Positions 1 through 64,000 of a DNA stretch of 64,000 nucleotides are shown piece after piece (the stretch's first letter is position 1; the number at the start of each line of letters is the position of its first letter). The position numbers and the translations under genes were made by a program. Source of the stretch: Armatimonadetes bacterium CG2_30_59_28 (lineage in GTDB: Bacteria; Armatimonadota; Abditibacteriia; CG2-30-59-28); contig MNXM01000306.1 in NCBI GenBank assembly GCA_001872605.1, forward strand, positions 6,291 to 70,290. The letters run 5' to 3'. The notes below the pieces were generated by a model. The model made no database searches. It was not told where the DNA came from and saw only the letters and a list, made by a program, of their open reading frames with translations.

Positions 1-240
1 ACCGCCCCCGGGATTGAGGTACGCCGTCCTGCGGTGGAGCAACTGCTGACGATGAAGTTGTCGGCGTGGAGAGATGATGTCGATATCTCGGACGCACGGC
101 GGCTTCTCCGGGAGATCCCTCAAGGGCTGACTCGCGAGCAGGTATGGGTCCTGGTGCAGCCGTACCTCATTCCGGGCAGCGAGTTGAAGGCTCAGTATGC
201 GCTTGAGGATCTGTGGGAGTCTGAATATGGTTGCTGTTGA
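1..240 (+). CDS. hypothetical protein, 5'-truncated by window edge
   Basis: ORF track 34..240; the same frame is open back to nt 1 (no in-frame stop), so the gene probably starts upstream of the window. No recognisable motif. Confidence 0.3.
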   Translation, partial: TAPGIEVRRPAVEQLLTMKLSAWRDDVDISDARRLLREIPQGLTREQVWVLVQPYLIPGSELKAQYALEDLWESEYGCC

Positions 241-583
241 GGATATGGCGAAAGCTGCCATTGAGAGGGAGAACCTGACGTTGCGCGTTCTGGCGCAGGA
301 GTTGCTGCGCGAACACCCTCGACTGAGCGACCTCCCTCGGCCGCAAACAGACGACCCACGGCTGCTGTCAGTGGCGGCCGCTTTGGTTGAGTTGTTTGCC
401 ATGCGTCGCCATCAGGACCCACCGGAATGGACCGAAGCCATCGGCCCTTTGACTGAGCCTTTTTTTCTCCTCAACGCTGCAACCAGCATGCGTCGACTGC
501 GTGCTCTTTGTGAAACGCAGTCACCGGAACCATTGCGAAGACGCAGATTGTACGCTCCGCCCAACTTCCTGGAGTTCGCTTGA
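227..583 (+). CDS. hypothetical protein (start uncertain; track ORF 197..583, in-frame Met at 227 and 245)
   Basis: 128-aa ORF overlapping the previous ORF stop; no recognisable domain. Confidence 0.25.
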   Translation: MVAVEDMAKAAIERENLTLRVLAQELLREHPRLSDLPRPQTDDPRLLSVAAALVELFAMRRHQDPPEWTEAIGPLTEPFFLLNAATSMRRLRALCETQSPEPLRRRRLYAPPNFLEFA

Positions 584-1394
584 ATTGCCAAAGATATCCG
601 TCATTACTCCTACCCGCAATGCCGCCCTTGACTTGTCGGAGACGATCGAGAGCGTCGCCTGCCAGAGCTTCACGGACAGGGAATTCATCGTGGTCGACGG
701 CGGATCGACCGACGGTACGGTTGCACTGCTGCAGCAGCATGGATATGTGATCGACCGCTGGATCAGCGAACCGGACGACGGCGTCTACGATGCCATCAAC
801 AAAGGGATTGACCTTTCCACGGGAGAGTGGCTCTACTTCCTCGGGGCGGGAGACGAACTGGCGGATGAGAGCGTGCTGGAAAGAGTGTGGGAATGCGGAA
901 TGCGGAATGCGGAACGCGGAACGCGTCCCGAGGGATCGGGATCTCCACTCCGCTTCGAGAGTGTGGAACGCGGAGTACACCCGCTGTTCCTATACGGGGA
1001 CGTAATCTGGGGCGAGTCGGGGCAGCGTTACGATGGGCGATTCTCCAAGCTGAAACTGTGCCGGCAGAACATCTGCCACCAGGCGATCTTCTACCACCGA
1101 AGTCTTTTCGACCGGTTCGGCAAGTTCGACACACAATACGAGGTTTGCGCGGACTGGGCGTTCAATCTGAGGTGCTTCGCTGACCCGGTGGTCAGGCCCA
1201 CCCGTCTGAGCACCGTCGTGGCGAGGTTCAAGGGGGGCGGTCTGAGCAGCAGCGTACAGGATGAGTTTCTCGCGAATCGGGAAGGTCTCATCCGGGGGTT
1301 GGGGTGGCGGTATTGGGCGCTGTACCGGGTGAAGCAGGCTCTCAAGTTCAGACGCAGAACCTTTCCGCTGAAACCGACGGACGGCCTCGGATGA
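501..1394 (+). CDS. family 2 glycosyltransferase (true start probably TTG ~585, just before the 'ISVITPTRN' motif)
   Basis: N-terminal GT-A signature ISVITPTRN...FIVVDGGSTDGT...DDGVYDA; the 501 start overlaps the upstream ORF. Contains an in-frame heptanucleotide tandem repeat at 891-925. Confidence 0.75.
   Translation: MLFVKRSHRNHCEDADCTLRPTSWSSLELPKISVITPTRNAALDLSETIESVACQSFTDREFIVVDGGSTDGTVALLQQHGYVIDRWISEPDDGVYDAINKGIDLSTGEWLYFLGAGDELADESVLERVWECGMRNAERGTRPEGSGSPLRFESVERGVHPLFLYGDVIWGESGQRYDGRFSKLKLCRQNICHQAIFYHRSLFDRFGKFDTQYEVCADWAFNLRCFADPVVRPTRLSTVVARFKGGGLSSSVQDEFLANREGLIRGLGWRYWALYRVKQALKFRRRTFPLKPTDGLG
891..925. repeat. heptanucleotide tandem repeat (GAAYGCG)x5 inside the GT2 coding sequence
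   Basis: gaatgcg gaatgcg gaatgcg gaacgcg gaacgcg read directly at 891-925; unit length is not a multiple of 3. Confidence 0.9.
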
Positions 1395-2299
1395 AGCTCT
1401 CAATCATCATTATCTCTTTCAATTCGCTTCAGCTTTTGAGAGAGTGCCTGCGATCTCTTTTTGCTGAACCTGTTGACTTCGATTCCGAGGTCATCGTGGT
1501 CGACAACGCTTCATCCGATGGATCAACCGACATGGTTCGTGCGGAGTTCCCCCAAGTGCAACTGCTCGAGAATTCCGAGAACGTGGGGTTCGCAGCCGCA
1601 AACAACATCGGGGCCGGGCGAGCCAGAGGACAGTTACTGCTTCTGCTGAATTCCGACGCGCAACTGACGATGGGTGCGGTGAAGGAGTTGGTCGCCTTCA
1701 TGGAACGTCAACCGGCGGCGGGTGTATCCGGTCCGCGCTTGACCTACCCCGATGGCGCATGGCAGCCCAACGGGCTGGCTTTCCCCACTTTCTGGAGTTG
1801 GCTGGCCGAAGTCAGCGGTCTGACTTCGCAGTCATCTCCCAAGCGACTTGTCCCCACTCCCGTTGATGTCGTATCTGGTGCGTGCATGATGGTCCGCCGT
1901 GCGGCGTGGGAGGCTCTCGGCGGTTTTGACGATGGCTTCTTCTTCTACTGGGAGGATTACGACTTGTGCCGTCGAATTTGGGCACATGGGTGGGAGGTCT
2001 GGTACTGTCCGCAGGCGCACATTGTACATCTCGCTGGAGGCAGCAGCACGCTGGTTCGCTCGATGACTCGCGATGCGGCATCCGAGAGCACGCTTCGCTA
2101 TTTCCGCAAACACCATTCCCGGTGTGTTCTGCTGGCCGTCCTTGCAGTGTTAGTGCTCCGGGAAATCATGAGAATGGGGCAAGGGATGGTGTCGAGACGT
2201 AAGACCCCACGCCACAACCCTTTCGCGCAACTCTTGAGCCGTTTCGCCGCGGTGCAACGTCTCGAAGCGCCTCACCCCAAGAGGGGGCAAGGTGAATGA
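1391..2299 (+). CDS. family 2 glycosyltransferase (rhamnosyltransferase/WbbL-like)
   Basis: MKLSIIIISFN...VIVVDNASSDGS...; ATGA overlap with upstream stop at 1394. The track ORF start (1304) is a spurious 5' extension. Confidence 0.8.
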   Translation: MKLSIIIISFNSLQLLRECLRSLFAEPVDFDSEVIVVDNASSDGSTDMVRAEFPQVQLLENSENVGFAAANNIGAGRARGQLLLLLNSDAQLTMGAVKELVAFMERQPAAGVSGPRLTYPDGAWQPNGLAFPTFWSWLAEVSGLTSQSSPKRLVPTPVDVVSGACMMVRRAAWEALGGFDDGFFFYWEDYDLCRRIWAHGWEVWYCPQAHIVHLAGGSSTLVRSMTRDAASESTLRYFRKHHSRCVLLAVLAVLVLREIMRMGQGMVSRRKTPRHNPFAQLLSRFAAVQRLEAPHPKRGQGE

Positions 2300-3162
2300 G
2301 ACCGCCGGAGCAAATGCCGCTGACGGCGGCCTACGAGGCCGTCTGGCGCAAGCAGAGCGACTCTGCAAGCGTAGAGTGCCTTCTGTCCCGACGCCGAGAG
2401 CATGCCCGCGACTTGCAGACGTTCTATGGCCGGTGCTTGGGCAGACTTTCTACGTCCTGCCCCAAGTGCTTGGAGGTTGCTTGCGGCACGGCAATTCAGT
2501 CCTACTTTCTCGCTGAAATCGATGGTGTGCAAACCGTCGCACTGGACTTGGTTCCCGCGGCGATTCGGTTTGCCATTCAATTTGCTTCTCACCTCCCGAA
2601 CCGCCCCCGGTTTCTCGTTGGAGACGCCGCCCGGCTTCCTTTTGCAGATCACTCGTTTGACCTCGTCTTTAGTTGTGGCTTTCTCGAGCACTTCACCGAC
2701 CCGATGCCGTTCATAGAAGAGCAGATGCGGGTTCTCACGCCGAAAGGTGTGTTGGTTATTGATGTGCCGCAGAAGTTCAATCCATACACGTTCGTTAAGC
2801 GGTCCCTGATCAGAAAAGGTAAGTGGGAGTATGGTTGGGAAACCGAGTACGCATACGGAGAGTTGCGGACCCTCGGACACAAACTCGGCCTGCGCGTGGT
2901 GGGGCGCGTTGGGTATGGCTACAACTTGCGGAGAGACGGGGGCATCGGTCTGTTGCGCTACCTACCCAGACGGATTGCAGAACGGACGCACGCCGGCCCG
3001 TTCGGACCGCTCTTCTCCAGTCTGGCAAGTGTAGCGGACCAGTTGTGGGCCGGTCCTGAGCAGAGGTGGGGGCACTTGTTTCTTGTGTCCATCGCGGTGG
3101 CTTTCCAGCGTCGGTGCGATATTGATGACCGTGTCGCTGCGGATTTGCCATTCATAAAATGA
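2296..3162 (+). CDS. class I SAM-dependent methyltransferase
   Basis: Rossmann SAM-binding motif LEVACGTA...; 'LVFSCGFLEHF'; 4-bp overlap with the upstream GT2. Confidence 0.7.
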   Translation: MRPPEQMPLTAAYEAVWRKQSDSASVECLLSRRREHARDLQTFYGRCLGRLSTSCPKCLEVACGTAIQSYFLAEIDGVQTVALDLVPAAIRFAIQFASHLPNRPRFLVGDAARLPFADHSFDLVFSCGFLEHFTDPMPFIEEQMRVLTPKGVLVIDVPQKFNPYTFVKRSLIRKGKWEYGWETEYAYGELRTLGHKLGLRVVGRVGYGYNLRRDGGIGLLRYLPRRIAERTHAGPFGPLFSSLASVADQLWAGPEQRWGHLFLVSIAVAFQRRCDIDDRVAADLPFIK

Positions 3163-3571
3163 CGCGTTTCTCTGACGCTCACTACCATCGGTCTTGCCCT
3201 GAGGACGCGCAGTACGCTGGAACATACGAAAGACCAGAATGCGATAGGCAACTGGATCATTGATCGGCCCGAAATGAAAGTGCACGACTGCACCGTTTGT
3301 GTCGTTGAGTTGAGCAATTACCATCAGTTCGGCGATGGCCTTATCAGACCCGATCACGAATGTTGCTTGTCTGCGGACGTGGATTGCACGGAGTTCGGGG
3401 TCAAGGGCAATAGGAAAATCCATAGCCCTTACCGAGCACGGCAAGGGCTATGCGACAACGCTCAACCTTAAGTTCATTTCCGTTGTTCACGATCAAAATC
3501 TGGCGGAATCAGCCGGGAATATCGGGCACTGACACGCATCACGCGTCCTTCTACGCAGGCAATAACGGACG

Positions 3572-3580
3572 CCCCCCCCC
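3572..3580. repeat. C9 homopolymer tract in intergenic region (G6 tract follows at 3594-3599)
   Basis: gcccccccccctcgg ... tccgggggga read directly. Confidence 0.9.
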
Positions 3581-3738
3581 TCGGATTCATTCCGGGGGGA
3601 TTTGGAGGATTGGCTGGTAGAAGAAGCGCAGACCTAACAATCCGCTCCTACGAGTCGCACGACCGAAACGAGTTCGGTGGGATTCCTCCGAACAGTTTTC
3701 GGAGCTGAGCGAACAAGCACTATCACAAATCTGACTTG

Positions 3739-3745
3739 CCCCCCC
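3739..3745. repeat. C7 homopolymer tract in intergenic region
   Basis: ctgacttgcccccccgttcc read directly. Confidence 0.9.
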
Positions 3746-3855
3746 GTTCCTCCAAAAATGCGGATTTCGAAGTGCGGAATGAATCGCATCCTTCCACGCT
3801 GGATTTTCGTCTCGCGTGACGCCGACAGGTTGGTATGGATGATTCCTCCCGTCAA

Positions 3856-3884
3856 TTGACCCCCCCGAAACACGTTGCTATAAT
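3856..3884 (+). promoter_or_regulatory. near-consensus sigma-70 promoter TTGACC-17nt-TATAAT for galT; the spacer begins with a C7 tract (3860-3866)
   Basis: ttgacc(3856-3861) cccccgaaacacgttgc tataat(3879-3884); RBS ggagcg ~8 nt before ATG 3924. Confidence 0.65.
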
Positions 3885-3923
3885 GGGCTTGCTTTTATTC
3901 TTGCATATTGGAGCGGGCGTCTC

Positions 3924-4961
3924 ATGCCTGAATTGCGTAAGGACCCGGTGGTGGATCGGTGGGTCATCATCGCCACGGAGCGGGGTCAGCGACCGTACGA
4001 TTTCAATCCGGAGCAGGTTACCGCGGGGACCGGTTTCTGCCCTTTCTGTGAGGGCAATGAGAACAAAACCCCTCCAGAAGTCTGGGCCATTCGCAGCTCG
4101 GGAAGCGCCCCAAACTCGCCCGGATGGCAGATAAGGGTGATCCCCAACAAGTTCCCCGCACTGGCGATCGAGGGAGAGCTCAACCGGCAGGGACTGGGAA
4201 TGTTCGACATGATGAACGGCGTCGGCGCTCACGAGATCATCGTCGAGTCGCCGGACCACGGCTGGAAGGTATCTGATGCCTCTGAAAGCAAGCTGTTCGA
4301 TATATTCCGGAGCTACCGAGAGCGCATTACTGACCTGCAGAAGGACACGCGTTTCCGGTATTGCATGGTCTTCCGCAACTACGGCGCGGCCGCGGGAGCC
4401 TCGCTCGCTCATCCGCATTCGCAACTGATTGCGTTGGCGATTACGCCAAAGCGTGTGAAGGAAGAGCTCCATTCCGCCAAGGAGTGGTACCATGAGAAAG
4501 AGCGGTGCATCTTCTGCGACGTGATTCGACAGGAGTTGGTCATGGGAGACCGGGTTGTTTTGGACAATGAGCATTTCGTCGTTCTTTCACCCTTTGCCGC
4601 TCGATTCCCATTCGAGCTGGCGATATACCCCAAACGCCACTGTCACGATTTCACCTTGATGGGAGACGACGAGAGGCGCAGTCTGGCAGGAACTCTCAGG
4701 GAGACCTTGAAGCGCATTGCGGTTACGTTGCAGGACCCTCCCTACAACTACATTCTGCACACCTGCCCCAATACCACGCATGGAACCGGACCGACGCGCG
4801 TGAACTACTGGCTAACTCTGGAGCACGACTTCCACTGGCACCTTGAGATTGTGCCGAGGTTAACACGAATAGCCGGTTTTGAGTGGGGAACCGGATTCTA
4901 CATCAATCCCGTTGCTCCGGAGAATTCGACTCGATTTCTCCGGGAGGCCGAGCTGGAATGA
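3924..4961 (+). CDS. galT: galactose-1-phosphate uridylyltransferase (type 1 GalT, HIT superfamily)
   Basis: Zinc motif FCPFCEGNE; active-site HPH in 'GASLAHPHSQLIA'; ~345 aa is typical. Confidence 0.8.
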   Translation: MPELRKDPVVDRWVIIATERGQRPYDFNPEQVTAGTGFCPFCEGNENKTPPEVWAIRSSGSAPNSPGWQIRVIPNKFPALAIEGELNRQGLGMFDMMNGVGAHEIIVESPDHGWKVSDASESKLFDIFRSYRERITDLQKDTRFRYCMVFRNYGAAAGASLAHPHSQLIALAITPKRVKEELHSAKEWYHEKERCIFCDVIRQELVMGDRVVLDNEHFVVLSPFAARFPFELAIYPKRHCHDFTLMGDDERRSLAGTLRETLKRIAVTLQDPPYNYILHTCPNTTHGTGPTRVNYWLTLEHDFHWHLEIVPRLTRIAGFEWGTGFYINPVAPENSTRFLREAELE

Positions 4962-5003
4962 ACCGCCTGAGGGACGACAAGACGACTGGCACAGGTTGAC
5001 ATC

Positions 5004-7412
5004 ATGGACAACGCTACGGACTACGTAACAGAACTCGGTGAGAGCGGAATCGATCCCGGGGCTCACGCTCAACTCCTCGACTACCTGAAGCAACTCGAGG
5101 CGAACCTGGAGCGGCGGTCAGAAGAATTATCCGCGTTGCAGCGACGGTACAAGGAGCTTTTCGAGGCGGAGCAAAAGAAAACGCAAGAGCTTGCGATGCT
5201 GGCAGAAATCGGGGAAGGCGCGCTCGCCCATCACAACGTTGACGACTACATCCACGCTGCGGTAACGGCAATGCAACGGAATTTCAACTACTTCGATGTT
5301 GCTCTCTTTCTCGTCGATCAAAGCGCGAACGAGGTGGCGCTTCAGAGTCAGTCCGGCGGGTACTGCAGGGCCGCGCAGGAGGGTTACCGTCAATCCCTTG
5401 ATGTCGGTATCGTCGGCTGGGCGGCCACGACCGGAGAAGCGCTGCTCTCCAACAACGTGAAGGAAGAGCCGCGGTTCTACTGCGCCTTTCCGGAAGAGCA
5501 GCGGACGCAATCCGAGCTGTCGGTGCCGATTAAAATTGGTAACATCGTGAGAGGCGTAATCGATGTCCAAAGCCAGAAAGAGAACGCCTTCGCCTCCCGA
5601 GACGTGAGCGTTCTGCAAACGGTCGCCGACCAGATGGCCACGGCCATCGAGAATGCGCAGTTGTACGAGCAAATGGTGCTTCTAAAAAGATTTAGCGAAA
5701 CGATTGTGGCTTCCTTGCCTTCCGCCGTTTTAGTGGTGGATCGAGAATTGAGGCTTGTGCTCGCGAATCGGATATTCTGTGAGGAGGTGGGATCCGAAGA
5801 AGACGAGATCCGTGGGCAGCCCCTCGAAAGTATTCTCAGCCCCGTTCTGCTGCACGATGCAGGACTGCTGGACGCGATTCGCCAGACCATTGAAAGCGGC
5901 CAACCGCTCTGGCTTGGGGACGTAGCCTACCTTTGTGGAACCGGTGAGGAGTGCGTGGCGGATGTCCGTCTGACCCCGCTCGGGACATCGAATGAGGGCC
6001 GGTTACTGATTACCATCCGTGATGTCACGCAGCGAGCTCGACAGATCGCCCAGTTGTCGTTGTTGCACGACATGGGGGGACTCCTGCAGCGGTCACTGGA
6101 TCGGGATAGGCTGCTCTACACTCTGTTGACTTGTATCACGGCCGGCCCGGCTCTTGGGTTCAACCGGGGTTTTGTGTTGCTGCCGGATGAGCAGGGGGAG
6201 AACCTGCGAGGAGAGATGGCCGTGGGGCCGGTCACGGTTGAGGAGGCGCATCGCATCTGGGCGGAAGTCGGGAAGCGACACCGCGGACTCCAGGACCTCG
6301 TGGAGGCCTTCGCTCCTGAACAGATCGAGATGACGGATATTCAGCGACTGGTTTGCGGGATGCGTTTCTCGTTGAAGGAGTCGCCCTCAGCGATCCTCTC
6401 CCGCGTGATGCGGGAGAGCACAACCTTCAGAGTGGCCACCGACGCGGTGCGGCGTGACCTGTGTTACCCATACGGAGACGTCCTGCGAACGCAGGAGTTT
6501 GCCGCGGCGCCTCTCATTGCAGGGAGCCGAATCCTGGGGGTTGTGCTCGCGGATAATGCTTTCAACCAGGAACCGATTGTGGAAGAGGATCTGAAGCTGC
6601 TGACGACGCTCTGTAACCAGGCCGGTCTCGCTATATCCAACGCCATCGCTCACGCGCAGATTGAGGATCATGCCGATGAACTGGCGAAAGCCTACCAACG
6701 ACTGCGGGAGGCGCACCAGGAGCTTGTGCGGCAGGAGAAACTCGTAACCGTTGGAGAGATGGCAGCACGCGTGAGTCATGAAATCCGCAATCCCCTCGCC
6801 ACCATCGGAGGATTTGCCCGGTCGATGCTCAAGAACCCAGACGACGTAAGTCGCGTTAAGAGCGATGCCAGCATCATCGTCGAAGAGGTTGAGGAGTTGG
6901 AGGGGATCTTGGGGAACATGCTCGACCTAACACGTCCCAGCGGGCCCGCGTGTCGGTTGGAAAACGTTAACTCCATCGTGGAACATGCCTGCCTGATGGC
7001 GCGATCCGACTTCCAGAAATACCCCGTCTCGCTGGTGAAGCAACTGGACGACTACCTGCCGGAAGTCTTTGTGGATGCCCGCCAGATACAGCAGGGGTTG
7101 CTGAATGTTATTCGGAATGGACTCCAGGCGATGCCCGAAGGAGGTGAGTTGACGGTGGCTACGGCGTCCGAGGAAGACGGCGTTGTTGTCAGTATCACGG
7201 ACCATGGCGAGGGAATTCCGCCGGATGTCAGGGACAATATCTTTACTCCGTTCTACACCACCAAGGTGCAGGGAACCGGACTCGGGCTGGCCGTGACCAG
7301 AAAGATTATGGACGATCACCACGGCACTATCGAGGCGCAAAGTGAAGAAGGAGTTGGAACGACGTTCATCCTGAAAGTGCCCTACACGCAACCAGTCGAG
7401 GGAACGCCATAG
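5004..7412 (+). CDS. multidomain sensor histidine kinase (GAF-PAS-GAF-HisKA-HATPase_c)
   Basis: H-box HEIRNPLATIGGFARSM; N box LLNVIRNGLQAM; G boxes DHGEGIP / GTGLGLAVTRKIM. Long N-terminal region with GAF- and PAS-like segments. Confidence 0.85.
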   Translation: MDNATDYVTELGESGIDPGAHAQLLDYLKQLEANLERRSEELSALQRRYKELFEAEQKKTQELAMLAEIGEGALAHHNVDDYIHAAVTAMQRNFNYFDVALFLVDQSANEVALQSQSGGYCRAAQEGYRQSLDVGIVGWAATTGEALLSNNVKEEPRFYCAFPEEQRTQSELSVPIKIGNIVRGVIDVQSQKENAFASRDVSVLQTVADQMATAIENAQLYEQMVLLKRFSETIVASLPSAVLVVDRELRLVLANRIFCEEVGSEEDEIRGQPLESILSPVLLHDAGLLDAIRQTIESGQPLWLGDVAYLCGTGEECVADVRLTPLGTSNEGRLLITIRDVTQRARQIAQLSLLHDMGGLLQRSLDRDRLLYTLLTCITAGPALGFNRGFVLLPDEQGENLRGEMAVGPVTVEEAHRIWAEVGKRHRGLQDLVEAFAPEQIEMTDIQRLVCGMRFSLKESPSAILSRVMRESTTFRVATDAVRRDLCYPYGDVLRTQEFAAAPLIAGSRILGVVLADNAFNQEPIVEEDLKLLTTLCNQAGLAISNAIAHAQIEDHADELAKAYQRLREAHQELVRQEKLVTVGEMAARVSHEIRNPLATIGGFARSMLKNPDDVSRVKSDASIIVEEVEELEGILGNMLDLTRPSGPACRLENVNSIVEHACLMARSDFQKYPVSLVKQLDDYLPEVFVDARQIQQGLLNVIRNGLQAMPEGGELTVATASEEDGVVVSITDHGEGIPPDVRDNIFTPFYTTKVQGTGLGLAVTRKIMDDHHGTIEAQSEEGVGTTFILKVPYTQPVEGTP

Positions 7413-7439
7413 AACTGCGGCTCAAGAGAGCGACCGTCC

Positions 7440-7868
7440 ATGCAATGGAGTGGAAGACGGGTGGGAGACACATACTTCAAGGGAGATGATGCTACCGTGA
7501 AGACAGTTCTGGTGGTCGAGGACCACAAGCACGAGCGTATCCTGTATGAACGTGAGTTGACAGCAGAGGGTTACCGCGTGATTCTGGCTGAGAACGGGAG
7601 GGAAGCGCTCCAAAAGACCCAGGAAGAGCGACCGGATGCGGTGGTGCTGGACATCAACATGCCTCAGATGGATGGTCTTGAGGCGCTGGGAAGGATCCTG
7701 GAAGCGCACCACAAGACACCGGTAATCATCAACACGGCCTACTCCAGCTACAAAGGAAGCTTCATGAGCTGGGCCGCCGACGCTTACGTTATCAAGTCCT
7801 CGGATTTGACCGAGTTGAAGGATCGACTCAGAGAGGCCCTGTCCAGAGGCGAAACGGAAGGTGTGTGA
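7440..7868 (+). CDS. single-domain response regulator (CheY-like receiver); likely GTG start ~7497 with GGGAGA RBS
   Basis: VKTVLVVEDHKHER...DAVVLDINMPQMDGLE...; phospho-acceptor Asp context; no output domain. Confidence 0.8.
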   Translation: MQWSGRRVGDTYFKGDDATVKTVLVVEDHKHERILYERELTAEGYRVILAENGREALQKTQEERPDAVVLDINMPQMDGLEALGRILEAHHKTPVIINTAYSSYKGSFMSWAADAYVIKSSDLTELKDRLREALSRGETEGV

Positions 7869-9123
7869 TTTATTGGCCCCAGTGAGCACACGTCAGTTAC
7901 TCAAAGAAACCATAGCGATGGTTCTGGCAGGTGGGCAGGGCGAACGTCTCCATCCTCTGACAAAAGACCGCGCCAAACCCGCGGTGCCTTTTGGGGGCAT
8001 CTATCGTCTCATCGACTTCACTCTGTCAAACTGCCTCAATTCCGGTATCCGCAAGATCAACGTTCTAACGCAATACAAGTCCTACTCGCTGGCGCGCCAC
8101 TTGAGGATGGGATGGAGTGTCTTCAACAGCGAGCTGAACGAATTCCTGGAGGTGATCCCTCCGCAGCAGCGTTACACCGAGCGCTGGTATCAGGGAACAG
8201 CCGACGCGATTTTTCAGAATATTTACTCACTGGAATTGGAACGTCCCCGGCTCGTGCTGATTCTTTCGGGGGACCACATCTACAAGATGGACTATCGGGA
8301 GTTGATCCGCGCCCATCGAGACAAGGAAGCAGGATTGACCGTCGCGTGCGTGGAGGCCCCGGTGAACGACGCGCGCAGGTTGGGTGTGGCCCAGGTGGAC
8401 AACGACAGTCGCATTACCGGCTTCCAGGAGAAGCCCCTCAACCCGCAGCCTATGCCAGGCGACCCCGAGCATTGTCTCGCCTCGATGGGTGTGTACCTCT
8501 TTGACTGCGGGGTGCTTGTGCAGCGCGTGATCGAGGATATGAAAACCGACAGCGACCACGACTTCGGGAAGAACATCATCCCTCGAATGATTGAGACCGA
8601 TCGTGTCTACGCATGGAACTTTAAAGACGAGAACCGAAAGACCGTCAAGTACTGGAGGGACATTGGCACGCTGGACAGCTATTACGACGCCAACATGGAT
8701 CTGGTGCAGATCGACCCGCTCTTCAATTTGTATGACGAGGGGTGGCCGGTCCGCACGTACCAGCATCAGCGTCCTCCGGCCAAGACGGCCTTCGAGGAAC
8801 CGGGCACAGGCAGGACGGGAAACGTGTTCAACTCAATCATGTCGAGCGGTTGCATTGTTTCGGGTGCGACGGTTCGTCGCTCCATCCTTTCGCCCAGCGT
8901 GTTTGTTCATAGCTACGCAACCATTGAGGACTCCATTCTGATGGAGAATGTGGAGGTTCATCGTCATGCCCGCATCCGACGCGCCATTATTGACAAGCAA
9001 GTCGCCATCCCCGAGGAAGAGGAGATCGGGTACAACTCCGACATCGACAGGAAGCGTTTTACCGTCACCGAGTCCGGTCTTGTCGTCATTCCCAAGGGCA
9101 TGTCGTTGAGGAACACTCCGTGA
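7861..9123 (+). CDS. glgC: glucose-1-phosphate adenylyltransferase (ADP-glucose pyrophosphorylase)
   Basis: MVLAGGQGERLHPLTKDRAKPAVPFGGIYRLIDFTLSNCLNSGI closely matches the GlgC N-terminus. Alternative start at 7918. Confidence 0.85.
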   Translation: MCDLLAPVSTRQLLKETIAMVLAGGQGERLHPLTKDRAKPAVPFGGIYRLIDFTLSNCLNSGIRKINVLTQYKSYSLARHLRMGWSVFNSELNEFLEVIPPQQRYTERWYQGTADAIFQNIYSLELERPRLVLILSGDHIYKMDYRELIRAHRDKEAGLTVACVEAPVNDARRLGVAQVDNDSRITGFQEKPLNPQPMPGDPEHCLASMGVYLFDCGVLVQRVIEDMKTDSDHDFGKNIIPRMIETDRVYAWNFKDENRKTVKYWRDIGTLDSYYDANMDLVQIDPLFNLYDEGWPVRTYQHQRPPAKTAFEEPGTGRTGNVFNSIMSSGCIVSGATVRRSILSPSVFVHSYATIEDSILMENVEVHRHARIRRAIIDKQVAIPEEEEIGYNSDIDRKRFTVTESGLVVIPKGMSLRNTP

Positions 9124-9193
9124 CACCCCTCCTGACGCACTCGGAGCTCTGCCCTGATTCATAGCTACGGCGCAGTATTGACACGTTTCCCGC

Positions 9194-9223
9194 TTGACCG
9201 ACGCCCCATTCATTGCATATACT
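9194..9223 (+). promoter_or_regulatory. candidate sigma-70 promoter TTGACC-18nt-TATACT upstream of the sigma/GGDEF gene
   Basis: ttgacc(9194-9199) gacgccccattcattgca tatact(9218-9223). Confidence 0.4.
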
Positions 9224-9297
9224 CCTGAAAGAAACGTCGAGCGCAGAAAGCTCCGGAAGCCGAAGACACCGGCGCTCGACAACATTGGTTCAGGTCG

Positions 9298-10626
9298 ATG
9301 AGGAGTAGCGCCTTGGCCCGTCGCTCGATGATCCAAGCCACGACGGCAACAAACGTCAGCGCCGTCAACCGATTCGGGGAGTATGTTGAGACGCGCGACC
9401 CGGCGTTGCGCGACGAACTTGTCCTTGAGCATCTGACGCTGGTCGAGAAGCTGTCACGACGATACGCCAATCTGGGAGAGCCTCTGGAGGATCTCGTCCA
9501 GGAAGGCTACATTGGTCTGATCAAAGCCGTCGATCAGTTCAACCCGAAGATGAGCGTGAAGTTTACGACGTATGCGACCCACGTGGTCTCCGGCGAGATT
9601 CGGCACTACCTTCGCGACCTTGGCAGATTGATCAAGGAACCCGCGTGGCTGGTTGAGTTGCGGTTCCGGGTCAACCGTTCCGCGGATGAATTGTCCCAGC
9701 GACTGGGACGTTCCCCCACCGCCGAGGAGATTGCTGAGGAGCTGGGCATCCCGGAAGAGGACGTTGCCGAGGTGGCAACAACCCGAACGATTTTTCAGGT
9801 GGCGTCGCTGGACGCAGGTAGTCCCTCGGACGATGGCGACGATTCCATCTCTGCCATCGCCGAACGCATCGCGGACGTCCGTGAGGGGTTCGCTACCCCG
9901 CTGGAGGAGAGAATGGTTCTGCGCCAGGCAGTCCGCAGGCTGCGGAAGCTGGAGCGCTCCGTTATCTATCATTTCTTCTATCAGGAGCATACCAAAACAG
10001 AGATCGCGCGCAAGCTGGACATCTCCGTCAATTACGTGTCCTACCTGATCGGACGGGGATTGAATAACATGAAACAGATGCTGATTCGGGAAGAACGAAA
10101 CGAAGCCGTGCTGAGGCTTGAATTCATGGAGGCCCGCCTGACAGCCGAAGAGGGGCAGCTCGACGATTCGGCGATGGTTGATGAAACCACTGGACTTTAC
10201 TGCCGTGCCTTCTTCGAGCGGCTGCTACAGGACGAGGTGGCGCGGGCGAGGCGGTACGAGATTGAGTTCTCCTTCATCGTTCTTGTCGTCAGGGAATGGG
10301 CGCCGCTTGTGGAAAAGGTCACGGAAAGGGAGAAGGAAAAGCTTCTGCAACGTCTCGCGGATCTGCTGAAGAGGTCGCTTCGGGACGTCGACCGCATATC
10401 CTACTACGGTCAGGGCCGATTTGGCGCTATTCTTCCACACACTGGAGCGAACGCGGACGTCGTCTCAAAGCGAATATTGAGCCAGTTGCAGGGACATGAC
10501 ATCCGACCCCCGCGGCTGAAGTCAATCCCGCCGCCACACCTCGTGTGCAACGTCTACGCTTATCCCAAAGATGCCGCGACGGCAGAAGAGTTGATCGCCC
10601 TCCTGGAAGAGACTGACCGATCGTAG
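9298..10626 (+). CDS. RNA polymerase sigma factor (SigB/F/G-type, sigma-70 group 3) fused to a C-terminal degenerate GGDEF-like domain
   Basis: Region 2 'DLVQEGYIGLIKAVDQFNP...FTTYATHVVSGEIRHYLRD'; region 4 HTH 'TKTEIARKLDISVNYVSYLIGRGLNNMKQ'. C-terminus 'DETTGLYCRAFFERLL...RDVDRISYYGQGRFGAILPHT' aligns to the GGDEF fold with GGEEF replaced by GQGRF. Confidence 0.65.
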   Translation: MRSSALARRSMIQATTATNVSAVNRFGEYVETRDPALRDELVLEHLTLVEKLSRRYANLGEPLEDLVQEGYIGLIKAVDQFNPKMSVKFTTYATHVVSGEIRHYLRDLGRLIKEPAWLVELRFRVNRSADELSQRLGRSPTAEEIAEELGIPEEDVAEVATTRTIFQVASLDAGSPSDDGDDSISAIAERIADVREGFATPLEERMVLRQAVRRLRKLERSVIYHFFYQEHTKTEIARKLDISVNYVSYLIGRGLNNMKQMLIREERNEAVLRLEFMEARLTAEEGQLDDSAMVDETTGLYCRAFFERLLQDEVARARRYEIEFSFIVLVVREWAPLVEKVTEREKEKLLQRLADLLKRSLRDVDRISYYGQGRFGAILPHTGANADVVSKRILSQLQGHDIRPPRLKSIPPPHLVCNVYAYPKDAATAEELIALLEETDRS

Positions 10627-10730
10627 AGGAAGCCAATGGCCACGGGGCCCGATTGTCGCCACCCGGTTTGCGTGACCGATTGCTCGGATATTCCCCGATC
10701 TGACGAGGGAGTCTGGAGGACTCATCAGCT

Positions 10731-12164
10731 ATGCTTGTATACAATACGCTCCACCGCACGAAGGAAGAGTTTGTCCCGCGAGAGATCGGGAAAGTCTCCA
10801 TGTACGTCTGCGGCGTGACGCCCTATGACGCGCTGCACCTGGGGCATGTGAGGACTTTCCTCTCCTACGACATGATCCGTCGCTATCTGGAGCGACTCGG
10901 TTACGAGGTGCGCCACGTCCAGAACGTGACCGATATCGATGACAAGATCATCAACCGCGCCAAGCAGTTGGGGGTGGATCCTCTGGATCTTGCGAGAAAA
11001 TACTCCGACGAGGCCCTTCAGGACTGCGACGCTCTCGGCATGCGGCGCGCACACGAGTACCCGCGTGTCTCCGTTCACATGCCGGAGATTCTGGAGATGA
11101 TCCAGTCACTGGTGCAGAAGCGAGCAGCCTATGTGCGGGATGGCAGCGTGTACTTCGATGTCAGTCGGTTCCCCGACTACGGTCAACTCTCCCATCAAAA
11201 CACCGCGGAGATGCAATCGAGCGGGAGGATTGAGGTCGACGGAAGTAAGGATGACCCCCTCGATTTTGCTCTCTGGAAATCCTCCAAGCCGGACGAACCT
11301 CGTTGGGACAGTCCGTGGGGTCCGGGCCGCCCGGGGTGGCATGTCGAGTGCTCCGCTATGTCCCTCAAATACCTTCAGAATGGGTTCGACATCCATGGAG
11401 GCGCCGTTGAGCTGCAGTTCCCGCATCATGAAAACGAGGTGGCCCAGTCGGAAGCCTACACAGGTTCTCCCCCCTTTGTGCGTTACTGGTTGCATGGAGG
11501 CGTGGTGTTTGTCGATGGCAAGAAGATGGCCAAATCCCTCGGAAACTTCATCACCGTTCAGGAAATCCTGAAGCAGGCCACTCCTGATGCGTTGAGAATG
11601 ATGTTCTACTCCACGCACTACCGTAGTCCTTTTGACTACTCGGCGTCCAGACTCGAAGAAGCGAAGGCGGCCTGGGAACGGATGCAACTGGGAATGTTGA
11701 ACCTACGCCGGGATCTCGGCAGGGAGACGAGAAGCGACGGCAGCCCCGCTGCCTCCGGCTATTTGGCGGACCGAGCGGAAGATGCGGAGCGGAAATTCGG
11801 GCGCGCGATGGGTGACGACTTCAATACCCCCATTGCTCTGGCGGCGCTCTTTGACCTTGTGTCTGAGGCGAACAAGTACCTCGCCGAAACCGCTCCATCT
11901 CCGTCCCGCTCTGCAGAAGCGGCAGCAGCTTTCATCGCCCTGGAGCGTTCTCTGTTGGTATTGGGGTTTGCCGTGGTCGAGGGCGAAGGCAAACATGGGG
12001 AAGATCAGACGGCCCTGCTGCTCGATCTGTTGGTGGAAATTCGTGAGAAGGCGAGAGAAGACAAGCAATTCCAGCTTGCTGACGCTATTCGGGCGCGCCT
12101 CCACGAGATGGAAATTGTTCTGGAGGACCATCCGGATGGAACGACTTGGCGCCGAAAGAACTAA
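10731..12164 (+). CDS. cysS: cysteine--tRNA ligase
   Basis: HIGH motif 'LHLGHVRT'; KMSKS motif 'KMAKSLGN'; zinc-binding Cys; 477 aa. Confidence 0.9.
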
Positions 12165-13770
12165 AACAGACGCTCCGCGCCCGACGGCTGCACTGCCCCG
12201 TCGCGTCGCTATTGCTTGCGGACTATCAAGACGCCGACGTCCCTTACTGACTTTCGGTTGCTTCGTTGTGGCGCTGGCGGCCGTTCTGGGAGGATATGTA
12301 TCCAGGAGCGGTCCGAGTCGGGCAAAGTACATTCTCGGTGGGGTGCGGGTGCGGTCCATCGAGGTGGGGGGGCTGAACCCAACCGAGGCAAAGAGTCGAC
12401 TCGAGTCGTCGCTGCCGACCCCGTCCAAGGCGGAGGTCGAATTCGTCGAGGACGCGCGCCGTTTCGCTGCAGCTTGGCCAGACCTCGGCATCGGGTACGA
12501 CTATGAGGCGACCATTGCGAACGCGGTGGCTGTCGGTCGGCGAGAACCGCTGACCTCACGGCTGCGGGATCGCTTCGCCCTGATGACCCGGGGTATCACC
12601 GTCCCCGTTCAATACTCGTGCAATACGGACGCGACCGAAGCCTGGTTCACCGCTCTTGCCGCCGAGATTGACGAAGAACCCATTGATGCAGGGGCCACAT
12701 GGCGCAACGGTGGCATTGAACTCACCCCCGGGAAGGAAGGCCGCAAGCTGGATGTCAAAGGGATGACGACGGCATTGATCAACCACAGCAAGCGGGGGCG
12801 TGTGCCCAAGCAGATGGCCATTGCCATGCGCCCATCCCCACCGCGCGTGCGCCGAGCTGATCTTGCCACTCTTGAGACGGTGATCAGTCGGTACTCGACT
12901 CCTTTCAACCCCGCGAGAAAGAGCCGGACCCAGAATATGAAACTGGCCGTTCAGTCTATCGATGGGGAACTGATTCGCCCGGGGGAGACCTTCTCCTATA
13001 ACCGGTGTGTGGGCCCCCGGCTGGAGAGGTATGGCTATCTGCCGGCTCCCATATTTTCCGATGACGAGGTCGTCCAGGGAGTTGGCGGTGGAATCTGTCA
13101 GGTCGCCACGACTATCTACAATACCGCCCTGTTTTCGGGGATCGAAATAGTGACTCGATCACACCACAGCCGTCCCATCGACTACGCCCCGAGAGGCCGG
13201 GACGCCACCGTGTATTTCGGGAATACCGACCTGAGATTTCGGAACAACACCTCTCTGCCGATCTATATCCGCGTCTACATTGGCGGGAGTCGTGTCTACT
13301 GCGATTTTTACGGCAGTAAATCGCAGGAGAAGAAGGTCTCCTTGCAGTGTACCGAGGACGTTCGTGTGGAACCGATCGAGGAACGGACGGACGACCCGGG
13401 AATCCCTGAAGGGGAAGAAGTTGTGGATGACGAAGGTCGTCCTGGATTCCGGACGACGATAGTGCGGACTATAGGACCCTCGGGACCTGCGGGAAGGGAA
13501 CGGCGGGAAGTCGTTTCCAGGGACTTCTACCGTCCACGAACGCGCAAAATCCGGGTGGGAACTTCCCCGGCAACGACGGCCATGCCTTCTGATGGCTCGG
13601 TGAAGCTGCCACCATCTTCCCATTATGGAACGGCCCAATCGGGGTCGACAGGCTCTCCAACGGCGCCGAAGCTGCCGGGAGCAGGAGGCAAACCAGTTCC
13701 ACGGAAGGCGCCCAAATCCCCGGGATTGCGTGTTGAGGACCTTGGCAGTCCCTCGCCCCCACATCGTTGA
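12136..13770 (+). CDS. VanW family protein with signal-anchor, G5-like region and Pro/Ser-rich C-terminal tail
   Basis: VanW core 'GETFSYNRCVGPR...GGGICQVATTIYNTALFSGIEIVTRSHHS...DATVY'. The track ORF 11782..13770 is a 5' extension overlapping cysS; first Met after the cysS frame is at 12136 (29-bp overlap with cysS). Confidence 0.75.
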   Translation: MERLGAERTKTDAPRPTAALPRRVAIACGLSRRRRPLLTFGCFVVALAAVLGGYVSRSGPSRAKYILGGVRVRSIEVGGLNPTEAKSRLESSLPTPSKAEVEFVEDARRFAAAWPDLGIGYDYEATIANAVAVGRREPLTSRLRDRFALMTRGITVPVQYSCNTDATEAWFTALAAEIDEEPIDAGATWRNGGIELTPGKEGRKLDVKGMTTALINHSKRGRVPKQMAIAMRPSPPRVRRADLATLETVISRYSTPFNPARKSRTQNMKLAVQSIDGELIRPGETFSYNRCVGPRLERYGYLPAPIFSDDEVVQGVGGGICQVATTIYNTALFSGIEIVTRSHHSRPIDYAPRGRDATVYFGNTDLRFRNNTSLPIYIRVYIGGSRVYCDFYGSKSQEKKVSLQCTEDVRVEPIEERTDDPGIPEGEEVVDDEGRPGFRTTIVRTIGPSGPAGRERREVVSRDFYRPRTRKIRVGTSPATTAMPSDGSVKLPPSSHYGTAQSGSTGSPTAPKLPGAGGKPVPRKAPKSPGLRVEDLGSPSPPHR

Positions 13771-14046
13771 CCGGCACCAAATGCGTTCCCAATATCGGGG
13801 GATTCCCCCCGACGGCGGTTTGACTTTCTACTACGCGCTCATTATAATCACCGATGTCAACTGGAATTCGTGCCAAAGGGCCGGGGGGCCCGAGGGGAGG
13901 TGCTGCCAGCTAAACAGCGTCAATGGTTTCGGCCCGGAATGACGTACTGAGGTCAAAGCCGATCAACAGAGCAACGTCACAATAGAACATTATACCCGGC
14001 GCGCCCTGCGAAGGCGTGCAGAACTCAGCAAAGGAGAAATAGAAAT

Positions 14047-14784
14047 ATGGCGCCAAAAATGCTCTTGATAGCGCTGGCCATTTCCCTGACAGCCGGCGCG
14101 GTCCTCGCTGACCCGAACTTCTACGGGCAGACAGGACTCACCCTCAACCCCACCGCTGACATTGCAGAACCTGATGAAATTCAGGCCCGGCTGTCGACGA
14201 TGAATCAGGACACAGCGCTCCTGGACGGCAAGTGGTGGGCGGTTTCAGGCAATGGGATCGTGTCGGAGAAGCTGGAGTTGTCCCTCGGATACGTGAACCA
14301 GTCCGACGTTCTCGTAGATGACTCTGGCATCACGGCAGGACTCAAGTACTCGCTGCAGCCGGAAAACGAGAAATCACCCGCGATTGCTCTTGGGGGGATA
14401 TGGGTCAGTTCCATGGACCAGACCGGCGCTTACCTTGTTCTCAGCAAGACGTTAAGCATTGGTGAGGAGAAGATGGGGAAACAGCCCAAGAAAGTGCGTG
14501 GACATTTGGGAATTCGATGGGACGAGTTTTCAGGCGCGGCGGACGAGTCGGACGTGACCGTCTTCGGAGGCCTGAATGCCGGTCTGGGCACCAGCTTGTC
14601 CTTCGAGGGAGAAGTGGGAACCCGGCATAACGTTCAGGCAGAGACCCCCTGGGCTGCGCTGCTCAAGTACCAGATTACCCGTAAGACCTGCGTGAGCGCT
14701 GGGATGGTTCAGACGGGATTTAGTGACGACCCGGAATTCATCATCAGCTTGGGGCAGGTATGGCCCAATCTGGAGATGAAGTAG
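14047..14784 (+). CDS. hypothetical secreted protein (signal peptide)
   Basis: MAPKMLLIALAISLTAGAVLA signal peptide; AGGAGA RBS 7 nt upstream; no recognisable catalytic motif. Confidence 0.5.
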   Translation: MAPKMLLIALAISLTAGAVLADPNFYGQTGLTLNPTADIAEPDEIQARLSTMNQDTALLDGKWWAVSGNGIVSEKLELSLGYVNQSDVLVDDSGITAGLKYSLQPENEKSPAIALGGIWVSSMDQTGAYLVLSKTLSIGEEKMGKQPKKVRGHLGIRWDEFSGAADESDVTVFGGLNAGLGTSLSFEGEVGTRHNVQAETPWAALLKYQITRKTCVSAGMVQTGFSDDPEFIISLGQVWPNLEMK

Positions 14785-14815
14785 TCTCCCCGCAACAGCA
14801 ACCCCCGCGGAGGGC

Positions 14816-15934
14816 GTGGATTCCCGGAAGTCAGCGATGCTGAATCTCTGGCCGATCCGAGTCCCACGCCCTTCTGTTTTCTCGCTCAACCTGCCACGAG
14901 AGATGGTCAGCAGTATGCGATATGGTGGAATGCGTCGAGGTCCCATGGCGCCGACCCTCGTCTGGACGGCAACGTTTGCTTGCTTTGTTGCCAGTGCTGG
15001 ATACGTCCAACCACAGGAGACCTCCGTTGACGAATGGAACCGTAACTGGCGTTACTATGCCTCCGTGCGAATTCGGTGCCAATCCTACGATTTTGACGCT
15101 GAAATCGACGCCGATTTCACACGCATTCTCAAGGAGTATCGGGTCCCCGGCACCTTCGATCGACGCTCAATCCGCATCTGCGAAGCAGGTCTGAGTGATG
15201 GCTCCGCACCTGAAGTGCCGTTCGCATTTTCGCCAAATCCCGATTTTGATCCCACCTTCAACGCTCGCGGCAAATTGCAATTCCGCGTGACGCGTGGGGT
15301 TTCAGACCGCACGTTCCATGTCTACTTTGACCTCCTCGAGAACGGCGAGAAACCGCTCGTATCTTACGGCGCTCCGCAGGCGAGCGGGAACTGGCTGAGC
15401 AACGGGAGTTTTGAGGATCTGGATGCCAAGACTTCGTCGCTTGTCGACTGGCCATTCGAGCGCAGGAATGCAGTCAAGGCTGTCACGGGGGCAGCCCGCA
15501 CCGGAACCGTATCTGTGCAGCTCCTTTCCCCCAAGTCAGGACAGGCCGCCAGTCTGGGCATTCCCGGCAATGGCGCGTTTCGGGTGGTTTCGGGGGAGAA
15601 GTATCGGTTGTCGTTCTGGTCGCGAGGGGAAGACACGAACGACCGGCCGCTGCTGGTTACCGCCTACTGGTATGATCTGTCAAGAAAGTATTCCGGGCAT
15701 GAGTTGATGGCCGAGGAGGGGCGGAGCCATTGGGATTGGAGCGTGTTCTCTGGGAACCTTGTCGCTCCCCCGGAAGCTGAATGGCTGAGGTTCTACATCG
15801 CGACTTACACGACCAGCGGGGGGGTCTGGATCGACGACGTTTGCCTGACCCCCGAGAAGCTTCCCCGGCTTTCAGACTTGACGATTATTGAGCACAATCT
15901 GGCACCGGTAATTGTTGTGGAACCCAACGAGTAG
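14816..15934 (+). CDS. hypothetical secreted protein with carbohydrate-binding-module-like C-terminal region; true start probably internal Met 14903-14930
   Basis: Internal 'MRRGPMAPTLVWTATFACFVASA' looks like a signal peptide; 'GNWLSNGSFEDLD...VSVQL...' resembles CBM4/9-type beta-sandwich modules. Confidence 0.45.
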   Translation: MDSRKSAMLNLWPIRVPRPSVFSLNLPREMVSSMRYGGMRRGPMAPTLVWTATFACFVASAGYVQPQETSVDEWNRNWRYYASVRIRCQSYDFDAEIDADFTRILKEYRVPGTFDRRSIRICEAGLSDGSAPEVPFAFSPNPDFDPTFNARGKLQFRVTRGVSDRTFHVYFDLLENGEKPLVSYGAPQASGNWLSNGSFEDLDAKTSSLVDWPFERRNAVKAVTGAARTGTVSVQLLSPKSGQAASLGIPGNGAFRVVSGEKYRLSFWSRGEDTNDRPLLVTAYWYDLSRKYSGHELMAEEGRSHWDWSVFSGNLVAPPEAEWLRFYIATYTTSGGVWIDDVCLTPEKLPRLSDLTIIEHNLAPVIVVEPNE

Positions 15935-16734
15935 TGAGCGCCGTGAGAATCCTGTCACGTCTGTTGATCATCGGTGGAACCATCGGCGTCCTTCTCGCCG
16001 TCAGGAGCCTTCGCGCGCCCGATCTCAATGATTCGGGCAGAGCCCACAAACCCGAGCCGGCCGGTGACCTTTACGGAGCTGTCCCAATCGGCGGGACACT
16101 CATTGGCGGCAAGCTGCACTACGTCGAGCTTGACCTCGAACAATGGGATTTGAGGGTGCTTAGGGCCGAGAGCATCGGGGCGCAGGTCGCCGATGCAGAA
16201 ACCTACGCCAGGAAGACCGGTGCACGCATCGTCATCAACGGGGGATTCTTTGATGAACAACTGAAGCCCCTTGGGTTGGTGGTGACAGACAACAAAGTCA
16301 ACAACCCCATCCATCCCGCGAACTGGGGGGTCTTTCTTGTTTGCGACAGCGGCCCCCGCATCGTCCATCAGAGGGACTACCGAGCGGGTCCGGAACGCTA
16401 CGCGCTGCAGAGCGGGCCTCGCCTTGTTGTGAAGGGAGAGGTTACATCCCTGAAGCCCGGGAAGGCATTTCGGTCAGCCGTGGGTATTACCTCCCACGAT
16501 AGGGTCGTCCTTGCCGCAACGGAGAACACTGCTCTGAGCCTTGCGGAGTTTGCCGAGATTCTCGCCCGACCGCAATCTCAGGGAGGACTCGGATGCGTGG
16601 ACGCACTCAATCTCGACGGAGGCCCTTCCACGCAGTTCTTCATCAACCTCGACAACGTCCGTGTTAGTGTTCCCGGGGGATGGGGAATACCGACGGCATT
16701 GGCCGCTTTCCCCCGTGGAAACAAGGGTCGGTAG
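15934..16734 (+). CDS. phosphodiester glycosidase family protein (DUF2233 / NAGPA 'uncovering enzyme'-like), GTG start
   Basis: Signal anchor; motifs 'RIVINGGFFDE' and 'ALNLDGGPSTQFF' characteristic of the family. Confidence 0.65.
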   Translation: MSAVRILSRLLIIGGTIGVLLAVRSLRAPDLNDSGRAHKPEPAGDLYGAVPIGGTLIGGKLHYVELDLEQWDLRVLRAESIGAQVADAETYARKTGARIVINGGFFDEQLKPLGLVVTDNKVNNPIHPANWGVFLVCDSGPRIVHQRDYRAGPERYALQSGPRLVVKGEVTSLKPGKAFRSAVGITSHDRVVLAATENTALSLAEFAEILARPQSQGGLGCVDALNLDGGPSTQFFINLDNVRVSVPGGWGIPTALAAFPRGNKGR

Positions 16735-16806
16735 GGTAGGATGAACCAATCTCGACACAACGGCTGATTCATGGAACACGTCCGGCAACAAGGTGAACGA
16801 TCGAGC

Positions 16807-17865
16807 ATGAACGAGCACATACCCAACAAGGATGTTCCGCGGTTCCCGTGGGCGCTTTTGATCCGAGTCCTGGCAGCATGTGCGCTTGTGGGCTTCGTTG
16901 CCTACCGATCGGATCTCGGACGAGTCTGGAACGCGCTGGGGCAAATTGATCTGGCCGCGCTTGGCAAGGCCATGCTGCTCTACGGTGCGTTACAGGTTCT
17001 CAGCGCCACCAAGTGGGGATTGATTCTCAAGTCACAGTCAGGTCCTGGAAGCAATCATGTCCCCTATCCTCGCCTGATCCTCTTCTATTTCATGGGCATG
17101 TTCGCCAATCTCTTCTTCCCCAGCAGTGTCGGTGGTGACGCGCTCAGAACGGTCATGGTATCGCCTTTTGCCGGAGGCATGGGCAAAGGATCCCTCTCGA
17201 TTTTGATGGAGCGCGCGACGGGGTTCTTCGCCATGATCACGATCGGGTTAATGGCGTCCGTATTGATCGCCAACTCCGTCGGTTCCCAGCCCGGGACGCG
17301 CATGGACGCCATCACCACCACGGGAGCTCTCATCCTGCTTGGGGGAGCCGTAGCTTGTCTGGTCTTCTTCACCGCCACGATCCTCTTCAGGAAGATGGTC
17401 CTTATCGGTCGCGTACCACGATGGACCACCGACCGGCTCAGGAGGCTTCTCAGGGACTTCGCGGAATGCCTGGAAAACTTCGGTAGGAATTCAGGACTCC
17501 TGCTTGCTGTCTTCGGCGTTTCCTTTGTCTTTCAGTTGGGTTTTGTTTGCCTGACCTGGCTCATAATGAAGGCCAGCGGAGTGGAGCTCTCCTTTGTCTA
17601 TCTGTGCTACTTCCATCCCGTGCTGTCGACTATCAGCTTCATTCCCCTTACTCCGAATGCTTTGGGCGTGAGAGAGGTAACGGTCACCGCGCTCCTGGCG
17701 GCCCAGGGGTTGCCCAACCATCTCGCGCTGCTCTTCTGTCTGTGTACCTACATCGTCATGACAACCCTCAGCCTCCCCGGCGCTTTGGCCATTGTCTTTA
17801 TGAAGACAGACCTTGCCTCTATTGCCAGAAGTAGAAGGCGTCCTCCGGACGCGCCATCACCGTGA
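16807..17865 (+). CDS. UPF0104 / lysylphosphatidylglycerol-synthase-TM-like (flippase-like) polytopic membrane protein
   Basis: ~8 predicted TM helices; 'FPSSVGGDALR' motif typical of the family; AAGGTG RBS before ATG 16807 (track start 16771). Confidence 0.5.
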   Translation: MNEHIPNKDVPRFPWALLIRVLAACALVGFVAYRSDLGRVWNALGQIDLAALGKAMLLYGALQVLSATKWGLILKSQSGPGSNHVPYPRLILFYFMGMFANLFFPSSVGGDALRTVMVSPFAGGMGKGSLSILMERATGFFAMITIGLMASVLIANSVGSQPGTRMDAITTTGALILLGGAVACLVFFTATILFRKMVLIGRVPRWTTDRLRRLLRDFAECLENFGRNSGLLLAVFGVSFVFQLGFVCLTWLIMKASGVELSFVYLCYFHPVLSTISFIPLTPNALGVREVTVTALLAAQGLPNHLALLFCLCTYIVMTTLSLPGALAIVFMKTDLASIARSRRRPPDAPSP

Positions 17866-17925
17866 CGCAGGGCTCGTCGCGGACGACAGAGGCCTGCTCG
17901 CGCCGCGTGCGCAACAGCCGGAGGT

Positions 17926-18825
17926 TCACGGTCTGCGGAAGGCATACGCCTCGATAATGGTGGCGATTTCCAGGTGAAGAAGGGAGTGGGCCATTTGCGC
18001 GAGGGAATTGTAGAGCTTTTTGGCGGAGTCGATGAGTGGTCTGCCGTAGATGTTGGGGGTGCCGGGCAGCAGAACGGGCCTCTCAAAGCCTTGCCGCCGC
18101 ATGAGGGCCAACAGAGAATGGGCTGAGAAGTGATTGAGGTGGTTGAGCGTGTCGAGACCGGGATCTCGCTGAGGGCATATTGCGGAGAGGATGCGCGATC
18201 TGGACAGGTGGAAGTTCACGTTGGGTACCCGGACGACCGCGAGACCGCGTGGTTTCAGAATACGGCGAATCTCTCGAAGGATGCTTCGCGGGTCAGGCAC
18301 GTGCTCCAATACGTCCCACAGGGTGACAACGTCGAAAAACTCACAGGGATATCGGGCTTCGTGAAGCGTGCCCTGGAAGACATTGAGGCGCAGTCGGTCT
18401 CCTGCAAAGCGCGCTGCTGGCTCTGAGACCTCCACCCCATGGCACTCAAACCCCTCGGCTCTGGCGCCTTCGAGGAAGATGCCCAGCGAACAACCCACGT
18501 CGAGCAGTTTGCCCTCGGATTGATACCGACAGATGCGACGCAGTCCTTCAGTGAATACATACTGCCGGTCGTGACGAAAGGTCTGTTCCCAGTGGTCCCA
18601 GTCGGTATAACTCCCATCGTAATAGGCGAGAAGATCGACTTCTGACGGCACTGGATTACAGTAGATGTAACCGCAACGCAGACAGCGGACAACCGGCTGG
18701 ATTTCCTCCATGCGGATGATCCTGGCGTCCCGTGACGAGCACACGGCGCAGGGGCGATCCACCTTGGGGATGGGACGATCAGCGCACAACAGAGTGGTAC
18801 ACCTCCAGCGTTCTCGCTGCGACAT
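17926..18825 (-). CDS. class I SAM-dependent methyltransferase with N-terminal zinc-ribbon
   Basis: CAVC...CLRCGY zinc ribbon; 'LLDVGCSLGIFLE' motif I; 'VVTLWDVLEHVPDP'. Track ORF starts at 18861. Confidence 0.7.
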   Translation of the reverse strand: MSQRERWRCTTLLCADRPIPKVDRPCAVCSSRDARIIRMEEIQPVVRCLRCGYIYCNPVPSEVDLLAYYDGSYTDWDHWEQTFRHDRQYVFTEGLRRICRYQSEGKLLDVGCSLGIFLEGARAEGFECHGVEVSEPAARFAGDRLRLNVFQGTLHEARYPCEFFDVVTLWDVLEHVPDPRSILREIRRILKPRGLAVVRVPNVNFHLSRSRILSAICPQRDPGLDTLNHLNHFSAHSLLALMRRQGFERPVLLPGTPNIYGRPLIDSAKKLYNSLAQMAHSLLHLEIATIIEAYAFRRP

Positions 18826-19933
18826 GATCCCATTGTAGCGGACACGCCCATCGCAACGCACCTTCCCTCAACTTGGCGCGAAGCGGGGCGGAATCAACCA
18901 ACGCAGTCATGTGTTGCGCCAAATCTCTAGGGTCCGCAGGAGCTGAGGTGAGTAACACGTCTTCTCTGTCGGTGAGGCCAAGCTCCTCCATATCCGCGTC
19001 TCTCTGAGTGGTGATGGTGGGCAATCCGTGCGACATGGCGGCCATGAACGAGGTCCGCCGCATGGTCGCTCCGTCCGTGAAAGGAAAGACAGCGATGTCT
19101 GACCACGAGAGGTGATGGGACACCTCATTTGCGGTCAGAAAGCCGGTCCAGATTACGGAGTCCCGCAAACACAACGTATCTGTCAGGTCGGCCAGCCGAC
19201 GGTGATACGCATTGGAGGCAGGTTCAAATGAAGACATCATGAGCAACCGGGCTTGCGGATGTCGTTGGCTGACAGCGCGGAATGCTTTCAGGAGTTCCTC
19301 CGCGCCTTTGTTTGACTGCACAAACCCGAAATGAGCGATGACAATGTTGTCGGGGCCAATATCGTATCGCGAGTTGAGACGCGCCTCATGCTCCGGACCA
19401 AACTCGGCCACGGAGATTGACGGGGAGAGGCGGATAACCTTGATCTTGCGTCGCACCCAGGGCAGCAGCCGATCGTACAGCCTTCGTTCTGATTGCGCCG
19501 TTAGAATCACTGAATCGGCAAACGTAACGATCGATGCCACGGTGAGTTTGCGCAGGAAGTGCGTCACGCCAAACTCATGCACCGTGACAACCACCGGCAA
19601 GTCTGGGAGTCGCTTCTTGACTTCTCTTGTGAGTCCGGCAAGATCGGGCAGATGTCCGTACGCTTTGCCGGGGTACTGGAAGTGGAGGACATCAAAGGAT
19701 TGACTGGAAATCCAGTCGATTGCCCTTCGCCAGTTTCTCAGTTTCCAGTTCTCCAGTTCATGGCAGACATCTACGCGTGCCGGCGCCTCGTTACACCGGG
19801 TCGTTACGACCTCAACATCCGCCCCAGCCTGTCGCAGTTCGAGGATAAGCCGTTCGGCGTAATCCCCTATTCCGCAGGGAACCGGAGGATAGGATCCGGT
19901 AACCATGGCCACTCTCATCGGCATGACACCCAC
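18779..19933 (-). CDS. family 4 (GT-B) glycosyltransferase
   Basis: MRVAMVTGSYPPVPCGIGDY N-terminal GT4 domain; C-terminal Glycos_transf_1-like region. Confidence 0.75.
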   Translation of the reverse strand: MGVMPMRVAMVTGSYPPVPCGIGDYAERLILELRQAGADVEVVTTRCNEAPARVDVCHELENWKLRNWRRAIDWISSQSFDVLHFQYPGKAYGHLPDLAGLTREVKKRLPDLPVVVTVHEFGVTHFLRKLTVASIVTFADSVILTAQSERRLYDRLLPWVRRKIKVIRLSPSISVAEFGPEHEARLNSRYDIGPDNIVIAHFGFVQSNKGAEELLKAFRAVSQRHPQARLLMMSSFEPASNAYHRRLADLTDTLCLRDSVIWTGFLTANEVSHHLSWSDIAVFPFTDGATMRRTSFMAAMSHGLPTITTQRDADMEELGLTDREDVLLTSAPADPRDLAQHMTALVDSAPLRAKLREGALRWACPLQWDHVAARTLEVYHSVVR

Positions 19934-19942
19934 TGGAAGGCG

Positions 19943-22318
19943 CTACTGTTCAAGTCGCACATCCCCAAGGTGGTAGGCAGAAGTGGGGATCGCCGAGAGT
20001 TCCCCGACCTTGGTGTCGGTTGTTACCCCGTCGACGAAGAGACGGTACGAGCTGTCGAGTTCCTTCCGATTGACGCGTAGGTAGAAGCGATCAACAACCG
20101 CGTGGGAACTGTTCCACAGCGTCATCGGCAAGTGGCCAAAAGCAGGAAGGTGGTTTATGGAGTAGGCGTCATTGTCGCCCTGACATATCAGCCGAATCTC
20201 CGGAACAATCTCCCGGGGAGTCCCCGCCCGCCATTTCAGGGCTACCTCGATGAACCCTCCGTTCGCAGCTCTTCTGGGTATCAGTTGAGCGTCCAGCAAC
20301 TCCAGACCGTTGGACGAGAACCTTGTTGCGCCTCGCGGTGTGGCGGGAAGCGTGAAAAGAGTCTTCAGTCCCTGTGCGTGGTCTGCTCCTTGCCGCAAGG
20401 TCACCACGCCATCGGAGTAACGGATAACGCCATATCCCCTGTCGGAAAAGATGAGGTGCTGACAGGGATCCATCAGGTAGATAACCGAATCTCCCAATAC
20501 CGGCTCCCAGAGGAAGGGCTCATGTAGATCGCGGATGACGTACTCCGCCCGTCCCGGGCTTTCCTCACCGTAGAACCGCTCCCTCCGTGAGACGCGCGGT
20601 CCAAGATGTTGGGAAACTGTAACGGAAGCATCCCTTGGGAGTTGCCTCACAGCCCCGGCCATGGCGCGGATGTGTTCAGCGTCCCAGAATCCGCGTGTGA
20701 CGGCAGGGAGCGCGAACGTTCTCTGGTAGAACACCCCTGAGCCGATCAGGAGTACGCCAAGCCAGACAGTCATTCTTCGCGTGGACATGCGCAGCCGACG
20801 GATCACCTCCGACATGGCCATCAGGGCTGCGACAAGAATGGCGGGCAGAAATGTCGCCGGGTATTGGGTCTGGTAATTCTTCATCAGAACCCAACCGCTG
20901 ATCAGGTGAAGAAAGAGAGCCGGCACGATGGTGAGCAGCACGGAGGGCGTAAGCAACGACAGGAATCCCAGAGGGGCCAACAGCGCAAAGAGGTACAAGG
21001 CATTCTCCCAGGTGAACAGCTCTACCACAATGAGTCGTGGATTGAGCGCGAAGGTTTTCAGCATCCCCAACATACCGGTCTTGAGGTGTCCCAGCATCTC
21101 CCGTTGCTGGGTTTCACCGGCGAGTCCTGAGGATACGTGAGAGAACCTCGGGAGCACAATGAGCGCCGCGGCCACATAGAGAATACAGCCGACGAAGACC
21201 CATAGTCCTCTTCTTGTCAATGAAGCATTGCCCCTCCATCGCCACGCCGCGTAAAGTCCCATCAAGGCCAGCACAAAACCCACGTCTTCACGACAAGCAA
21301 GCGACAGAAGTCCACTCACCAAAAACATCCTGCCGTTTCTCTTCTCCATCGCATAGAACGCAAACAGCAGAAACGGGATGGCCAAAGTGTTACCGTGGAT
21401 GGAATGCAGACAGACTCCCTGGATGGCGGGGTGCAGAAAGTAGGCGATGCAGCACACTAATGCCGCGCCATTGCTTTCCAGCTTCTCGCGAGCAAGTAGG
21501 AAGAGAGGGAATGCCCCCAAGGCGACAAACAGGGCCTGGGCGAACAAGGCTGTGCGAGGGTTTGAGTAGATCCAGTAAAGCAGGGAGATGGGGAGGTACA
21601 TCAGTTCCACACGGCCGCTGAAGGGGCGGAACTCCGGGCGGGCCTTGTCGACCGAGTGAACCAGCAGTCTTCCGTGGGCAGTGTTCCAGAGCGTCTGATC
21701 CATCACACCGAGGTCTGAAGTGAAGGTAAGCCATGCGTTGTGGCGGGATATTGCCGAAACGCTCAGGTAGGTTAATCCGCACACCAGAATGAGCGCCAGA
21801 CCCAGCCATGTTCTGCTTGGCACGGGTTGAGCCGCCATTGGAAGATCGCCGAACGTTGACAACGCGGGCTGTCGGACACAGAAGCAGACATTGGCGGCGG
21901 CGAAGAAAATGAAGGATGTAACGCCCAGGCAGAATAGCATGGAACTGAGACGATCGTCCGACCCCGGCTCCACCAAAGCTTTGGGCACGCTCTGCGCCGC
22001 GATCCACAGCAGCAGCGCCAGTGCCATCCACAGGAAACTCAGCGAGGAGTTCCGTGCTGCTTGCTGAGTGGAGTGCTTCCCAAAGGTGACCGCGCACCCA
22101 GCGAAGACACTCCAGAGGAGGATGGTCAGAAGCAAACAAGGGAGGATTTGCGCGGGAGCCGGGACAGCCGAAGGAGACGGTTGCAATGCTTGGGCGAGCA
22201 AAGCTCCCGTTACGAGGGGAATGAGAGCGTAGCGAAACGACTGTATTGGATGGCCAGCACGCTGCCGTCCGTTGTTGAGTCGCGTTGGTGACGGCTCAGC
22301 AGAGGGGCAGTCACACAT
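19943..22318 (-). CDS. large polytopic membrane protein, DUF2079-like (putative membrane glycosyl-/arabinosyl-transferase-like) with ~290-aa extracytoplasmic C-terminal domain
   Basis: More than 12 predicted TM helices; 'DLGVMDQTLWNTAHGRLL' resembles the DUF2079 signature; soluble C-terminal region. Confidence 0.35.
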   Translation of the reverse strand: MCDCPSAEPSPTRLNNGRQRAGHPIQSFRYALIPLVTGALLAQALQPSPSAVPAPAQILPCLLLTILLWSVFAGCAVTFGKHSTQQAARNSSLSFLWMALALLLWIAAQSVPKALVEPGSDDRLSSMLFCLGVTSFIFFAAANVCFCVRQPALSTFGDLPMAAQPVPSRTWLGLALILVCGLTYLSVSAISRHNAWLTFTSDLGVMDQTLWNTAHGRLLVHSVDKARPEFRPFSGRVELMYLPISLLYWIYSNPRTALFAQALFVALGAFPLFLLAREKLESNGAALVCCIAYFLHPAIQGVCLHSIHGNTLAIPFLLFAFYAMEKRNGRMFLVSGLLSLACREDVGFVLALMGLYAAWRWRGNASLTRRGLWVFVGCILYVAAALIVLPRFSHVSSGLAGETQQREMLGHLKTGMLGMLKTFALNPRLIVVELFTWENALYLFALLAPLGFLSLLTPSVLLTIVPALFLHLISGWVLMKNYQTQYPATFLPAILVAALMAMSEVIRRLRMSTRRMTVWLGVLLIGSGVFYQRTFALPAVTRGFWDAEHIRAMAGAVRQLPRDASVTVSQHLGPRVSRRERFYGEESPGRAEYVIRDLHEPFLWEPVLGDSVIYLMDPCQHLIFSDRGYGVIRYSDGVVTLRQGADHAQGLKTLFTLPATPRGATRFSSNGLELLDAQLIPRRAANGGFIEVALKWRAGTPREIVPEIRLICQGDNDAYSINHLPAFGHLPMTLWNSSHAVVDRFYLRVNRKELDSSYRLFVDGVTTDTKVGELSAIPTSAYHLGDVRLEQ

Positions 22319-23315
22319 CCTCGGGGCCGCTCTCTTCGTCTCGGCCTGAGATTAGCAAGTGCTTGCACTGCTTCTGAATCTTGTAAACCTCTTTCCGCAG
22401 CGCAACGATTTGTGTGCCGATGAATCCGAAACTCAAGAATTGAATGCCTCCGAGAATCAGAAGCAACACGAGGAAGAACAAGGGGCGGCCCGGGGTAAGG
22501 TTGCCCGTGTAACGGAGAATGGCGAGGTACACACCTCCCAGGAATCCAAGTAGCCCCAGGATCAGTCCCACCAGTCCAAAGAGCAGCATGGGTTGCTCGA
22601 AGAGGGAGAAAACGAGGTGAGAGCGTGCGGTGTTGCCCAGTTTGAACTTCGACTTGCCCTTCTTCCGAGACGAGAGGGTGGCGGGGACTTCGGCGACGCG
22701 GAATCCGAGTGCGAAGGCTTTGGAGAGTATCTCAATATGGATTTCCTTCCCATCGGACTCCAGTTCGAGCGACTGCAGTACGTGGCGACGGTAGGCCCGT
22801 GTCATGCCCGTCATGGTAGACACGCGCCCCGACATGGCCATTCCCAGAACTCTATTCCCGGTTCGGCTGATCCACGCGCGGAATGGAGGCACATTCTCCA
22901 CCTTTCCGCCGGGCATGTAAGGAGACGCGACCACCATGTCGGTCATCGGCTCCGCTTGCAGTTTGGCGATCATCTGAAGAAGGCATTCCGAGCTGTAGCT
23001 GAGGTCGGCTTCGGTGGTCACAACAATCCCGCCCCGCGCTTCGCGCATTCCGGCCCGCAGGGCATAGCCCCGACCACGGTTGGGTTGGTAGGAGACCAGC
23101 CGGACGCGTGCATCCCGGGCCGACGCTTCACGGGCGACTTTCTCCGTCTCATCCAGACTGCCGTCATTAACCAGAATCAACTCAAAGGTAAACGGCTTCT
23201 CATCAAAAGCCTCGGTGAAGCGAGCCGCGATGTCGGGAATGTTATCCGCTTCATCGTACATGGGGATAACCAAGGAGACATCGAGGGTTGATGACTGTTG
23301 TGTTTCGGAACTCAT
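22311..23315 (-). CDS. GT2 polyprenyl-phosphate glycosyltransferase (Dpm1/ArnC/GtrB-like) with C-terminal TM helices
   Basis: VSLVIPMYDEADNI...LILVNDGSLDET...; two C-terminal TM segments as in GtrB/ArnC. Confidence 0.75.
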   Translation of the reverse strand: MSSETQQSSTLDVSLVIPMYDEADNIPDIAARFTEAFDEKPFTFELILVNDGSLDETEKVAREASARDARVRLVSYQPNRGRGYALRAGMREARGGIVVTTEADLSYSSECLLQMIAKLQAEPMTDMVVASPYMPGGKVENVPPFRAWISRTGNRVLGMAMSGRVSTMTGMTRAYRRHVLQSLELESDGKEIHIEILSKAFALGFRVAEVPATLSSRKKGKSKFKLGNTARSHLVFSLFEQPMLLFGLVGLILGLLGFLGGVYLAILRYTGNLTPGRPLFFLVLLLILGGIQFLSFGFIGTQIVALRKEVYKIQKQCKHLLISGRDEESGPEDV

Positions 23316-23354
23316 GAGTCGATTCCACCTGTAATCTGGTTCATCTCCGCACCG

Positions 23355-24545
23355 CTAAGACAGGGCATGGCTGTAGACAGTCAGCAATTTCCCGACCTGT
23401 GCATCGCGACTGTATTCCCGCTCCGCGAGCTGCCGCGCTTGTTGTCCCATACGCAACCGCATTTCCTTATCCCTCAACAACTGTGCAAGCGCAAGCGCCA
23501 GGGCGTCGGAGTCCTCGGGAGGGACGATGAGACCCGTCTCCCCGCTCCTGATGATGGTGGGGATCCCACCCACGGAAGTCCCAATTGCGGGTTTTCCCGA
23601 CGCGGCGGCCTCCAGCAGGACGATTCCCATCCCCTCGCTGCGCGAGGGCAGCAGAAAGACATCACATGCGCGGAAATAAGGCGGGAGTTGATCATGCGAT
23701 AGCGGGCCCACGAACTGTACCTGCGAGGCCACGCCCAGCCGTTCCGCTTGATCTCCGAGGGCGTCTCTCTCCTTGCCCCCGCCGACGATGATGAATTTGA
23801 CCCGACTTTCGCTTGTATCCAGTTGAGAAAGGGCCTGAAGGGCCAAGTCAATTCCCTTCCGACCGATGAGGTTGCCTACGAATAGCACGTGCAGGTCAGT
23901 GCCCTCGAAACCGGCGGCCTCTCTTGCCTCTGCAATATCCGACGCCGGATGGAACTGGGCGATGTCCACCCCTGTCTCGAAGATCAGGCTCTCAGGAACG
24001 GTCCGGCCTCCGAGCTCCGTCGTCAGGTTCAGCAGGGGTTCACTGTTGGCTGTGCAGACTTGGGCCTGCCTTAATGTCCATCGGAGCAGAGACTTCAGAC
24101 CAGGCTTCATCCCCCAGACAAGGAGATCAGATCCGTGGGTGGAAATGACGAGTGGAATCCCACGGTGCCGCCTCCCCAAGGCGGCCATCAGCCCCGTCGG
24201 GATGGCCCAGTGACCGTGAAGAATGTCATACTCTCCCTCTCGAAGCGCCCTCCGTAAAGCTCTGATGCCGCAGCGCATGTAGCTGAGCATCAGCTTGACG
24301 GGAATGGAGGAATAGTCGGCGAGTATCTTCTGCTCCGACCGAAAAGAGAACCGTGTTATGTTCACGCCGTCGGTTTCCTCGACCGCTGGGCTATCCTCAA
24401 AAATTCTCGGGGTCAGAACATCCACGGCGATGCCACGGCGAACGAGTTCATCGGCAAGGTCCTTGATAAAGGTGCCGCGCACGCCCCCTGGGCGGTCCGG
24501 GTAGGTGGGTGTTACGAACAGCACTCGCTTGGGAGATCGATTCAC
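23355..24545 (-). CDS. family 4 glycosyltransferase
   Basis: RVLFVTPTYPDRPGGV...; C-terminal 'EGMGIVLLEAAASGKPAIGTSVGGIP' (E-x7-E-like GT4 motif). Confidence 0.8.
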   Translation of the reverse strand: MNRSPKRVLFVTPTYPDRPGGVRGTFIKDLADELVRRGIAVDVLTPRIFEDSPAVEETDGVNITRFSFRSEQKILADYSSIPVKLMLSYMRCGIRALRRALREGEYDILHGHWAIPTGLMAALGRRHRGIPLVISTHGSDLLVWGMKPGLKSLLRWTLRQAQVCTANSEPLLNLTTELGGRTVPESLIFETGVDIAQFHPASDIAEAREAAGFEGTDLHVLFVGNLIGRKGIDLALQALSQLDTSESRVKFIIVGGGKERDALGDQAERLGVASQVQFVGPLSHDQLPPYFRACDVFLLPSRSEGMGIVLLEAAASGKPAIGTSVGGIPTIIRSGETGLIVPPEDSDALALALAQLLRDKEMRLRMGQQARQLAEREYSRDAQVGKLLTVYSHALS

Positions 24546-24550
24546 TTTGC

Positions 24551-25534
24551 TCAGACATCCTCTTCTTGATGCAAACGGCTCCGCTCAAATTCGACGATCT
24601 GTGCGAGTGTATCATCCAGGCTGAGCTTCGGCTCGAACCCGATCAGCCGCCGCGCCTTCTCAATGCTCGGCACTCGTCGCTCCATGTCCTCAAACCCGGG
24701 CTGATACGCTTCCTCGTAAGGTACGTGAACAATGCTGGACGGGCCGCCAACAATTCCCAATATACGTTCCGCAAGTGCGTTGATGGTTACTTCCTCATCG
24801 TTCCCCAGATTGATCACCTCGCCGACAGTTTCCTCTGTGTCCATCATTTCAATGACCGCTGGCGCAACGTCCAGGACGTTGCAGAAGCAGCGCGTCTGGT
24901 TGCCATCCCCGTAGACGGTAATGGGTTTTCCCCTCAAAGCCTGACGCACAAAGCGTGGAACAACCATCCCGTAGTGCCCCGTTTGTCGGGGTCCAATCGT
25001 GTTGAAGAAGCGGGCGATGAAGGCTTGGACGCCAAACTGGCGCACGTATGCAAGAGCCAGGAATTCGTCCAACGCTTTGCTGCAAGCATAGGACCATCGG
25101 TTTTTCGACGTGGGCCCGAGAACAATGTCGGCTTCCTCGACAAAGGGGATGTGTAACCCCTTTCCGTACACTTCCGAAGTCGACGCGATAAAGACGGGGC
25201 GCGCATGGCGACGCGCCAGCTTCAGCGCCATTTCGGTTCCCTGCACGTTGATGGTGATCGTGTGAACGGGATCCTCGATAATCAGTCGTACACCCACCGC
25301 TGCAGCCAGATGGATGATGCGGTCGCACTCCGACACCAGTCGGTCCATCACCGTTTCATTGAGCACCTCGGCCTCAACGGTGTGAAGGCGCGAGTGGTTC
25401 CGAACGGGGGCGAGGTTATCCATATTTCCCGTCGAGAGGTCATCAAGCACGACGACATCGTTGTCTTCCTTCAATAAGTATTCGACAATGTGACTGCCGA
25501 TGAATCCCGCGCCACCGGTGATGAGATATTTCAT
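24551..25534 (-). CDS. NAD-dependent epimerase/dehydratase (UDP-sugar 4-epimerase / UDP-glucuronate decarboxylase-like SDR)
   Basis: MKYLITGGAGFIGSHIVEYLL Rossmann motif; YxxxK present; extended-SDR length 327 aa. Confidence 0.8.
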   Translation of the reverse strand: MKYLITGGAGFIGSHIVEYLLKEDNDVVVLDDLSTGNMDNLAPVRNHSRLHTVEAEVLNETVMDRLVSECDRIIHLAAAVGVRLIIEDPVHTITINVQGTEMALKLARRHARPVFIASTSEVYGKGLHIPFVEEADIVLGPTSKNRWSYACSKALDEFLALAYVRQFGVQAFIARFFNTIGPRQTGHYGMVVPRFVRQALRGKPITVYGDGNQTRCFCNVLDVAPAVIEMMDTEETVGEVINLGNDEEVTINALAERILGIVGGPSSIVHVPYEEAYQPGFEDMERRVPSIEKARRLIGFEPKLSLDDTLAQIVEFERSRLHQEEDV

Positions 25535-25552
25535 GGGTGCACTCTCAATAAC

Positions 25553-26998
25553 TTAGGATGGTTTGCGTACCCCAAACGAATACAAAGTGATTGCTCCGAA
25601 GTGTTTCGTTGTGTCGCAGCGAGCGTTCTCCTTCAGCCACTGTAACACGTGATTTCTGGGATCAATGCCCATCTGTGACCCTGGAGAGATAACCAGAAAG
25701 ACCCGATGGACTCGTTGAATCTCCGTCCGGCCAAAATCGGCAGCGACCGTTTGCATCGAAGGGGGTATCGTCTTTGGCATTCCTTCCCAGTGAAGGCTGC
25801 CATGTGTGTAGTACGCAAAGGGATAGAAACTATAGGGACCGTTGAAGACCGCAATATCTCCCTGCTGCCAATGGCGCTCAATGTATGCGGAGATGTTCCG
25901 CCACGGGTCTCTGCCTGCCTGGTCGGGACCGTAATACTTCCAGTAGGACGCGGCAGTAAGAATCAACACCATGCCGAGGTAAACGGGAAGCGCCGCAGAG
26001 CGTCGCCTCTGCATTCGTTCGAGTCCCAGCCCCAGAATCCACATCAACGGCACGAAGGCCGGAAAGAAGTATTTGGAATGGCTCATACCGGTCTTCCAAC
26101 TCAGCGCCATGCTCATGGCAAATGGAATCGCGAAGGGCAGCAGTGTGGCGGCATGGAAGAGCCGGTTGGGCTGGCGCCAAGTCATGGCACGGAGGAACAC
26201 AATGAATGATAGGCAGACGGTTAGCAGACACAATGTGTGCAGAGAGCTATCCTGCAGGTAGTACGAGAATCCGCTCAGGAAATCAGTGATCGCAACAAAG
26301 CCAGCGGCGCAGGCACGGCCCCAGTCTCCACCGGCAGAGCTGGAAGCGATGGACGTGGCGTGATGGAACAGTCCGGTCGCCCACGGCAAGTAACAAAACA
26401 GGATGGCCGCTTGTGCCGCAAGGAACCCTCGCCAGCGGAGGAGCGGTCGTCCTTCTGTCACGGCTACCACCGCCCAGCCAGCGACCACGATAGACCAGGC
26501 CAGGTTATGTGTATACAACCCCAGAACTGTGAACACGACGTGCCCGACGGCGCTGCGCGTCGACCGTGTTTGCAGCATTCGTAACAGACAATACAGGGAC
26601 CCGGTGCAGAAGAGCACGAGGAAAGAGTACATCCGCGCTTCCTGCGAATGGTGAATGTGAAGAGGCGACACAGCCACTAATACCGCGGCCCACATGCCGG
26701 CGCGGGGGAAACCGAGGCGATCGAGAAACTGGTAGCTCAGTGGCACGGTCGCAATCCCCGCAAGGGCCGAAGGCAGCCGCACCAGCCATTCGCTCCTGCC
26801 AATCATTGCGACGAAATGAAGCATCACATGATACAGCGGTGGATGCAGGTCGCCTCTCCATATTTGCGCGAGAGATCTTTCCGCAAGCAGCACGCTGAAA
26901 CTCTCGTCCACCCCCAAGCTCTTCGTGCCCAATTGGTACAGCCGCAAGAGGGCGGCAACACCAATGATGCAAACCAGCAGCGTTTTGCTCCGGTTCAT
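25553..26998 (-). CDS. GT-C fold membrane glycosyltransferase (GT39/GT83, ArnT/PMT-like)
   Basis: First periplasmic loop 'LGVDESFSVLLAE' (DE motif); 10-12 predicted TM helices; 'RLPSALAGIATV'. Confidence 0.65.
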   Translation of the reverse strand: MNRSKTLLVCIIGVAALLRLYQLGTKSLGVDESFSVLLAERSLAQIWRGDLHPPLYHVMLHFVAMIGRSEWLVRLPSALAGIATVPLSYQFLDRLGFPRAGMWAAVLVAVSPLHIHHSQEARMYSFLVLFCTGSLYCLLRMLQTRSTRSAVGHVVFTVLGLYTHNLAWSIVVAGWAVVAVTEGRPLLRWRGFLAAQAAILFCYLPWATGLFHHATSIASSSAGGDWGRACAAGFVAITDFLSGFSYYLQDSSLHTLCLLTVCLSFIVFLRAMTWRQPNRLFHAATLLPFAIPFAMSMALSWKTGMSHSKYFFPAFVPLMWILGLGLERMQRRRSAALPVYLGMVLILTAASYWKYYGPDQAGRDPWRNISAYIERHWQQGDIAVFNGPYSFYPFAYYTHGSLHWEGMPKTIPPSMQTVAADFGRTEIQRVHRVFLVISPGSQMGIDPRNHVLQWLKENARCDTTKHFGAITLYSFGVRKPS

Positions 26999-28191
26999 TG
27001 CGGTTGTCGTGTCCGTGCGCGACTCCCTCGTAGGATATGCGTCGCTGCATCAGTAATCTCTCGACTGGATATCAACGCCATACACCGCACCAATTTGGGA
27101 CAGACCTCCAGTTCGCAGCCGCCACAAGGCACTTCTTTGCGGATGGGAATATGGTGATCCCCAAAGGGACGCCACTCGTTGAGAGTGGTCATGCTGGCAA
27201 ATGCAACGACGGTTGGCGTCCCTACCGCTGCCGAGATGTGCATGGCGCCACCGTCCACGGTGACAACAAGGCGGCATCGCTCGAAGAGGGCGCCCAGTTC
27301 CTTCAGCGTCAGACTGCCTGTGAGGTCGAGGTGACGTACGTGGATGAGATCGGTAATCTGTCGGACGAGGTCGCGCTCCCCCGGGCTTCCTGTAAACACG
27401 AGATCGACGCCATTCTCATCAACCAGCTCGCGCGACACTTCCGCAAACCGCTCTGCAACCCACAGCTTCGATTTGCATCCAGCGCCGGGATGGACCGCCA
27501 CGAGCGGCCTTTGCCCATGACTAAAATGCAGCGACAGCAACTGATCTACACGTCCTCGGGCCTCCGCGGGGATGGGGAAGAGGAGGGCGGGTTCGAAAAG
27601 TGTCTCGGGTTGGTTAGTGGGATGAAGGGCTTGTGCAACGTCCAAACTCCGATAGACTTCGTGCTGGTACTTGGTGCGCTGCGCGATCCGGTTCAGAAGA
27701 AAGCCTCCTCCCTGGTCGGCATAACTCACCCGGTACGGAATGCCGGCGAGTGTCATGAGCAGCAGGTTGCGAAAATCTCCGCGCAGGTCAATGCCGAGGT
27801 CAAACCTCTGAACCCTCAGTCGGCGCGCCTCTCGGATGAGAGACGGCAGCAACGGCGGTGCAGAGCCACTTCGATCAAACCACGGCGCCGCGTAAGATTG
27901 GAGGTCATCAATGTCGGGGTTGTCCACCAGCGTCTCCATTGACCAAGGACCCACCAGGGCCGCTATCCTTGCTCGAGGGAACTCCTCCCGAAGCTGGTGC
28001 AGGGCGGGAGTGCTCAACAACACGTCGCCAATATGGTCCAGCCGGAGGACAATCGCTCTCTTTGCAGCGGGAGCGGGACCGCGGCGCCACAGAGGCGAGA
28101 ACAACCCCAGAACCCTCCGGGCGGCTTCTCCAATAACATCCACGAGGGTAAAGAGCGTGACCCAGCGGCGTTTCTTGAATCGGTACGTCAT
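26995..28191 (-). CDS. family 9 glycosyltransferase (ADP-heptose:LPS heptosyltransferase-like)
   Basis: 'AVHPGAGCKSKLWVAERF' and 'VTVDGGAMHISAAVGTPTVVAF' match GT9 signatures. Confidence 0.8.
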   Translation of the reverse strand: MTYRFKKRRWVTLFTLVDVIGEAARRVLGLFSPLWRRGPAPAAKRAIVLRLDHIGDVLLSTPALHQLREEFPRARIAALVGPWSMETLVDNPDIDDLQSYAAPWFDRSGSAPPLLPSLIREARRLRVQRFDLGIDLRGDFRNLLLMTLAGIPYRVSYADQGGGFLLNRIAQRTKYQHEVYRSLDVAQALHPTNQPETLFEPALLFPIPAEARGRVDQLLSLHFSHGQRPLVAVHPGAGCKSKLWVAERFAEVSRELVDENGVDLVFTGSPGERDLVRQITDLIHVRHLDLTGSLTLKELGALFERCRLVVTVDGGAMHISAAVGTPTVVAFASMTTLNEWRPFGDHHIPIRKEVPCGGCELEVCPKLVRCMALISSREITDAATHILRGSRARTRQPQ

Positions 28192-28353
28192 TGATCAGCA
28201 GCCCACCCGGGTTCGGGGAACGCTCCCCCGCCGTGTCCGTTCGCTTTCGAGGGCAGACGGGAGATTCTTCTCAATGGCCACAGCCGTTCCTGCAGCGTGT
28301 GGTCAAGATGATTCTCTTCGAGATAAGCCCAATGATCCGGATTCTGCGGGAGT

Positions 28354-29583
28354 TCAGATTTGTCCGCGGGGTTCCCTGTCTCTTGCGCTTGCCCGGCGTG
28401 CAGGCCGTCTGGCAACTGCCGTCAGCTTCTGCAACTCAACCTGCTGGAGGACTGATCTGTAGGTGTCCAGTAATCGGTCACTTGTAGCCTCGTTCGAGAA
28501 AAGCGTTGACGCACGTCGAAGCCCTCGTTCCCTCAGGTGAGACGCCAACTGCGGGTCGTTCAGCAGTTTGTGAAGCTGCTGCGCGAGGTGATCGGCATCT
28601 CCTTCACGGAAGATCAGTCCGGCATCTCCCATCACGTTTGGGATTGAGCCGGACGATGACCCAATCACTGGAACGCCGCTTGCCATCGCCTCAACCAGCA
28701 CTCTCCCGAATTGCTCCTTCCAAAGGGGAGTGGTCATTGATGGAAGCACCAGCACATCCATGGCATTCATCCACTCGGGGCACTCCTGAATGGAGATTTG
28801 GGTGTCGATGCGCAACCTGTTAGCGATGCCCGCTTCCTTTGCGAAAGAGAGCAGACGCTCACGGTCCGGTCCATCTCCGGCGACCAGAACGCTCCACTTT
28901 TCCCGATGAGCGGCCGTCGCCATCAGGAGAAGATGCACTCCTTTTTCGGGGATGAGCCGTCCAACATATCCGACAATTGGTGGGGGAAGCCCCAGGCTTT
29001 TCCGGGCATTGTCTGTGTTCCGAGGGCGGAAACGGTTTGTGTCCACGCAAAGGGTGGAGAAGACGTCGATGGGCTTACAGAATCCGCGCTGCAGGAGCAC
29101 GGTTCTCGCTGGTTCGCTTCCCGCGATGGCTCTGGTAGCGGTGCGGTAGACGACTTTCTCGCAGGCCTTGTGCAGATGGCGCCGCCGGCTGAAGAACGAA
29201 TGCTGTTGATTGATGTTCTCCCAAGTCATGAAGACCAACGGTACTGAGGGATGCACACGATTCCGTGCGACGCAGACCTGCCGGGCAACGAGGCTGGAAG
29301 GTTCCTCGTCGAGGTGGATCAGGTCCGGTTGGGCTATACGCATGGTCGCTTCGAGGTCGATGTAGTGGTGAATGAACTGCTTCCCCTGGAACCGGACGGA
29401 AAGAGGGCAGACGACAAACCGGTCGGACTCGAGCGGTTGGGACTCGCGGAACTGGCAGCCTTCCGTCCAACCTCGGGGAGTAACTATCGTGATCGAAGTG
29501 TCCGGATGCCTACGAGTCAGGAGCGACCACTTCTCGCGGTAGGGTGGGATGACTGCTGCGTGAGAGATGACGAGTATTCTCAC
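28354..29583 (-). CDS. family 4 glycosyltransferase
   Basis: MRILVISHAA... N-terminal GT4 domain; C-terminal 'EQFGRVLVEAMASGVPVIGSSSGSIP'. Confidence 0.8.
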   Translation of the reverse strand: MRILVISHAAVIPPYREKWSLLTRRHPDTSITIVTPRGWTEGCQFRESQPLESDRFVVCPLSVRFQGKQFIHHYIDLEATMRIAQPDLIHLDEEPSSLVARQVCVARNRVHPSVPLVFMTWENINQQHSFFSRRRHLHKACEKVVYRTATRAIAGSEPARTVLLQRGFCKPIDVFSTLCVDTNRFRPRNTDNARKSLGLPPPIVGYVGRLIPEKGVHLLLMATAAHREKWSVLVAGDGPDRERLLSFAKEAGIANRLRIDTQISIQECPEWMNAMDVLVLPSMTTPLWKEQFGRVLVEAMASGVPVIGSSSGSIPNVMGDAGLIFREGDADHLAQQLHKLLNDPQLASHLRERGLRRASTLFSNEATSDRLLDTYRSVLQQVELQKLTAVARRPARRASARDREPRGQI

Positions 29584-29589
29584 GGACAG

Positions 29590-30633
29590 TCAGTCCAATT
29601 GCCCGCCGTGCGACCGACCGTGTCGGAAGTTGTTCACCAATGCCCGTCCCCCCGGCACTAGGGCCGACAGAATGTACAGCGATCTCTTGTCAATAACGGA
29701 CGGCGGCCAGCAACATGCCTGGATGAACCCTGACACGGACAACAAGGGCTGGCTGTCCGCAGCGATTCGACTGACCGCGAGCCTCTGTCCCGCCCACGTC
29801 TGAAGAGCGCGAAGCCCTCGTTCCGGGCCCGCATATCGTCGGCAGACGGCGATGTACTCGTCGAGCATTTGCATCTGGGAACTGCCACTCTTGGACGCTT
29901 CGTGCAAGCGACAGTTCGCGAGCACCCCATCGATCCTCTGAAAGAGATACTCCCGACTTAATCGAATCCAGAGGTCGAAATCCATCGCGTACGGCAGTCC
30001 TTCGTCGAGACCTCCCACGTGTTTCACCATCTCGCGCAGGAAAAATACCCCTGGTTGAGGCAGCCCGTGGGATCCTTTCAAGGGTGGGGCGAAGAGATGG
30101 ATGAGTGCTTCATGCCCGTGGAAGTGCGTGGGGAGATGCTGGAGCAATCCTCCGGACTCATTGACGAGGTCACAGGTTCCAAAGACTACCATGGGAGCCG
30201 TCTGACAGACGACTGTTTTTGCTATTGCCCTGAAGACGCCCGGACGATAGACGTCGTCTGAGTTCAGCCACCCGATCACTTGCCCGGTTGCCCTGGCCAG
30301 CCCCTTGTTAACCGCGTGCGATTGCCCCCGATCTTTCTCGCTTACCCAGTGCGCCAGCCAAGCTTCGTACTTGCGGATGATCTCCACGGAATTGTCCGTG
30401 GAGCCGCCGTCAATGACAACATACTCGAGGTCCGGGTATCCCTGCAACAGCACCGAGCGGATCGTTTCTTCGAGAAACCGCCCCTGATTGTAACTGGGCG
30501 TGACGACGCTGAATCGCGGCCACGGGTTACCGTTGGCCATCAGATCGGGCAGAGCGGGCGTCTCCTCCGTCCACGGCCATCCTTTCCGGTCTGGGGGCGG
30601 CGGCGGGAGATCATTCAGCGATGGAGATCGCAT
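29590..30633 (-). CDS. family 2 glycosyltransferase (start at internal Met; the track ORF to 30774 overlaps the gmd 3' end)
   Basis: '[25 protein letters not shown]...[12 protein letters not shown]...LNSDD'. Proposed start gives a 19-bp overlap with gmd. Confidence 0.7.
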
Positions 30634-31679
30634 GATGGGCGGTCCGTGCAAGGAATCAAGTTCAAGCCAGCGAGGCGATGTCCGCTCGGACTCTCTGAGT
30701 CCGCGCTCGGACTCAAAGAGTCCGCGTCGACCATGATTTGTACCAAGTCGTTGAAGCTTGTCTTCGGCTCCCATTTCAGGATTTGCCTGGCCTTCGTCGC
30801 GTCACCGACCAGCAGATCTACTTCCGTTGGCCGCATGTACCACGGATCGATTTCAACGTGATTCTCCCAGTCCAAGTTCACATACGAGAAGGCCCCCTCA
30901 AGGAATTCTCGCACCGAATGCGTTTCCCCGGTGGCAATCACGAAGTCATCTGGCTGGTCTTGCTGCAGCATTCGCCACATCGCTTCCACGTATTCGGGAG
31001 CATATCCCCAGTCTCGCTTCGCGTCCAGGTTCCCCAGGAAGATTTTGTCCTGTTTCCCCGCAATAATAGACGCAACCCCTCGTGTGATCTTACGGGTAAC
31101 AAAAGTCTCCCCCCGACGAGGGGATTCATGGTTGAACAGAATGCCGTTGCAGGCGAACATCCCATAGCTCTCGCGGTAGTTGACCGTCATCCAGTAGGCG
31201 TACACCTTCGCTACGGCATAAGGACTGCGCGGGTAGAACGGCGTTGTCTCTTTCTGGGGAACTTCCTGCGCTTTCCCGTACATTTCCGAACTGCTGGCCT
31301 GATAGAAACGGGTTTGCAGTCCGGTTTCGCGAATTGCTTCGAGCAGTCTGACGGTTCCAAGTCCGGTGACATCGCCCGTGTATTCCGGGATATCGAAGCT
31401 GACGCGGACGTGGCTTTGCGCCGCGAGATGGTAGACTTCGTCCGGCTGAATTTTGGACAGCAGCTTGATAAGATTGGTGGCATCGGCGATGTCCCCATGG
31501 TACAGAAGCAAGCGCGCGTCCTGGCTGTGTTCGTCTCGGTAGAGATGATCGATTCGCGCCGTATTAAACGTTGACGACCTGCGAATGATGCCGTGCACCT
31601 CATAGCCTTTCGCCAGCAGCAGTTCTGCAAGGTAGGATCCGTCCTGACCGGTAATGCCGGTGATGAGCGCCTTCTTCAT
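30615..31679 (-). CDS. gmd: GDP-mannose 4,6-dehydratase
   Basis: '[47 protein letters not shown]' nearly identical to Gmd consensus. Extra ~40-aa Ser/Pro-rich C-terminal tail encoded by a 21-bp tandem duplication. Confidence 0.9.
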
Positions 31680-31686
31680 GCTTTCC

Positions 31687-32463
31687 TCAATTCCCCGTTT
31701 TCAGCTTCGCCGGAGTTGCAATTGCAACCAGATGCCAGGTATCGGCGTCGATGGCGGTGTCGAGGTCGAATGCCGGGCAGAGGTGGAGCGCCTCGAAGCC
31801 ACACGCTTCGAGGATGAACGCCATTTCCTGCGCCTGGAAGTACCGAAGTGAATGAGTTTCCTCCAATTCACCCGTCAGAGTGTTCCCCTCGAAAGCGAGC
31901 ACCCGGAACTTGACGTCGGCAACCTGGCGAGCGACGTGGAGAGTCGTAGTTGAGATTCGCAACAGTTTGCCGGTCCCCAAGGGGAACTCCCTGACGCGAA
32001 CCGGATCGTGCCCGCGCAGGATTGGCGCGGCGTGCCAGAAGTCAAAGAGGAAGACGCCGCCGGGTTGTAGGTGTGAGCGAATCGCGCAAAGAGTCGTTCG
32101 CAGGTCCTCGTTCTCAGGGATATAGTCGATGGCGTCGAACATACAGATTGCCGCGTCGAAGCGGTCCTGCAATTTGAGTTCGCGCAAGTCCTGCTCGTAG
32201 AGGTCCACGTCGAGATTTCGAGCTTTCGCCTTCTTCCTGCACTGCTCGAGCATGGCGGCAGATCGATCCACACCCGTCACGGCATACCCTCGTTCCCGCA
32301 GGCGTAGGCCGTGGTTGCCGGTCCCGCAGGCGAGGTCGAGCACGGTGTGCGGCGTCTTGTGAAAACGCGCAAATGCTGCCTCGATGAAGTCACACTCTCC
32401 GTCGTAGTCTTTGCCGGCGTAATAGATGTCGTAATACTGCGCGTAGTCGGCGAATACACTCAT
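31687..32463 (-). CDS. class I SAM-dependent methyltransferase (probable sugar methyltransferase)
   Basis: '[20 protein letters not shown]' motif I; '[13 protein letters not shown]'. Confidence 0.7.
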
Positions 32464-32490
32464 GTTACGGTTCCTCGTCGGAGAGCTCTC

Positions 32491-32829
32491 TCAGAAATGT
32501 TCTTTGTCCTGCGTCCCGGCATACGGTCCCTGCTTGACCTCGAGCAGAACGGTGTCCTCCAGCATGCGAAAGCCGTGGCCGCCGGAAACGATGATCGCTA
32601 TATCCCCCGCAGCGAGAACGCGGGTGGCCGCCAACTCACGGGTTTCACTGTAGATGCTGATCTCGCACAACCCTTCCCGCACCATGATGACTTCAGAGGT
32701 GCCGCAAATCTCACGCTTCACGGGAAGATGCGCGTGTCGTTTGACTTCTCCACCTTCAGGATACACGATGAAACCCACTTGGAAGTTGTCCTCCGACGGC
32801 GTGACAAAGGTCGTCTTGTCCGGCCGCAA
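32491..32829 (-). CDS. small cupin-domain protein (possible sugar ketoisomerase/epimerase-like); TTG start, possibly longer
   Basis: 'GEVKRHAHLPVKREICGTSEVIMVREG...AAGDIAIIVSGGHGF' has the double-His cupin pattern; the frame stays open upstream to 32904 without an ATG/GTG. Confidence 0.4.
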   Translation of the reverse strand: MRPDKTTFVTPSEDNFQVGFIVYPEGGEVKRHAHLPVKREICGTSEVIMVREGLCEISIYSETRELAATRVLAAGDIAIIVSGGHGFRMLEDTVLLEVKQGPYAGTQDKEHF

Positions 32830-32928
32830 TTTCGCTGGCAGGATATAGGCCAGCGGCCGGCCATCGTGTGAGATCAGTTCAACCGGTATGGGTTCCCACG
32901 CTCCTTACCTGTTGGTTCGTTTCTGCAG

Positions 32929-34062
32929 CTACTTGTGCAACTTCCGCAACGCGTCGGCGATGAAGGCGATCTGGTCTTCCCGGAGGTTCGAGCTGGAAGG
33001 AAGATAGAATCCGCTTTCCCACAATCTCTCCGACACAGGCATCACGGTGGTCGGGTCCGCGTATCCGCGCTCCACCATTATCGGCTGCTTGTGCATCGGG
33101 TAGAAGAAGTCACGCGTGTCGACGCCGTGCTCCTGCTTCAGAAACTGCCGCGTTTCGTCTCTCGAGCACCCGAACTTCTCTTCATCGATGAGGATGCCGT
33201 ACATCCAGTAAGAGTTCTTGCATTCGGTTGTCGAGACAGGCGGCAACTGGATGCCCTCAATGTCAGCTAACGCTGCCGCGTAGAGCGATGCGTTCCGGAT
33301 GCGCTTCGCGACATTCTCCTCCACCTCCTCGAAGGAAGCGAACGCGTAGGCCGCCGTCAGGTTGTTCATGCGGAAGTTGTAGCCGATGTCCTCGTGAATG
33401 AAGCGCGTGGAACCGAAGGCCATGTCCTTCAGCATCGTCGCGCGCTTCGCGTGGTCATCAGAGTTCGTCACAAGGATTCCGCCCTCGCCGCTTGTCACCG
33501 TCTTGTTGGCATAGAAGCTGAAGCACGCGATGTCGCTCATGCTTCCCGCCTTTTGTCCCTTGTACTCGGTCCCGATGGCTTCGGCGGCGTCCTCGATCAC
33601 GTACAGCCCGCGCGCGCGCGCGAGCGCCCGCAACGGATCCATATCGACGGGATAGCCGTAGATGTGCACGGGAAGGACGGCACGCGTTCTGTCGGTGATG
33701 GCCGCCTCGATCAGGTTGACGTCGATACACCAGGTGTCGGGATCAGAATCCACGAAGACGGGGCGCGCGCCGCTGTGTATGACTCCGAGAGCGGTGCCCA
33801 CCATGGTGAATGTGGGGACGATCACTTCGTCGCCCGGACAGATCCCCAAGGTGGCAATGGCGAGGTCCAGAGCGGTGGTGCCGCTGGTGGTAGCGATGCC
33901 GTGCTGCACGCCGACGTACGCGCCGAAACCCTCCTCCAGTTTCCGGATGAAGTTGACCTCCTCATCCAGACACACGGAGGAAACCCAGTTCCGGTCGACG
34001 ACAGCGTTGATGTACTCCTTCGCGTTCCTGGGGATGACGGGGATACAGACGGGGATTGGCAT
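32929..34062 (-). CDS. DegT/DnrJ/EryC1/StrS family PLP-dependent sugar aminotransferase (GDP-perosamine synthase-like)
   Basis: 'SGTTALDLA'; 'FSFYANKTVTSGEGG' with PLP-Lys context; adjacent to gmd. Confidence 0.8.
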   Translation of the reverse strand: MPIPVCIPVIPRNAKEYINAVVDRNWVSSVCLDEEVNFIRKLEEGFGAYVGVQHGIATTSGTTALDLAIATLGICPGDEVIVPTFTMVGTALGVIHSGARPVFVDSDPDTWCIDVNLIEAAITDRTRAVLPVHIYGYPVDMDPLRALARARGLYVIEDAAEAIGTEYKGQKAGSMSDIACFSFYANKTVTSGEGGILVTNSDDHAKRATMLKDMAFGSTRFIHEDIGYNFRMNNLTAAYAFASFEEVEENVAKRIRNASLYAAALADIEGIQLPPVSTTECKNSYWMYGILIDEEKFGCSRDETRQFLKQEHGVDTRDFFYPMHKQPIMVERGYADPTTVMPVSERLWESGFYLPSSSNLREDQIAFIADALRKLHK

Positions 34063-34092
34063 GGCGCTTGTTCTCTTTCTCCTGTTAAATGG

Positions 34093-35394
34093 CTAAAGTC
34101 CGTGGTTAGATCGCGATGTGAGACGTTCCCTCGCATCTTCGAGAATCTCTGCAAGGCGCTGTCGGTGATCTTCCACTGTGAACCGGGCCAGCCTCTTGGA
34201 ACCGCGGGCGATGAGGTCTTGTCGAACCTGATCATCCGTCCACACCTTCCGAATGGCCTCCGCCAGCGCGCAGGTGTCTTTCGGGTCGGCAAGCAACGCC
34301 GCGTCGCCCGCCTGTTCCCGGATGCCCCGAATGTCGGAAGTGATCACCGGGCAACCCATCGCCCACGCCTCCCACACGGGGATGTTCGCTGGTCCAAAGA
34401 ACGTGGGCATGACCAGGGCCACAGCCCCGGCGTAAAGCGCGGACATGTCCTCGTCCGGCAGGTATCCGCAGTAGTGAATCAGATGAGATACCTGCCCGAA
34501 TTCGGCCATGTGAGCGACCAGAGAAAAATAGTCCTGCCGGATATTGCTGCTGGCGGAGCCACAAAACACGACGGGGATTTCCAGTCCCGTCGACAGCTTC
34601 AGGCGCTCCAGCGCCTGCACGATGCGCGCCTGATTCTTGTGCGGCCAGAATTGCGCGGGATAGAACAGATACCGCTCCGGTAGGTCGTACTTCTGGCGCG
34701 TCCGCTTGATTTCGTCGGAGGACACCCCACCGTGCAGGTAGTCAGCGGGAAGCGTCGGCAATACCTTCACTCTGCCCGGTGTGACCCCGTAGGGTTCATA
34801 GAAGGTCAGCACGTCTTCCTTTCCCGCTTCGGAGTCGACCAGCACGAAGACCGCATGACGCGCACAGTTGCGGAACAGGTACTCCCGTCGCTCCCATTCC
34901 CCGTTGGCAGAAGTCTCCGCAAACTCCGGCTGCAGGCGGTGTTGCAGGTCGTGTATCGCCGTGATGTAAGGCACGCGAGCCTCAAAGGAAATGGTCTCAG
35001 TAGAGGGATACAGCATCAAATCGGCGCCGTGCTCACGGAACCACTGCCCGTGTTCATCGTTCCACTGAATGTCATCTGGATGCGGCACTGGCAGAGACCG
35101 TTTGCATTTCCGGAGAAACTCACGCAGGGGCCCATCGTCCCCGATGCCTTTAAGCAGCCTCTCTCGAATTCCCTGCTTTCCACCGGACGGATGCGGTGCA
35201 TGGATGGAAAGCCTCTCGGCACCGCTGGCGTATAGACTCTCAACTTCATGAAGGGCCTTCTGGTCAGCAAACAGAACCATCTCATCACCCGAAGCACCGC
35301 GCTGCCATTCCATCAACGCGCGCAGCATACTGAGCGTGTACTGAAACACCCCCCCACCGCCGCGGTCAAGCTGAGCGTAGAAACCAATCTGCAT
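34093..35394 (-). CDS. family 4 glycosyltransferase (Glycos_transf_1 C-terminal domain)
   Basis: 'LVMPTFFGPANIPVWEAWAMGCPVITSDIRGIRE' resembles the GT4 donor-binding motif. Confidence 0.65.
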   Translation of the reverse strand: MQIGFYAQLDRGGGGVFQYTLSMLRALMEWQRGASGDEMVLFADQKALHEVESLYASGAERLSIHAPHPSGGKQGIRERLLKGIGDDGPLREFLRKCKRSLPVPHPDDIQWNDEHGQWFREHGADLMLYPSTETISFEARVPYITAIHDLQHRLQPEFAETSANGEWERREYLFRNCARHAVFVLVDSEAGKEDVLTFYEPYGVTPGRVKVLPTLPADYLHGGVSSDEIKRTRQKYDLPERYLFYPAQFWPHKNQARIVQALERLKLSTGLEIPVVFCGSASSNIRQDYFSLVAHMAEFGQVSHLIHYCGYLPDEDMSALYAGAVALVMPTFFGPANIPVWEAWAMGCPVITSDIRGIREQAGDAALLADPKDTCALAEAIRKVWTDDQVRQDLIARGSKRLARFTVEDHRQRLAEILEDARERLTSRSNHGL

Positions 35395-35451
35395 TTGCGC
35401 TACCGATTCTCCTGTGGCGTGGACTCGCGCTGACGCGTTCGTTGGCTTGCT

Positions 35452-36420
35452 CTACACATCCAGCCAGTTGTCCTTCTCGATCAGGCGCCGCAATCGCGCA
35501 TCGGTGAGGATTCGGGCGATGTAGGTCACGTAGTTGCACTGGCGATCGCGGCGCAGCATGTAGTCGACAAGCTGTTCGGTTGGCTGGAGGGGACTATCAA
35601 TGCTGTAAAGTCCCAGCTTCACCCCTGCTTTGGCGAAATGCGTAAGGACCTGCAGTTTGTCCGCCCGTCGCAGTCGATACGCGGCCGCTGCGTCGCTCTG
35701 TCCGTTGATACGCATCCGGTTGCGGAGGTATCGGAACCCAATCCTCGACGCGTCCTGAACGTGCCACCCGATTGCGGCAGGATTCCAAAATATCCTTCCT
35801 CCGCTCGCGTAGACCTTATTGCACAACCCAACTTCGCCGTCCCCAACGAGACGGAGGTCGCCCGGGGCGCTGCAAGGATTGTAGCCGCCCACTCCCATGA
35901 GCATCTCTCTGCGGATCGAGAGGTTGCCGGCATTCACCGAAACGGGAAAGGTGAGTTCCTTGAACTGCGGACCGTAATTGATCTCACCGAGAATCTCTCG
36001 GTAGCTGGCTAAGAACTCTTGTGGTTCTCCATTGATCCACCGGAGAATGATTCTGCCTCCCACGCAACTGACCTTCGGGTCTTCATACGGCTGGGTCATC
36101 TGCCGCACCCAGCTCGAGTCAACGACCACGTCATCATCGATCAATCCCAGTATCTCTCCGTTGGCAGATTTGAAACCGGTGTTCCGTGCATAGTGGCTTC
36201 CAGGCTTCGGCTCATACTGATAACGGATCGGGATGGGAGACGCAGTGCTCATCTCCTCGACCACGGCTCGAGTGTTGTCCGTTGAAGCGTTATCGACCGG
36301 CACGATCTCGTAGTCGCAACCGGGACTCTCCTGATGGGTGAGAGCGTAGACGACCTCGCGCAGAAGTGCGCCGCGATTGAAGGTGGGAATGATGACGGAA
36401 AACTGTATCATTCTGGGCAA
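35452..36420 (-). CDS. family 2 glycosyltransferase
   Basis: 'FSVIIPTFNRGALLREVVYAL...YEIVPVDNASTDNT...IDDD'. Confidence 0.8.
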   Translation of the reverse strand: MPRMIQFSVIIPTFNRGALLREVVYALTHQESPGCDYEIVPVDNASTDNTRAVVEEMSTASPIPIRYQYEPKPGSHYARNTGFKSANGEILGLIDDDVVVDSSWVRQMTQPYEDPKVSCVGGRIILRWINGEPQEFLASYREILGEINYGPQFKELTFPVSVNAGNLSIRREMLMGVGGYNPCSAPGDLRLVGDGEVGLCNKVYASGGRIFWNPAAIGWHVQDASRIGFRYLRNRMRINGQSDAAAAYRLRRADKLQVLTHFAKAGVKLGLYSIDSPLQPTEQLVDYMLRRDRQCNYVTYIARILTDARLRRLIEKDNWLDV

Positions 36421-37349
36421 GCCGACTCCGCTGGTAGCAGAGCGTTTTCTTTCAGGAATGTGACGAAGCGATTGGTCATCGACTTCAGTTCGGTCGCCGA
36501 AAGCTTCGGCATATTCGCCTTCTGCTTATTCTCTCGCTGCTGGTTTGTCCGTCGTGTGAGGCACTTTGCCAATGCCTCTTCTTCAACTGCCACTCCGAGG
36601 AATTGGGACAAGCTATGGATGCTATCCGGTTGGCTGAGTTCCGGGGTCTCCATCCTGAAGATGGGGACCGATGGGTGTTCGCGCTTCAGGCTCTCCACTC
36701 TTGCCTGGATCTCGAACACGTACCACAGACACCGGTAGTATGGATGCTGGAACTCCGGGTACTCCCAGAATTCGTCAGTGAGCCTGATGTGATTTTGGGT
36801 GATCCCTGGATCCAGATACCAATGGTTTCCCTCGGGGTCGCCGGGAATCTCCCCCAGTTGATAGATGCTGTGTGCAGTCTCTTGGGGATCTCTGATCAGA
36901 TGGACTACTCTGATCTTCGCACCAAAATGCTGAATTGCGTAGTCAGAGAAGGACTTGATGAACATGTGATTGGTCTCCACGTAGTACCGGGCATTCCCCT
37001 CCGCACAGGCGCGGTAGATAGCCAGCAGCTTCCTGCTGTGAAAACACCTCCGAGCCGCGCCGTCAGTGCCGCGGTTCTTACGGATCATCATGGTGCCATT
37101 CATCACAGGCTCCGGCTCGTGGAGAGACACATAACCCGGCACGCAAGAGATGATCTGGGTCAGCTTCTGACTGCCCGACCGTCCTGTTGTGGCGACAAAA
37201 GTGTAGTGGTCCACCTCCGCACATCGCTCCTGGAATGCCAAGCGTTGTCTCCTGCGCCAGGGGGGATCCACGAAGTCGGTTGCCCCCAACAACAGGTTGC
37301 CCGCGTTCCCTTCGACATCGCGGAGTCGTCTTTTCAGGTCTGAAATCAT
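36408..37349 (-). CDS. sulfotransferase family protein (Stf0/Sulfotransfer_3-like)
   Basis: 5'-PSB-like P-loop 'FVATTGRSGSQKLTQII' (cf. 'TPRSGSTLL' in Stf0-type sulfotransferases); ~310 aa. Confidence 0.5.
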   Translation of the reverse strand: MISDLKRRLRDVEGNAGNLLLGATDFVDPPWRRRQRLAFQERCAEVDHYTFVATTGRSGSQKLTQIISCVPGYVSLHEPEPVMNGTMMIRKNRGTDGAARRCFHSRKLLAIYRACAEGNARYYVETNHMFIKSFSDYAIQHFGAKIRVVHLIRDPQETAHSIYQLGEIPGDPEGNHWYLDPGITQNHIRLTDEFWEYPEFQHPYYRCLWYVFEIQARVESLKREHPSVPIFRMETPELSQPDSIHSLSQFLGVAVEEEALAKCLTRRTNQQRENKQKANMPKLSATELKSMTNRFVTFLKENALLPAESACPE

Positions 37350-37406
37350 GAGTGGGCGGCTCAGAGATTCTCCCAGCGAACCATCACGTCTACTCGCGGT
37401 GTCGCT

Positions 37407-37906
37407 TCACTGCACTTCAGCAAATGGCAGGTGGGACATGGATAAAAAGATCGTTTCATCGCTCTGCCGGATGGGATGGTTCCGGCACTCCGCCGGAGTC
37501 ACCGCAGGAATCAGGTCGAGTGCGATGTCATCCCTCAGATAGAAGGCGTTGTAGCCAAACCTATTGGTCCCAACAAGTCGGTAGCCCTTGGTGTTCGCCA
37601 GACTTGTCAGCGCTGGCAACGAGGCTCCGTGGTAGTGGGGATGTTGCGCCGCGTCGTAGCCCCAGTCCGGGTCGTAGGGAACCGTTATGCTGCGCAAGCC
37701 GACTGGATGAATGAGTGGAAGCCCACGCCAGGAATATGCGGCAGAGGCAGTCCATGGTCGATAGGAGCTCGATAATGTGACGCGAACACGGTCTGTTCCA
37801 CTTTGTCCGTGACACTTCTCTGCTCAGCCAATATCGGGCGCATCTCCCGAAGCAGCGGCGCGAGCGCCTTTCGGCACAATTGTTTCACTTTTCGCTTCAT
37901 CAGCAT
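37407..37906 (-). pseudogene. possible frameshifted gene remnant (two adjacent-frame ORFs 37685..37906 and 37407..37697)
   Basis: Two minus-strand ORFs in frames differing by 1 nt overlap at 37685-37697 and together fill the otherwise empty 37350-38036 gap in a tightly packed operon. No confident family assignment. Confidence 0.3.
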
Positions 37907-38036
37907 TTCTCAGAAAGCCGAACAAGCTGCTCATCCATGATGAAATCCTGCCCATCCATGATCCGCTCGCAAAGGAAGTCCACAAATGGGGTCCGCTCCC
38001 GGTAGCAGTGTGCGTGTAGATAGAGCGGCAGCAAGG

Positions 38037-39284
38037 CTACCTCTGCAGCAAGTAATCGAGGATGGCGCGCCCTTCCTGAGCAAGGGAAGAGAGACTATAC
38101 TGACTGTACACGAGTTCTGTTAGGTTGATGGCCAAGCGATTCGCTTCGTCGGGCTGGGTGATCAGCATGGTAATGGCGTCTGAAAAAGATTGCGGATCAT
38201 CCGCAAGAAGGATATCTTTTCCGTGCGTTACAGCGAGTCCCTCTGCTCCAAGGGTTGTAGATACCACTGGGACGCCGCTCGCGCCGGCCTCCAATATCTT
38301 GAATCGCGTGCCCGACTCAAATCTCAAAGGCACGAGGGCAATATCTGCATGGCACAGGTAGGGCAGTACCGATTCCACCTGTCCGGCAACTGTTACGCCA
38401 GGCCCCCCCAAATCAGCGAGCGCTTCCTTCGAGCCAGATCCCACAATGCAAAGATGAACTCCCGGCACTCGTTGTCGCACCAAGGGGAGAATCTCTCTAG
38501 TGACCCACCGAGCCGCATCCTCCATGGGACTTCCAGCCCCAAAACTGCCGGCAAGATGCAGGCAGGGCTTAATGAGCATTGGAGGCGCTGGCGGGCGCTG
38601 GCGATAGGATTCCATGTCGATGGCGTTCGAGAAAATGTGGACTTGCCGTGGGTGCCTGGCCAACTTCAGATAGTAGTCAACGTCCACAGGGGACACGGCC
38701 GTGGTCACATCGGCCAGACGTGTCCCTCTTACCTCCTCGAATTCCTTTTGCCTGCCTGCTTTCTCTATCCGTTTGGCTTCTCGTCCCGCCGTCGCGTAAG
38801 GGATTCCCCTTAGGAGAAAGCGTGACCAAACGCTGTCCGTGTCCACGACTACGCGGCGGCAGGAGTTTTGCTTGAGGTAGTCCAGCAGCGGGTAAGAGAT
38901 GTTCCCGTAACCCAACCAGATCACATCGGCCCCCACCGCGTCTGCCGTCTCGAACACATGCCGAAAACTGACCCGCCTCTCCAGATCTACCAGATTTCTC
39001 CCCAGCACCCTCCTGGCAAGGTAGTTCACACCTTTGGGCACGAATAGCTCATGAGATGTACCAGCGAATAACGGATCGAAGTGGAGACATCTGCACAACG
39101 AGGAGAAGAAGGATACCGCTTCTGGGCCCCCGATTGCCTTTACGGATAGTCTGCAGTGAAGGTGCAGGTTACACACCCGTGAAAGGGCCTTGATTGAGTT
39201 CTCGATCCGCAAAGCTGGACCACCAACCGGTGGGTGCTGCAGAACAGGGGTTGTGAACAGTACGGTCGGTGTGCCTATCGGCAT
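38037..39284 (-). CDS. family 4 glycosyltransferase (start at internal Met 39284; the track ORF to 40181 is a spurious Cys/Trp/Arg-rich extension over the upstream gene)
   Basis: C-terminal 'RFKILEAGASGVPVVSTTLGAEGL'; the N-terminal 299 aa of the track ORF are low-complexity and overlap the real CDS 39376..40878. Confidence 0.7.
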   Translation of the reverse strand: MPIGTPTVLFTTPVLQHPPVGGPALRIENSIKALSRVCNLHLHCRLSVKAIGGPEAVSFFSSLCRCLHFDPLFAGTSHELFVPKGVNYLARRVLGRNLVDLERRVSFRHVFETADAVGADVIWLGYGNISYPLLDYLKQNSCRRVVVDTDSVWSRFLLRGIPYATAGREAKRIEKAGRQKEFEEVRGTRLADVTTAVSPVDVDYYLKLARHPRQVHIFSNAIDMESYRQRPPAPPMLIKPCLHLAGSFGAGSPMEDAARWVTREILPLVRQRVPGVHLCIVGSGSKEALADLGGPGVTVAGQVESVLPYLCHADIALVPLRFESGTRFKILEAGASGVPVVSTTLGAEGLAVTHGKDILLADDPQSFSDAITMLITQPDEANRLAINLTELVYSQYSLSSLAQEGRAILDYLLQR

Positions 39285-39375
39285 CGTGCCATGTCCCAAA
39301 TTCAGTCCCACCTCTCTTTGGCCAGTGAGTTTCTGCGCCGAGGCGTTGTCGCCTTGGAATGCAGGGTTGACCGAA

Positions 39376-40878
39376 TCATCTTTCGCATATTGCGATAGAT
39401 CGTGAGGGGGGATAGGATCGTTCAATCCCGACCCGCGAGAAATGGTTTTGCAGTCTCTCAACGAACTGGCCTTGGTCATACCAGTCGAACCGATCCGGAT
39501 TCGCGCTATAGGCTGGAAAATACTCCGGCTCGGCCACAATGAGGGGGTCGTCTTTCGCGATGAATTCCACCAACAAATACCTGTCCGCAAACTTGCCCAG
39601 TGAGGTAAGGATATCATCAAACCCTTTCCCAAGTCCCAGCGCCAAGTGATGAATGATTCCCAAGGCAAGCGCCATCTCACACCGAAGCCGCTCGGTGGCG
39701 GGCCGGAGAAGCGGTGCGTTGTCCTCACGATGTCGGTTTCCTGAATGGTCATCCCACGGCATCGGTGGGAGCTCGGGCGTCGGCCGCATGATGTCCATGA
39801 CGAGAGGCAGTATATCCGCTTCTTCTGTCTTCGCCCTTCGATACAGGATGTCCATACACGCTTCATCGGTGTCGAAGGCCACCACCTTGCACCCCAGCCT
39901 TGCCGCAAGGCGAGAGAACCAACCGGTATTGCTGGCCGCGTCCAGGACCGTGGCTGGCCGAAAATGCTGAATGGCTTCGTAAATAACCCGCTGCTTGTTG
40001 GTCCATTCCCGCACAGGTTCCAGAGGGAAGTCTTCGCTCTTGGCTGTGTAGTAATCGCTGTAGTCGCTGAACTTTTGTGCGACAGCCAGCGACTCCACTT
40101 CTCTTCGCAACAATGACAGGAACTTGTGCTTGCGGGCTCCCGCCTCCGCCAGCGCGAACTTGCGCCGCAGCACCCGCACACCGTAACGAACCCAGCGAGG
40201 CGAGAAAATCGGGAAGACCTCGGACAGACTAATACTGCCGTTCCCCGAATTTAGAGTTGTCTCGAAAACCCTCCTCCTTGCCGCTGCCGGACCCTTGCGG
40301 CGCAGCATGTAGAGAGGAAACAAGAAGTACGGAACACACATACGATGAAACATCGCATAGAAAGCATTATCGTATTCGGTCCACAAGCGGCTAAATAGCC
40401 AACTTGGAGAGCAGTCGCGCAGGTGCTCCTCATGCACAAGCTCGTTTGTTGGGGTAATCGAGGTGAAATCTACGAACACCGGACGAGTTGCGTCGAACAG
40501 GATGTTCCAGGGGTGCCAATCCTTGAGGGTCAAGTCATGCTCTCCAAGTTGATCCAGCAGATCGATATGGAATAGAGCGGCATCCTTCAGCATGGAGGCC
40601 GGCCATTCATGCGGATAGGTGGCGAAAGGGATTCTCTGGTGCTGAAGCACGCGCTCGTAGTTCCTGAACCGAGGTGTGAATTCTGCCGGCCGGGTAGGGA
40701 CAATCCCGTACTGGAACAAATTGTGCCGTTCACACTCATCCAGTATGTCGCCGCATCGATCACCAAAGCCCGGGTAAATGCCGCGATAGATTTTACCCCC
40801 TTGAACAAAGACCTCGCCACAGGGATCGAACCCAAGGTAGCGAACGGTCTCATCGGGATGCCCTCTTCCCGGGCTCAT
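39376..40878 (-). CDS. bifunctional protein: N-terminal protein-kinase-like (APH/PKL fold) domain plus C-terminal class I SAM methyltransferase (WbdD-like candidate chain terminator, reversed domain order)
   Basis: Kinase catalytic-loop-like 'LKDWHPWNILFDATRPVFVDF' (Brenner motif D..H..N plus DF); MTase motif I 'VLDAASNTGWFSRLAARLGCKVVAFD'. Confidence 0.55.
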   Translation of the reverse strand: MSPGRGHPDETVRYLGFDPCGEVFVQGGKIYRGIYPGFGDRCGDILDECERHNLFQYGIVPTRPAEFTPRFRNYERVLQHQRIPFATYPHEWPASMLKDAALFHIDLLDQLGEHDLTLKDWHPWNILFDATRPVFVDFTSITPTNELVHEEHLRDCSPSWLFSRLWTEYDNAFYAMFHRMCVPYFLFPLYMLRRKGPAAARRRVFETTLNSGNGSISLSEVFPIFSPRWVRYGVRVLRRKFALAEAGARKHKFLSLLRREVESLAVAQKFSDYSDYYTAKSEDFPLEPVREWTNKQRVIYEAIQHFRPATVLDAASNTGWFSRLAARLGCKVVAFDTDEACMDILYRRAKTEEADILPLVMDIMRPTPELPPMPWDDHSGNRHREDNAPLLRPATERLRCEMALALGIIHHLALGLGKGFDDILTSLGKFADRYLLVEFIAKDDPLIVAEPEYFPAYSANPDRFDWYDQGQFVERLQNHFSRVGIERSYPPSRSIAICER

Positions 40879-42572
40879 GTGTGTCTCTCAGCAAGTTGCA
40901 CTAATCCCTCATCCATAACAAAATCCTGCCCATCCATGATCCGCTCGCAAAGGAAGTCCACAAATGGGTCCGCTCCCGGTAGCAGCATTTCTCGCTTGTC
41001 ATACCGAAAACTCCACCAAGTGGAATTCGGGTCTCGAACGACGGGAAAGGGAATCTGCCGTTCCACAAAATAGCAGTACGCGTACTTGCGCGCGAGCGCC
41101 CATTGTTCATCCGTCAATATCGGGATACTCGCGGCTTTCCGCAGCAGGGCGCGGTAATCGTCTGGGTTCAGCCCATCATGCGTGAATCCTTTGCCTCCAT
41201 AGTGAGCCTCGCCCGCCAATATCACCGGCTTCCCATGAAGGGCCAGTTCCAGTCCGGATGTCCCATACACCGTAACCCCGCCGTCGACCAGGTGGAAAAA
41301 GTCGAGCGGACTAATCTCCTCCTCCGCACGAATGATTCTCACGTGAGACGGCAAGGCTGGGAAGTGACGGTCGAGAAGACATTGCACCCCACTGTCCGGA
41401 TTATCCCACGCTTCCGCCGGATGGACTTTCACCAGCCACTGGACTTCCGGAATCTCCACAATGGTTCGCACGGTATCCAGCATCCAATCGTCGAATGTCT
41501 CGTACGCCATCGGTGAATAGTCGCTTACGCAGTCCCAGTTGATGTGGGACATGATGCCCCAAACCGGTTTGTCGCTGCCCCCCGAGTATTTTCCGCGCAA
41601 CGCGTCAACGTTCCCCATGTACTCGTGGAAGTGTTTCATGTCGAAGCTGACTTGCTTGTGATACCGATCGCGAAGGAAAGCGTCCAGCCTCTCGTTCTGT
41701 TCGACTGAGAGCGTTCTCGCGCGACACGCCTCCCAGGCCGCGTCGCTCATGTTGTGGAAGTCCAGTCGACTCCCGTCGTCGATGTGTCGGAAGTAAAACC
41801 GCGCAGTCAGATAGGAACCCATCCAGGCCGTCACTGGAATGGAGCGCGTTAGCGCGGTGTGCAACGGCGGTCCCCAATCGACATACGTGCCGTGAGACGT
41901 GAAGACTCTGTCAGGTTTGTGGCGGTCATAGGCAACTTGTGCGGCCGCGGCGCTGACCAGCGCGCTGTAGGCGTACTCCCGAACGACCTCTTCATGACCA
42001 TCGATACTGTGTCCCTGTAAGTAGCGGATGATCGCCGACCGCGCGTTCTTCCCGACCGGCAGGTCCCCGCATTTCACATCATCCAGGTTCCCCCAGCGGA
42101 TCGACTCGGTCGCGTCCCATAGTTGTGCTCTCAGCCGTTCCGGCACATAGTCTCCGTTGGAACTGTAAGGCACGGCCATCGCCTCAAGCACCTCCGTCGT
42201 CGCGGCGCGGCAGGCGGAGCAGGTTGTCTGCCATTCCGCAACGGGAACGCTGTCATCCACTTCTCGAGCCATGCAGGCGCGGTAGGGACCGTCACAGATA
42301 ATTGCGTGAATGTCGATGCCTCTGACCATCAAGACAACCGCGATCGCGCTCTCCAGTTCCAGCATCAGCGGCATTCCACCCGGCACCCAGAAGAGCACTC
42401 GCTGGCCAGTGGGTGCAGCGCGAGAAGTAGCCAGGAGGTCTTCCATCATCCTGTGCTTCTCCACTGTACGGAGGGGCCATCCCTTCTGTAACCGCCGCCC
42501 AACCGGAATCGTCCACAGCAGCGGACTTAACAGACGTCGGAGCGACTTACTGAAGAAGGTCGGTTCACTCAT
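40875..42572 (-). CDS. Capsule_synth (KpsC/KpsS/LpsZ-like; GT99/GT107-type) glycosyltransferase (start at internal Met 42572)
   Basis: 'WLVKVHPAE' (KxHP motif) and 'GTSGLELALHGKPVILAG' match the KpsS/KpsC family; the first 197 aa of the track ORF overlap the amidase gene and look spurious. Confidence 0.55.
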   Translation of the reverse strand: MSEPTFFSKSLRRLLSPLLWTIPVGRRLQKGWPLRTVEKHRMMEDLLATSRAAPTGQRVLFWVPGGMPLMLELESAIAVVLMVRGIDIHAIICDGPYRACMAREVDDSVPVAEWQTTCSACRAATTEVLEAMAVPYSSNGDYVPERLRAQLWDATESIRWGNLDDVKCGDLPVGKNARSAIIRYLQGHSIDGHEEVVREYAYSALVSAAAAQVAYDRHKPDRVFTSHGTYVDWGPPLHTALTRSIPVTAWMGSYLTARFYFRHIDDGSRLDFHNMSDAAWEACRARTLSVEQNERLDAFLRDRYHKQVSFDMKHFHEYMGNVDALRGKYSGGSDKPVWGIMSHINWDCVSDYSPMAYETFDDWMLDTVRTIVEIPEVQWLVKVHPAEAWDNPDSGVQCLLDRHFPALPSHVRIIRAEEEISPLDFFHLVDGGVTVYGTSGLELALHGKPVILAGEAHYGGKGFTHDGLNPDDYRALLRKAASIPILTDEQWALARKYAYCYFVERQIPFPVVRDPNSTWWSFRYDKREMLLPGADPFVDFLCERIMDGQDFVMDEGLVQLAERHT

Positions 42573-42588
42573 CGGGGTAGGAGCTGCA

Positions 42589-43986
42589 TCAAAGGCATGG
42601 CGGTATGGGGTGGGTGCCGATCGGCGCCAAATCGTGACCTTCCAGGAATCGCACAAACTCCAATAGCAGGTAATCATTGAAACGTCTGGAAACCACCTGC
42701 GCGCCGAAGGGCAACCCGTGCGGGCCCGCGAATACCGGAAGACTAATGGCCGGAACCCCGCAGAGCGTCCAGACGAGGCACGCGTCCGGCCGATCGACGG
42801 AATCCAGACCCCGCAGTGGTTCTCCTCCGGTTGACAGACCCAGCACAACGTCGCAATGATCGCAGAGAAGATAATCGAGCTCGCGAGCCAATTGATTCTG
42901 CCGGTCAAGGGCGTTCTTGTACTGATCCAACGAGATTCCATTGCCTCTCTCAATGATCTCATACATGATGCCACTGATAAGGGTTCGCTCTTTGAACTCC
43001 TCCTTGAAGTAGTACGCAAGCGTACGGTCATAGATGATGGAGTGGACTTCGTGTGCTTCGCTGAAGGATGGTGGGAGATCACGATAGTCAACAACAATGT
43101 CGTCGAGTTGACTGAGTTGGTCTGCGTAGCGCAGGAGGGATTTTTGCGCGTATTTCTCAGCACAATCCCACTTCGGCCCCCTGACTACGGCCACTCGCCA
43201 AGGGCGGTCTCCCTTGGTCCGCCGCGCCGGATCACTGAACGCCGCGTTGCTGATCGGATAATCCGGGCCGTGCACCCGGATCGCCTCGAACATCAGGGAG
43301 AGATCATCGACGTTCCGCGCGAAGAAACCCACCGTGTCCAGAGAATCCGTGGTCTTCAGCATCCCGGTGCGGGGAATGAGTCCGAAAGAGGGCTTGAAGC
43401 CATAGATCCCGCAGTAGCTTGCGGGGCGAATCGTCGATCCGGCGGTCTGCGTTCCGAGCGCCAACGGCGTCATGTACGCCGCCACGGCCGCCGCTGAGCC
43501 ACTGGAGGATGTCCCCGGCATATACTCCGGGTTGTGTGGGTTTTTCGTGGGACCGGGCGTGTGAACTGCAAATTCCGCCGTAACCGTTTTCCCAAGAACG
43601 ACTCCACCAGCCATGCGGCAACTATGGACCACTCGGGCATCGTTTCCTGGCTGGAAATCCTTCCAGATCGGACTTCCCATTTGCGTGGGTAAGTCTCTCG
43701 TGTTGAAGATGTCCTTGACACCAATGGGGATGCCGCCTAACACGCCCACGCCCTCGCCGGTCCGCAGCCTTTCGTCCACACTCTCTGCCTGTTGTAGAGC
43801 CAGACTCGAATTGATGTGTGACCAGGCATTGATAGACCCATCCCATTGGTCTATGCGGTCGAGACACGCCCGCACATAGTCACGCGCGCTCAGTTCCCCT
43901 GCTCGAATGCGACCGGAGGCTTCCGTTGCACTGAAGAGTACAGGCTTGTCATTCATTCGTTGTGCCGCTCCACGGGTATCCGTCAA
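42589..43986 (-). CDS. amidase-signature family amidase (GatA-like)
   Basis: Amidase signature 'GGSSSGSAAAVAAYMTPLALGTQTAGS'; Ser-cisSer-Lys triad context. Confidence 0.75.
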   Translation of the reverse strand: MTDTRGAAQRMNDKPVLFSATEASGRIRAGELSARDYVRACLDRIDQWDGSINAWSHINSSLALQQAESVDERLRTGEGVGVLGGIPIGVKDIFNTRDLPTQMGSPIWKDFQPGNDARVVHSCRMAGGVVLGKTVTAEFAVHTPGPTKNPHNPEYMPGTSSSGSAAAVAAYMTPLALGTQTAGSTIRPASYCGIYGFKPSFGLIPRTGMLKTTDSLDTVGFFARNVDDLSLMFEAIRVHGPDYPISNAAFSDPARRTKGDRPWRVAVVRGPKWDCAEKYAQKSLLRYADQLSQLDDIVVDYRDLPPSFSEAHEVHSIIYDRTLAYYFKEEFKERTLISGIMYEIIERGNGISLDQYKNALDRQNQLARELDYLLCDHCDVVLGLSTGGEPLRGLDSVDRPDACLVWTLCGVPAISLPVFAGPHGLPFGAQVVSRRFNDYLLLEFVRFLEGHDLAPIGTHPIPPCL

Positions 43987-43994
43987 GTCGCCTT

Positions 43995-45155
43995 CTACGC
44001 GACCGGTTCGTGAGTTCGGCGGTATCCTTCCACTGCTTCCACGAACTGTTGCTCCGTCAGGGCCGGGATTGCCAATTTCCTGCGATGCTCAGCCATCACG
44101 GCCTCAAATTCGTCTTCGGTTAATCCGGTAATTTCGAGGTAGTAGTCCAGAGCGGGAGGTCGTTCCGAGTCATGCTTCTTTGCCATCTCAAAGGCCTCGT
44201 CGCGCGTCATCAATCCCGCGCGAACGTCGGCACTGGCATGATCGGTGCCGCGACCAAAGCCCCTCTTCAGAAACTTCGTGTAGTCATGCACCCCGGCCAT
44301 ACGACATTCCACGCTTTTGTAGCGTTTGTAGCTTCCCTCAACATGATCCTCCCGCCACCCGTAAACATCCCGGACGAATTCCATCTGGCGCTCGTCGTCC
44401 CAGAAGATGTAATCGCCGAGGTGGATACCGATGACTCCCACTTTCTCCAGCTCCTCGACGGAAGGCAGCTTGAATCCAGCGAGATCTCGCAGGGGTATCT
44501 CATCGCAAGCCATTTGTTCCGGGTAGAGCTTCGCGGATACCTGGGTGAAGTAGTCCCGGTCGAACCGTCGCACGGGGTCGTAGTGGGTGGCGCGTCCGGA
44601 AGCCTCGGCAATGGATTCCCCCCAGACGATCAGCGGGATATGGTATTTTACAGCGATCTGCAGCGGAAACGCCCCAACGCCCTGGTGACAATGCCAGCAC
44701 GCGTCGCCGATGGTGAACAGCGATCGCCGCGCCAGCCTGTTCACCAGACCCCGGCTCGGAGTGAATATGATGTGATCCACATCGAATTTCTCCAGAGCGT
44801 TCTGAAGGTTGTATTTTCCCGCATCGCTGAACCAATTGTGGCTGAAAGTAACCGCCAATGGTTTCATGTGGTAAACTTTGGTGAGAACGTGAAGCTGAAA
44901 GGTGCTGTCCTTTCCGCCGCTAATCGGGACCAGGCAATCATAATCATTCCCCAGGCTCTTGTGATGGTCAAGAATCTCACGGAGCTTCTCCTCACGCGAA
45001 GTCCAGTCGATGTGAATCTTCTGCTCAGACGACTGGCACGCTTGGCAGATGCCCATCTCATCAAACTTGATTCCTTCGTTTGACTCCGGCATGCAGCAGC
45101 GGGTGCAGTAGTGCATATCCCGGAACATCGGTTGGCCGTAATCAGGACTCGACAT
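43995..45155 (-). CDS. N-acetyl sugar amidotransferase (PP-loop ATPase; PseA/WbuX/WbpG-like)
   Basis: PP-loop 'LVPISGGKDSTF'; N-terminal zinc-ribbon CxxC...CxxC; ~386 aa as in the LPS/Pse amidotransferases. Confidence 0.7.
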   Translation of the reverse strand: MSSPDYGQPMFRDMHYCTRCCMPESNEGIKFDEMGICQACQSSEQKIHIDWTSREEKLREILDHHKSLGNDYDCLVPISGGKDSTFQLHVLTKVYHMKPLAVTFSHNWFSDAGKYNLQNALEKFDVDHIIFTPSRGLVNRLARRSLFTIGDACWHCHQGVGAFPLQIAVKYHIPLIVWGESIAEASGRATHYDPVRRFDRDYFTQVSAKLYPEQMACDEIPLRDLAGFKLPSVEELEKVGVIGIHLGDYIFWDDERQMEFVRDVYGWREDHVEGSYKRYKSVECRMAGVHDYTKFLKRGFGRGTDHASADVRAGLMTRDEAFEMAKKHDSERPPALDYYLEITGLTEDEFEAVMAEHRRKLAIPALTEQQFVEAVEGYRRTHEPVA

Positions 45156-45167
45156 CGTGCTTACTCC

Positions 45168-45734
45168 TTACGCCGTTCCTTCGCCTTGCCAGTGAGCTGC
45201 ATATTCGTTTCCAAGTACGCCAAACTCAAGGATGTCCACGTAGCGGCCGTCCTTGAAAGCTGCCTCGCGTCGGCGTCCTTCTTCCCTCATGCCGAGGTAC
45301 AGGGCCAGACGCTGCATGGTCTCATTGTCCTCAAACGTGCCGCAGTGAACCCGATGGAGGTTGAGAGCATTGAACCCGTGGTCCAGCAGAAGTCGTGCAG
45401 CATCCCTACCGTACCCGTTCCCCCACGCAGTCCTGTCTCCAATCAGAATGGCGAACTCGGCCGACCGGTTCACCCAGTTGATCTCCTGAAGAGCGATATT
45501 GCCGACGTGCCGGTCATCCTCCCGTAGCACGATGGCAAGGACGACGCAATCACGAGACTGCGCAACGCGTCGGACATGCTCAACCGCAGCACCCACGCCA
45601 TACGGGAAGGTGTGATGCGAGTTTCCGCGGCATACTTCCTCATCGTTGAACCACGATGGGTACGGCCCATCACAGTCGCTTTCGCAAAGGGGACGCAGGT
45701 AAACTCTCTCGCCGATGAGAAATGGATTGATCAT
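45168..45734 (-). CDS. GNAT family N-acetyltransferase (PseH/RimL-like)
   Basis: 'HVGNIALQEINWVNRSAEFAILIGDRTAWGNGYGRDAARLL' acetyl-CoA binding motif A. Confidence 0.75.
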   Translation of the reverse strand: MINPFLIGERVYLRPLCESDCDGPYPSWFNDEEVCRGNSHHTFPYGVGAAVEHVRRVAQSRDCVVLAIVLREDDRHVGNIALQEINWVNRSAEFAILIGDRTAWGNGYGRDAARLLLDHGFNALNLHRVHCGTFEDNETMQRLALYLGMREEGRRREAAFKDGRYVDILEFGVLGNEYAAHWQGEGTA

Positions 45735-45746
45735 CTGTCGCCTCCT

Positions 45747-47024
45747 TCAATCCTGCAGTTCGTGCGTGTGCTCAAGCACCTTATCGATGCCTGTGACAAC
45801 ATCCTCCAAATCCTTCGCGGCCAGGCTGGCGTGAACCAAATCCGTAAACATCAGTTCCTCGAGATACATCCGCTCCGTGACCGGGCAAATGCCTTTCTCA
45901 TAGTTCACATTGCCCTCATAGTAGGGTGGCGTAAAGGGACAACCGTTCGCGCCATAGCCGGTGCGACTTTGGTACATGGGTTCCAGATAGATGGGTTTCA
46001 TGTAGCCTTTGTACATCGGGATGCCCTCGGCGTTGAGAGCTTCCACAAAGCGGTCACGGTGCACACCCAGCGCCTGCGCGTCGTAACGGATCGCGAATTC
46101 GTAATAGCCGTGCCGCACGCAGTCCCTGACGACGGGTGGCGTGATACCCCGCAGGTGCTTCAGCCTGTCTCTCAGGAAATCAGCAGCTTCGATGCGCGGG
46201 AGCAGCAACCTCTCCAGCTTTTTCAGTTGCTCCGATGCGATGGCTGCCTCCACTTCTGTCATCCGGTAGTTGAACCCAATCAGATTCGAGATGTCGTCAA
46301 CGCCCTTGTTCCCTACCACTACTTCGCCGTGGTTGCGGATGAGTTGCAGCCGTTCGGCGAACCGGTCGTCGTTGGTGACGACCACGCCACCCTCGCCGCA
46401 TTGTATGGTTTTGTGGCAGTTGAGGCTGAAAACGCCGATATGGGCCAGCGTGCCGGCGAACCGGCCATGGTATTGAGCTCCCGGTGCCTGGGCCGCATCC
46501 TCGATCACGACCAGGTTGTGCTCTGCTGCGAGCGCCATGATTCCATCGAAGTCTGCGGGGTGGCCAAACAGGTCCACCGTAATAATCGCTTTGGTACGAG
46601 GCGACAGCACCTGCCGAATGGTCTCCGGTGTGATACAGAAGGTTTCCGGGTCGATGTCCGCGAAGACGGGCACGGCGTTGTACATTAGCGCGCCGGTCGC
46701 GGAGGCGGTCATCGTGTAGGGAGAGACAATAACCTCATCACCCGGACTGACCCCCGCCGCGCCCACCGCGGCATACAGACCGGACGTCGCGGAGTTCACG
46801 CTAACGGCGTGCCTGACGCCGAAGTACTCTTCCCACTCTCGTTCCAGCTTCCGTACCCTCGGCCCGCCATAGAATTGTGGCGACCAAGTGCCGAGGTAGC
46901 CGGAGAGGACACCGGTGTCCAGCACCTCCATGACGGCACGTTTCTCTTCCTCGCCGATGGTGACGTACCGCGGGAACGGATCGGCTCGCACCGGCTTCCC
47001 GCCACAGAGTGCAAGTTTGGCCAT
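45747..47024 (-). CDS. DegT/DnrJ/EryC1/StrS family sugar aminotransferase
   Basis: 'SATSGLYAAVGAAGVSPGDEVIV'; 'FSLNCHKTIQCGEGG' PLP-Lys; 425 aa. Confidence 0.8.
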   Translation of the reverse strand: MAKLALCGGKPVRADPFPRYVTIGEEEKRAVMEVLDTGVLSGYLGTWSPQFYGGPRVRKLEREWEEYFGVRHAVSVNSATSGLYAAVGAAGVSPGDEVIVSPYTMTASATGALMYNAVPVFADIDPETFCITPETIRQVLSPRTKAIITVDLFGHPADFDGIMALAAEHNLVVIEDAAQAPGAQYHGRFAGTLAHIGVFSLNCHKTIQCGEGGVVVTNDDRFAERLQLIRNHGEVVVGNKGVDDISNLIGFNYRMTEVEAAIASEQLKKLERLLLPRIEAADFLRDRLKHLRGITPPVVRDCVRHGYYEFAIRYDAQALGVHRDRFVEALNAEGIPMYKGYMKPIYLEPMYQSRTGYGANGCPFTPPYYEGNVNYEKGICPVTERMYLEELMFTDLVHASLAAKDLEDVVTGIDKVLEHTHELQD

Positions 47025-47026
47025 CG

Positions 47027-48178
47027 TTAGTGCGCCATTCCATCACAGGTTGAGATCGAGAATACCATTTGGCAGATCAAGTCGACGACGCGACTCGTCG
47101 CGAGGCCGTCTGTCTTGAGGTTCTCGAGGTTCTTCCGCATGGCCGCGCGCGTCTGCTCATTCAGCAGCAGGTTTTCTGTCACGGCCTCAATTTCCTCGGC
47201 AGCATACACCGGACGACTGTAGTCGGAACGGTTGGTGGGCAGCATGTCCGGGCGACGCAAACCAGGCTGCAGACTCAGCGTGACGCAACCAAGATAGCAT
47301 GTCTCGACCAGCAATTCGGTGTTCATGCCGACCACGAGGTCGGCCGCGAGGGCGACGGCGCGCGCTTCACCGTTCGTGGAGACCACAACCGCCACGCGCT
47401 CCCCCTTCATCTCCGTGTATTTGCCCGCGGGTTCGCGAGGGTGAGGTCTGACCGCCAAAACGACTCTGCGCCCGTCCCTCGTTGCGATGCTGTCGAGCGC
47501 ATCCACGAGCATTCTGACCACGCTCTCTTCCGTATACCCCAGGTAGTTGGGATGAGCGGGATCGTCTCCATATAGTTCGGCCAGAGGCTGTGACGCAAAG
47601 AGCACCAGAAGGTCCTCCGGTCCTGCGCCAAGCTGTCGGCGTATGGCCGTTCCAGTCATTTCAGAAAAATTCCTGCGCCACCAGACTAAGTCATCAAACG
47701 CTGGCTGCCCCGTAATCTCCAGCAGGGAGGGAGGAAAGCCTTCCGCAATCATCTCCTCCCGCGCCACTTCGTCCATCACCGCGATTCGGTTAGGCAGATA
47801 GGAGAGGTTACCCTCAGCATCGCTGAATCGTCGGGTGTAGTTCGACCAGAAATCCAGGAGGGCCAGTGAGGCTGTACCCAGTTCGCGCGCCGCGGCGATG
47901 AAGCGCTTCTCCAACTCGACGTCGTTGCATGAGGTGCCCGTGAGTAGAAACGATGCAGTCGCGTTCTCGAGTAACTCTTGCGCGTCCTCGACGGACGTGG
48001 TGTCTAACAACCGCTCATGGGCCCAGCCACGTTTTTCCCAAATGGAGCACGCTTCACGGTAGCCGAACAGTTGCAGCCGCACGACTCCGTGCCACCGGAG
48101 CGCCTGCAACACGGGCAGAACAGCGTTCGCCCCACCGGGATCTCCGCAGACGACAGCGACCGTTGGTGGGTCAGACAT
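47027..48178 (-). CDS. GT-B fold MurG/PseG-like protein (possible UDP-sugar hydrolase of the nonulosonic-acid pathway)
   Basis: N-terminal 'VAVVCGDPGGANAVLPVLQAL' resembles the G-rich loop of GT28/PseG; position between aminotransferase and deacetylase. Confidence 0.35.
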   Translation of the reverse strand: MSDPPTVAVVCGDPGGANAVLPVLQALRWHGVVRLQLFGYREACSIWEKRGWAHERLLDTTSVEDAQELLENATASFLLTGTSCNDVELEKRFIAAARELGTASLALLDFWSNYTRRFSDAEGNLSYLPNRIAVMDEVAREEMIAEGFPPSLLEITGQPAFDDLVWWRRNFSEMTGTAIRRQLGAGPEDLLVLFASQPLAELYGDDPAHPNYLGYTEESVVRMLVDALDSIATRDGRRVVLAVRPHPREPAGKYTEMKGERVAVVVSTNGEARAVALAADLVVGMNTELLVETCYLGCVTLSLQPGLRRPDMLPTNRSDYSRPVYAAEEIEAVTENLLLNEQTRAAMRKNLENLKTDGLATSRVVDLICQMVFSISTCDGMAH

Positions 48179-48863
48179 GAGTGGCTCGCACCCAGCGAAT
48201 CAATTCAAAAGCCTCCGCTGCATCCAGCCCCGACGCGCTGCCCCAACGTCGGGCTTGGGCGCGGATGGACTGCGGCGATCTGGGATGTGGGAAGTCCCGG
48301 GACTCGCTTTCATACACGGCCATTGCCTGGATTTTGGCGTCAAGCGTCGATGCCACATCGACGAACACATTCGGCTTGAAAGCCGGAGCGAAGCTATCGA
48401 AAGCCCACTCGGTGGAGGAGGGGACCTCGTATGCGTACACCGCCTCAACTGTGCAGCCTCGCACGGGACGCGTCGCGGTTAGCGTTGCCCGGAAGGTGAT
48501 CACGTGGTCGATGTTCAGGTCGCCACCGTGCTGCGTGTAAATCACGCGCGGCTGCACACGATCAACCACCGCTTCGATTAGTTTCACAATCTCCAGAAGG
48601 GGCACCGTGTCGAACCGGTTATCGGGAAGATCGTGGATGATCACATTCTGCACGCCAAGCAACTGATTGGTGCTTCGGGCGTTGGCGTGGAGATCTTCGA
48701 GTAGCGCTCCCTCCGCTTCGCTGCGGTTCGCGTAGCGGGATGTCAGCCCCTCACCGAGAATGACAACGTGAACGTCTTCCCCCGCTGCTGTCAGGCGCGC
48801 CATGGTTCCCCCGCATCCGAGGACTTCGTCATCAGGATGTGCGGCGATAATCAGTGTGCTCAT
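48171..48863 (-). CDS. PIG-L/LmbE family N-acetylglucosaminyl deacetylase
   Basis: 'IIAAHPDDEVLGCGGT' zinc-binding motif; 'HGGDLNIDH'. Confidence 0.8.
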   Translation of the reverse strand: MSTLIIAAHPDDEVLGCGGTMARLTAAGEDVHVVILGEGLTSRYANRSEAEGALLEDLHANARSTNQLLGVQNVIIHDLPDNRFDTVPLLEIVKLIEAVVDRVQPRVIYTQHGGDLNIDHVITFRATLTATRPVRGCTVEAVYAYEVPSSTEWAFDSFAPAFKPNVFVDVASTLDAKIQAMAVYESESRDFPHPRSPQSIRAQARRWGSASGLDAAEAFELIRWVRATHV

Positions 48864-49555
48864 TCTGGTCCCTCGGTGGGAGTGATAGTGACATCGGCTT
48901 CAATGCGGCCGTCCAGTAGGGCGGCGCGGTGGAACTCGTACCGAAAACCCGCGTGCTCCAGGAAAGCGCGAGGATAGCCATCGGCATCCAGCATGCGGAT
49001 GAAATCGTGCAGGCGCAGGAGGTTGTTTCCCGGCCCAATCCGGCTCTCATCCGGTGTCCTCCGGGCGAAGGCGACCCCCTCGCCTTCTTGCGGCAGTGGT
49101 TGCGGGTTATGCTCGATGATCTTGCGGATCATCAAAGCCGACAGCCGTGTTGCCCGAATGTAGATTTCCTCGGCGTTACCTTCCAGCGACAGACCTTCCT
49201 TCATGTACACCGGGCCCGCGTCCATTTCAGGAACCATGCGGAGCGCAGTTAGCTTCGTCGAGCGGTGTCCCCGTATGATCAGATTCTGCAACGGACTGCC
49301 GCCGCGTCCGTACGGCACATCCGTCATGTGGAAACAAACACACTCGTAATTCGAGGCAATTTCCTCCGGCACTTTCCATGACCAGTGAAGAAAGAAAACA
49401 TACCGTGGGTTCAGGAGACGCACGGCATCGATTGTGAGTTCTTCAAGCTGTGCGACGAACTCCCATTCACCGGGGTAGGACGAGATCGCTTCGTCAAAGC
49501 ACCGTCGATTCCAGGGCTTGCACCCCGCCACGAGATAAGTTCCTTGCGCAGCCAT
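48860..49555 (-). CDS. formyltransferase-like protein (Fmt/PurN fold)
   Basis: 'CFHMTDVPYGRGGSPLQNLI' (cf. HxSLLPxxRG) and 'TALRMVPEMDAGPVY' (cf. hxxxxxlDxGxI). Confidence 0.5.
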   Translation of the reverse strand: MAAQGTYLVAGCKPWNRRCFDEAISSYPGEWEFVAQLEELTIDAVRLLNPRYVFFLHWSWKVPEEIASNYECVCFHMTDVPYGRGGSPLQNLIIRGHRSTKLTALRMVPEMDAGPVYMKEGLSLEGNAEEIYIRATRLSALMIRKIIEHNPQPLPQEGEGVAFARRTPDESRIGPGNNLLRLHDFIRMLDADGYPRAFLEHAGFRYEFHRAALLDGRIEADVTITPTEGPE

Positions 49556-49557
49556 GA

Positions 49558-50631
49558 TTACTCTGTTTTACCCCCGATCAGGGTCCAACTCAACGGGGTG
49601 CCGCGTGGGGTGTTGCGACTCGCCTTCCGCCCAATCACGTCGTCGAGGTGTCGTGTGTGAAGTCCCACGCCGGGACGTATTGAGCGCACATTATCAAGTG
49701 TGAATGGGTCCCCGGCCTTCATGTCCTGAACGACAAAGAGCGATCGGCGGAAGATGCGACTGCTGACCTCGCGCTCCTGCAAGCCGTAGTTCACCCTCCC
49801 CAATGCCTTCTCGACCGTGCGAATCGACTGCACGATCTCCTTCATCTCCTGCGGTTCGACCGAGAAGGCGCTATCCGGTCCCGTGTCCTTCCGAGAGAGG
49901 GTAAAGTGTTTCTCGACCACACACGCCCCTACGGCCACCGCTGCAGCGGGAACCGCTGTGCCGAGAGTGTGATCGGACAGCCCGACCGGAACGCCGAACG
50001 CGTCAGCCAAGTGAGGCATCGTCCGCAGGTGCATTGCCTCCGGAGGCGCGGGATACGCGCTCGTGCACTTCAGCAGGAGAAGTTGTTCACACCCCGCCTC
50101 CCGGAGTGTGCACACCGACTCGTCAATCTCCGCGAGGGTCGCCATGCCCGTTGACAATATCGCGGGCTTTCCGGTGGAAGCTACCTTCCGCAGCAGCGGC
50201 AGGTCCGTGTTTTCAAAAGAGGCGATCTTGTGTACCCCCACGCCTATCTTCTCGAGAAAGTCGACTGCCGTGCTATCGAACGCAGTGGAGAAACAGTCGA
50301 TGCCGACCTCGTCCGCAACCTGTTTAAGCTTCGGCTGCCACTCCCACGGGGTGAACGCCTCCTTGTAGAGATCGTGCAGGACACGCCCTTGCCAGATCGT
50401 TCCCTTGATTCGGAAAGGCTCGTCGTCGCAGTCGATGGTCATCGTGTCGGGGGTGTAAGTTTGCAGCTTGATGGCGTCTGCGCCTGCCTCCTTGGCTGCT
50501 CTAACGATCTCGACTGCGCGGTCGAAGTCGTGGTTGTGATTGGCCGACATCTCCGCCACGACGTAGACGGGATATCCCGGACCGATGCGACGACCGTTGA
50601 TTTCGATGAAAGGATGCATTTCAGCGACCAT
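49558..50631 (-). CDS. N-acetylneuraminate/pseudaminate/legionaminate synthase family (NeuB/PseI/LegI) with C-terminal SAF domain
   Basis: 'ADAIKLQTY', 'KIASFENTDLPLL', 'GLSDHTLG', SAF domain; GAGGA RBS before ATG 50631 (track start 50736). Confidence 0.85.
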   Translation of the reverse strand: MVAEMHPFIEINGRRIGPGYPVYVVAEMSANHNHDFDRAVEIVRAAKEAGADAIKLQTYTPDTMTIDCDDEPFRIKGTIWQGRVLHDLYKEAFTPWEWQPKLKQVADEVGIDCFSTAFDSTAVDFLEKIGVGVHKIASFENTDLPLLRKVASTGKPAILSTGMATLAEIDESVCTLREAGCEQLLLLKCTSAYPAPPEAMHLRTMPHLADAFGVPVGLSDHTLGTAVPAAAVAVGACVVEKHFTLSRKDTGPDSAFSVEPQEMKEIVQSIRTVEKALGRVNYGLQEREVSSRIFRRSLFVVQDMKAGDPFTLDNVRSIRPGVGLHTRHLDDVIGRKASRNTPRGTPLSWTLIGGKTE

Positions 50632-51415
50632 CCAGTTGATCCTCGTACAGGAGTTGCAGGCGCAGATAGACTTTCCGTCCATTCTCCACGAAGTACGCGC
50701 CCGCATACGGTGGGAACGTTCGGGCGCGCAGAACATTGATCAATTCCCTCGCCCCGTAACTTCGATCTAAGTCAATAGGGTCTATCGTTTCCACGTCACT
50801 TGTTCGGTGGTGCGTCCTCACTGCATTTTCCTGCTTCGTTCTCGGAGCGTGACCGGTGCGCACCAGCGGCCATGCCTCCCGGAACACATCCAGGCAGCAC
50901 TGTTCCAGTTTGTGGTACAGGGACTCCCCAGTATCCGCCGCTTCCACCGGCACTTCGCGCTGGGCGATAATGTCCCCCGTATCGACCCCCGCGTCGACAT
51001 AGTGCAACGTCGCCCCTGCGGGAGTGCCCTCGATGATGCTCCACACGTTCGGGTATTGCCCCCGGTTGTAGGGAAGAAAAGATGGGTGCAGGTTGATACA
51101 GCCTAACGGAAAAAGCTCGAGGAAGTCGGATTGCAGGATGTAGTTGAACAATACTGAAATGCCGAGGTCTGGCCGCAGCGCGCGAATGCTCTGAAGGACG
51201 GGAGGGCTGTTTAGCTCTGATCCGTCGAACACACATTCGGGCGCCAGTGCAGCAGTCTCGGTGATCTCCGCACCGAACTGCTGCTCGTCTTCCGGATGCA
51301 CCACCAGCCCCACGGTGTTGGCGTTCTCGGACTTCAGGTACTTCAGTATCTCCCAGGCGACACGGTTGTTCCCAAGATAGAGAATGCGCGGACTCATGTT
51401 CTCAGGCGCGCCCAA
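50621..51415 (-). CDS. formyltransferase family protein (Fmt-like, N- and C-terminal domains)
   Basis: 'CINLHPSFLPYNRGQYPNVWSI' and 'ATLHYVDAGVDTGDIIAQ' match formyltransferase catalytic motifs. Confidence 0.65.
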   Translation of the reverse strand: MGAPENMSPRILYLGNNRVAWEILKYLKSENANTVGLVVHPEDEQQFGAEITETAALAPECVFDGSELNSPPVLQSIRALRPDLGISVLFNYILQSDFLELFPLGCINLHPSFLPYNRGQYPNVWSIIEGTPAGATLHYVDAGVDTGDIIAQREVPVEAADTGESLYHKLEQCCLDVFREAWPLVRTGHAPRTKQENAVRTHHRTSDVETIDPIDLDRSYGARELINVLRARTFPPYAGAYFVENGRKVYLRLQLLYEDQLDGR

Positions 51416-52121
51416 AATGCTTCAATAACGCCTCGGCGATGACGAAGTCTACCTCGTCGTGCATGTCGATGGCGAGGTCGTCATCTCGAACAACGACACG
51501 GGTGCCGTCACCGGTAAGTCGATCGTGCTCCATCAGCGTGGCTCGGCTGGAGACGTACACATACCCATCTTCTCGGTAGTCGTGTTGCACCCACTGCCGA
51601 TTGGGGCGGCGAAGGTCGAAATGAGGACTGTACGAGCCATCCTCTTCTCTCCTCCAGATCTTGTAGTTGCGTGTGTCCTGGCACACGGTAACCACGTCAC
51701 AGCCAGTATCGAGGAAAATCTGAATGCACTCGTCGATGCAATCGGCGTCCAACAGCGGCGTCGTGGGCTGCAGGGTGACAACCGCGGACACGGGGAAGGC
51801 GTGCTCTTCTTCCATCATGCGAACGGCGTGTTGCAGCACCGGCACCCAGGGGACGGCGTCTCCGCCCAGCTCATCAGGGCGCCTGAAAGGCACTTCCGCC
51901 CCGCACTCTTTGGCGATGGCTGCAATCTCATCATCATCGGTGGAGACAATAACGCGGTCGAGTAAACGCGCCGTGTGGGCGGTACCGATGATGTAATCGA
52001 TCAATGGTCTGTCCAGCAATGGCCGGATGTTCTTCCGCGGCAATCCCTTCGATCCTCCGCGCGCGGGGATGACGCCAAGGACACCGCCGGCGGAAGAACG
52101 GGCTGGTTGTTCAGTGCTCAT
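51402..52121 (-). CDS. acylneuraminate cytidylyltransferase family (CMP-nonulosonic acid synthetase, NeuA/PseF/LegF-like)
   Basis: 'GVIPARGGSKGLPRKNIRPLLDRPLIDYII' N-terminal CTP-binding motif. Confidence 0.8.
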   Translation of the reverse strand: MSTEQPARSSAGGVLGVIPARGGSKGLPRKNIRPLLDRPLIDYIIGTAHTARLLDRVIVSTDDDEIAAIAKECGAEVPFRRPDELGGDAVPWVPVLQHAVRMMEEEHAFPVSAVVTLQPTTPLLDADCIDECIQIFLDTGCDVVTVCQDTRNYKIWRREEDGSYSPHFDLRRPNRQWVQHDYREDGYVYVSSRATLMEHDRLTGDGTRVVVRDDDLAIDMHDEVDFVIAEALLKHFGRA

Positions 52122-52133
52122 ATTGCAGGCTCC

Positions 52134-53333
52134 TCAATGGGTGCGATGCCGATTCAGGATTTCGCCAACTGTTGTCACAACGCGGTCCACGTCTCCATCC
52201 TGCATCGCCGGGAAGAGCGGCAAGGTGATGATGCGTTCGTAGGCGGCCTCGGCCACGGGACACTGGCCGGGGCGCGTGCCGTAGCGTTCCTGATAGTAGG
52301 GATGCAGGTGAACGGGGATGTAGTGGACGTTGACTCCAATGCCCTTGTTGCGCAGCTCCGCGAAGATGGTCTGTCGGTCCGCTGTGACTCGAGACAAATC
52401 CAGCTGCACGACATACAGATGGTAAGCATGGGACACTTCCGGCGCTACCACGAGTGGTTCCACTTCGGGCACGGACGCAAAGGCTTCGTTGTACCGGGCA
52501 GCGATTGCTTGCCGTCGCCGCACCCACTGCGGCAGCTTGCGAAGCTGGCTGAGGCCCAGCGCGCATTGGAAATCGGTGATGCGGTAGTTGTAGCCGAGGT
52601 CGACCATCTCGTAGAACCAGGAGCCCTGCTGCTCTCTCTGGCGGTGATCGGTGGTGATGCCGTGGTTGCGGAAGGTGCGCGCCCGTGAGGCAAACTTCGG
52701 GTTGCTTGTCGCGACCACGCCCCCCTCCCCTGTCGTTATAGCTTTGACTGGATGGAGGCTGAACGTACTGATATCCGCCAAACTACCCACGGGGCGCCCA
52801 CGATAGCTTCCGCCGAGAGCGTGGCAGGCGTCCGCCACGAGTCGAAGATTGTGCTTCTGGGAAATCGCACTCAGAGCGTCATAGTCGCAGGGCTGGCCCG
52901 CATAGTCCACGGCGATGATGGCTTTCGTTTTTTCCGTTACCCGGCTTGCCACGTCTTCGGCGTCGAGCAGCAGCGTGTGCTCGTCAACATCCGCGACGAC
53001 CGGCGTGCCGCCCTGAAACGCCACGCAGTTTGCGGTCGCTGCAAAGGTGATGGCGGGGATGATGACCTCACCCCCTGCCCCGATGCCGATGGCATACATG
53101 GCGCAGTGCAAAGCCGCAGTGCCGTTGCACACGGCGACCGCGTGGTCGGCGTCCACGAATTCAGCGAAGCGTTGCTCAAACTCAGGAACCTTCGGACCGG
53201 TGGTGAGCCAAGCGGAGCGGAGCGCCGCAACGACAGCGTCGATGTCGTCTTCGTCGATGCACTGACGACCGTAAGGCAATGGTGAGGGATTTTCCGATGT
53301 GTTCTGTTCAGCCACTCGACTACTCCTGATCAA
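52134..53333 (-). CDS. pseC: UDP-4-amino-4,6-dideoxy-N-acetyl-hexosamine transaminase (PseC-type DegT aminotransferase)
   Basis: 'LPYGRQCIDEDDIDAVVAALRSAWLTTGPKVPEFEQ' is the characteristic PseC N-terminus; 'FSLHPVKAITTGEGG' PLP-Lys. Confidence 0.7.
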   Translation of the reverse strand: MIRSSRVAEQNTSENPSPLPYGRQCIDEDDIDAVVAALRSAWLTTGPKVPEFEQRFAEFVDADHAVAVCNGTAALHCAMYAIGIGAGGEVIIPAITFAATANCVAFQGGTPVVADVDEHTLLLDAEDVASRVTEKTKAIIAVDYAGQPCDYDALSAISQKHNLRLVADACHALGGSYRGRPVGSLADISTFSLHPVKAITTGEGGVVATSNPKFASRARTFRNHGITTDHRQREQQGSWFYEMVDLGYNYRITDFQCALGLSQLRKLPQWVRRRQAIAARYNEAFASVPEVEPLVVAPEVSHAYHLYVVQLDLSRVTADRQTIFAELRNKGIGVNVHYIPVHLHPYYQERYGTRPGQCPVAEAAYERIITLPLFPAMQDGDVDRVVTTVGEILNRHRTH

Positions 53334-54312
53334 GAAGCTCTCTCAGCTCCTCCACGCTCAGCCACTCCGTGTTAGCGTCGCTGGTATAGGCAAAGCCTTC
53401 GGGAAGGGGCTTGCTGTCCGGCCATTGGGGTTGCTCCCACCACGGATGGGTGGGAGTCACCACAAATCTGTCCTCAAACTCAAAGGAATTGCGCGCTTCG
53501 TCTTCCGAGATCAATGCCTCGTGCAGTTTCTCTCCCGGTCGGATGCCAATGAACTCGACATCGATGTCGGACGCGATGGCCGCCACCAGGTCCATCATTC
53601 GCATACTGGGTATCTTAGGGACGAAGACTTCACCACCGTGCATCAGCTCGATGCAACGGATGACAAAGTTCACGCCGTAATTCAGCGTTAGCCAGAAGCG
53701 CGTCATACGCTTGTCAGTGACGGTGAGGGTTCCCGTCTCGCGCTGTTTCAGGAACAAAGGAACAACGCTGCCGCGGCTGCCCACCACGTTGCCGTACCGG
53801 CAACAAGAAAGGCGAGTGCCACTTCCTGCCGCGTAGGCATTCCCTTGGATGAACATCTTCTCCGCGCACAGCTTGGTGGCGCCATACAGATTTACGGGGT
53901 TCACTGCTTTATCGGTGCTGATCGCCATGACCTTTTCCACGCCGCAGTCGATGGCGCTTTCGATGACATTCTGTGTGCCGAGAATGTTCGTCTTCACCGC
54001 CTCAAACGGGTTGTATTCACAAGCAGGCACCTGCTTCAGCGCCGCTGCGTGAACAACGATGTCCACTCCGGCCATCGCTCGACGCAACCGCTCTCCGTCT
54101 CGCACGTCGCCGATAAAGTAGCGCAGGTTGGGGCGGTCGAATCCTCCGGTGCGCATCTCGTGCTGTTTCAACTCGTCTCGGCTAAAGACAATGAGTCTCT
54201 TCGGTGAGTGATTCTTCAACTGCGTCGCGATGAATTTTCTCCCGAAAGATCCGGTCCCCCCTGTGACGAGCACCGATTTCTCTGACCAGTTGACACTTTC
54301 AGGCATACTCAT
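53320..54312 (-). CDS. pseB: UDP-N-acetylglucosamine 4,6-dehydratase (PseB/FlaA1/CapD-type, Polysacc_synt_2)
   Basis: 'LVTGGTGSFGRKF', 'IVFSRDELKQHEM', 'HAAALKQVPACEYNPFEAVKTNILGTQNVI', 'STDKAVNPVNLYGATKLCAEKMF', 'YGNVVGSRGSVVPLF'. ATGA overlap with the wzt stop supports a start at 54312. Confidence 0.85.
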   Translation of the reverse strand: MSMPESVNWSEKSVLVTGGTGSFGRKFIATQLKNHSPKRLIVFSRDELKQHEMRTGGFDRPNLRYFIGDVRDGERLRRAMAGVDIVVHAAALKQVPACEYNPFEAVKTNILGTQNVIESAIDCGVEKVMAISTDKAVNPVNLYGATKLCAEKMFIQGNAYAAGSGTRLSCCRYGNVVGSRGSVVPLFLKQRETGTLTVTDKRMTRFWLTLNYGVNFVIRCIELMHGGEVFVPKIPSMRMMDLVAAIASDIDVEFIGIRPGEKLHEALISEDEARNSFEFEDRFVVTPTHPWWEQPQWPDSKPLPEGFAYTSDANTEWLSVEELRELLDQE

Positions 54313-55646
54313 TGGCTCCATCCCTCGGGATTGCGCACCTGTTCGGTTCGCTCGACCTGCCACGGTATGGGGACTGCGATCACGCCACCGCGGTTGGACT
54401 TGGTAACATAGGACAGGAAGGATAGTTCGTCCTTGATCTCAACATAAATCCCTCTCCGGGTATCAATTCGCTCGGGTCCCACAGTTAAGGCCAGTTCGAG
54501 TTCGTAAGTTCCGTGGTTCAGCAGTGGGGTGGGAATCTCGAAGGAAGCGTGGTAACGGCCTGCGCTTCGCGGGAACTGGTCCTGCATGGTTTCGCCAATG
54601 TAGTTGTCCCAGTCTGAGTCTTGGGACACCAGGGCGCGGATGTTCTCTTGCGTCCAGACCTCCACGAACAATATCAAGGTCGGGAAATCCCGATGAAGCT
54701 CAAAATCCATTTCCACCCGGATGGGGTCGAGTACTCCGTGGCGAAGGCACAGGGAACCCGCTGAGTTCAGCACTCTGACCGCGAGGATTTGCCCTTCCAT
54801 CGACTGCCTTTTCTCGTAAACAAATGCGGCATTTTCCGGTTTGGACTCTTCATCCATCGACGCTCTGTAGGCTTCAATCACGGCGGTTGGCTTGCCATCT
54901 CTCCGCAGGGCACCTCCGTCCAGCAGGATCGCTCTATTGCAGAGCGCCTCCACGGCCTTCAGGTTGTGGCTTACGAAAAACACGGTTCGGCCACCCGTTG
55001 CCACCTCTCTCATCTTGCCGAGGCATTTTCGCTGAAAGGACATGTCCCCAACGGAGAGGACTTCATCCACTACCAGGATTTCCGGTTCCAGGTGAGCGGC
55101 GACGGCGAAGGCGAGGCGGACAAACATGCCGCTGGAGTATCGCTTGACCGGAGTATCGAGGAACTTCTGTATTTCGGCAAAACTCACGATCGCGCCGAAG
55201 CGTCGCTCGATTTCCCTCTTCTTCATGCCAAGAATTGCGCCGTTGAGGTAAATGTTCTCTCGTCCCGTTAATTCGGGGTGGAACCCGGTGCCCACTTCGA
55301 GAAGGCTCGCAACGCGTCCTCGGAGTCTGACCTCCCCTTCTGTTGGCTCAGTGATGCGTGAAAGAATCTTGAGCAAGGTGCTCTTACCGGCCCCGTTGCG
55401 GCCAATGACACCGACAACTTCTCCCTGCTCAACCTCGAAAGAAACGCCCTTCAAGGCCCAGATTGTGTCTACGCCAACTCGCTCTTCGTTGCCATTCCGT
55501 GAGCCGCCAAAGCGCGCGGCCAGATTGCGAAACGGTGTTGCCGCAGCATCGACGATCGCTTCACGAATTGTCTTGTAGGGCGCCTCCGCTTTTCCAATGC
55601 GGTAGCGTTTGCCGAGATTCTCAACTTGAATGATGGAGTCTGACAT
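54309..55646 (-). CDS. wzt: polysaccharide ABC transporter ATP-binding protein Wzt with ~170-aa C-terminal beta-sandwich (Wzt_C-like) extension
   Basis: Walker A 'GRNGAGKST', ABC signature 'YSSGMFVRLAFA', Walker B 'ILVVDE'; extra C-terminal domain beyond the NBD. Start at Met 55646 leaves a 9-bp gap to wzm. Confidence 0.85.
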   Translation of the reverse strand: MSDSIIQVENLGKRYRIGKAEAPYKTIREAIVDAAATPFRNLAARFGGSRNGNEERVGVDTIWALKGVSFEVEQGEVVGVIGRNGAGKSTLLKILSRITEPTEGEVRLRGRVASLLEVGTGFHPELTGRENIYLNGAILGMKKREIERRFGAIVSFAEIQKFLDTPVKRYSSGMFVRLAFAVAAHLEPEILVVDEVLSVGDMSFQRKCLGKMREVATGGRTVFFVSHNLKAVEALCNRAILLDGGALRRDGKPTAVIEAYRASMDEESKPENAAFVYEKRQSMEGQILAVRVLNSAGSLCLRHGVLDPIRVEMDFELHRDFPTLILFVEVWTQENIRALVSQDSDWDNYIGETMQDQFPRSAGRYHASFEIPTPLLNHGTYELELALTVGPERIDTRRGIYVEIKDELSFLSYVTKSNRGGVIAVPIPWQVERTEQVRNPEGWSQ

Positions 55647-55654
55647 GGGTTTTA

Positions 55655-56509
55655 CTACACCACGTCGGCGAAGGTTCGCTCCATTCGTCGGAAATAGACC
55701 GCGCCACTTATCAGAATCAGGAGACTCAGGAAGGCAGCCAGCCCCAATGGAAACCACTGGAAGGGGCGATTGAGGAGCGCGGACCGATAGCCTTCCAGCA
55801 GCCCTGCCATCGGGTTAAGGATTGCCATTACGCGGTATTTCGCTGGTAGAAATGACAACTGATAGAAGACCGGCGATGCAAACATCCAGAGCTGAATCAG
55901 GAAGGGGATCGCATACCGGATATCACGATACTGAACATTCAGTGCCGACAACCACAATCCCATGCCCAAGGCCAGAACCATGGTCAGGACGACGAGGAGG
56001 GGAACCATCAAAGCCCCCGCTCCAGGCACGATGTGATAGTAGAAACACAGACCAAGGAGGACGATGAACGCCAGGACAAGGTCGAGCAACCCGGAGAGCA
56101 CCGCAGACCCCGGCACGATGAGGCGCGGGAAGTAGACTTTCGTGATCAGGTTGGCGCTCCCGACAAGGCTGTTTCCCGACTGAGTGACGGCATTGGAGAA
56201 GAACGTCCATGGTACAACCGCACAAAAGTTGAAAAGGGGATACGGAACTCCCGCCGGCGCAATGCCTCTTGTGCGCCCCAGAATAAGCGAGAACACGATC
56301 ATCGTGGCAACCGGCTGAATGATCGCCCAGGTGCCTCCGATCAGGGTCTGCTTGTACCGCACCTTGATATCCCGCCAGGTGAGAAAATACAGCAGCTCGC
56401 GGTACTCCCACAACTCACTCAGGTTGATGGAGGAAAGGCCCGTGGATGGTCTGATGAGCAGCCACGGTAGAGGACCTCCTTCTGCATGTTTGAGGGAATC
56501 CGTGGGCAT
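55655..56509 (-). CDS. wzm: ABC-2 type polysaccharide export permease Wzm
   Basis: 6 TM helices; 'LWEYRELLYFLTWRDIKVRYKQT' is the typical ABC-2 N-terminal motif. Confidence 0.85.
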   Translation of the reverse strand: MPTDSLKHAEGGPLPWLLIRPSTGLSSINLSELWEYRELLYFLTWRDIKVRYKQTLIGGTWAIIQPVATMIVFSLILGRTRGIAPAGVPYPLFNFCAVVPWTFFSNAVTQSGNSLVGSANLITKVYFPRLIVPGSAVLSGLLDLVLAFIVLLGLCFYYHIVPGAGALMVPLLVVLTMVLALGMGLWLSALNVQYRDIRYAIPFLIQLWMFASPVFYQLSFLPAKYRVMAILNPMAGLLEGYRSALLNRPFQWFPLGLAAFLSLLILISGAVYFRRMERTFADVV

Positions 56510-56796
56510 TGATGCTGCTTCAGCGATCTGAGTGGTACCTCACAAATGCAGCCGCCCTCCCTTTGCGGGGTAACAGCCAGTCTGGCAAAGGAATCATCCC
56601 GTCTGTTCGGGGACCGCAGGGCTCTCGATAGGCCATTTTTCAACTGTACGGTTTGTTGCCGGAATGAAGCGCGCGGTTCGCGTGAAGAGAAGATGCATGT
56701 CAGGAACAGTTCCACGACAGGGCTGGCCCATCACGCTGAATGCAGCGCGGACGCTGAGCGCTGCTCGGAGATGTCGGCGCGCTCCCTCGTCGCCAG

Positions 56797-59700
56797 TTAC
56801 CGCACATCAACCTGCACCTCAAGCGGATTGGAGCCTTTTTCGGCAAACCAGATGAGGTCGCCCTGGATCAAATCCCACTTCAGCGTGTAATCCCCCGGCG
56901 TCTCCGGCGCCTGAATCCTCGCAACGACGTCCACTGTATCGCCCTTTGAGACCGATGTCGAAAGGTTAGTCAGCAGCCCCTTGGTTACCACTGTCCTCCC
57001 GCTGCCGGAAAGCCATCGGTAGCTCAGTTGCACCGGCAAGGGGCCACCGGATTCCCACCGCAGCGCCCCGGTATTCTGGATGCGTATACGCACCGTGTAG
57101 GTCTGGCCGGCAACCTGCGTCTTGGGGCTGTCGTGACTGAGAAATTTCGCCAGGTACAGGCTGTCGACCGCCACGGGTATGTTCACCGTCGATGCGCCGC
57201 GGTTGCTGAACCATCCCTGGCCTTCCTGGAACAGGTCCCATTTCAGCGTGTAGACCCCGGGCATATCGGGAGCGCGCGTTTGGGCGTTAAGTGTCACTTC
57301 CTCCCCGAGGCTGACCGGGCGCTGCAAATCGGTGAGAATGGGCAGGCTCTCGACGTTGTTCCCCGATTCGTCGATCCAGTGGTATCCCAGCTTCACGGGA
57401 TTTCTCCCGCCCAGCGCCCAAGTGAGGGTCCCGGTGTTCCGTATCGAGATCGAGACAGTGTAAAGCTGACCGACAATCATGTTGTTCGGATGGCTGCGCG
57501 CCGTGAAAGTAGCCGCATAGGAGGGGCGCGCCACGATCACTCCTACGTCAAGGGGTCGAGATCCCTGAGTGGAGAACCACAGTGAATTTCCCTGCACCAG
57601 GTCCCACTGAAGGGTGTAGGTGCCGGGAACCACGGGCGATTGAACCTGAGCGACGACCCCGGCGGAGCGTCCCGGATCAACGTCGTATGGCAATGAGGTG
57701 AGTGCGCCGCCGGGCTGACTCGTCGGGATGGAGACCGTGTTCCCCTGGTCATCGATCCAGCGATACCCAACCCCGATGGCGTTGGGCCCCTGATAGTACC
57801 ACTTCATGGATCCCGTGTTCTTCAGCCTCAAGTTGGCGATGTAGATTTCTCCCGGAGTCATGCTCGAGGGAATGACGCGCTCCTCATATTCCACTCCATA
57901 CAAACTGACCACCGTCACCGGAGCCTCGAGACTTGTCGCGCCCATATCGGAGAACCATGTGTTGCCTCCGAGGCGCAGATCCCATCGCAGCACGTATTTT
58001 CCCTGGACATCGGGAGCGCGAACGCGCGCATCCACTTTGACTTCAGTCCCAGAGGGCACAACCGCGGGAACTGCTGTGATCAGGGGCGGATCGTCGAGTG
58101 GGGTTCCGTCCATGTTGTACCAGTGATAGCCCATGCCCACCGGCTGCTCCCCCGTGCCCTGCCAGGAAGTGGCTCCGGTGTTCCGGATGGTCACTTCCAC
58201 CGTGTATTGTTGGCTCGGGGTCATTCGTTCGGGCGTCCGCCCCCCGATGAACATGACACTGTAGGGCATTTCCACATTCACGCCCACGCGAATGGGCGAG
58301 GTATTACGCTGAGAAAACCAGAGCAGCTCTCCCTGGCGGAGGTCCCATTCCAGGATGTACTTCCCTTGTTCCGCCGGCGCTCTCACCTGCGCCTGCACAA
58401 CGGCCTGCTCCTCATAGTTGACCGGCACCGGCAACGGCGACTTCAGGCCGTGGGTAATTCGGCCCTTGTCGTCAATCCACCGATAGGAGATCTGCACAGC
58501 GTTGTTGCCGCTGTTCAGCCAGGTCATGGTACCGACATTGCGGAGGGTCAAATCAACGGTGTAGACTTGACTGCCGATCATCGTCGTGGGCGTGTTGTGC
58601 TGCAGGTACTCGACTCCGAAATCGCTGAGCAGCTTCACTTGCCGTGTTGCGAACGCCGTATCCTCTTCCTCGTCGGTTGCAGCTACCCGAAGCGTGTATA
58701 CCCCGGAAAGGCCGGATGTGTCCCAGCGCGCCAGCAGCCCGTCCTGAACCGGTGCGGTGATATTTTCCCGGATGGATACCCACTCGCTCGGGTTCTCGCC
58801 GACCCCATAGTCAACGCGTCCGGATTTAAGCGTGCCCGTTGCCGCGTTCAGGGAACCCAGGATGTCAACAATGCCCTGCACTCGCGCATCCGCCGGCGGG
58901 TGTGAGATGACGGCAACCGGCGGTTGCCGCCGCAGTTGCAGGACGAAGACGTCTTGATTGTTGTGCAGCGCCGCGTCAAAAACGATGCTGTCTCCCTGCG
59001 GAGACCAATCGGGAGATGAAACGCTGCCGCCGGCCGCGGGTGCCTCGCGAGCCGCCCCGCCCCCGCGACTGGCAAACCACAGCTCGCGACGACTATCGCG
59101 TTGCATCACGCCCACGAGTTTGGATCCGTTCGGGGACCACGACGGTTGCTCAAGCCCCCTAACGACGGAGTTTGGCTCGCCTCCGGTGCAGGGAATGACC
59201 CACGTTCCCCCCTTCCCCGGCTGCAGCGAAAAGTAGGCGATTATGCTGCCATCCGGAGACCAACTTGGGTCCCATGCGCCTGTCACCAGCAGTCGCGGGT
59301 TGCTGCCGTCAGACTGCATGACCCACAGGCTATCGGCGCCGTTCCTGTCGGAAACGAAGGCGATCTGCGACCCATCGGGCGACCAAGTGGGCATCCAATC
59401 GATGCTCTCGTTGTCTGTCAACTGGAGCTGCGTCGCGCGCTCCAAGTCTATAATCCATATATCCGGGTTGCCTCGACTCCCGCGATTGCTCGCGCAAGCG
59501 ATTCTCTTCCCATCCGGAGACCATGCAGGATCGTCGTAGAACTGGAAAGGCGACAAGGCTGCGGTGAGGCGATATGGATCTGTTCCGTCCGCATTCATGA
59601 TCCAGAGGTCTTTGTTCCCCTGGCGACCGGACACGAAGACGACCTTGGTCCCGTCGGGCGAGAATGAAGGTTTGGCGTCGGTTTCACGCTCGCGCGTCAG

Positions 59701-59832
59701 TGGGGACACGCGACCAACCGAATAGGCCGCCATCGAGATGGAAGTGAGCGAAAACAGCAGAAGCACTGCGGCAGGCACGGCAAAGCGCAGACGCGCGCCG
59801 GCTGTCGAACTGGTTGAGTTCGATCGATTCAT
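56797..59832 (-). CDS. large secreted protein: signal peptide, TolB-like beta-propeller (PD40 repeats), then six tandem ~100-aa Ig-like repeats
   Basis: Signal peptide 'MNRSNSTSSTAGARLRFAVPAAVLLLFSLTSISMAA' (GAAAGG RBS before ATG 59832). Repeated 'SWSPDGS' propeller blades. Six repeats share 'Y.V...RNTG...W......V.LGYHW.D..G......P......G.Y.L.WDL.QG...WF'. Confidence 0.7.
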   Translation of the reverse strand: MNRSNSTSSTAGARLRFAVPAAVLLLFSLTSISMAAYSVGRVSPLTRERETDAKPSFSPDGTKVVFVSGRQGNKDLWIMNADGTDPYRLTAALSPFQFYDDPAWSPDGKRIACASNRGSRGNPDIWIIDLERATQLQLTDNESIDWMPTWSPDGSQIAFVSDRNGADSLWVMQSDGSNPRLLVTGAWDPSWSPDGSIIAYFSLQPGKGGTWVIPCTGGEPNSVVRGLEQPSWSPNGSKLVGVMQRDSRRELWFASRGGGAAREAPAAGGSVSSPDWSPQGDSIVFDAALHNNQDVFVLQLRRQPPVAVISHPPADARVQGIVDILGSLNAATGTLKSGRVDYGVGENPSEWVSIRENITAPVQDGLLARWDTSGLSGVYTLRVAATDEEEDTAFATRQVKLLSDFGVEYLQHNTPTTMIGSQVYTVDLTLRNVGTMTWLNSGNNAVQISYRWIDDKGRITHGLKSPLPVPVNYEEQAVVQAQVRAPAEQGKYILEWDLRQGELLWFSQRNTSPIRVGVNVEMPYSVMFIGGRTPERMTPSQQYTVEVTIRNTGATSWQGTGEQPVGMGYHWYNMDGTPLDDPPLITAVPAVVPSGTEVKVDARVRAPDVQGKYVLRWDLRLGGNTWFSDMGATSLEAPVTVVSLYGVEYEERVIPSSMTPGEIYIANLRLKNTGSMKWYYQGPNAIGVGYRWIDDQGNTVSIPTSQPGGALTSLPYDVDPGRSAGVVAQVQSPVVPGTYTLQWDLVQGNSLWFSTQGSRPLDVGVIVARPSYAATFTARSHPNNMIVGQLYTVSISIRNTGTLTWALGGRNPVKLGYHWIDESGNNVESLPILTDLQRPVSLGEEVTLNAQTRAPDMPGVYTLKWDLFQEGQGWFSNRGASTVNIPVAVDSLYLAKFLSHDSPKTQVAGQTYTVRIRIQNTGALRWESGGPLPVQLSYRWLSGSGRTVVTKGLLTNLSTSVSKGDTVDVVARIQAPETPGDYTLKWDLIQGDLIWFAEKGSNPLEVQVDVR

Positions 59833-59942
59833 GGCGAGGCCTTTCTGATAGCGGGAGCGGCATACGGGGCAACACTGGGCCGTCACCCGTCGTATAGCCC
59901 TAACTCCAAAGTCTGAGGTGGTATTCTACACGATAGGGAAGT

Positions 59943-59988
59943 GAACGTCAACGTAAACAAGGATCGCGCGAGTGTCACGGACGTTGAC
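59943..59988. promoter_or_regulatory. inverted repeat (GTCAACGT ... ACGTTGAC) in the divergent intergenic region between the surface-protein gene and the GT-C gene
   Basis: gaacgtcaacgt(59943-59954) ... gtcacggacgttgac(59974-59988); candidate operator. Confidence 0.3.
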
Positions 59989-59996
59989 CCTATCAG

Positions 59997-61763
59997 GTGA
60001 TTTTGGTACACTCCATTTTGCCTGCAAACCCCTCGCAGGACTGCTCAGAGGAGAAGTCGGAGACAAAGGTGGCCGCCTTGCAGATTTCCCGCCGCGAAAA
60101 ACGCTGGCTGGTGGCGTTTTCGGTCGGCATCATGCTGTTGACGATGCTGCCGTATCTTTGCGCCTGGGGGATTACGCCACCCGGGATGCGATACCAGTGG
60201 CTCCTTTACAACCCCGATGAACCGAATGTCCACCTCGCATGGATGAGACAGGCTGCCGACGGGCACGCGGCATTTGTGGACCTTTTCACCACCGAACCTC
60301 AACCTCGGATGTTCGTCCATCTGCTTTTTCTTGCTTTGGGTCTGCTTTCGCGGGTTCTGCACCTTCCTTTGGTAACCACGTACCACGCATTCCGGATTCT
60401 CGCGGGGATTCTGCTGCTGCATTCCGTCTACTGGCTGGCCGCATATTTCTTTCGGTCAGTTTCTCTACGCAGGACAGCGGTCTGGGTGACCGCGGTCTCT
60501 TCCGGATTAGGGTGGCTTGCGTTCACGCTGAACGTTGCGTTCACGCTGAACGACGGCGGCTCTGCAAATCCCGACCTGTGGGGATTGCGCCCGGTGGACG
60601 TGAGCCGTGGTCTCATGATGCCGGAAGGATTCACGTTCCCGTCCTTGCTCCTCTATCCACTTTTCACCTTCTCCATGTTCCTGATGGTTTGCTGTTTTCT
60701 TTACCTGCTGTGGGGCATGGAGGGGAGCAGCCGCAAAGCCCTCATAGCAGCGGGGCTGTGCGGTTTGATCTTGGGCAACATTCATACCTACAATCTCCTC
60801 GTTGTATACGCTGTGCTGTTCTTCTATCTATTGACAGGGCCGAACCTGAAAAGGGCGTCTGTCCTACGTCCTTGTGGGAAGGTTGCTCTTTTCATTGCCA
60901 TCTCGTGCCCTGGTCTCATCTATCAATACATTAACTTCAGAACCAATCCCATCTTCCAGGAGAAGGCGCTCACACTGACTCACCCACAGCCTCCACTCGA
61001 CATGGCCGTCAGTTACGGAGCAGTACTGGCGTTAGCCGTTTTGGGAAGCGCCATGCTTCTCGAGAGGAAGCGCGAAGAGGTCTTTCTGGTCGTCTGGTTG
61101 TTTGTCGGCTCCGCGATCATTTACGCGCCCGTGTCTTTCTCCCGCAAGTTGATTGAGGGTCTGCACATCCCCATGAGCATCCTCGCCGCGTATGCCATCG
61201 TGCGTCTCATCAACGGACTGCTCCTCAAACGACGGACTGTTCGTTCCGCGGGTGGAGGACAGCAGCGACGTTTGCGAGGTGTTTTGATCGGGGTGGTCGT
61301 TCTCGGAATGAGTCTCTCGAACGTGCAGTTTCTGAAATTGGTGATGGAATGGGTGCCGGAGAATAACGCTTCACGGCTGGGGGCTTTGATGCCGCCGTAT
61401 TATCTTTCCGAGGACGACGTGGCTGCCACAGAGTGGCTGGAGAGTCACGCATCCGAGGACGCGATCGTTCTCTGTCTGCCGTACCTGGGGAGCTACCTCC
61501 CTTCGTTGACGGGGAAACGTGTGTTCATCGGTCATTGGGCTGAAACGCTGCGGTTCGCGGAAAAGCTGTCCTGGATTCGCGACTTCCTGGGTGGAGGCAC
61601 TCCGGCAGGTGGCATGGACGCGCTCGGCGAGTCTGGCCAGTCGGTCTACTTCGTTTACGGTCTCTACGAACGTCTGGTGACCCCCGCATGGGTTCCTCCG
61701 CCCGGGTGGAGAGAGGTCTTCCAGCGGGGCAGCGCCACAGTCTATCAGTACACGGGAACCTGA
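59997..61763 (+). CDS. GT-C fold polytopic membrane glycosyltransferase-like protein
   Basis: 12+ TM helices; first extracytoplasmic loop 'YNPDEPNVHLAWMRQAADGH' (DE motif typical of GT-C enzymes). Confidence 0.45.
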   Translation: MILVHSILPANPSQDCSEEKSETKVAALQISRREKRWLVAFSVGIMLLTMLPYLCAWGITPPGMRYQWLLYNPDEPNVHLAWMRQAADGHAAFVDLFTTEPQPRMFVHLLFLALGLLSRVLHLPLVTTYHAFRILAGILLLHSVYWLAAYFFRSVSLRRTAVWVTAVSSGLGWLAFTLNVAFTLNDGGSANPDLWGLRPVDVSRGLMMPEGFTFPSLLLYPLFTFSMFLMVCCFLYLLWGMEGSSRKALIAAGLCGLILGNIHTYNLLVVYAVLFFYLLTGPNLKRASVLRPCGKVALFIAISCPGLIYQYINFRTNPIFQEKALTLTHPQPPLDMAVSYGAVLALAVLGSAMLLERKREEVFLVVWLFVGSAIIYAPVSFSRKLIEGLHIPMSILAAYAIVRLINGLLLKRRTVRSAGGGQQRRLRGVLIGVVVLGMSLSNVQFLKLVMEWVPENNASRLGALMPPYYLSEDDVAATEWLESHASEDAIVLCLPYLGSYLPSLTGKRVFIGHWAETLRFAEKLSWIRDFLGGGTPAGGMDALGESGQSVYFVYGLYERLVTPAWVPPPGWREVFQRGSATVYQYTGT

Positions 61764-64000
61764 TGCGCCAACATGCACCCATCAAAGCGCCGCGCATATT
61801 TTCCAGCCTGCCCGGCTGGCCGAGGGATGCTGTCTGCTGCTTCTTATTGATTGTGCTCTCCGTTATCTTCCTCCACAAAGTCGTGTTCCTCGGGAAGGTT
61901 CTTCTTCCGGCGGATTTGCTGCTTCTGATGCCTCCGTGGAAATCCCATGCCGCAGAGATGTTCCCGGATTTTCATCGCGTCTACAACCCGATGCTCGATG
62001 TGATCCAGCAATACTATCCATGGCGGCTGTTCTCCTCAACCTGGATTCGTGAAGGAGTGCTTCCCCTTTGGAATCCCCACATGTTCTCCGGGACATCTTT
62101 CGTGGCGAACGGGCAATCTGCCATCTTCTATCCGCTGAACCTGCTCTTCTGCCTGATGCCGGTCAAGTTGGCGTTTGGATGGACGGCGGTGATGCATCTC
62201 GCCCTGATCGGGGTCAGCACCTACGGGTTCCTGCGGTGCATCCTGGCGCGCCGCGTCGCTGCGCTCACGGGTGCCGTCGCCTTCATGTTCTGCGGCTTTA
62301 TCTCAGCGTGGCTCGAGTTCACGACGTTCCTCTGCACGGCGACATGGCTGCCCATTTCTCTGTACATCTTCGAGCGGACGGTTTGCCGTCATTCATCGGT
62401 CGCGTCGGACCCAACACCACCCTCTCGGTTTTACGTCGGCATGTCGCTGACCGGACTTTCCCTGGGAATGGCTCTCCTGGCAGGACACCTGCAGATCGGG
62501 CTTTATGTGTGGCTCACCTTCGGGGCGTATGCGGCCTACCGAATGATTTCCGTCGGCAGCGTCATTCCAGGTCGCAGCCAGGAACGCGCACGCACGCCCA
62601 CACGCCCGCACTCGCCTGGCCGTTTTCTCTCAAGGGTTGTCTTAGCCGTGATGATCGGGCTTTTTGTTGGCGCGCCCCAGTGGTTGCCGGTGATGGAGCT
62701 GACCCACTTCAGCACCCGCGCGGGGGAATTCCGCCTTGAGAGCATTTGGGGAGCCCGATTGACGGTTACGCACCTGCTGACATTCCTCGTGCCCAACTTC
62801 TTCGGCAACCCGGTAGACTACAATTACTGGGGTTCGTTCAACTTCATTGAGTTGTCCGGCAGCATTGGGGTCGTGGCTCTTCTGCTCTGGGTCCCCGCTC
62901 TCGTCGCCCTCTTCCGACGGAAAGCCGACAGATGCGAGTCGCCCGACTCGCATCAGCAGACCGGTTTCTGGTTGGCCCTTCTCCTCGTCAGCATGTCTAT
63001 CGCCATGCTGACACCGCTCTACTACGTCTTCGTCCATTGCATCCCCGGGTTCGCGCAATTGCGGGGTCCCGCACGGGCACTGCTAATGATCGACTTCTCA
63101 GGGGCTGTGCTGGCAGCGCACGGTGTCGAAGCGCTGCTGAGACGCGTGGACGGAGAATCGAGACGCGCCCTGCACCGCGCCACGCTCATCGTTGCTGGAC
63201 TGCTCACGGGAGTGATGATGGTGGGTGTCCTGTTTCTTGCGCAGGAGTATCTGTCCGATTTTTTCTTCTCCTACGGAATGCGACAACTTGCCGTATTCGC
63301 GTGGTTCCTGGTCGTCGGAGTTCTGCTAATGCGCCGGGTGTCTCAGCGCCCATCAAATAACGGCAACGCCTACCAGCTCCCCTCGCTGGGGAGTCCTGCA
63401 ATGTTGGCGTACTTCCTCCCTGTTCTGGTCGCGGTGGAATTGTTTGTCGCCGACATGCGTTTCAACCCGCAACTTGATGCGGAGATGGTTTACTTCGACA
63501 CCCCGTCAACGCGCTACTTGCAGGAGGACCCGTCCATGTTCCGCGTGCTTGGCATCGGGACGAGTTTCCTGAACTGGTTACCATCCAATACGCTGATGTC
63601 CTTGGGACTGGAGGAGATTCAGGGGTCGGACTCGCTGTGGACGAGAAACTACGCAGGCTATCTGAACGACGTACAACCGGGCGCGCCAACATTCGGGTGG
63701 AACAGTCAACTTTCTCCGCGGTTGGATGATCTCAACGTGAAGTACGTGCTCGCACCCCCCAACATGGGCCTCGAGCCTCCTCCGGGAGAACTGATCCTTG
63801 ACGGCGACCTGCGGATCTATCGGAGACCGCACCCGAAGCCGAGATGTTATGTCGACGATGGCCGGGCATTGGAGTATCACTGGTTGAATCCTAACCACTT
63901 GCGGGTGCAAATTGGCGAGGGATCTGCCGGTGACACGGCCCTCCACTGGTCCAACGCGTGCTATCCTGGTTGGCAGGTGTGGGTCGATGGACAGCGAGGG
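61763..64000 (+). CDS. YfhO-family membrane protein (3'-truncated by window end; not in supplied ORF track)
   Basis: ATG at 61763-61765 overlaps the upstream stop (TGATG); frame +2 stays open to nt 64000 (~745 codons). Multiple TM helices; 'LTFLVPNFFGNPVDYNYWGSFNFIELSGSIGVVALLL' matches the YfhO signature. Confidence 0.55.
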   Translation, partial: MRQHAPIKAPRIFSSLPGWPRDAVCCFLLIVLSVIFLHKVVFLGKVLLPADLLLLMPPWKSHAAEMFPDFHRVYNPMLDVIQQYYPWRLFSSTWIREGVLPLWNPHMFSGTSFVANGQSAIFYPLNLLFCLMPVKLAFGWTAVMHLALIGVSTYGFLRCILARRVAALTGAVAFMFCGFISAWLEFTTFLCTATWLPISLYIFERTVCRHSSVASDPTPPSRFYVGMSLTGLSLGMALLAGHLQIGLYVWLTFGAYAAYRMISVGSVIPGRSQERARTPTRPHSPGRFLSRVVLAVMIGLFVGAPQWLPVMELTHFSTRAGEFRLESIWGARLTVTHLLTFLVPNFFGNPVDYNYWGSFNFIELSGSIGVVALLLWVPALVALFRRKADRCESPDSHQQTGFWLALLLVSMSIAMLTPLYYVFVHCIPGFAQLRGPARALLMIDFSGAVLAAHGVEALLRRVDGESRRALHRATLIVAGLLTGVMMVGVLFLAQEYLSDFFFSYGMRQLAVFAWFLVVGVLLMRRVSQRPSNNGNAYQLPSLGSPAMLAYFLPVLVAVELFVADMRFNPQLDAEMVYFDTPSTRYLQEDPSMFRVLGIGTSFLNWLPSNTLMSLGLEEIQGSDSLWTRNYAGYLNDVQPGAPTFGWNSQLSPRLDDLNVKYVLAPPNMGLEPPPGELILDGDLRIYRRPHPKPRCYVDDGRALEYHWLNPNHLRVQIGEGSAGDTALHWSNACYPGWQVWVDGQRG

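Follow-up and report, generated by a model that had tools for sequence, protein, structure and literature searches.

A heptanucleotide repeat of variable unit number as a candidate mutational toggle of a glycosyltransferase gene in uncultured groundwater Armatimonadota

The window analysed here, a 64-kb stretch of DNA from Armatimonadetes bacterium CG2_30_59_28, carries near its left end a glycosyltransferase gene with a tandem array of 7-base units inside its coding sequence. The features that the analysis turns on are the following.

585..1394, + strand: GT2 glycosyltransferase gene (predicted GT-A fold), 269 aa from the TTG at 585
891..925, + strand: heptanucleotide tandem array of five units, coding for residues 103-114 (ECGMRNAERGTR)
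891..911, + strand: sub-array of three GAATGCG units, which with flanking bases makes up a perfect 25-base periodic run (890-914)
912..925, + strand: sub-array of two GAACGCG units, the interrupting unit type, the same in all 14 loci
891..986, + strand: lineage-specific loop segment, residues 103-134, delimited from an alignment of 23 homologues (A3) and from pLDDT
959..974, + strand: degenerate extra copy, GAGTGTGGAACGCGGA (direct-repeat families D1 and D3)
1003..1005, + strand: stop codon met with four or seven units; the four-unit product is seen as protein P0130 in locus L005
1181..1183, + strand: stop codon met with six or three units (201 and 194 aa, predicted)

Two other gene starts are on record, a GTG at 501 (297 aa), from which the initial annotation had drawn the gene, and one giving 313 aa. 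The ORF upstream of the gene ends at 583, and the 269-aa form starting from the TTG at 585 was called by several pipelines for the identical proteins P0121 and P0001. The TTG is the more likely start, which places the array from codon 103 onward rather than about 130 codons into the gene as initially thought. The assignment of the product to the GT2 glycosyltransferases held up. The protein matches Pfam profile PF00535 (E 7e-18; 65.6 bits against a cut-off of 23.3), and an AlphaFold2 model computed from 24 sequences (mean pLDDT 88, pTM 0.86) predicts a GT-A fold. The nearest solved folds are those of the fucosyltransferase WrtF (28% identity, TM ~0.7), TarP and the chondroitin polymerase K4CP, with a Foldseek probability of 1.00 for the matches of the model to WrtF and TarP. 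Residues D38, D43, D64 and D90, conserved acidic residues of the nucleotide-sugar site, are invariant in the 24-sequence alignment. NCBIfam returned WcaE-like matches only, below cut-off.

The gene belongs to a small glycosyltransferase cluster, together with a GT1 gene, two small ORFs without assigned function, a second GT2 gene and a methyltransferase gene. Farther on, after the methyltransferase gene, come a galT-like gene, genes for a sensor kinase and a response regulator, and one for a sugar-nucleotidyl transferase. The enzyme presumably acts in glycan synthesis. The identical protein is deposited as OIO90022.1 (Armatimonadetes bacterium CG2_30_59_28) and recurs in several further groundwater MAGs; the next-best relative, in a search of 5.8 billion proteins, is ~50% identical. 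P0002, the homologue nearest to it at 54% identity in the alignment, has a gene neighbourhood unrelated to that of the window. With the nearest relative so distant and not syntenic, no close orthologue is available for a comparison of the locus before and after the array appeared.

The five-copy array originally described at 891-925 was borne out both by the sequence and by Tandem Repeats Finder (TRF; 890-925, period 7, 5.1 copies, 96% matches), and the peptide that it encodes is the one first reported. The array had been called perfect, however, and it comprises two unit types one base apart (GAATGCG three times, GAACGCG twice); the GC content of the window is ~58%, not 64%. The longest perfect run accounts for 25 of the 35 bases, or ~3.5 units. 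Self-matching at lag 7 extends over 18 bases without mismatch and over 29 bases with one, against maxima of 15 and 16 bases, respectively, in 200 order-1 Markov simulations scanned at periods 4-11. No other array with three or more perfect copies was found in the 64-kb window at periods 5-11. A search for two units with up to one mismatch gave six matches in the window against an expected 0.2, and four of the six fall within the array. That the array is real and far beyond chance, as the initial annotation had maintained, is confirmed.

A 9-base direct repeat, AGAGTGTGG, is present at 882-890 and again at 958-966. It was considered as a simple target-site duplication and discarded on account of its 76-base spacing; 76 not being a multiple of three, excision of one repeat-to-repeat unit would leave the frame unrestored. 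The array was likewise rejected as a hairpin or MITE, since the DNA fold is not significant (z = -1.7), the best match to an inverted partner (10/14) is at background level and the flanks are not common to other loci. The window copy thus has neither the common sequence nor the stable hairpin of a mobile palindromic element (RPE, MITE or REPIN-like). Neither Rfam families nor tRNAs were found in the 64-kb window, and a literature search for the exact repeat or the encoded peptides returned nothing relevant.

In the protein, the array constitutes the 5' part of a loop insertion between a helix ending in VLERVW and the strand FLYGDV, and the PF00535 match stops at residue 103, the exact start of the array. 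The loop is 32 residues long as opposed to ~7 in homologues, a net gain of ~25 residues. When the related GT2 genes were compared, as the initial annotation had suggested, a 25-column gap appeared at the loop in 22 of the 23 homologues (41-54% identity) and a shorter insertion in the remaining one, P0033. The conserved columns of the catalytic core are kept in the array-bearing protein. Model confidence drops to a pLDDT of 53 for residues 111-120 and 44 for residues 121-130, from 87 or more on both sides, and the insertion is probably disordered. Given the gap in homologues and the low pLDDT, the repeat-encoded peptide is not a conserved part of the enzyme. We propose that the array is tolerated because it is sited in a surface loop.

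The consequences of unit number were examined by rebuilding the gene in silico for each allele from two to eight units. The frame is maintained with five units (269 aa, ON), as well as with two (262 aa) and eight (276 aa). It is shifted with four (137 aa), seven (144 aa), three (194 aa) and six units (201 aa). The 137-aa product consists of 102 native residues, a shortened repeat-encoded stretch and an out-of-frame tail. The argument that a 7-bp unit, not being a multiple of three, makes every gain or loss of one unit truncate the enzyme was therefore correct. A change in unit number turns the gene ON or OFF, both in silico and in a gene found split in nature (see below); the truncated products would be expected to lack enzyme activity.

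Natural variation at the locus came to light in the 90%-identity protein cluster. In eight of its 10 members, which are full-length proteins or start variants, the array encodes one and the same peptide. Of the other two, P0129 is truncated where its contig ends and P0128 (143 aa) starts just downstream of the array. P0128 originates from contig k141_803762 (29.4 kb) of ENA assembly ERZ27293371, referred to here as locus L005. This locus has four units and is 7 bases shorter, one GAATGCG being missing from the perfect sub-array between identical flanks, and its GT2 gene is called as two pieces of 137 and 143 aa. Over 4.36 kb, L005 and the window differ by no substitutions and by two indels, namely the unit loss and one extra C in a poly-C tract. 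The latter tract, at 3572-3580, is the longest homopolymer of the window; it is intergenic, 2.6 kb from the array and upstream of the galT-like gene. It measures C9 in the window and three loci, C10 in three, C11 in one and A-C8 in one. Comparison of 13 loci with the window, at 1-20 kb per locus, revealed 0-3 SNPs in each and indels only at the array and the poly-C tract; no difference from the window was seen along 20.6 kb of NCBI contig PEWH01000397.1. The excess of repeat indels over substitutions in this near-clonal population is a signature of repeat hypermutability. At least three SNP haplotypes are present in the population. The four-unit allele lies on the haplotype of the ON window, indicating that the OFF event was recent. 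Thus, unit number is polymorphic between near-identical genomes, by way of one variant, a loss. The length heterogeneity that had been put forward as a mark of switching was encountered this once, at assembly level.

A census at the DNA level gave the unit pattern TTTCC (units designated by their variable base) in 13 of 14 fetched stretches and TTCC in one; the 13 five-unit stretches represent 12 distinct contigs, L127 and L201 coming from the same one. The ON protein P0121 is indexed in 41 collection blocks, and other ON members of the cluster add ~45 contig records. An exact look-up of the products of three-unit, seven-unit and two six-unit compositions, of L-start and E19A variants and of the six-unit C-terminal ORF turned up no record of any of them. 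The positive control, the four-unit product, was found as a singleton, P0130. This protein was also the sole match in a search with the two out-of-frame tails. It had been missed by the first protein search in spite of being in the collection, so that negatives from that tool are not exhaustive. In a collection of metagenome contigs, neither a gapped flank pattern nor an ungapped flank plus one unit had any match. The flank pattern matches the window and all fetched loci, indicating that the organism is absent from that collection.

All these data on variation are assembly consensus sequences, and the question arises whether the array could be a stable, inert insertion and the four-unit contig an artefact of assembly or sequencing. 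There is a single variant contig; its end, 550 bases upstream of the gene, hints at a tangled assembly graph in that region, and short-read data are known to be unreliable on homopolymer lengths such as C9/C10. However, the 35-base array is much shorter than typical reads and than the final k-mer (k = 141, as implied by the contig name), and could not have been collapsed by assembly. Furthermore, the change is an exact unit deletion within the perfect sub-array, as expected from slippage, exact 7-base deletions are rare among Illumina errors, and the remainder of the 4.36 kb is free of substitutions. An artefact therefore strikes us as very improbable.

The same heptamer was sought elsewhere. 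The sequence (GAAYGCG)3 is present in at least 120 species-representative genomes (one genome per species), against ~2 expected by chance as a rough estimate under uniform base composition. The matches listed are in MAGs of Acidobacteriota, Gemmatimonadota, Verrucomicrobiota, Planctomycetota, Chloroflexota, Clostridia, Cyanobacteria and others; among them, with one mismatch per unit allowed, arrays comprise 3-13 units with a mode of 4. The fetched loci, 851 kb in all, contain 184 perfect period-7 arrays of at least three copies, 73 of which have units other than the search seed, and 2-5 arrays for each of the periods 5, 6, 8 and 9, although this sample was selected with the seed and is biased accordingly. 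Viral contigs, for which the same rough estimate is well under 1, contain (GAATGCG)3 in 35 stretches and three composition-matched control heptamers in 5, 15 and 10, which places 7-base arrays in general far above chance and GAATGCG among the commoner units. One pair of viral contigs, 96-98% identical, differs in copy number of this heptamer (3 versus 5 units). In its recurrent unit and in the over-representation of period 7 within this seed-biased sample, the array conforms to the class of dispersed heptamers.

An inverted partner array was found within 200 bases downstream of 59 of 132 arrays and upstream of three, and in none of 98 control regions; the polarity 5'-(GCGGAAT)n ... (ATTCCGC)n-3' is strongly preferred over the mirror arrangement. 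Some arrays lie in frame inside conserved enzymes, including, as read by eye from the translations, an IleRS-like protein (L063), a LeuRS-like fragment (L105) and a glucoamylase-like GH15 protein (L053). Another is in HemL (L113), which aligns with structure 5hdm in two blocks around a 22-28-residue insertion that begins at the array. Once the arrays were masked, flanking sequence proved common only to orthologous or duplicate loci. Unrelated loci have no flanking sequence in common, which rules out a classical mobile element. The occurrence of the array in at least 120 genomes, and in frame in HemL, IleRS and LeuRS, where switching would be lethal, means that its mere presence needs no selective explanation.

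Selfish repeats inserted in frame in protein-coding genes are known from the Rickettsia palindromic elements, which are 100-150 bases long and conserved in sequence. The arrays described here resemble them in that loops of conserved proteins (GT2, HemL, IleRS, LeuRS, GH15) accommodate short, repeat-derived DNA in frame, but nothing beyond the heptamer arrays is common to the loci. A closer parallel is offered by the heptameric repeats that are over-represented in many bacterial genomes (PMC4692102, PMC4679880). These include GGGAATC in Xanthomonas, with a preference for four units and with inverted pairs, and GGGGA(T/C)T in Nostoc (PMC4692102), 49 four-unit GGACCGG elements within and between genes of Geobacter metallireducens (PMC2700814), and TAACTGA arrays in Beggiatoaceae and cyanobacteria (PMC4679880). 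According to an earlier proposal, a length of 7 bases may correspond to the segment of DNA contacted by polymerase (summarised in PMC4679880). As in these families, the GAATGCG unit usually occurs in 3-5 tandem copies (the mode of 4 in this sample is that of Xanthomonas) and is scattered over many loci and genomes, often in inverted pairs and sometimes within genes; moreover, the GAATGCG-type unit has a GGAAT core in common with the Xanthomonas repeat. The published families differ in being mostly intergenic and in belonging to single genomes, whereas the window has a single, intragenic copy, and the frameshifting length variant documented here has no counterpart in those reports.

Heptamer families have been proposed to act as regulatory or G-quadruplex elements (PMC4692102, PMC2700814, PMC4679880), and one could envisage that the repeat in the GT2 gene is kept for some such sequence-level function, as a protein-binding or structured DNA or RNA element or as a functional peptide repeat. 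The recurrence of the unit across phyla and the fixed polarity of the inverted partners speak for this view. The copy in the window fits it poorly, for it has no inverted partner above background, no significant fold and no Rfam match. Its 7-base unit is not codon-periodic, the loop that it encodes is modelled with low confidence and missing from homologues, and a unit has been lost in nature without accompanying change. We rate a function of this kind as highly unlikely for the window array. A bolder proposal would join the two sides of the problem: arrays of the GGAATGC type would form a cross-phylum, polar class of insertions, produced by a sequence-biased mechanism and landing in enzyme loops, and the present copy would have been co-opted as an ON/OFF switch of a glycan gene in a subsurface bacterium that is not a pathogen. 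This is, in our estimation, unlikely, if less so than a sequence-level function.

Phase-variable glycosyltransferases are familiar from the tetranucleotide repeats of lic2A, lgtC and lex2A in Haemophilus influenzae and from the poly-G tracts of Neisseria and Campylobacter. Repeat-mediated phase variation of lipooligosaccharide (LOS) and LPS glycosyltransferase genes has been reviewed (PMC11868660, PMC2651432). The present locus has in common with those of the pathogens a non-triplet repeat in a glycosyltransferase ORF, in which a change in units shifts the frame and turns the enzyme off, and the presence of length alleles in natural populations. It differs from them in the 7-base unit and its five interrupted copies, in the position of the repeat (a mid-gene loop insertion, not near the 5' end) and in the host, an uncultured groundwater Armatimonadota rather than a small-genome, host-adapted pathogen. 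Intragenic heptanucleotides also exist in H. influenzae, as (AATTTTG)14 in hmw1A and (AACAACC)8-13 in a TonB-dependent receptor gene (PMC2651432). There too a 7-base unit lies inside an ORF and differences in unit number yield frameshifted, truncated ORFs; the H. influenzae tracts, however, consist of 8-14 perfect units as against 3 + 2 here, and the unit sequences are unrelated.

Could the array be an evolved contingency locus, in which selection maintains the repeat because rapid, reversible ON/OFF switching diversifies a surface glycan, so that cells escape phages or grazers, for instance, both states being present at all times? The array itself, the frame effects, the natural unit loss and the confinement of indels to repeats all apply. 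The gene is of a typical class, with a fold closest to transferases of the O-antigen and teichoic-acid type and a cluster that includes GT1, GT2 and methyltransferase genes. Upstream of the galT-like gene, at a distance of 2.6 kb, there is a second hypervariable repeat (C9-C11), and the OFF event is recent and on the haplotype of the ON window. On the other hand, OFF was seen in one of 14 consensus stretches against dozens of ON records, and neither a six-unit allele nor a reversion was observed. The tract is short and interrupted, classical loci usually having many more units (8-17 in heptamer tracts of H. influenzae, for example; PMC2651432), it lies 38% into the gene, away from the 5' end, and arrays of this heptamer are found in at least 120 genomes and in genes where switching would be lethal. 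Selection for reversible switching is accordingly a possibility that we hold to be doubtful, though well ahead of the readings discussed above.

The account that we favour, and consider somewhat probable, makes no appeal to selection: the gene carries a hypermutable heptanucleotide repeat in which slippage knocks the gene out, giving a de facto mutational toggle, with or without adaptive value. The array most likely originated in the general process to which large, GC-rich bacterial genomes owe their abundance of 7-base arrays. Slipped-strand mispairing at replication would then add or remove whole 7-base units, and we infer that replication slippage caused the unit loss in L005. Any change in unit number that is not a multiple of three would shift the frame after residue 102, removing the C-terminal 60% of the enzyme and, presumably, its function. 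Five units would be the ON state and the four-unit allele found in nature the OFF state of a putative toggle of one step in glycan synthesis. Against a toggle, one OFF allele stands beside 13 ON stretches, with no gain-of-unit allele on record, and the OFF allele might be an isolated null mutation, risen by chance in a single sample. The longest perfect run being just ~3.5 units, the slippage rate may be modest. The original proposal of a phase-variation switch therefore stands as regards the frame effect and one natural unit loss; the 1/14 frequency of OFF, the lack of a three-, six- or seven-unit product on record and the wide distribution of the heptamer weigh on the other side. Phase variation as an adaptation is a plausible hypothesis.

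Small-genome, host-adapted pathogens are the textbook setting for repeat-driven ON/OFF switching of surface-glycan genes, which to our knowledge has rarely been documented among uncultured bacteria of the environment. Glycosyltransferase genes put out of frame by slipping repeats are well known, and repeats of 7-base units have likewise been described; what is unusual here is the setting, an uncultured subsurface Armatimonadota. The occurrence of the heptamer in essential genes across phyla warns that a surface gene with a non-triplet repeat need not hold an evolved switch, and its scattered arrays point to an unexplained process that generates 7-base arrays. For the organism itself, members of a near-clonal groundwater population are almost identical except at two simple repeats, and the change at one of the two knocks out a glycosyltransferase gene. 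If reads show standing ON/OFF heterogeneity, this would be an instance of bet-hedging (against phage, for example) open to direct test in a subsurface community, and time-series metagenomes suited to the ON/OFF question exist.

The array in the GT2 glycosyltransferase gene and most of the lineage-specific loop insertion that holds it are flanked by a perfect 9-base direct repeat, AGAGTGTGG (window 882-890 and 958-966), both copies of which run into GAA(T/C)GCGGA-like sequence. The two copies are spaced by 76 bases. Since 76 cannot be divided by three, a simple target-site duplication was rejected as an account of the pair.

Arrays of the same unit (GAAYGCG), 3-13 units long and most often of four, are found far more often than chance would give, in at least 120 species-representative genomes spread over many phyla, as well as in 35 viral contigs. 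Their frequency is 2-7 times that of three composition-matched control heptamers. In 851 kb taken from the loci of the species-representative genomes, a sample picked by the search seed and therefore biased, period 7 accounts for 184 perfect tandem arrays of at least three copies, of which 73 have units other than the seed. By the same definition, periods 5, 6, 8 and 9 gave 2-5 arrays each in this sample, and periods 10 and 11 none.

Among the matches listed for the species-representative genomes, 45% of the (GAAYGCG) arrays have an inverted partner array no more than 200 bases away. The polarity of these pairs is nearly always 5'-(GCGGAAT)n ... (ATTCCGC)n-3' (59 cases, versus 3 in the mirror arrangement), and in the partner the unit is often a variant (AATCCGC, ACTCCGC or AATCCGA, for example). 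Heptamer arrays also lie in frame within conserved enzymes, as insertions of 20-35 residues.

Examples of inverted pairs and in-frame arrays
L069, 6287-6372: inverted pair
L027, 4344-4474: inverted pair
L041, 213-300: inverted pair
L113, about 3912-3990: in-frame array in HemL; insertion confirmed against PDB 5hdm
L063, about 1958-2060, minus strand: in-frame array in an IleRS-like protein; identity read from translation only
L105: in-frame array in a LeuRS-like protein; identity read from translation only
L053: in-frame array in a GH15-like protein; identity read from translation only

Tandem Repeats Finder detected further repeats in the window.

Other tandem repeats of the window
19726-19759: imperfect CCAGTTT-like array, about 4 copies
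30683-30726: 21-base unit, two copies
60517-60552: perfect 18-base unit, two copies

The near-clonal population comprises at least three haplotypes, defined by SNPs at window positions 605, 640 and 3766; the second of these (A to C) results in an E19A change in the GT2 protein. The window haplotype carries the four-unit allele, the natural variant in which loss of one GAATGCG breaks the GT2 frame. All assemblies of the population keep an ORF of unusual architecture (9298-10626, plus strand), which joins sigma-70 regions 2, 3 and 4 to a C-terminal GGDEF diguanylate-cyclase domain.

Between a methyltransferase gene and a galT-like gene lies an intergenic region of 760 bases, which contains three of the window's seven C or G runs of at least 7 bases. 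A sigma-70-like promoter is located about 40 bases 5' of the galT-like start, and a run of seven C (3860-3866) extends across part of its -35 hexamer and spacer.

Features of the intergenic region
3572-3580: poly-C tract, longest homopolymer of the window
3739-3745: C7 run
3856-3884: near-consensus sigma-70 promoter (TTGACC, 17 bases, TATAAT; 11 of 12 positions, with TG)

The C7 tracts of this region show no variation among the loci compared. The poly-C tract varies in length among assemblies of the near-clonal population: three loci share the C9 of the window, three others have C10, and C11 and A-C8 each occur in a single locus. These differences could in part reflect short-read homopolymer error; the tract itself could constitute a second hypermutable repeat.

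Follow-up and report, generated by a model that had tools for sequence, protein, structure and literature searches.

A probable extended -10 promoter of galT with a constant C7 tract, and a separate length-variable C tract, in a groundwater Armatimonadetes population

Extended -10 promoters, exemplified among sigma-70 promoters by galP1 of Escherichia coli, carry the motif TGnTATAAT and are less dependent on the -35 element. The homopolymeric tracts of the porA and opc promoters are ~9-14 nt long and polymorphic both between and within strains. Both promoters, with a poly-G and a poly-C tract, respectively, are described as phase-variable in Neisseria meningitidis in PMC5084427 (citing van der Ende 1995 and Sarkari 1994), which also lists the TAAA tract of nadA as a distal promoter repeat (Metruccio 2009). 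Previous work on GC-rich Bordetella has shown that only C/G tracts longer than 8 nt exceed chance and that instability grows with length (PMC1891110, PMC5084427). In most strains of Bordetella pertussis the fimX promoter has a C7 tract, and transcription is 3.8-fold lower in a C8 variant, while the C-stretches of fim2 and fim3 comprise 10-18 C; the fim C-stretch separates the site of the activator BvgA from the -10 element (PMC1891110). Long tracts are also known to be prone to errors caused by slippage in PCR and sequencing (PMC1891110).

The DNA analysed here, a 64-kb stretch referred to as the window, stems from an uncultivated groundwater Armatimonadetes population of the CG2_30_59_28 type and contains a galT-family gene on the plus strand (3924-4961, 345 aa). 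The encoded protein features CPFC and HPH motifs, matches the Pfam GalP_UDP_transf N and C domains plus DUF4921, and scores above the NCBIfam galT equivalog cut-off (TIGR00209; 123.8 vs 102.1). The identical protein is listed under the names Armatimonadetes bacterium CG2_30_59_28 and Armatimonadota bacterium, and numerous contigs of groundwater metagenomes (JGI, ENA, Logan and NCBI, GCA_002780095.1) encode the same GalT. Analysis of open reading frames and Pfam domains placed three further plus-strand genes 3' of galT, coding for a GAF-PAS histidine kinase (5004-7412), a response regulator (7440-7868) and a glgC-like ADP-glucose pyrophosphorylase (7861-9123). Judging from their spacing, galT and these three genes probably form one operon extending to 9123, and the next promoter-like site 3' of the set in a window-wide promoter scan lies at 9194. 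On the other side of galT, a same-strand cluster of glycosyltransferases and polysaccharide sugar-modifying enzymes ends with a class I SAM methyltransferase gene as its last member (2296-3162, plus strand; assigned from ORFs and Pfam). Between the methyltransferase stop (3162) and galT (3924) lies a non-coding gap of 761 bp, in a window whose coding density was crudely estimated at ~89%. With a GC content of 0.535, the gap lies below the window (0.581) and the genes on either side (0.57-0.58); the lower value, to which an earlier note on this DNA had drawn attention, is a normal intergenic dip.

Direct reading and a consensus scan of the plus strand immediately upstream of galT revealed the -35 hexamer TTGACC (3856-3861; 5/6 matches to TTGACA), a spacer of 17 nt (3862-3878) that includes the TG of an extended -10 motif (3876-3877; TGcTATAAT), and a perfect -10 hexamer TATAAT (3879-3884; 6/6). 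A distance of 39 nt separates the end of the -10 hexamer from the galT ATG at 3924, and a GGAG ribosome-binding site (3910-3913) is located 10 nt before the ATG. The earlier note had described TTGACC-17-TATAAT as a near-perfect sigma-70 promoter with a GGAG site ahead of galT, a description that is borne out by these data and to which the TG motif, which it did not mention, can be added. With 11/12 matching positions, the site was the only promoter-like match of the consensus scan in the region 2500-5000 on both strands. Throughout the 64-kb window, sites of this quality occur twice on both strands taken together (3856 and 13820) vs 0.2 in shuffled sequences, and four of the five sites scoring at least 10/12 stand just 5' of gene starts. 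As sites of 10/12 and better are mostly located 5' of genes and those of 11/12 are in excess, the organism evidently uses the TTGACA/TATAAT consensus.

Relatives of intermediate distance suitable for phylogenetic footprinting were not found, since GalT identity drops from 98-100% within the same population directly to 76%. The locus at this distance, from an Armatimonadetes groundwater MAG (L012), features TTGACG-18-TATAAT located 57 nt before galT with the spacer CTCCTTTCCGCCCGCTGA, and a second locus from a member of the Abditibacteriales (L013; GalT 64% identical) features TTGACT-18-TATAAT 60 nt before galT. Both promoters score 11/12, and loci more distant than these two mostly lack such a promoter upstream of galT. 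The sequence of the 761-bp gap could not be aligned to that of L012; the position of the promoter is kept in both relatives, which supports a function of the galT promoter. The earlier note had suggested looking for homopolymers upstream of orthologous galT genes; a C tract is absent from the promoters of L012 and L013, and the spacer of L013 holds a T6 homopolymer.

The segment 3856-3884 thus unites what is expected of a sigma-70-type promoter, namely matching hexamers, a spacer within 17 +/- 1 nt, the TG motif and a conserved placement close to a gene. Based on the near-consensus hexamers, the 17-nt spacer, the TG motif, the Shine-Dalgarno sequence and the matching promoters in two relatives, we consider it to be very probably a working housekeeping-type promoter of galT. 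It is probably a new, unremarkable member of a well-known promoter class in an uncultivated Armatimonadetes host, as it shares with extended -10 promoters the TG and the consensus -10 hexamer, in combination with a near-consensus -35 hexamer, a 17-nt spacer and a short leader with a Shine-Dalgarno sequence. Unlike galP1, the galT promoter also has a good -35 element.

Within this promoter, a C7 tract (3860-3866, plus strand) takes in the final two bases of the -35 hexamer and runs on over the first five spacer positions. The earlier note had correctly placed the tract at the junction of the two elements, although its division into one hexamer base and six spacer bases needs to be corrected. 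Its slippage geometry is sound: gain or loss of one C would change the spacer to 18 or 16 nt and leave TTGACC unaltered. The tract thus overlaps the core elements in the way known from phase-variable promoters. As in porA and opc, a G/C homopolymer is found between -35 and -10 and slippage would alter the spacer, and, as in fim2, fim3 and fimX, a poly-C run lies within a promoter of a GC-rich bacterium. At 7 nt, the tract falls below the threshold of more than 8 nt that applies to C/G tracts in Bordetella, where the C7/C8 of fimX is nonetheless polymorphic.

Three additional plus-strand tracts in the gap were found where the earlier note had reported them, i.e. a C9 tract (3572-3580) ~275 nt upstream of the -35 hexamer, a G6 tract (3594-3599) and a second C7 tract (3739-3745). 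In shuffles of the 761-bp gap, at least four G/C runs of at least 6 nt were obtained in 0.05% of trials (P ~5e-4), and at least three runs of at least 7 nt in 0.005% (P ~5e-5). For the whole window the picture is the reverse, with G/C runs of at least 6 nt being depleted (26 observed vs 54 expected). Runs of at least 9 nt number one in 64 kb vs 1.4 expected, and the C9 tract alone is unremarkable at this scale. A crude gene map assigns 8 of the 26 G/C runs to the 11% of bases that are non-coding; half of these eight are located in the galT gap, and six of the eight adjoin the two 11/12 promoters. This clustering by the best promoters hints at something non-random about runs near promoters. A second promoter built on the C7 tract at 3739-3745 (CTGACT-17-AAAAAT) was considered and rejected, as it reaches only 8/12, a score that several sites within the 536 nt scanned attain by chance. 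Pairing of the G6 tract with the 3' portion of the C9 tract can form a 9-bp hairpin with a 5-nt loop, a fold no better than that of shuffled sequences (z -0.2).

Tract lengths were compared among 21 independent assemblies of the locus, which were obtained from exact-protein look-ups and one metagenome pattern scan. The pattern scan for further tract alleles contributed one extra contig, and a later protein look-up yielded no new assemblies. Alignment of 14 of the assemblies to the window over 6.2 kb gave a background variation of ~10 SNP positions and two deletions, of 7 bp and 1 bp. The promoter C7 was identical in all 20 assemblies covering it, each of which contained the promoter string TTGACCCCCCCGAAACACGTTGCTATAAT, at the level of a consensus that reports the majority allele per sample and in which a C6 or C8 subpopulation below ~50% would stay invisible. 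The C7 tract at 3739 and the G6 tract were constant in 21/21 assemblies, as were, wherever covered, the control runs T7 at 460, G6 at 1232, G6 at 6074, C6 at 11469 and G7 at 12366. Hence, none of the runs of up to 7 nt that were checked (three in the gap and five controls) differs between assemblies, in contrast to the run of 9 nt: the 21 assemblies comprise one AC8, seven C9, eight C10 and five C11 alleles. These lengths are mixed within SNP backgrounds, with C9, C11 and C9 occurring together with 3380G and C9 and C10 with 5137C. The polymorphism of the C9 tract is therefore far above background and present on different backgrounds, as expected for a contingency locus, while a technical origin is possible given that the window has no other run of this length to serve as a technical control. 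The contrast between the invariant C7, G6 and control runs and the variable C9 tract identifies the latter, and not the promoter tract, as the sole hypermutable site of the region. The poly-C length variants that the earlier note had proposed to look for were thus recovered for the C9 tract (8-11 C) and were absent, at assembly consensus level, from the promoter C7, the second C7 and the G6 tract. Unlike porA and opc, the galT promoter has a tract of 7 nt identical in 20/20 assemblies and precedes a metabolic operon rather than an outer-membrane antigen gene, and, unlike the fim promoters, its C7 is without a variant allele in the assemblies.

The surroundings of the C9 tract were searched for elements on which its length could act. 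Rfam gave no match at the gathering threshold in the whole window, nor at E<=1 over 3100-4000, and neither tRNA nor tmRNA genes were found. A six-frame Pfam search of the gap returned only a sub-threshold match to DUF6158 (E 0.048); the small ORFs of the gap have no Pfam, NCBIfam or PHROGs match, and those spanning the C9 tract exhibit non-coding-like codon scores. Promoter-like sites in 3400-3935 do not exceed 8/12 on either strand once the galT promoter is set aside, and no real gene was found whose frame or promoter would be altered by the tract. A mobile or repeated element was dismissed, since blastn against the window and 59 related loci matched only the gap's own hairpin, and a repeat search of the gap gave only short two-copy matches. 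Likewise, a structured RNA reaching from the C9 tract to the second C7 (241 nt) was rejected based on fold z-scores of -2.0 for the plus and -1.5 for the minus strand; orthologues suitable for covariation were not found. The region is bordered by nested, perfect inverted repeats (11 and 9 nt). As no recognisable promoter, conserved ORF or known RNA surrounds the C9 tract, its variation is most likely selectively neutral, and we regard neutral slippage or a sequencing effect as the most likely source of the length differences. The tract resembles the nadA repeat in that both are simple repeats of variable length lying in intergenic DNA 5' of a core promoter, and differs from it in its distance of ~275 nt from the -35 hexamer and in that all lengths are similarly common.

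On the minus strand, a hairpin with a 14-bp stem (3421-3452) is more stable (-28.1 kcal/mol, z -5.45) than its counterpart on the plus strand (-21.6 kcal/mol, z -4.25). It is followed 3' on the minus strand by GAUUUUCCUAUU, a U-rich tail, whereas the plus strand is devoid of a U-run. From this arrangement, the hairpin looks like a terminator of an unannotated minus-strand transcript; a minus-strand gene or promoter upstream of it was not found. The hairpin also contains the ATG of an orphan minus-strand ORF of 153 aa (2962-3423), which is called by some pipelines and shares 201 nt with the 3'-terminal part of the methyltransferase gene. Searched exhaustively with HMMER against 1.84 billion representative proteins, the ORF matched only itself, and no Pfam, NCBIfam or PHROG match was obtained. 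Its non-overlapping part has a borderline codon score of 0.145, with real genes at 0.22 +/- 0.12, and the ORF is probably not a conserved gene. In view of the lack of relatives, we regard it as doubtful and not as a gene under control of the tract.

Taken together, we consider it probable that the region holds an ordinary strong promoter of the galT operon with a fixed C7 tract, and that the separate slippage-prone run of 9-11 C drifts without visible consequence. The segment 3856-3884 would then function as a strong extended -10 promoter of the housekeeping sigma factor (sigma-70-type) with a predicted transcription start near 3891, driving galT and probably also the three genes that follow (histidine kinase, response regulator and glgC). 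The C7 at the junction of -35 and spacer would be a stable part of the promoter instead of a slippage switch, with the 17-nt spacing fixed in the population. A one-base gain would create an 18-nt spacer as in the closest relatives, a change for which the TG motif should confer tolerance, and the C9 tract would vary between 8 and 11 C by slipped-strand mispairing in non-coding DNA, presumably in a neutral fashion. The clustering of G/C runs in the gap beyond chance and the T6 in the spacer of L013 count against such an ordinary explanation, which also leaves three features unexplained, namely the varying length of the C9-11 tract, the concentration of G/C runs at the two best promoters and the terminator-like hairpin of the minus strand. 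The phase-variable promoter proposed in the earlier note, in which the promoter C7 slips by one C to give spacers of 16, 17 or 18 nt and thereby heritable, reversible switching between high and low expression of the galT operon, is in our view very unlikely. It would profit from a tract that spans the junction such that a one-C change alters spacer length only, from the documented fimX C7/C8 polymorphism with its effect on expression (PMC1891110), from the accumulation of G/C runs in the gap and from the adjacent polysaccharide glycosyltransferase cluster. However, none of 20 assemblies carries a C7 variant, while a longer tract 280 nt away varies in the same contigs, and the C tract is missing from the orthologous promoters, which have 18-nt spacers. 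A +1 slip in the C7 of the window would accordingly give a spacing already used by the clade, and these 18-nt spacers together with the TG motif suggest that a one-C change would shift promoter strength at most modestly rather than switch it on or off. The tract is moreover shorter than the more than 8 nt associated with an excess of C/G tracts or rapid switching in GC-rich Bordetella (PMC1891110), and the genes behind it constitute a metabolic and signalling operon and not a surface antigen locus. As the C7/C8 change in fimX has a 3.8-fold effect, a C7 tract is not dismissible by its length alone, and for this reason we retain a very small probability for a spacer switch.

The remaining alternatives concern the C9 tract. 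Its C9, C10 and C11 alleles might be technical, arising from polymerase or sequencer slippage and the choices of assemblers, an origin that we consider rather doubtful while granting it an appreciable chance. All evidence on the tract is short-read assembly consensus, no other G/C run in the window is as long as this tract or could serve as a control of equal length, its alleles are independent of the SNP backgrounds, as random error would also yield, and long tracts are known to be subject to slippage in PCR and sequencing (PMC1891110). On the other hand, a consensus normally recovers the modal length, three lengths recur in 5-8 assemblies each across JGI, MEGAHIT k141, SPAdes NODE and Logan, and the AC8 assembly shows a base substitution at the tract edge, i.e. 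a true sequence difference. A technical origin would be compatible with the conclusion of an ordinary galT promoter. Alternatively, the run of 9-11 C could be a functional contingency locus that sets the expression of an unannotated element or, as described for nadA, the helical phasing of a distal regulator. Candidate elements are a minus-strand transcript ending at the 3421-3452 hairpin and the orphan 153-aa ORF. The four alleles in 21 assemblies recurring on different SNP backgrounds, the greater stability of the hairpin on the minus strand with its U-rich tail, the borderline coding score (0.145) of the ORF outside its overlap, the flanking nested inverted repeats of 11 and 9 nt and the precedent of promoter-modulating distal repeats such as nadA (cited in PMC5084427) are all consistent with this possibility. 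We nevertheless judge it unlikely: no promoter-like site better than 8/12 is nearby on either strand, the ORF has no relative in 1.84 billion proteins and its start codon lies inside the hairpin, small ORFs spanning the tract score as non-coding and Rfam gives no match, the fold of the 241-nt region reaches z-scores of only -2.0 (plus) and -1.5 (minus), and lengths of 9, 10 and 11 are all common, as neutral drift would give.

If the interpretation as an ordinary galT promoter is true, the locus provides a clean consensus extended -10 promoter in Armatimonadetes whose position is kept at GalT identities of 64-76%, which would be of modest help for annotating transcription units in a phylum where experimental genetics hardly exists. 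For screening purposes, a 7-nt G/C run in a promoter spacer is not in itself sufficient reason to score a phase-variation switch, because runs of 9-11 nt varied and runs of up to 7 nt did not in the same contigs. The slim prospect that homopolymers and short tandem repeats act as real contingency loci in free-living, non-host-associated groundwater Armatimonadetes would imply that the C9-11 run tunes a minus-strand transcript or the distant galT-kinase-glgC genes, and that the C7 and T6 of the spacers serve in evolution as 'tuning knobs' by which spacers are reset between 17 and 18 nt. The C9-11 tract and a heptanucleotide repeat elsewhere in the window are leads for finding out if any simple-repeat switching takes place in subsurface bacteria. 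The latter, a 7-bp tandem repeat at 890-925 with the unit GGAAYGC, lies within a glycosyltransferase gene and is a better candidate for a contingency locus than the galT promoter or C9 tracts.

Heptanucleotide repeat analysis of the first GT2 glycosyltransferase gene (ORF 501-1394 on the plus strand, called as a 269-aa protein at about 585-1394) revealed a tandem array of the form (GGAATGC)x3 (GGAACGC)x2 within the coding sequence at 890-925 (+), for which TRF reported a period of 7 and 5.1 copies. Comparison of the 18 independent assemblies that span the repeat showed five copies in 17 of them and four copies in the remaining one, L073 (ERZ27293371), a metagenome assembly of the same population. 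The four-copy allele results in a frameshift and splits the GT2 gene into pieces of 137 and 143 aa. Repeats whose unit length is not divisible by 3, when they lie within the gene of a surface-polysaccharide glycosyltransferase, are the textbook arrangement of ON/OFF contingency genes, and the one at 890-925 is a better candidate for phase variation than the galT promoter.

Inspection of orthologous galT promoters showed that the promoter of the Abditibacteriales MAG SKYG70 (L013 4896-4940) features a T6 run within its 18-nt spacer, together with a G6 run ending 8 nt upstream of the -35 element. Overall, a homopolymer of at least 6 nt lies in or at the spacer in two of the three related galT promoters, which could be a coincidence or could reflect slippage that changed the length of the spacer during evolution. 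Besides the galT promoter of the window, a second promoter there matches the consensus at 11 of 12 positions (TTGACT-17-TATAAT, 13820-13848 (+)) and is flanked by runs: 9 nt separate its -35 from the upstream G5ATTC6 (13797-13810 (+)), and a G6 (13883-13888 (+)) lies 34 nt downstream of its -10. It is followed by a leader of about 190 nt and the ORF at 14047, and no match to an Rfam family was obtained. Based on a crude gene map, six of the eight runs in the non-coding DNA of the window adjoin these two best promoters, namely the one in the galT gap and the one at 13820.

The galT gap also contains nested perfect inverted repeats (3584-3609 and 3748-3785), composed of an outer 11-nt pair (GATTCATTCCG / CGGAATGAATC) and an inner 9-nt pair (TTTGGAGGA / TCCTCCAAA), which enclose a stretch of about 140-180 nt located between the G6 tract and the second C7 tract. 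About 0.09 perfect inverted 11-mers are expected by chance, and the fold z-score of the region is only -2.0. Further upstream, a very stable 14-bp hairpin (3421-3452) folds better on the minus strand, where it carries a U-rich tail and where its G.U pairs correspond to A.C mismatches on the plus strand. The element resembles the terminator of a putative unannotated minus-strand RNA crossing the galT upstream region. The hairpin also sequesters the ATG start codon of the 153-aa orphan ORF, and in the independent assembly L074 the G at position 3454, immediately beyond the stem, is missing.

Comparison of the window (2296-3923) with the closest relative, the groundwater MAG locus L012, revealed only about 300 nt between the GT2 gene and galT in the latter (L012 900-1242), so that the methyltransferase gene, together with the larger part of the 761-bp gap, is specific to the population sampled here, consistent with a variable end of the polysaccharide gene cluster. 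On the other side, galT and glgC belong to one gene string in the window (3924-9123), and in the distant locus L058 (4100-5001) glgC lies directly upstream of a galT-family gene. As galT-family genes are thus linked to glgC in distant lineages, these findings suggest that the role of this GalT-like enzyme lies in the metabolism of ADP-glucose/glycogen, not in classical galactose utilisation. Downstream of this string, an ORF at 9298-10626 (+) is predicted from precomputed Pfam hits to carry a GGDEF (diguanylate cyclase) domain at its C terminus in addition to sigma-70 regions 2, 3 and 4, a putative fusion that is unusual, and is preceded by a promoter-like site of its own (TTGACC-18-TATACT, 9194-9223 (+)).

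Follow-up and report, generated by a model that had tools for sequence, protein, structure and literature searches.

To our knowledge, c-di-GMP is known to influence transcription through regulators that bind DNA, through riboswitches and, in actinomycetes, through an anti-sigma factor. Partner-switching regulators encoded alongside the sigma gene (an RsbW/SpoIIAB-type kinase and a STAS antagonist) are typical of group-3 sigma factors, although they are not strictly defining. In ECF sigma factors such as groups ECF41 and ECF42, a C-terminal regulatory extension on the sigma polypeptide replaces the separate anti-sigma factor. Among GGDEF proteins, PopA and PelD bind c-di-GMP through a retained RxxD I-site, and an intercalated c-di-GMP dimer cross-links the domains of PleD, WspR and DgcR and immobilises them.

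PopA and PelD have been described as GGDEF-domain c-di-GMP receptors with an inactive fold (PMC10519070). Two papers describe the control of sigma-WhiG by c-di-GMP through RsiG, with sequestration of the sigma factor (PMC10519070; PMC13232838). In cyanobacteria, SigF, a sigma factor of group 3, controls pilA1 and affects exopolysaccharide (PMC7690835). Here we analyzed a gene for a sigma factor that carries a degenerate GGDEF domain, located in a stretch of 64,000 nucleotides from Armatimonadetes bacterium CG2_30_59_28 (hereafter the window).

A sigma-GGDEF fusion conserved across Armatimonadota

The fusion gene occupies positions 9298..10626 of the forward strand, on which all features described below are also located, and is supported by the ORF list, by Pfam and by homologues of equal length and architecture. 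Its single ORF of 442 aa contains Sigma70_r2, r3, r4 and GGDEF, each scoring above its Pfam cut-off, which bears out an earlier sequence-only reading that had placed sigma regions 2, 3 and 4 and a GGDEF domain on one polypeptide. The start codon is ambiguous: within the same cluster at 90% identity, the genes called in public databases have lengths of 442, 437 and 432 aa, and these would fit ATG 9298, TTG 9313 and ATG 9328, respectively.

An assembly error joining two separate genes, which the sequence-only reading had raised as a possibility, can be excluded, because the architecture is conserved across independent assemblies. The same five Pfam domains were found at a length of ~440 aa in all of the 120 best database homologues, and the search for the same fusion in related genomes returned an uninterrupted full-length ORF at 77 of the 80 best loci (the other three have no ORF spanning the match). 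Across many independent assemblies, among them contigs of 3-5 Mb, 194 distinct sequences carry the fusion unbroken.

These 194 full-length homologues are about 440 aa long. A total of 563 related stretches in genomes were found with two patterns, one of them the region 4 signature, and confirmed by tblastn; the best 80 of these 563 all belong to Armatimonadota orders or to unclassified MAGs. The family tree broadly tracks taxonomy. The two parts are thus one conserved polypeptide across Armatimonadota. In an exhaustive search with representatives, generic GGDEF domains were at least as near to the C-terminal domain as most members of the family. In public databases, family proteins carry generic names such as "sigma-70 family RNA polymerase sigma factor", "RNA polymerase sigma-B factor" or "hypothetical protein", and full-text literature searches returned no description of the fusion, in agreement with the earlier statement that the architecture had not been described.

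The sigma part and candidate promoters

Sigma region 2, which serves core binding and -10 recognition, spans residues 41-110 (9418..9627; Pfam PF04542, E 9.7e-18), and its invariant columns in the family alignment are D65, Q68, E69, G70, G73, L74, F89, T91, Y92, A93, T94, H95, G99, H103, R106 and D107. Region 3 covers residues 121-178 (9658..9831; PF04539, E 1.2e-14), and its presence sets the protein apart from ECF (group 4) sigma factors, which have regions 2 and 4 only. It is followed by an acidic segment (residues 165-200) with pLDDT below 50 in the AlphaFold2 model. Region 4, with its helix-turn-helix, lies at residues 206-259 (9913..10074; PF04545/PF08281, i.e. Sigma70_r4/r4_2, E 7e-8/3.4e-9). 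The family signature I-S-x-N-Y-V-S sits on the region 4 recognition helix, and T234, I236, A237, I242, S243, N245 and Y246 are invariant. Mean pairwise identity across the family is 0.67 for region 2 and 61-67% for sigma regions 2 and 4.

The best NCBIfam model for the protein is TIGR02980 (SigB/SigF/SigG), in line with the previously noticed similarity to group-3 sigma factors, although its score of 185.9 bits is below the curated cut-off of 234.35; therefore, the protein is a divergent relative of this subfamily rather than a curated member. The second-best match, the SigF model NF005644, reaches 154.9 bits against a cut-off of 261, and the SigB, SigF and SigG equivalog models all score under their own cut-offs. 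Judged by these profiles, the fusion protein is a divergent group-3 (SigB/SigF/SigG-like) alternative sigma factor. Structural matches of the sigma part include sigma-WhiG and sigma factors in holoenzyme complexes. Together with the invariant residues of regions 2 and 4, the matches to holoenzyme sigma factors suggest that the protein binds core RNA polymerase and directs promoter-specific initiation.

A consensus scan returned a candidate sigma-70-type promoter upstream of the gene (9194..9223), consisting of TTGACC (9194-9199), an 18-nt spacer and TATACT (9218-9223). This element, which had been pointed out before, agrees with the consensus at 10 of 12 positions, and 75 nt separate its end from the ATG. 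With 0.6 sites of this kind expected in that stretch, the element by itself lacks significance. A TTGACC-17-TATACT element also precedes the 64%-identical orthologue at locus L001, and both hexamers are kept there within otherwise diverged DNA. Across the family, sigma-70-type promoters upstream of the gene were no better than in shuffled sequence, and alignment of the pilC-sigma intergenic regions revealed a ribosome-binding site and no shared promoter. As for possible targets, the SigB/F-type promoter GTTT-N12-17-GGGTA has 0 matches in the window (0.86 expected), and a de novo dyad search in the intergenic DNA of 81 loci yielded only GC-rich noise.

A GGDEF fold with a lost active site and a retained I-site

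The degenerate GGDEF-fold domain comprises residues 292-434 (10171..10599) and is supported by Pfam, by PDB sequence matches and by the structural model. The Pfam match (PF00990, E 1.9e-12, 47.7 bits against a cut-off of 23.8) covers profile positions 1-145 of 161. The best-matching PDB sequences are 3IGN, 6ZXM and 6D9M, with E-values down to 9e-10. In the AlphaFold2 model the pLDDT of the domain is mostly 87-96, and Foldseek matches include 6D9M and 5LLX.

Residues are compared below with PleD, using a residue ruler that was verified against structures 1W25/2WB4 and a mapping that is also backed by solved-structure alignments. The GG(D/E)EF catalytic loop is represented by its remnant G371-Q-G-R-F375 (10408..10422), aligned to the GGEEF of solved cyclases, and the metal-binding Asp (PleD D327) is V330. 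Alignment with solved cyclases thus upholds the earlier prediction, made from the GQGRF replacement and the lost Asp, that the domain is inactive. An intact GG[DE]EF occurs in 0 of the 194 family members, whose loop columns are highly variable, and Asp is found at the D327 position in only 21% of them. The guanine-binding N335 is V338, with no Asn among the five commonest family residues (the commonest being Asp, 17%). The equivalent of D344 is E347, and this position is acidic in ~79% of the family (Asp 60%, Glu 19%). The C-terminal helix that carries the phosphate ligands K442/R446 is outside the Pfam match, gapped or variable in the family and truncated in the query. By these alignments, the catalytic site is destroyed in every family member, and the domain is predicted to be no longer able to make c-di-GMP.

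By contrast with this lost active site, the RxxD motif of the allosteric I-site has been kept. It is R362-D-V-D365 in the query (10381..10392), aligned to the RxxD of 3IGN and 6ZXM; five residues separate it from the former active-site loop, which starts at G371. The motif is present in all 194 family members. The primary I-site arginine R390 of PleD corresponds to R392 (10471..10473), which is Arg in 100% of the 194, and the secondary I-site arginine R313 to R316 (10243..10245), which is Arg in 99%. A third position, that of PleD R366, is Y369 in the query and Arg in 93% of the family. With its dead A-site, RxxD and extra arginines, the domain shows the sequence pattern of PelD/PopA-type receptors.

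It is worth noting that only 7 of roughly 142 columns of the GGDEF-like domain are invariant in an alignment of 58 sequences, and that these include all three primary I-site residues. A rough hypergeometric estimate gives a chance of ~7e-5 for this coincidence. Mean pairwise identity of the domain is 33%, compared to the 61-67% of the sigma regions. RxxD was also found in 94 of 95 GGDEF-domain matches, which form a biased control as they were picked by similarity to an RxxD-containing query. The background frequency of RxxD, R390 and R313 was therefore set aside, because the matches had been selected by a query containing those residues. Arginines of the R313 and R390 types are common in ordinary GGDEF domains.

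The sequence-only reading had proposed an intramolecular anti-sigma module or one sensing c-di-GMP or GTP. With RxxD and its partner arginines invariant in 194 members, c-di-GMP is strongly favoured as the predicted ligand, and this part of the proposal has gained ground; GTP sensing is not supported, because the guanine, metal and phosphate residues of the A-site are unconserved across the family.

The linker (residues 260-292; 10075..10173) consists of an amphipathic helix continuing from the last helix of region 4, followed by a variable, gappy tether. In the AlphaFold2 model, a single helix runs over residues 244-284, pLDDT drops to 59 at 281-290 and the pTM of 0.48 gives no reliable picture of how the domains are arranged. 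Linker identity across the family is 0.27, with gaps of up to 36%. A coiled-coil linker was considered and rejected, as the periodicity is about 3.67, a heptad cannot be clearly discerned and gaps are frequent in the distal part. The sequence thus lends no support to dimerisation through the linker.

Genomic neighbourhood

At about half of the related loci, pilC directly precedes the fusion gene. The gaps between pilC and the sigma gene are mostly <100 nt and contain a GGAG-type ribosome-binding site, and at locus L081 the fusion gene ends a pilM-N-O-x-x-pilB-pilT-pilC cluster. Among 132 flanking ORFs (the immediate neighbours on either side), T2SSF was found in 32 and no other family in more than 3. 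STAS and HATPase_c_2 were absent from the 25 commonest of the 79 families matched in these ORFs, and no partner-switching anti-sigma genes were found among the genes flanking the fusion in the window. The phylum-wide distribution, the conserved I-site and this link to type IV pilus genes had not been part of the sequence-only reading.

In the window, the gene lies in a surface-glycan region and not in a pilus cluster. The window contains no detected pilus genes and no further sigma or GGDEF copies, and no pilus linkage was found in its own clade. The gene order (GalT-like, GAF/PAS histidine kinase, receiver, GlgC-like, sigma, CysS and VanW) is common only to the closest relative, L001, which led to the rejection of a conserved functional link with the neighbouring two-component pair. 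In about 1.1 Mb of related loci, only one further GGDEF protein, with an intact motif, was identified, a point against the c-di-GMP reading.

Proposed mechanism and alternative explanations

Since the catalytic site has been lost and the I-site residues kept, we propose that the protein is a group-3 sigma factor whose catalytically dead GGDEF domain acts as a built-in c-di-GMP receptor controlling the sigma factor in cis, and we assign this reading a probability of roughly 55%. According to this model, c-di-GMP, probably as an intercalated dimer, would bind RxxD and R392 and would form a bridge, either with R316 on a second copy of the protein or with the sigma domains. Such bridging would alter the share of sigma free for core RNA polymerase, so that the domain would replace an anti-sigma factor in cis. 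As to direction, our guess is that high c-di-GMP would lock an inactive, cross-linked form and turn the regulon down, by analogy with the product inhibition of PleD/WspR and with c-di-GMP-armed RsiG, which sequesters sigma-WhiG. The likely regulon would be type IV pilus and cell-surface genes. In the lineage of the window, the gene may have left the pilus cluster and may now be expressed from its own housekeeping-type promoter within a surface-glycan region.

The conserved arginines and aspartate might instead be kept for structural or protein-contact reasons, with the GGDEF-like domain serving, without any ligand, as a dimerisation, docking or localisation module that tethers the sigma factor to the pilus machinery, an active cyclase or another protein. 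Degenerate GGDEF domains can indeed serve as protein-interaction modules, the R313-type arginine and an ExxRxxR helix are conserved in most GGDEF domains, and the adjacency of pilB, pilT and pilC would likewise agree with a physical connection to the pilus motor. However, RxxD is dispensable for the GGDEF fold, many active cyclases being without it, and it is nevertheless invariant together with R392 while nearly all the rest of the domain drifts, as would be expected if a ligand pocket had been retained. We therefore consider a ligand-free module unlikely.

A nucleotide other than c-di-GMP, be it GTP bound in what is left of the active site or a different cyclic dinucleotide in the I-site, appears still less probable, and clearly so. 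Its precedent is Caulobacter PdeA, in which a degenerate GGDEF domain senses GTP. GTP was named in the sequence-only reading, the largely acidic D344 position would suit it, and I-site-like pockets could in principle take related dinucleotides. Against GTP, the residues that would hold it are unconserved (the N335 and D327 equivalents are both Val in the query), the GGEEF loop is hypervariable and the K442/R446 helix is gapped or variable, as described above. Nothing was found in favour of an artefact (mis-assembly or frameshift) or of an active cyclase with an unusual motif, and scarcely any weight is left for either, given the unbroken architecture in the 194 sequences on the one hand and, on the other, the absence of GG[DE]EF from every one of them and the loss of metal and guanine ligands.

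If the built-in receptor model is correct, Armatimonadota would possess a phylum-wide one-protein switch from c-di-GMP to the transcription of type IV pilus and cell-surface genes. This would be a new and shorter route, in which the messenger acts on RNA polymerase specificity in a single step. With somewhat greater hesitation, we suggest that this may be the first case of a sigma factor serving as a c-di-GMP receptor itself, its I-site directly gating the formation of the holoenzyme or the use of promoters without an anti-sigma factor. The family would also provide a clean natural case of a cyclase domain pared down to the allosteric site, and a first entry point to signalling and the regulation of pili in Armatimonadota, of which very few members have been cultured and for which molecular genetics is almost lacking.

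Comparison with known systems

ECF41 and ECF42 are group-4 sigma factors without region 3, unlike the fusion protein, and their extensions are SnoaL-like or TPR domains with no second-messenger receptor. Cyanobacterial SigF belongs to the same SigB/F/G group, and its role in pili and exopolysaccharide matches the family's association with pilus clusters and the glycan surroundings of the gene in the window; in contrast to the fusion protein, it has no C-terminal sensor domain.

The I-site residues of PleD/WspR/DgcR (PleD R359, D362, R390 and R313) are all matched in the fusion protein, and DgcR (6ZXM) is among the best sequence matches of its GGDEF domain. These proteins are active cyclases under the control of the c-di-GMP that they make, whereas the fusion protein has no catalysis to inhibit, and a cross-link would therefore act on the sigma moiety. 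PopA of Caulobacter and PelD of Pseudomonas share with the sigma-GGDEF family the pattern of a dead A-site and an I-site. Their outputs differ, as PopA is a proteolysis adaptor and PelD serves Pel polysaccharide synthesis, and neither is fused to a sigma factor or acts directly on RNA polymerase.

In RsiG/sigma-WhiG of Streptomyces (PDB 6PFJ and 6PFV), c-di-GMP likewise determines how far a group-3 sigma factor is available. There, RsiG is a separate anti-sigma factor that holds the ligand, together with sigma, by means of a pair of E(X)3S(X)2R(X)3Q(X)3D helices; this motif was absent from the fusion protein and from the six frames of window positions 5000-14000. The fusion gene, by comparison, has no conserved neighbouring anti-sigma gene, and its presumed c-di-GMP site is the I-site of a GGDEF domain on the same polypeptide as the sigma factor.

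Sequence features of the sigma-GGDEF fusion

The ORF at 9298-10626 (+ strand) is uninterrupted over 442 codons, and the Pfam search places on it, as the sequence-only reading had proposed for a single polypeptide, sigma-70 regions together with a GGDEF domain: Sigma70_r2 (residues 41-110, E 9.7e-18), Sigma70_r3 (residues 121-178, E 1.2e-14), Sigma70_r4/r4_2 (residues 206-259) and GGDEF (residues 292-434, profile positions 1-145 of 161, E 1.9e-12). The GGDEF match scores 47.7 bits, the Pfam gathering score being 23.8 bits. The protein (hereafter, the query) is a member of the sigma-70 family with regions 2-4, and its sigma part looks intact. TIGR02980, which represents the SigB/SigF/SigG subfamily, is the top NCBIfam model (185.9 bits) and is followed by several SigF, SigG and SigB models, yet the query lies under the curated cut-off for every SigB/F/G model, which makes the sigma part a divergent member of group 3. 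The candidate promoter TTGACC-18-TATACT, also recognized in that reading, is present at 9194-9223 (+) and ends 75 nt 5' of the ATG; in the closest related locus (L001), both hexamers are retained although the rest of the upstream DNA has diverged.

Distribution of the fusion in Armatimonadota

A search of 5.8 billion proteins with the query returned 765 matches. All of the 120 listed matches share the same five Pfam domains and are about 440 aa long, and their source names, where given, are Armatimonadota, Abditibacteriales or Capsulimonadaceae MAGs. The 90%-identity cluster of the query includes MAGs from Crystal Geyser groundwater, such as OIO90029.1 (Armatimonadetes bacterium CG2_30_59_28), and database names in this cluster are only 'hypothetical protein' or 'sigma-70 family RNA polymerase sigma factor'. 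Scanning one genome per GTDB species yielded 563 related stretches confirmed by tblastn. The best 80 of them belong to Chthonomonadales, Fimbriimonadales, Abditibacteriales, Capsulimonadaceae, Armatimonadales, 'Zipacnadia' or MAGs labelled only 'bacterium', and a full-length ORF was found in 77 of these 80 loci, the remaining three having no ORF that spans the match. The same fusion, which the sequence-only reading had thought worth seeking in related genomes, is therefore present there as a single conserved polypeptide. A mis-join near 10,100-10,150 is ruled out by the homologues of identical architecture and the 77 full-length ORFs, so that an assembly artefact is effectively excluded. A neighbour-joining tree of the proteins from the best genome loci agrees broadly with taxonomic labels, which points to an old gene with mostly vertical inheritance.

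Loss of the catalytic site and conservation of the I-site

The query segment R362-D-V-D365-R-I-S-Y-Y-G371-Q-G-R-F375 aligns with 'RQSDSAGRYGGEEF' of 3IGN and 'RKSDIISRFGGEEF' of 6ZXM. These alignments to solved cyclases put GQGRF, by sequence, at the catalytic-loop position and RDVD at the allosteric I-site position. We then read each functional position from an alignment of 194 distinct family members with the reference cyclase PleD as ruler, checked against 1W25/2WB4. The catalytic GG[DE]EF motif (PleD G368-F372; GQGRF in the query) is intact in 0 of 194 members. At the metal-binding D327 position the query has V330 (D in 21% of the family); at the guanine-binding N335 and D344 positions it has V338 (N is not among the commonest residues; D 17%) and E347 (D 60%), respectively; the phosphate-binding K442 and R446 lie beyond the match, where the family is gapped or variable. 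The primary I-site RxxD (PleD R359/D362; query R362/D365) is present in 194/194 members, and arginine occupies the primary I-site position R390 (query R392) in 100% and the secondary I-site position R313 (query R316) in 99%. Y369, at the position of PleD R366, is found in the query and a few relatives, 93% of the family having R.

Sequence change across the domain is rapid overall: its mean pairwise identity is 0.33, whereas region 2 reaches 0.67 and region 4 reaches 0.61. Only seven of its approximately 142 columns are invariant among 58 sequences (D295, E313, R316, R319, R362, D365 and R392), and by a rough hypergeometric estimate these seven would include every one of the three primary I-site positions by chance with a probability of about 7e-5. 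A background control for I-site residue frequency in other GGDEF domains was biased and was discarded. Because the A-site (catalytic site) is lost, the I-site is invariant and the rest of the domain drifts, the pattern appears to be the signature of a domain kept for a predicted c-di-GMP pocket and not for catalysis.

Three other readings of this domain should be weighed against these data. An active cyclase is effectively excluded: the query fails the sequence tests for active cyclases and shows instead the sequence features of the receptor class, namely a dead A-site, RxxD at the correct spacing and the partner arginines. The catalytic inactivity predicted previously from GQGRF and the lost metal-binding Asp is thus expected throughout the family. 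Sensing of GTP, the other half of the earlier c-di-GMP/GTP proposal, or of another nucleotide is unlikely in view of the degraded A-site and the conservation pattern, and it is the c-di-GMP half that the invariant I-site favours. A ligand-free role in docking or dimerisation is possible, but it accounts poorly for the selective invariance of RxxD and R392.

Predicted structure

An AlphaFold2 model built from the 58-sequence alignment (mean pLDDT 83, pTM 0.48) has confident sigma-2, sigma-3 and sigma-4 bundles, a disordered acidic segment (165-200) and a confident alpha/beta GGDEF fold (293-438). One long helix (244-284) starts inside sigma-4 and runs into a low-confidence tether (281-290, pLDDT 59). 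With so low a pTM, the model does not define how the domains are placed relative to one another. Foldseek comparison with the PDB matched the N-terminal part to sigma-S, S. aureus SigB, FliA/FlgM and sigma-WhiG in the RsiG-c-di-GMP complex, and the C-terminal part to Geobacter and Idiomarina cyclases. The linker has an amphipathic periodicity of ~3.67; a coiled coil was rejected and the linker treated as a tether because there is no clean heptad and the distal part is variable and gappy. With the C-terminal 181 aa (10081-10623) as query, an exhaustive search gave 16,921 matches and a word-indexed search gave 0, although that database contains the full-length protein at 100% identity; the word index seems to lack sensitivity for this query.

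Genomic context

Four genes of the window precede the fusion gene in the same orientation: a GalT-like gene, a GAF-PAS-HisKA-HATPase histidine kinase (5004-7412), a single-domain receiver (7440-7868) and a GlgC-like nucleotidyltransferase (7861-9123), the GTG start of which is overlapped by the receiver 3' end by 8 nt. The fusion gene is followed by cysS (10731-12164) and a VanW/PG_binding_4/G5 ORF (11782-13770, +). The mechanical start of the latter falls within cysS; as its Pfam domains start only at residue 234, translation probably begins far 3' of 11782. Among related loci this gene order is shared only with L001, whose orthologue is 64% identical, and the kinase-receiver-GlgC-like block (5004-9123) occurs in no other. 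A very large region for surface-glycan biosynthesis, on both strands (500-4960 and 14800-56500), makes up the rest of the window. Besides over a dozen glycosyltransferases (GT2, GT4 and GT9), it encodes GDP-mannose 4,6-dehydratase, epimerases, NeuB (nonulosonic acid synthase), three DegT aminotransferases, a sulfotransferase and several methyltransferases, together with an ABC transporter ATPase and membrane proteins of the PMT-like and DUF2079 kinds. The Pfam thresholds applied left seven ORFs of 223-762 aa without a match (14047-14784, 14816-15934, 40875-43163, 43995-45155, 47027-48178, 59997-61763 and 62068-62739), several of them inside the glycan cluster. Neither pil genes nor a further sigma or GGDEF copy occur in the window.

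Elsewhere, a T2SSF (PilC) platform protein is encoded directly 5' on the same strand in 34 of 73 analysable loci, with PilT- and PilB-type ATPases (PilB with an MshEN domain) and a secretin upstream. In L081, a locus on a 5.4-Mb contig, the precomputed annotation gives on one strand PilM, PilN, PilO, two unassigned genes, MshEN-T2SSE, T2SSE, T2SSF and the fusion gene. Most pilC-sigma gaps are shorter than 100 nt. A GGAG-type ribosome-binding site is present in them, and comparing them revealed no shared promoter; co-transcription is likely. The linkage is scattered across several tree clades and is missing in the Chthonomonadales clades and the window's own clade. Four closely related loci (L015, L034, L024 and L026) share a short conserved direct repeat, CCGGCATG...N12...CCGGCATG, in this gap just 5' of the ribosome-binding site, which may reflect close kinship alone. 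No promoter motif recognised by the sigma-GGDEF factor was found.

MshEN is a domain family known for c-di-GMP binding. It forms the N-terminus of the PilB-type ATPase in pilus clusters ending with the fusion gene (L006, 1583-3337; L081, 5467-7188), and such a cluster may thus have two c-di-GMP inputs. In another related locus, L058, from an Armatimonadota MAG, the gene directly 3' of the fusion gene (11185-12765, +) encodes a CBS-GGDEF protein whose active-site motif is intact. Besides the fusion itself, no further GGDEF protein was seen in ~1.1 Mb of related loci, and this one is a candidate cyclase adjoining the predicted receptor. Among the 132 ORFs flanking the fusion gene, no family apart from T2SSF recurs in more than three, STAS and RsbW-type kinase families are absent from the 25 commonest of the 79 matched, and no conserved partner-switching genes lie nearby.

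Proposed mechanism and comparison with known systems

PleD, WspR and DgcR bind c-di-GMP at the I-site, as do PopA and PelD, and we propose that the fusion protein would do the same (probability roughly 0.7). In cyclases, c-di-GMP acts as an intercalated dimer linking the RxxD/R390 site with an arginine of another domain, which is thereby immobilised; here the bridging partner could be the invariant R316 of a second molecule or, alternatively, a sigma-domain surface. PopA and PelD have been described as GGDEF-domain c-di-GMP receptors (PMC10519070). Bound c-di-GMP would alter how much of the sigma factor is available to core polymerase, and control in cis by the GGDEF-like domain has a slightly better than even chance of being correct. 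As to direction, we offer a guess, more likely wrong than right, that high c-di-GMP would inactivate the sigma factor, because this parallels RsiG/sigma-WhiG and fits the general motile-to-sessile logic; RsiG armed with c-di-GMP sequesters sigma-WhiG (PMC10519070; PMC13232838). The regulon is expected to include pilus and surface genes, given the gene context and because cyanobacterial SigF offers a precedent: it drives pilA1, and its loss raises exopolysaccharide (PMC7690835).

The earlier interpretation, a sigma factor with a dead GGDEF domain, is supported and is sharpened by the invariance of the I-site. Its author did not recognise the architecture as described, and we found no published account in the full-text literature, the coverage of which is incomplete, so that this is absence of evidence only; the fusion is apparently an undescribed, phylum-wide combination of known modules. 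It yields a clear, testable mechanistic prediction. The protein is not of the RsiG type, since the RsiG motif E(X)3S(X)2R(X)3Q(X)3D is absent from it and from the six reading frames of 5000-14000, nor is it an ECF sigma factor with an extension, since region 3 is present. It most resembles a merger of a degenerate-GGDEF c-di-GMP receptor with a group-3 sigma factor.

Follow-up and report, generated by a model that had tools for sequence, protein, structure and literature searches.

This locus raises the question of what sugar its nucleotide-sugar genes would make and, above all, from where its N-acetyl-sugar amidotransferase (NASAT) would draw ammonia. The window, that is, the whole stretch of DNA that was analyzed, comprises 64,000 nucleotides from Armatimonadetes bacterium CG2_30_59_28. 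The region studied here (42589–54312) consists of 12 tightly packed genes on the minus strand, which lie within a glycan locus of approximately 40 kb.

Organization of the gene cluster

A previous sequence-only reading had described a pseudaminic acid (Pse)-type cluster with an unusual set of tailoring genes. This gene cluster is real: all 12 genes that were listed then were recovered with the same coordinates and strand (Table 1). The genes form one operon-like run with intergenic gaps of −14 to +38 nt. The same gene order is seen in independent assemblies from many metagenome samples, in which the public gene calls match our own; these calls give 330 residues for PseB and a start for PseI that leads to a 357-residue protein. 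The stop of the exporter gene preceding the region overlaps the start of the PseB gene by 4 nt. The explanation that best accommodates all the data, and which we consider fairly probable, is that the region would provide the nucleotide-sugar branch of a large ABC transporter–dependent surface-glycan operon, with a NASAT that is fed by an amidase.

Table 1. Genes of the region and its flanks, in order of transcription
Feature	Coordinates	Strand	Profile matches and remarks
Wzm/Wzt-type ABC-2 exporter	54309..56509	(-)	PF01061, PF00005, weak Wzt_C; context, directly upstream, same operon
PseB, inverting UDP-GlcNAc 4,6-dehydratase	53320..54312	(-)	TIGR03589 487 bits (cut-off 408), PF02719
PseC, UDP-4-amino-4,6-dideoxy-L-AltNAc transaminase	52134..53333	(-)	TIGR03588 471 bits (cut-off 423.5), PF01041 426 bits
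CMP-sugar cytidylyltransferase, PseF-like	51402..52121	(-)	PF02348 78.8 bits; TIGR03584 (PseF) 128.7
Sugar N-formyltransferase (PseJ/WbtJ/VioF type)	50621..51415	(-)	PF00551 + PF18216; candidate PseH replacement
PseI, pseudaminic acid synthase with SAF domain	49558..50631	(-)	TIGR03586 476 bits (cut-off 340), PF03102 + PF08666
FmtL, formyltransferase-fold protein	48860..49555	(-)	PF21553 only
PIG-L/LmbE-family N-deacetylase	48171..48863	(-)	PF02585 93.5 bits
GT-B protein, UDP-GlcNAc 2-epimerase-like fold	47027..48178	(-)	Weak PF02350, TIGR04396; invariant HP motif
DegT2, second DegT-family aminotransferase	45747..47024	(-)	PF01041 319 bits; conserved-cassette member
GNAT (Acetyltransf_3) N-acetyltransferase	45168..45734	(-)	PF13302 83 bits; cassette member
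NASAT (WbuX/WbpG/PseA family), PP-loop ATP pyrophosphatase	43995..45155	(-)	TIGR03573 332 bits (cut-off 203)
Amidase-signature enzyme	42589..43956	(-)	PF01425 260 bits; proposed ammonia-generating NASAT partner
KpsS/KpsC-like (Capsule_synth) protein	40875..42527	(-)	PF05159 23.6 bits; candidate nonulosonic-acid transferase

The Pse-type pathway and its predicted N-substituents

The curated NCBIfam cut-offs are passed by PseB, PseC, PseI, and the NASAT. As proposed earlier, the dehydratase belongs to the PseB equivalog and the synthase to the PseI equivalog, and neither to those for NeuAc: the synthase scores 476 bits with the PseI profile and 314 bits with that of NeuB (cut-off 400), and a tblastn search of the 64-kb window returned no NeuC. 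The cytidylyltransferase is PseF-like and stays below the PseF equivalog cut-off (205.7). The earlier claim of a complete Pse-like core is borne out for PseB, PseC, and PseI, but not for the PseG and PseH steps, since neither a canonical PseG nor a canonical PseH was found within the 64 kb by HMM or tblastn searches. The proteins that had been assigned to these steps are not canonical PseG or PseH. The GT-B protein, taken to be PseG-like, has no match to the PseG HMM, and the best 50 matches of its AF2 model (pLDDT 94.7) in a Foldseek search of the PDB are all UDP-GlcNAc-type 2-epimerases (TM 0.6–0.7). The GNAT, taken to be PseH-like, reaches 36 bits with the PseH HMM (cut-off 93), and related loci have a true PseH besides.

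Judging from HMM membership, PseB and PseC would convert UDP-GlcNAc to UDP-4-amino-4,6-dideoxy-L-AltNAc, PseI would condense the released hexose with PEP, and the PseF-like enzyme would add CMP. Either the GT-B protein, with its 2-epimerase fold, or a gene beyond the window may supply the PseG step. The 4-amino group is probably acylated by the PseJ-like formyltransferase instead of PseH, which would yield a 7-N-formyl group, and FmtL, PIG-L, DegT2, and GNAT are putative further tailoring enzymes. The predicted product is a CMP-activated pseudaminic acid–type nonulosonic acid bearing nonstandard N-substituents. Compared with the canonical PseB-C-H-G-I-F pathway of C. jejuni and H. pylori, which leads to CMP-Pse5Ac7Ac, the locus lacks PseG and PseH and has seven additional tailoring genes (FmtL, PIG-L, GT-B, DegT2, GNAT, NASAT, and amidase). 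That pathway has a PseJ variant that makes Pse5Ac7Fo (PMC11040635), and a PseJ-like enzyme is present here.

The N-formyl group predicted by the sequence-only reading is supported by this PseJ-like enzyme. The best solved match of this formyltransferase is PseJ (6ci2/6ci4, 104 bits), followed by 4nv1, and both the N-x-H motif (INLHPS, residue 107) and the Asp (VDTGDII, residue 144) are present. The order of this formyltransferase (FmtN) then PseI also occurs in two Chthoniobacter loci (L002 and L009). FmtL, of which the best solved match is 1zgh (213 bits), has a Cys in place of the catalytic Asn (VCFHMT at residue 73), with His and Asp retained. FmtL and PIG-L are a widespread pair beside NeuB/PseI, and PIG-L follows FmtL in all outside contexts that were read (n = 3).

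A conserved cassette within the cluster

GT-B, DegT2, and GNAT are part of a mobile cassette, comprising genes for an SpsF-like CTP-transferase, a Gfo-Idh-MocA protein, GT-B, DegT, GNAT, NASAT, and amidase, that occurs as one conserved block in different phyla. DegT2, which scores only 235 with the PseC HMM (cut-off 423) and has 8gyh, perosamine synthetase, KdnA, and BtrR as its best solved matches, accompanies the NASAT–amidase pair in 58 loci; the GNAT gene is immediately upstream of the NASAT gene in 57. The RPHPRE motif of the GT-B protein (residues 244–249) is invariant, or nearly so, over 45 homologues. Because the three cassette proteins co-occur with true PseG and PseH in other genomes, it is unsafe to assign them to the Pse core.

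There is a modest chance that DegT2, GNAT, GT-B, NASAT, and amidase form a separate pathway outside the Pse core, which would make a second sugar, one possibility being an acetamidino 2,4-diamino-hexose derived from the PseB keto-intermediate, or would modify a further position of the CMP-sugar. Conservation of the whole cassette across phyla is consistent with such autonomy, as are its neighbors, which in L001 are a complete canonical Pse set, including PseG and PseH, and in L003 a NeuC/NeuB-type set. In other genomes, the cassette further encodes a cytidylyltransferase and a Gfo/Idh/MocA oxidoreductase, so that the activated nonulosonic acid could acquire an additional N-function, and Moorena has a CTP_transf_3–aminotransferase fusion. 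The family make-up also parallels routes consisting of an oxidoreductase, aminotransferase, acetyltransferase, 2-epimerase, and amidotransferase, such as WbpB/E/D/I/G. The window, however, has neither an oxidoreductase nor a second cytidylyltransferase; it has a single nonulosonate synthase and a single CMP-transferase, and the cassette and Pse genes are interleaved in one operon.

Since canonical PseG and PseH are missing from the window, the backbone itself might not be strictly Pse. It could be another 5,7-diamino nonulosonate stereoisomer, with a hydrolyzing 2-epimerase-like enzyme replacing PseG, but we regard this as unlikely. The fold of the GT-B protein is that of UDP-GlcNAc 2-epimerase, a superfamily that includes NeuC/LegG, and the opposite C4 stereochemistry could come from the second aminotransferase, DegT2. 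On the other hand, PseB, PseC, and PseI all pass Pse-specific equivalog cut-offs, PseG could be located beyond the 64-kb window, and the GT-B protein also carries an HP motif, which is typical of transferases.

The amidase as putative ammonia donor of the NASAT

The PP-loop enzyme adjacent to the amidase is a bona fide NASAT, as had been proposed. Besides its family score (Table 1), it has the PP-loop SGGKDS at residue 79 and a tetracysteine motif (C17/C20/C37/C40), and it matches the solved NASAT 8WEX (E = 5.6e-39). It would adenylate the N-acetyl carbonyl oxygen and swap in ammonia, so that an acetamidino group results. Its substrate is likely the CMP-sugar, the stage at which Campylobacter PseA and PtmG are reported to act (PMC5378307, PMC13317340, PMC11040635).

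Since the NASAT and the amidase themselves were used to find the loci for comparison, the counts describe the NASAT–amidase clade only: with the amidase as the starting point, a NASAT (56–79% identical) lies directly upstream on the same strand in 73 of the 74 genome loci that had sufficient upstream DNA, and, with the NASAT as the starting point, the amidase is directly downstream in 69 of 72 metagenome loci picked by NASAT similarity, none of which has HisH/HisF. The genome loci come from many bacterial phyla as well as from CPR and archaea, and the carriers include the cultured Massilia sp. Root351 and Root418 and Pseudoduganella sp. UC29_71. The median gap between NASAT stop and amidase start is 2 nt, with overlap in 28 of 75 pairs. 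HisH/HisF homologues were found neither in the window nor in 77 of 80 loci; in the other three they lie beside a second NASAT paralogue (29–35% identity). The earlier statement that NASATs of LPS systems usually partner HisH/HisF-like proteins holds for other, distant NASATs, among which those 31–36% identical to the one here have hisH/hisF or wbuZ in the downstream slot and another has a GATase/HisF-like pair. Amidase-linked NASATs constitute one clade (pairwise identity at least 52%), to which HisH/HisF-linked NASATs are at most 43% identical. Single-chain NASAT–amidase fusions of 874 to 1181 residues occur in at least five clusters, from several independent assemblies, and were verified on DNA in two loci (L171 and L172); in other NASATs, the fusion partner is a class I GATase or a HisF-like domain.

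The WbuX/WbuY/WbuZ system of E. coli O145, WbpG with HisH2/HisF2 in P. aeruginosa O5, and MMP1081–1083 of Methanococcus maripaludis likewise combine a PP-loop, tetracysteine NASAT for sugar acetamidino groups with an adjoining, at times fused, dedicated gene for ammonia supply. There, the partners are a class I glutaminase and a HisF-like barrel, whereas the partner here is a single amidase-signature protein. PseA and PtmG (Campylobacter; CMP-Pse5Ac7Am and CMP-Leg5Am7Ac amidine synthases) are NASAT-family enzymes inside Pse/Leg clusters, too; they are not known to have an adjacent ammonia-generating partner. An Alistipes NASAT (L084) is comparably partner-less. Free ammonia can evidently suffice, a point against the proposed partnership.

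The proposal, already made by the sequence-only reading, that the amidase would be the ammonia donor, taking the place of the usual HisH/HisF-like partners, receives strong support from the reciprocal adjacency of the genes, the occupation of the HisH/HisF position, and the naturally occurring fusions. Encoded immediately downstream of the NASAT, it would cleave a small carboxy-amide donor (glutamine, asparagine, or a malonamate-like compound) via its Ser-cisSer-Lys triad and pass the ammonia to the NASAT within a putative complex, thereby doing what the HisH/HisF-like WbuY/WbuZ do for other NASATs.

All NCBIfam matches of the amidase are under their cut-offs, including the GatA equivalog (222, cut-off 481). 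Its best solved match is malonamidase E2 of Bradyrhizobium japonicum (PDB 1ock, 1obi, and others), which aligns along almost the entire length (204 bits), with identical Lys/cis-Ser/Ser positions (K91/S160/S184) and a common Arg (R187) three residues past the nucleophile (GS-x-I-R-PA); triad and Arg are invariant across the family. Malonamidase E2 (414 residues) is a catabolic amidase that stands alone, whereas the amidase here is locked to a NASAT gene and has about 75 extra N-terminal residues, which can be aligned with GatA. The second-best solved relative is GatA, whose match (147 bits) is confined to the N-terminal half of the amidase. In GatCAB, this amidase-signature subunit makes ammonia for an ATP-dependent activating subunit; the acceptor here is a PP-loop NASAT, not GatB, and the C-terminal half, which in GatA binds glutamine, does not align. 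Being nearer to malonamidase E2 than to GatA, the amidase gives no indication of glutamine use. The AF2 model obtained for the amidase was of too low a quality for use.

It seems improbable that the amidase is instead a hydrolase with the sugar itself as its substrate, for instance by N-acyl removal or trimming of an amide-linked substituent, and accompanies the NASAT for the sole reason that both modify one nonulosonic acid. Amidase-signature enzymes do cleave many kinds of amides, with malonamidase, peptide amidase, urethanases, and ClbL all among the best solved matches. A nonulosonic acid could be bound via its C1 carboxylate by Arg187, and the remaining cassette genes co-evolve with the pair, too (r 0.76 to 0.85). 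A sugar hydrolase would, however, leave unexplained why the amidase occupies the exact HisH/HisF slot of other NASAT systems, why HisH/HisF are absent wherever it occurs, and why one-chain fusions parallel NASAT–GATase and HisF–NASAT; in addition, the PIG-L deacetylase is already available for de-N-acetylation. The group that a PP-loop enzyme adenylates may be a carboxylate or an amide oxygen, and the clade is at most 43% identical to the other NASATs compared. Still, a reaction like that of asparagine synthetase, in which a carboxylate would become a carboxamide, is very unlikely, as the NASAT scores well over the family cut-off, retains both family signatures, and matches a solved NASAT, and the characterized members WbpG, WbuX, and PseA all make amidines (PMC10607449, PMC11040635).

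We found no paper on the NASAT–amidase pairing, which recurs, at times as a single fused protein, in many bacteria and archaea. In 20 Ignavibacteria/Bacteroidota loci, the amidase gene is adjoined on its downstream side by a KpsS/KpsC-like gene, as it is here, where a CMP-sugar transferase would be expected. The product is a candidate for the enzyme that transfers the activated nonulosonic acid, being likened to KpsS1 (GT118) and KpsS/KpsC (GT107) by a weak Capsule_synth/KpsC-type signature (gathering score 20; Table 1) and an HP motif. The similarity is marginal (family profile against PDB, KpsC match with E = 0.064), and the protein is much larger (550 residues). KpsS1 is a retaining pseudaminyltransferase (PMC12887879).

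Genomic linkage of the amidotransferase and the amidase

The window encodes an N-acetyl sugar amidotransferase (NASAT; WbuX/WbpG/PseA family) next to an amidase, which the sequence-only reading had proposed as the ammonia donor. A scan for the amidase using one genome per species identified 141 relatives, and the best 80 loci were examined. The amidase orthogroup is large and tightly conserved (47–67% identity), and these 80 loci represent Verrucomicrobiota, Chloroflexota, Acidobacteriota, Pseudomonadota, Planctomycetota, and Ignavibacteria/Bacteroidota, as well as Nitrospirota, Bacillota, Melainabacteria, Omnitrophota, CPR lineages, and four archaeal groups. In 73 of the 74 loci that extend far enough upstream, the amidase is immediately preceded, in the same orientation, by a NASAT that is 56–79% identical to that of the window; in the other one, the two are 3 kb apart. 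The distance from the NASAT stop to the amidase start has a median of 2 nt; among 75 pairs, 72 are at most 60 nt apart and 28 overlap. With the NASAT as seed, a metagenome scan gave loci of 62–78% identity, of which 72 with at least 300 nt of downstream sequence were scored. The amidase is directly downstream of the NASAT in 69 of these 72 loci and elsewhere in the locus in two.

The usual ammonia partners of NASATs are HisH- and HisF-like proteins (WbuY/WbuZ). HisH and HisF of E. coli, used as tblastn queries, matched nothing in the window. Homologues were absent from 80 NASAT-seeded metagenome loci and, with the E. coli queries, were detected in only three of the 80 amidase genome loci. These three are from Chthoniobacterales and carry two or three NASAT paralogues each; HisH/HisF adjoin the second or third paralogue (29–35% identity), and the 71–75% identical orthologue is still paired with the amidase. 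Such loci are natural side-by-side controls of partner specificity, with HisF/HisH beside the distant NASATs and the amidase beside the close one. Plasmid-borne NASATs that are 31–36% identical to that of the window have hisH-hisF or wbuZ-hisH immediately downstream, a further locus has the order NASAT-GATase-HisF, and one Alistipes NASAT has no partner. The expectation that NASATs elsewhere partner HisH/HisF-like proteins agrees with what is seen beside distant NASATs. By sequence, the 74 NASATs linked to an amidase cluster together, any two of them sharing at least 52% identity, and the HisH/HisF-linked NASATs share at most 43% identity with this group. Mirror-tree correlation was highest for the NASAT–amidase pair (r = 0.90) but was also high for the other cassette pairs (0.76–0.85), and adds little.

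HMMER, run exhaustively with the NASAT as query, yielded 4947 relatives with long proteins among the top matches, and their architectures were assigned with Pfam. In several proteins, a full amidase domain comes after the NASAT, in some cases with a degenerate second NASAT-like domain in between (see the table), and several contig-truncated proteins of the NASAT–amidase design were also found. In more distant NASATs, the fusion partner is a class I GATase (P0395) or a HisF-like domain (P0397 and P0418). The fusion clusters hold several distinct sequences from independent assemblies. The gene for the 874-residue fusion translates intact on two different assemblies and sits in a nonulosonic acid locus with a DegT/CTP-transferase/Gfo-Idh-MocA/379-aa/GNAT cassette. 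Natural fusions of this kind constitute Rosetta-stone evidence for a joint function of both proteins. To judge from these architectures, evolution treats the amidase as interchangeable with glutaminase and HisF-like partners. Taken with the adjacency in genomes (73/74) and metagenomes (69/72) and the occupation of the HisH/HisF slot, the fusions of 874–1181 residues favor the amidase as the putative ammonia donor of the NASAT, and the comparative evidence for a NASAT–amidase unit is strong and genomic throughout.

The degenerate NASAT-like domain of P0361/P0513 and P0363 lacks the PP-loop and occurs also in P0458 (803 residues), where it is the sole NASAT-like domain; it may act as a scaffold or channel. 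Other NASAT relatives, P0367 and P0370 (about 600 residues) and P0380 (600 residues), have some 230 residues fused at the N terminus, and the extension of P0380 appears to resemble a methyltransferase family that scores as the pseudaminic acid (Pse)-associated methylase TIGR03587 in related loci.

A search of the literature on amidases with NASAT, WbuX, PseA, or nonulosonic acids found no paper linking the two, and papers on the Vibrionaceae, Geobacillus, and Clostridium clusters do not mention the amidase or the two other tailoring proteins described later (FmtL and PIG-L). No NCBIfam model names the amidase clade of the window.

Positions of features in the window and in comparison loci from other genomes or assemblies (L numbers), and lengths of fused NASAT-family proteins (P numbers)
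Feature	Sequence	Positions or length	Strand
Amidase	window	42589-43956	-
NASAT	window	43995-45155	-
GNAT	window	45168-45734	
DegT2 (second DegT aminotransferase)	window	45747-47024	
GT-B protein	window	47027-48178	
PIG-L deacetylase	window	48171-48863	
FmtL (formyltransferase-fold protein)	window	48860-49555	
FmtN (PseJ-like formyltransferase)	window	50621-51415	
PseC	window	52134-53333	
Wzm/Wzt ABC-2 exporter	window	55655-56509 and 54309-55646	-
Second nucleotide-sugar branch (GDP-mannose 4,6-dehydratase, methyltransferase, and third DegT aminotransferase; perosamine-like); also a sulfotransferase-domain protein	window	30615-34062 and 36408-37349	-
714-aa ORF	window	38037-40181	-
500-aa protein	window	39376-40878	-
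762-aa ORF	window	40875-43163	-
1029-aa protein	window	56797-59886	-
FmtL + PIG-L pair	window	48171-49555	
FmtL + PIG-L pair	L085	9001-10379	
FmtL + PIG-L pair	L086	9001-10385	
FmtL + PIG-L pair	L087	3085-4469	
719-aa cytidylyltransferase-aminotransferase fusion	L085 (Moorena producens JHB)	5326-7485	
Seven-gene cassette	L003	4086-11371	
Seven-gene cassette	L007	3341-11377	
Seven-gene cassette	L062	4051-13021	
Seven-gene cassette	L001	4840-11353	
Seven-gene cassette	L171	8001-16506	
Chthoniobacterales NASAT paralogues	L002	14969-17533	
Chthoniobacterales NASAT paralogues	L013	9561-11573 and 16658-17260	
Chthoniobacterales NASAT paralogues	L015	1371-3158 and 12248-14840	
NASAT, then full amidase domain	P0365/P0511	874 aa	
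NASAT, degenerate second NASAT-like domain, then amidase	P0361/P0513	1150 aa	
NASAT, degenerate second NASAT-like domain, then amidase	P0363	1181 aa	

Properties of the NASAT and amidase proteins

Membership of the NASAT in its proposed family is well founded (TIGR03573, 331.8 bits versus a cut-off of 203.2). Its PP-loop, SGGKDS at residues 79–84, fits the SGGxDS motif defined for NASATs (PMC10607449), and the Zn-binding tetracysteine pattern CxxC-Xn-[GN]xCxxC is present as C17-x-x-C20 and G35-I-C37-x-x-C40, and these residues are invariant across 13 members of the clade. Residues 27–335 align with the solved NASAT 8WEX (E = 5.6e-39). The only paper on a NASAT structure leaves the source of ammonia unaddressed (PMC10607449), and reviews of the tailoring of pseudaminic and legionaminic acids describe the modifying enzymes as largely unknown (PMC5378307, PMC11040635).

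The amidase had rightly been recognized as an amidase-signature enzyme (PF01425, 260 bits, residues 37–442), and each of its NCBIfam matches falls under the respective cut-off. Its best solved match, near full length, is malonamidase E2 (MAE2; 204 bits). A gap-free alignment pairs K91, S160, and S184 with MAE2 positions 62, 131, and 155, which form the Ser-cisSer-Lys triad, and these three residues of the amidase are invariant in 17 family members. R187, three residues past the nucleophile, is also invariant, and its equivalent in MAE2, Arg158, binds the substrate carboxylate. To judge from the likeness to MAE2 and the invariant R187, the amidase would act on a small amide that has a carboxylate close by. 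Glutamine could be the donor, but the sequence evidence gives no pointer to it. Membership among the GatA-type glutaminases was considered and rejected, since the GatA model TIGR00132 reaches 222 bits, short of its cut-off of 481, and covers residues 28–294 only; GatA chains in the PDB likewise align with the N-terminal half alone (residues ~20–255, at most 147 bits), and the glutamine-binding C-terminal half is unaligned. An AF2 model of the amidase, based on a 17-sequence alignment, was left out of the fold comparison (mean pLDDT of 68, dropping under 50 in the catalytic core).

The pseudaminic acid core and its tailoring genes

Equivalog calls were based on the curated cut-offs of NCBIfam, which PseB, PseC, PseI, and the NASAT/WbuX family pass. 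All twelve genes listed in the sequence-only reading are present, with junctions of -14 to +38 nt, and its complete Pse-like core holds as far as the inverting UDP-GlcNAc 4,6-dehydratase PseB (TIGR03589, 487 bits versus 407.75), the aminotransferase PseC (TIGR03588, 471 versus 423.5), and the synthase PseI (TIGR03586, 476 versus 340.25) are concerned; canonical PseG and PseH were not found in the 64 kb. The PseI protein scores 314 bits with the model for sialic acid NeuB, under the cut-off of 399.65, and tblastn with NeuC from related loci gave nothing significant across the 64 kb. The cytidylyltransferase has a CTP_transf_3 domain, and its best model is PseF (TIGR03584, 128.7 bits, cut-off 205.7). 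No window gene matches the GT28-like PseG model TIGR03590, nor did PseG from two comparison loci (L001 and L068) give a significant tblastn match within the 64 kb; PseH from a related locus, used in the same way, had no match in the window.

Two genes had been read as the missing functions, the GT-B protein as PseG-like and the GNAT as PseH-like, and neither assignment survives. Related loci with true PseB, PseC, and PseI contain canonical PseG (TIGR03590, 230 bits, sometimes fused to PseH) besides the GT-B protein and the GNAT, which are therefore not simply divergent PseG and PseH. The GNAT, an Acetyltransf_3 protein, scores 35.9 bits with the PseH model TIGR03585 (cut-off 93.1), so that membership was rejected; in CG2_30_59_28, it could acetylate the 4-amine. 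The GT-B protein (383 residues) gives no match to the PseG HMM, and its AF2 model (pLDDT of 94.7) has the fold of a 2-epimerase: the top 50 Foldseek hits in the PDB are all UDP-GlcNAc-type 2-epimerases (such as WecB, MnaA, and WbpI-like enzymes; TM-scores of 0.6–0.7). A sequence search of the PDB with this protein returned nothing useful. An R-P-H-P-R-E segment is invariant in the family, HP motifs have been described for nonulosonic acid and sialyl transferases (PMC5420450), and one family member weakly matches the BFO_1060 family of Tannerella transferases for pseudaminic and legionaminic acids. The GT-B protein could be an NDP-sugar hydrolase or 2-epimerase acting in place of PseG, or else a transferase.

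Of the two proteins described as formyltransferase-like, FmtN has both the domains and the catalytic residues of a formyltransferase. It combines Formyl_trans_N (PF00551, 92 bits) with the small C-terminal dimerization domain PF18216 (74 bits) and retains the Asn-His-Asp triad, with N108 and H110 in INLHPS and the Asp in VDTGDII. Its top match in the PDB is the Pse formyltransferase PseJ, the enzyme making Pse5Ac7Fo (as cited in PMC11040635), and FmtN may replace PseH. FmtL matches only PF21553 and the structural genomics entry 1zgh, lacks PF00551, and does not retain the triad, as a Cys takes the position of the catalytic Asn (VCFHMT).

The neighboring PIG-L deacetylase is as previously annotated. 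The FmtL–PIG-L pair is very widespread and highly conserved, with more than 7900 FmtL homologues (65–74% identity among the top matches), and lies between PseG and the NeuB/PseI gene in the three outside contexts examined, Moorena producens JHB and two others. The proximity of a deacetylase to a formyltransferase-fold protein hints that the pair may swap the N5 acyl group of the nonulosonate, exchanging the N-acetyl group that stems from GlcNAc. We found no description of a function for the pair in the literature, and nothing useful in that for 8GYH and 1ZGH.

Clustering of all ORFs of the 80 genome loci revealed a recurrent block in the order SpsF-like CTP-transferase, Gfo/Idh/MocA oxidoreductase, GT-B protein (2-epimerase fold), DegT, GNAT, NASAT, and amidase. 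This seven-gene cassette is conserved across phyla, beside Pse-type or NeuC/NeuB-type gene sets, and is often followed in Ignavibacteria and Bacteroidota by a Capsule_synth-like protein. On an activated nonulosonic acid, the cassette could introduce one more nitrogen function. In the window, the SpsF-like CTP-transferase and the Gfo/Idh/MocA protein are absent, and FmtL and PIG-L stand in their stead. DegT2 scores 235 with the PseC model, under the cut-off of 423.5, and since the window lacks an oxidoreductase that would provide a second keto group, DegT2 may use the PseB product. The cassette and the FmtL–PIG-L pair are two recurrent, uncharacterized tailoring sets. A Pse-type cluster of M. 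producens JHB encodes a 719-residue fusion of a CTP_transf_3 cytidylyltransferase and a class III aminotransferase, which hints at transamination on, or coupled to, a CMP-activated sugar.

Proposed pathway and the surrounding glycan locus

Family assignments show that PseB and PseC convert UDP-GlcNAc to a 4-amino intermediate, which would then receive an N-formyl group through the PseJ-like enzyme or an N-acetyl group through the GNAT. UDP would be released by the GT-B protein or an enzyme encoded elsewhere, after which PseI would condense the sugar with PEP and the cytidylyltransferase would activate the product. The NASAT would adenylate an N-acetyl carbonyl and substitute ammonia delivered by the amidase, yielding an acetamidino group. 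Finally, the Capsule_synth-like protein (or the GT-B protein) would transfer the sugar, with export of the polymer by Wzm/Wzt. We predict that the pathway yields a Pse-type 5,7-diamino nonulosonate bearing acetamidino groups and, probably, N-formyl groups. In flagella, O-antigens, and S-layers, the acetamidino groups of pseudaminic and legionaminic acids shape charge, antigenicity, recognition by phages, and interactions with the host.

The Pse cluster is of an already known type, and the NASAT–amidase pairing is a new version of the design in which a NASAT is combined with an ammonia donor. PP-loop amidotransferases are known with glutaminases of the class I, Ntn, and nitrilase types, and a dedicated amidase partner would be a new type of ammonia-generating module among them. 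The pairing also offers an annotation rule for naming generic "amidase" genes; counted by its amidase, the pair occurs in at least 141 species-level genomes of bacteria, CPR, and archaea. Cultured and tractable carriers (Massilia and Pseudoduganella) and the natural fusions make the system accessible to biochemistry, structure determination, and chemoenzymatic synthesis of acetamidino nonulosonates. A much bolder reading, which we consider improbable, is that the malonamidase-like amidase and this NASAT clade form an undescribed acetamidine synthase with two subunits, sometimes in a single chain, that uses a non-glutamine carboxy-amide donor. A mobile cassette with this enzyme at its core (aminotransferase, GNAT, and GT-B protein, elsewhere also cytidylyltransferase and Gfo/Idh/MocA protein) would equip an activated nonulosonic acid with an extra nitrogen that bears the acetamidino group. 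Were this true, organisms as different as Armatimonadota and methanogens would display nonulosonic acids of a class that has so far been chemically undescribed.

The region 42589–54312 lies within a run of co-directional genes on the minus strand, from ~59886 down to ~17926, that encodes a surface-glycan machine. The locus is not an assembly artefact, because it was independently reassembled in many samples with identical gene order and gene calls, and a chimera was rejected on these grounds. The run includes the Wzm/Wzt exporter, many GT1, GT2, GT4, and GT9 glycosyltransferases, PMT_2 and DUF2079 membrane proteins, a second nucleotide-sugar branch, and a sulfotransferase-domain protein; the product is probably a complex glycan, possibly with sulfate groups. 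The Capsule_synth-like gene, for a candidate KpsS/KpsC-type ulosonic acid transferase, scores 23.6 bits with PF05159 (gathering score 20), and its family profile matches KpsC in the PDB only at E = 0.064. Between this gene and a GT4 gene, a 500-residue protein has a weak C-terminal methyltransferase signature and matches no NCBIfam model. Two ORFs of 762 and 714 residues run far upstream into their neighbors; these long forms are artefacts of GC-rich DNA without in-frame stops, and public gene calls place the true starts at ~42527 and ~39278. At the head of the operon, a 1029-residue protein has PD40/TolB-like β-propeller repeats and, after them, at least four NBR1-type Ig-like domains (PF16158).
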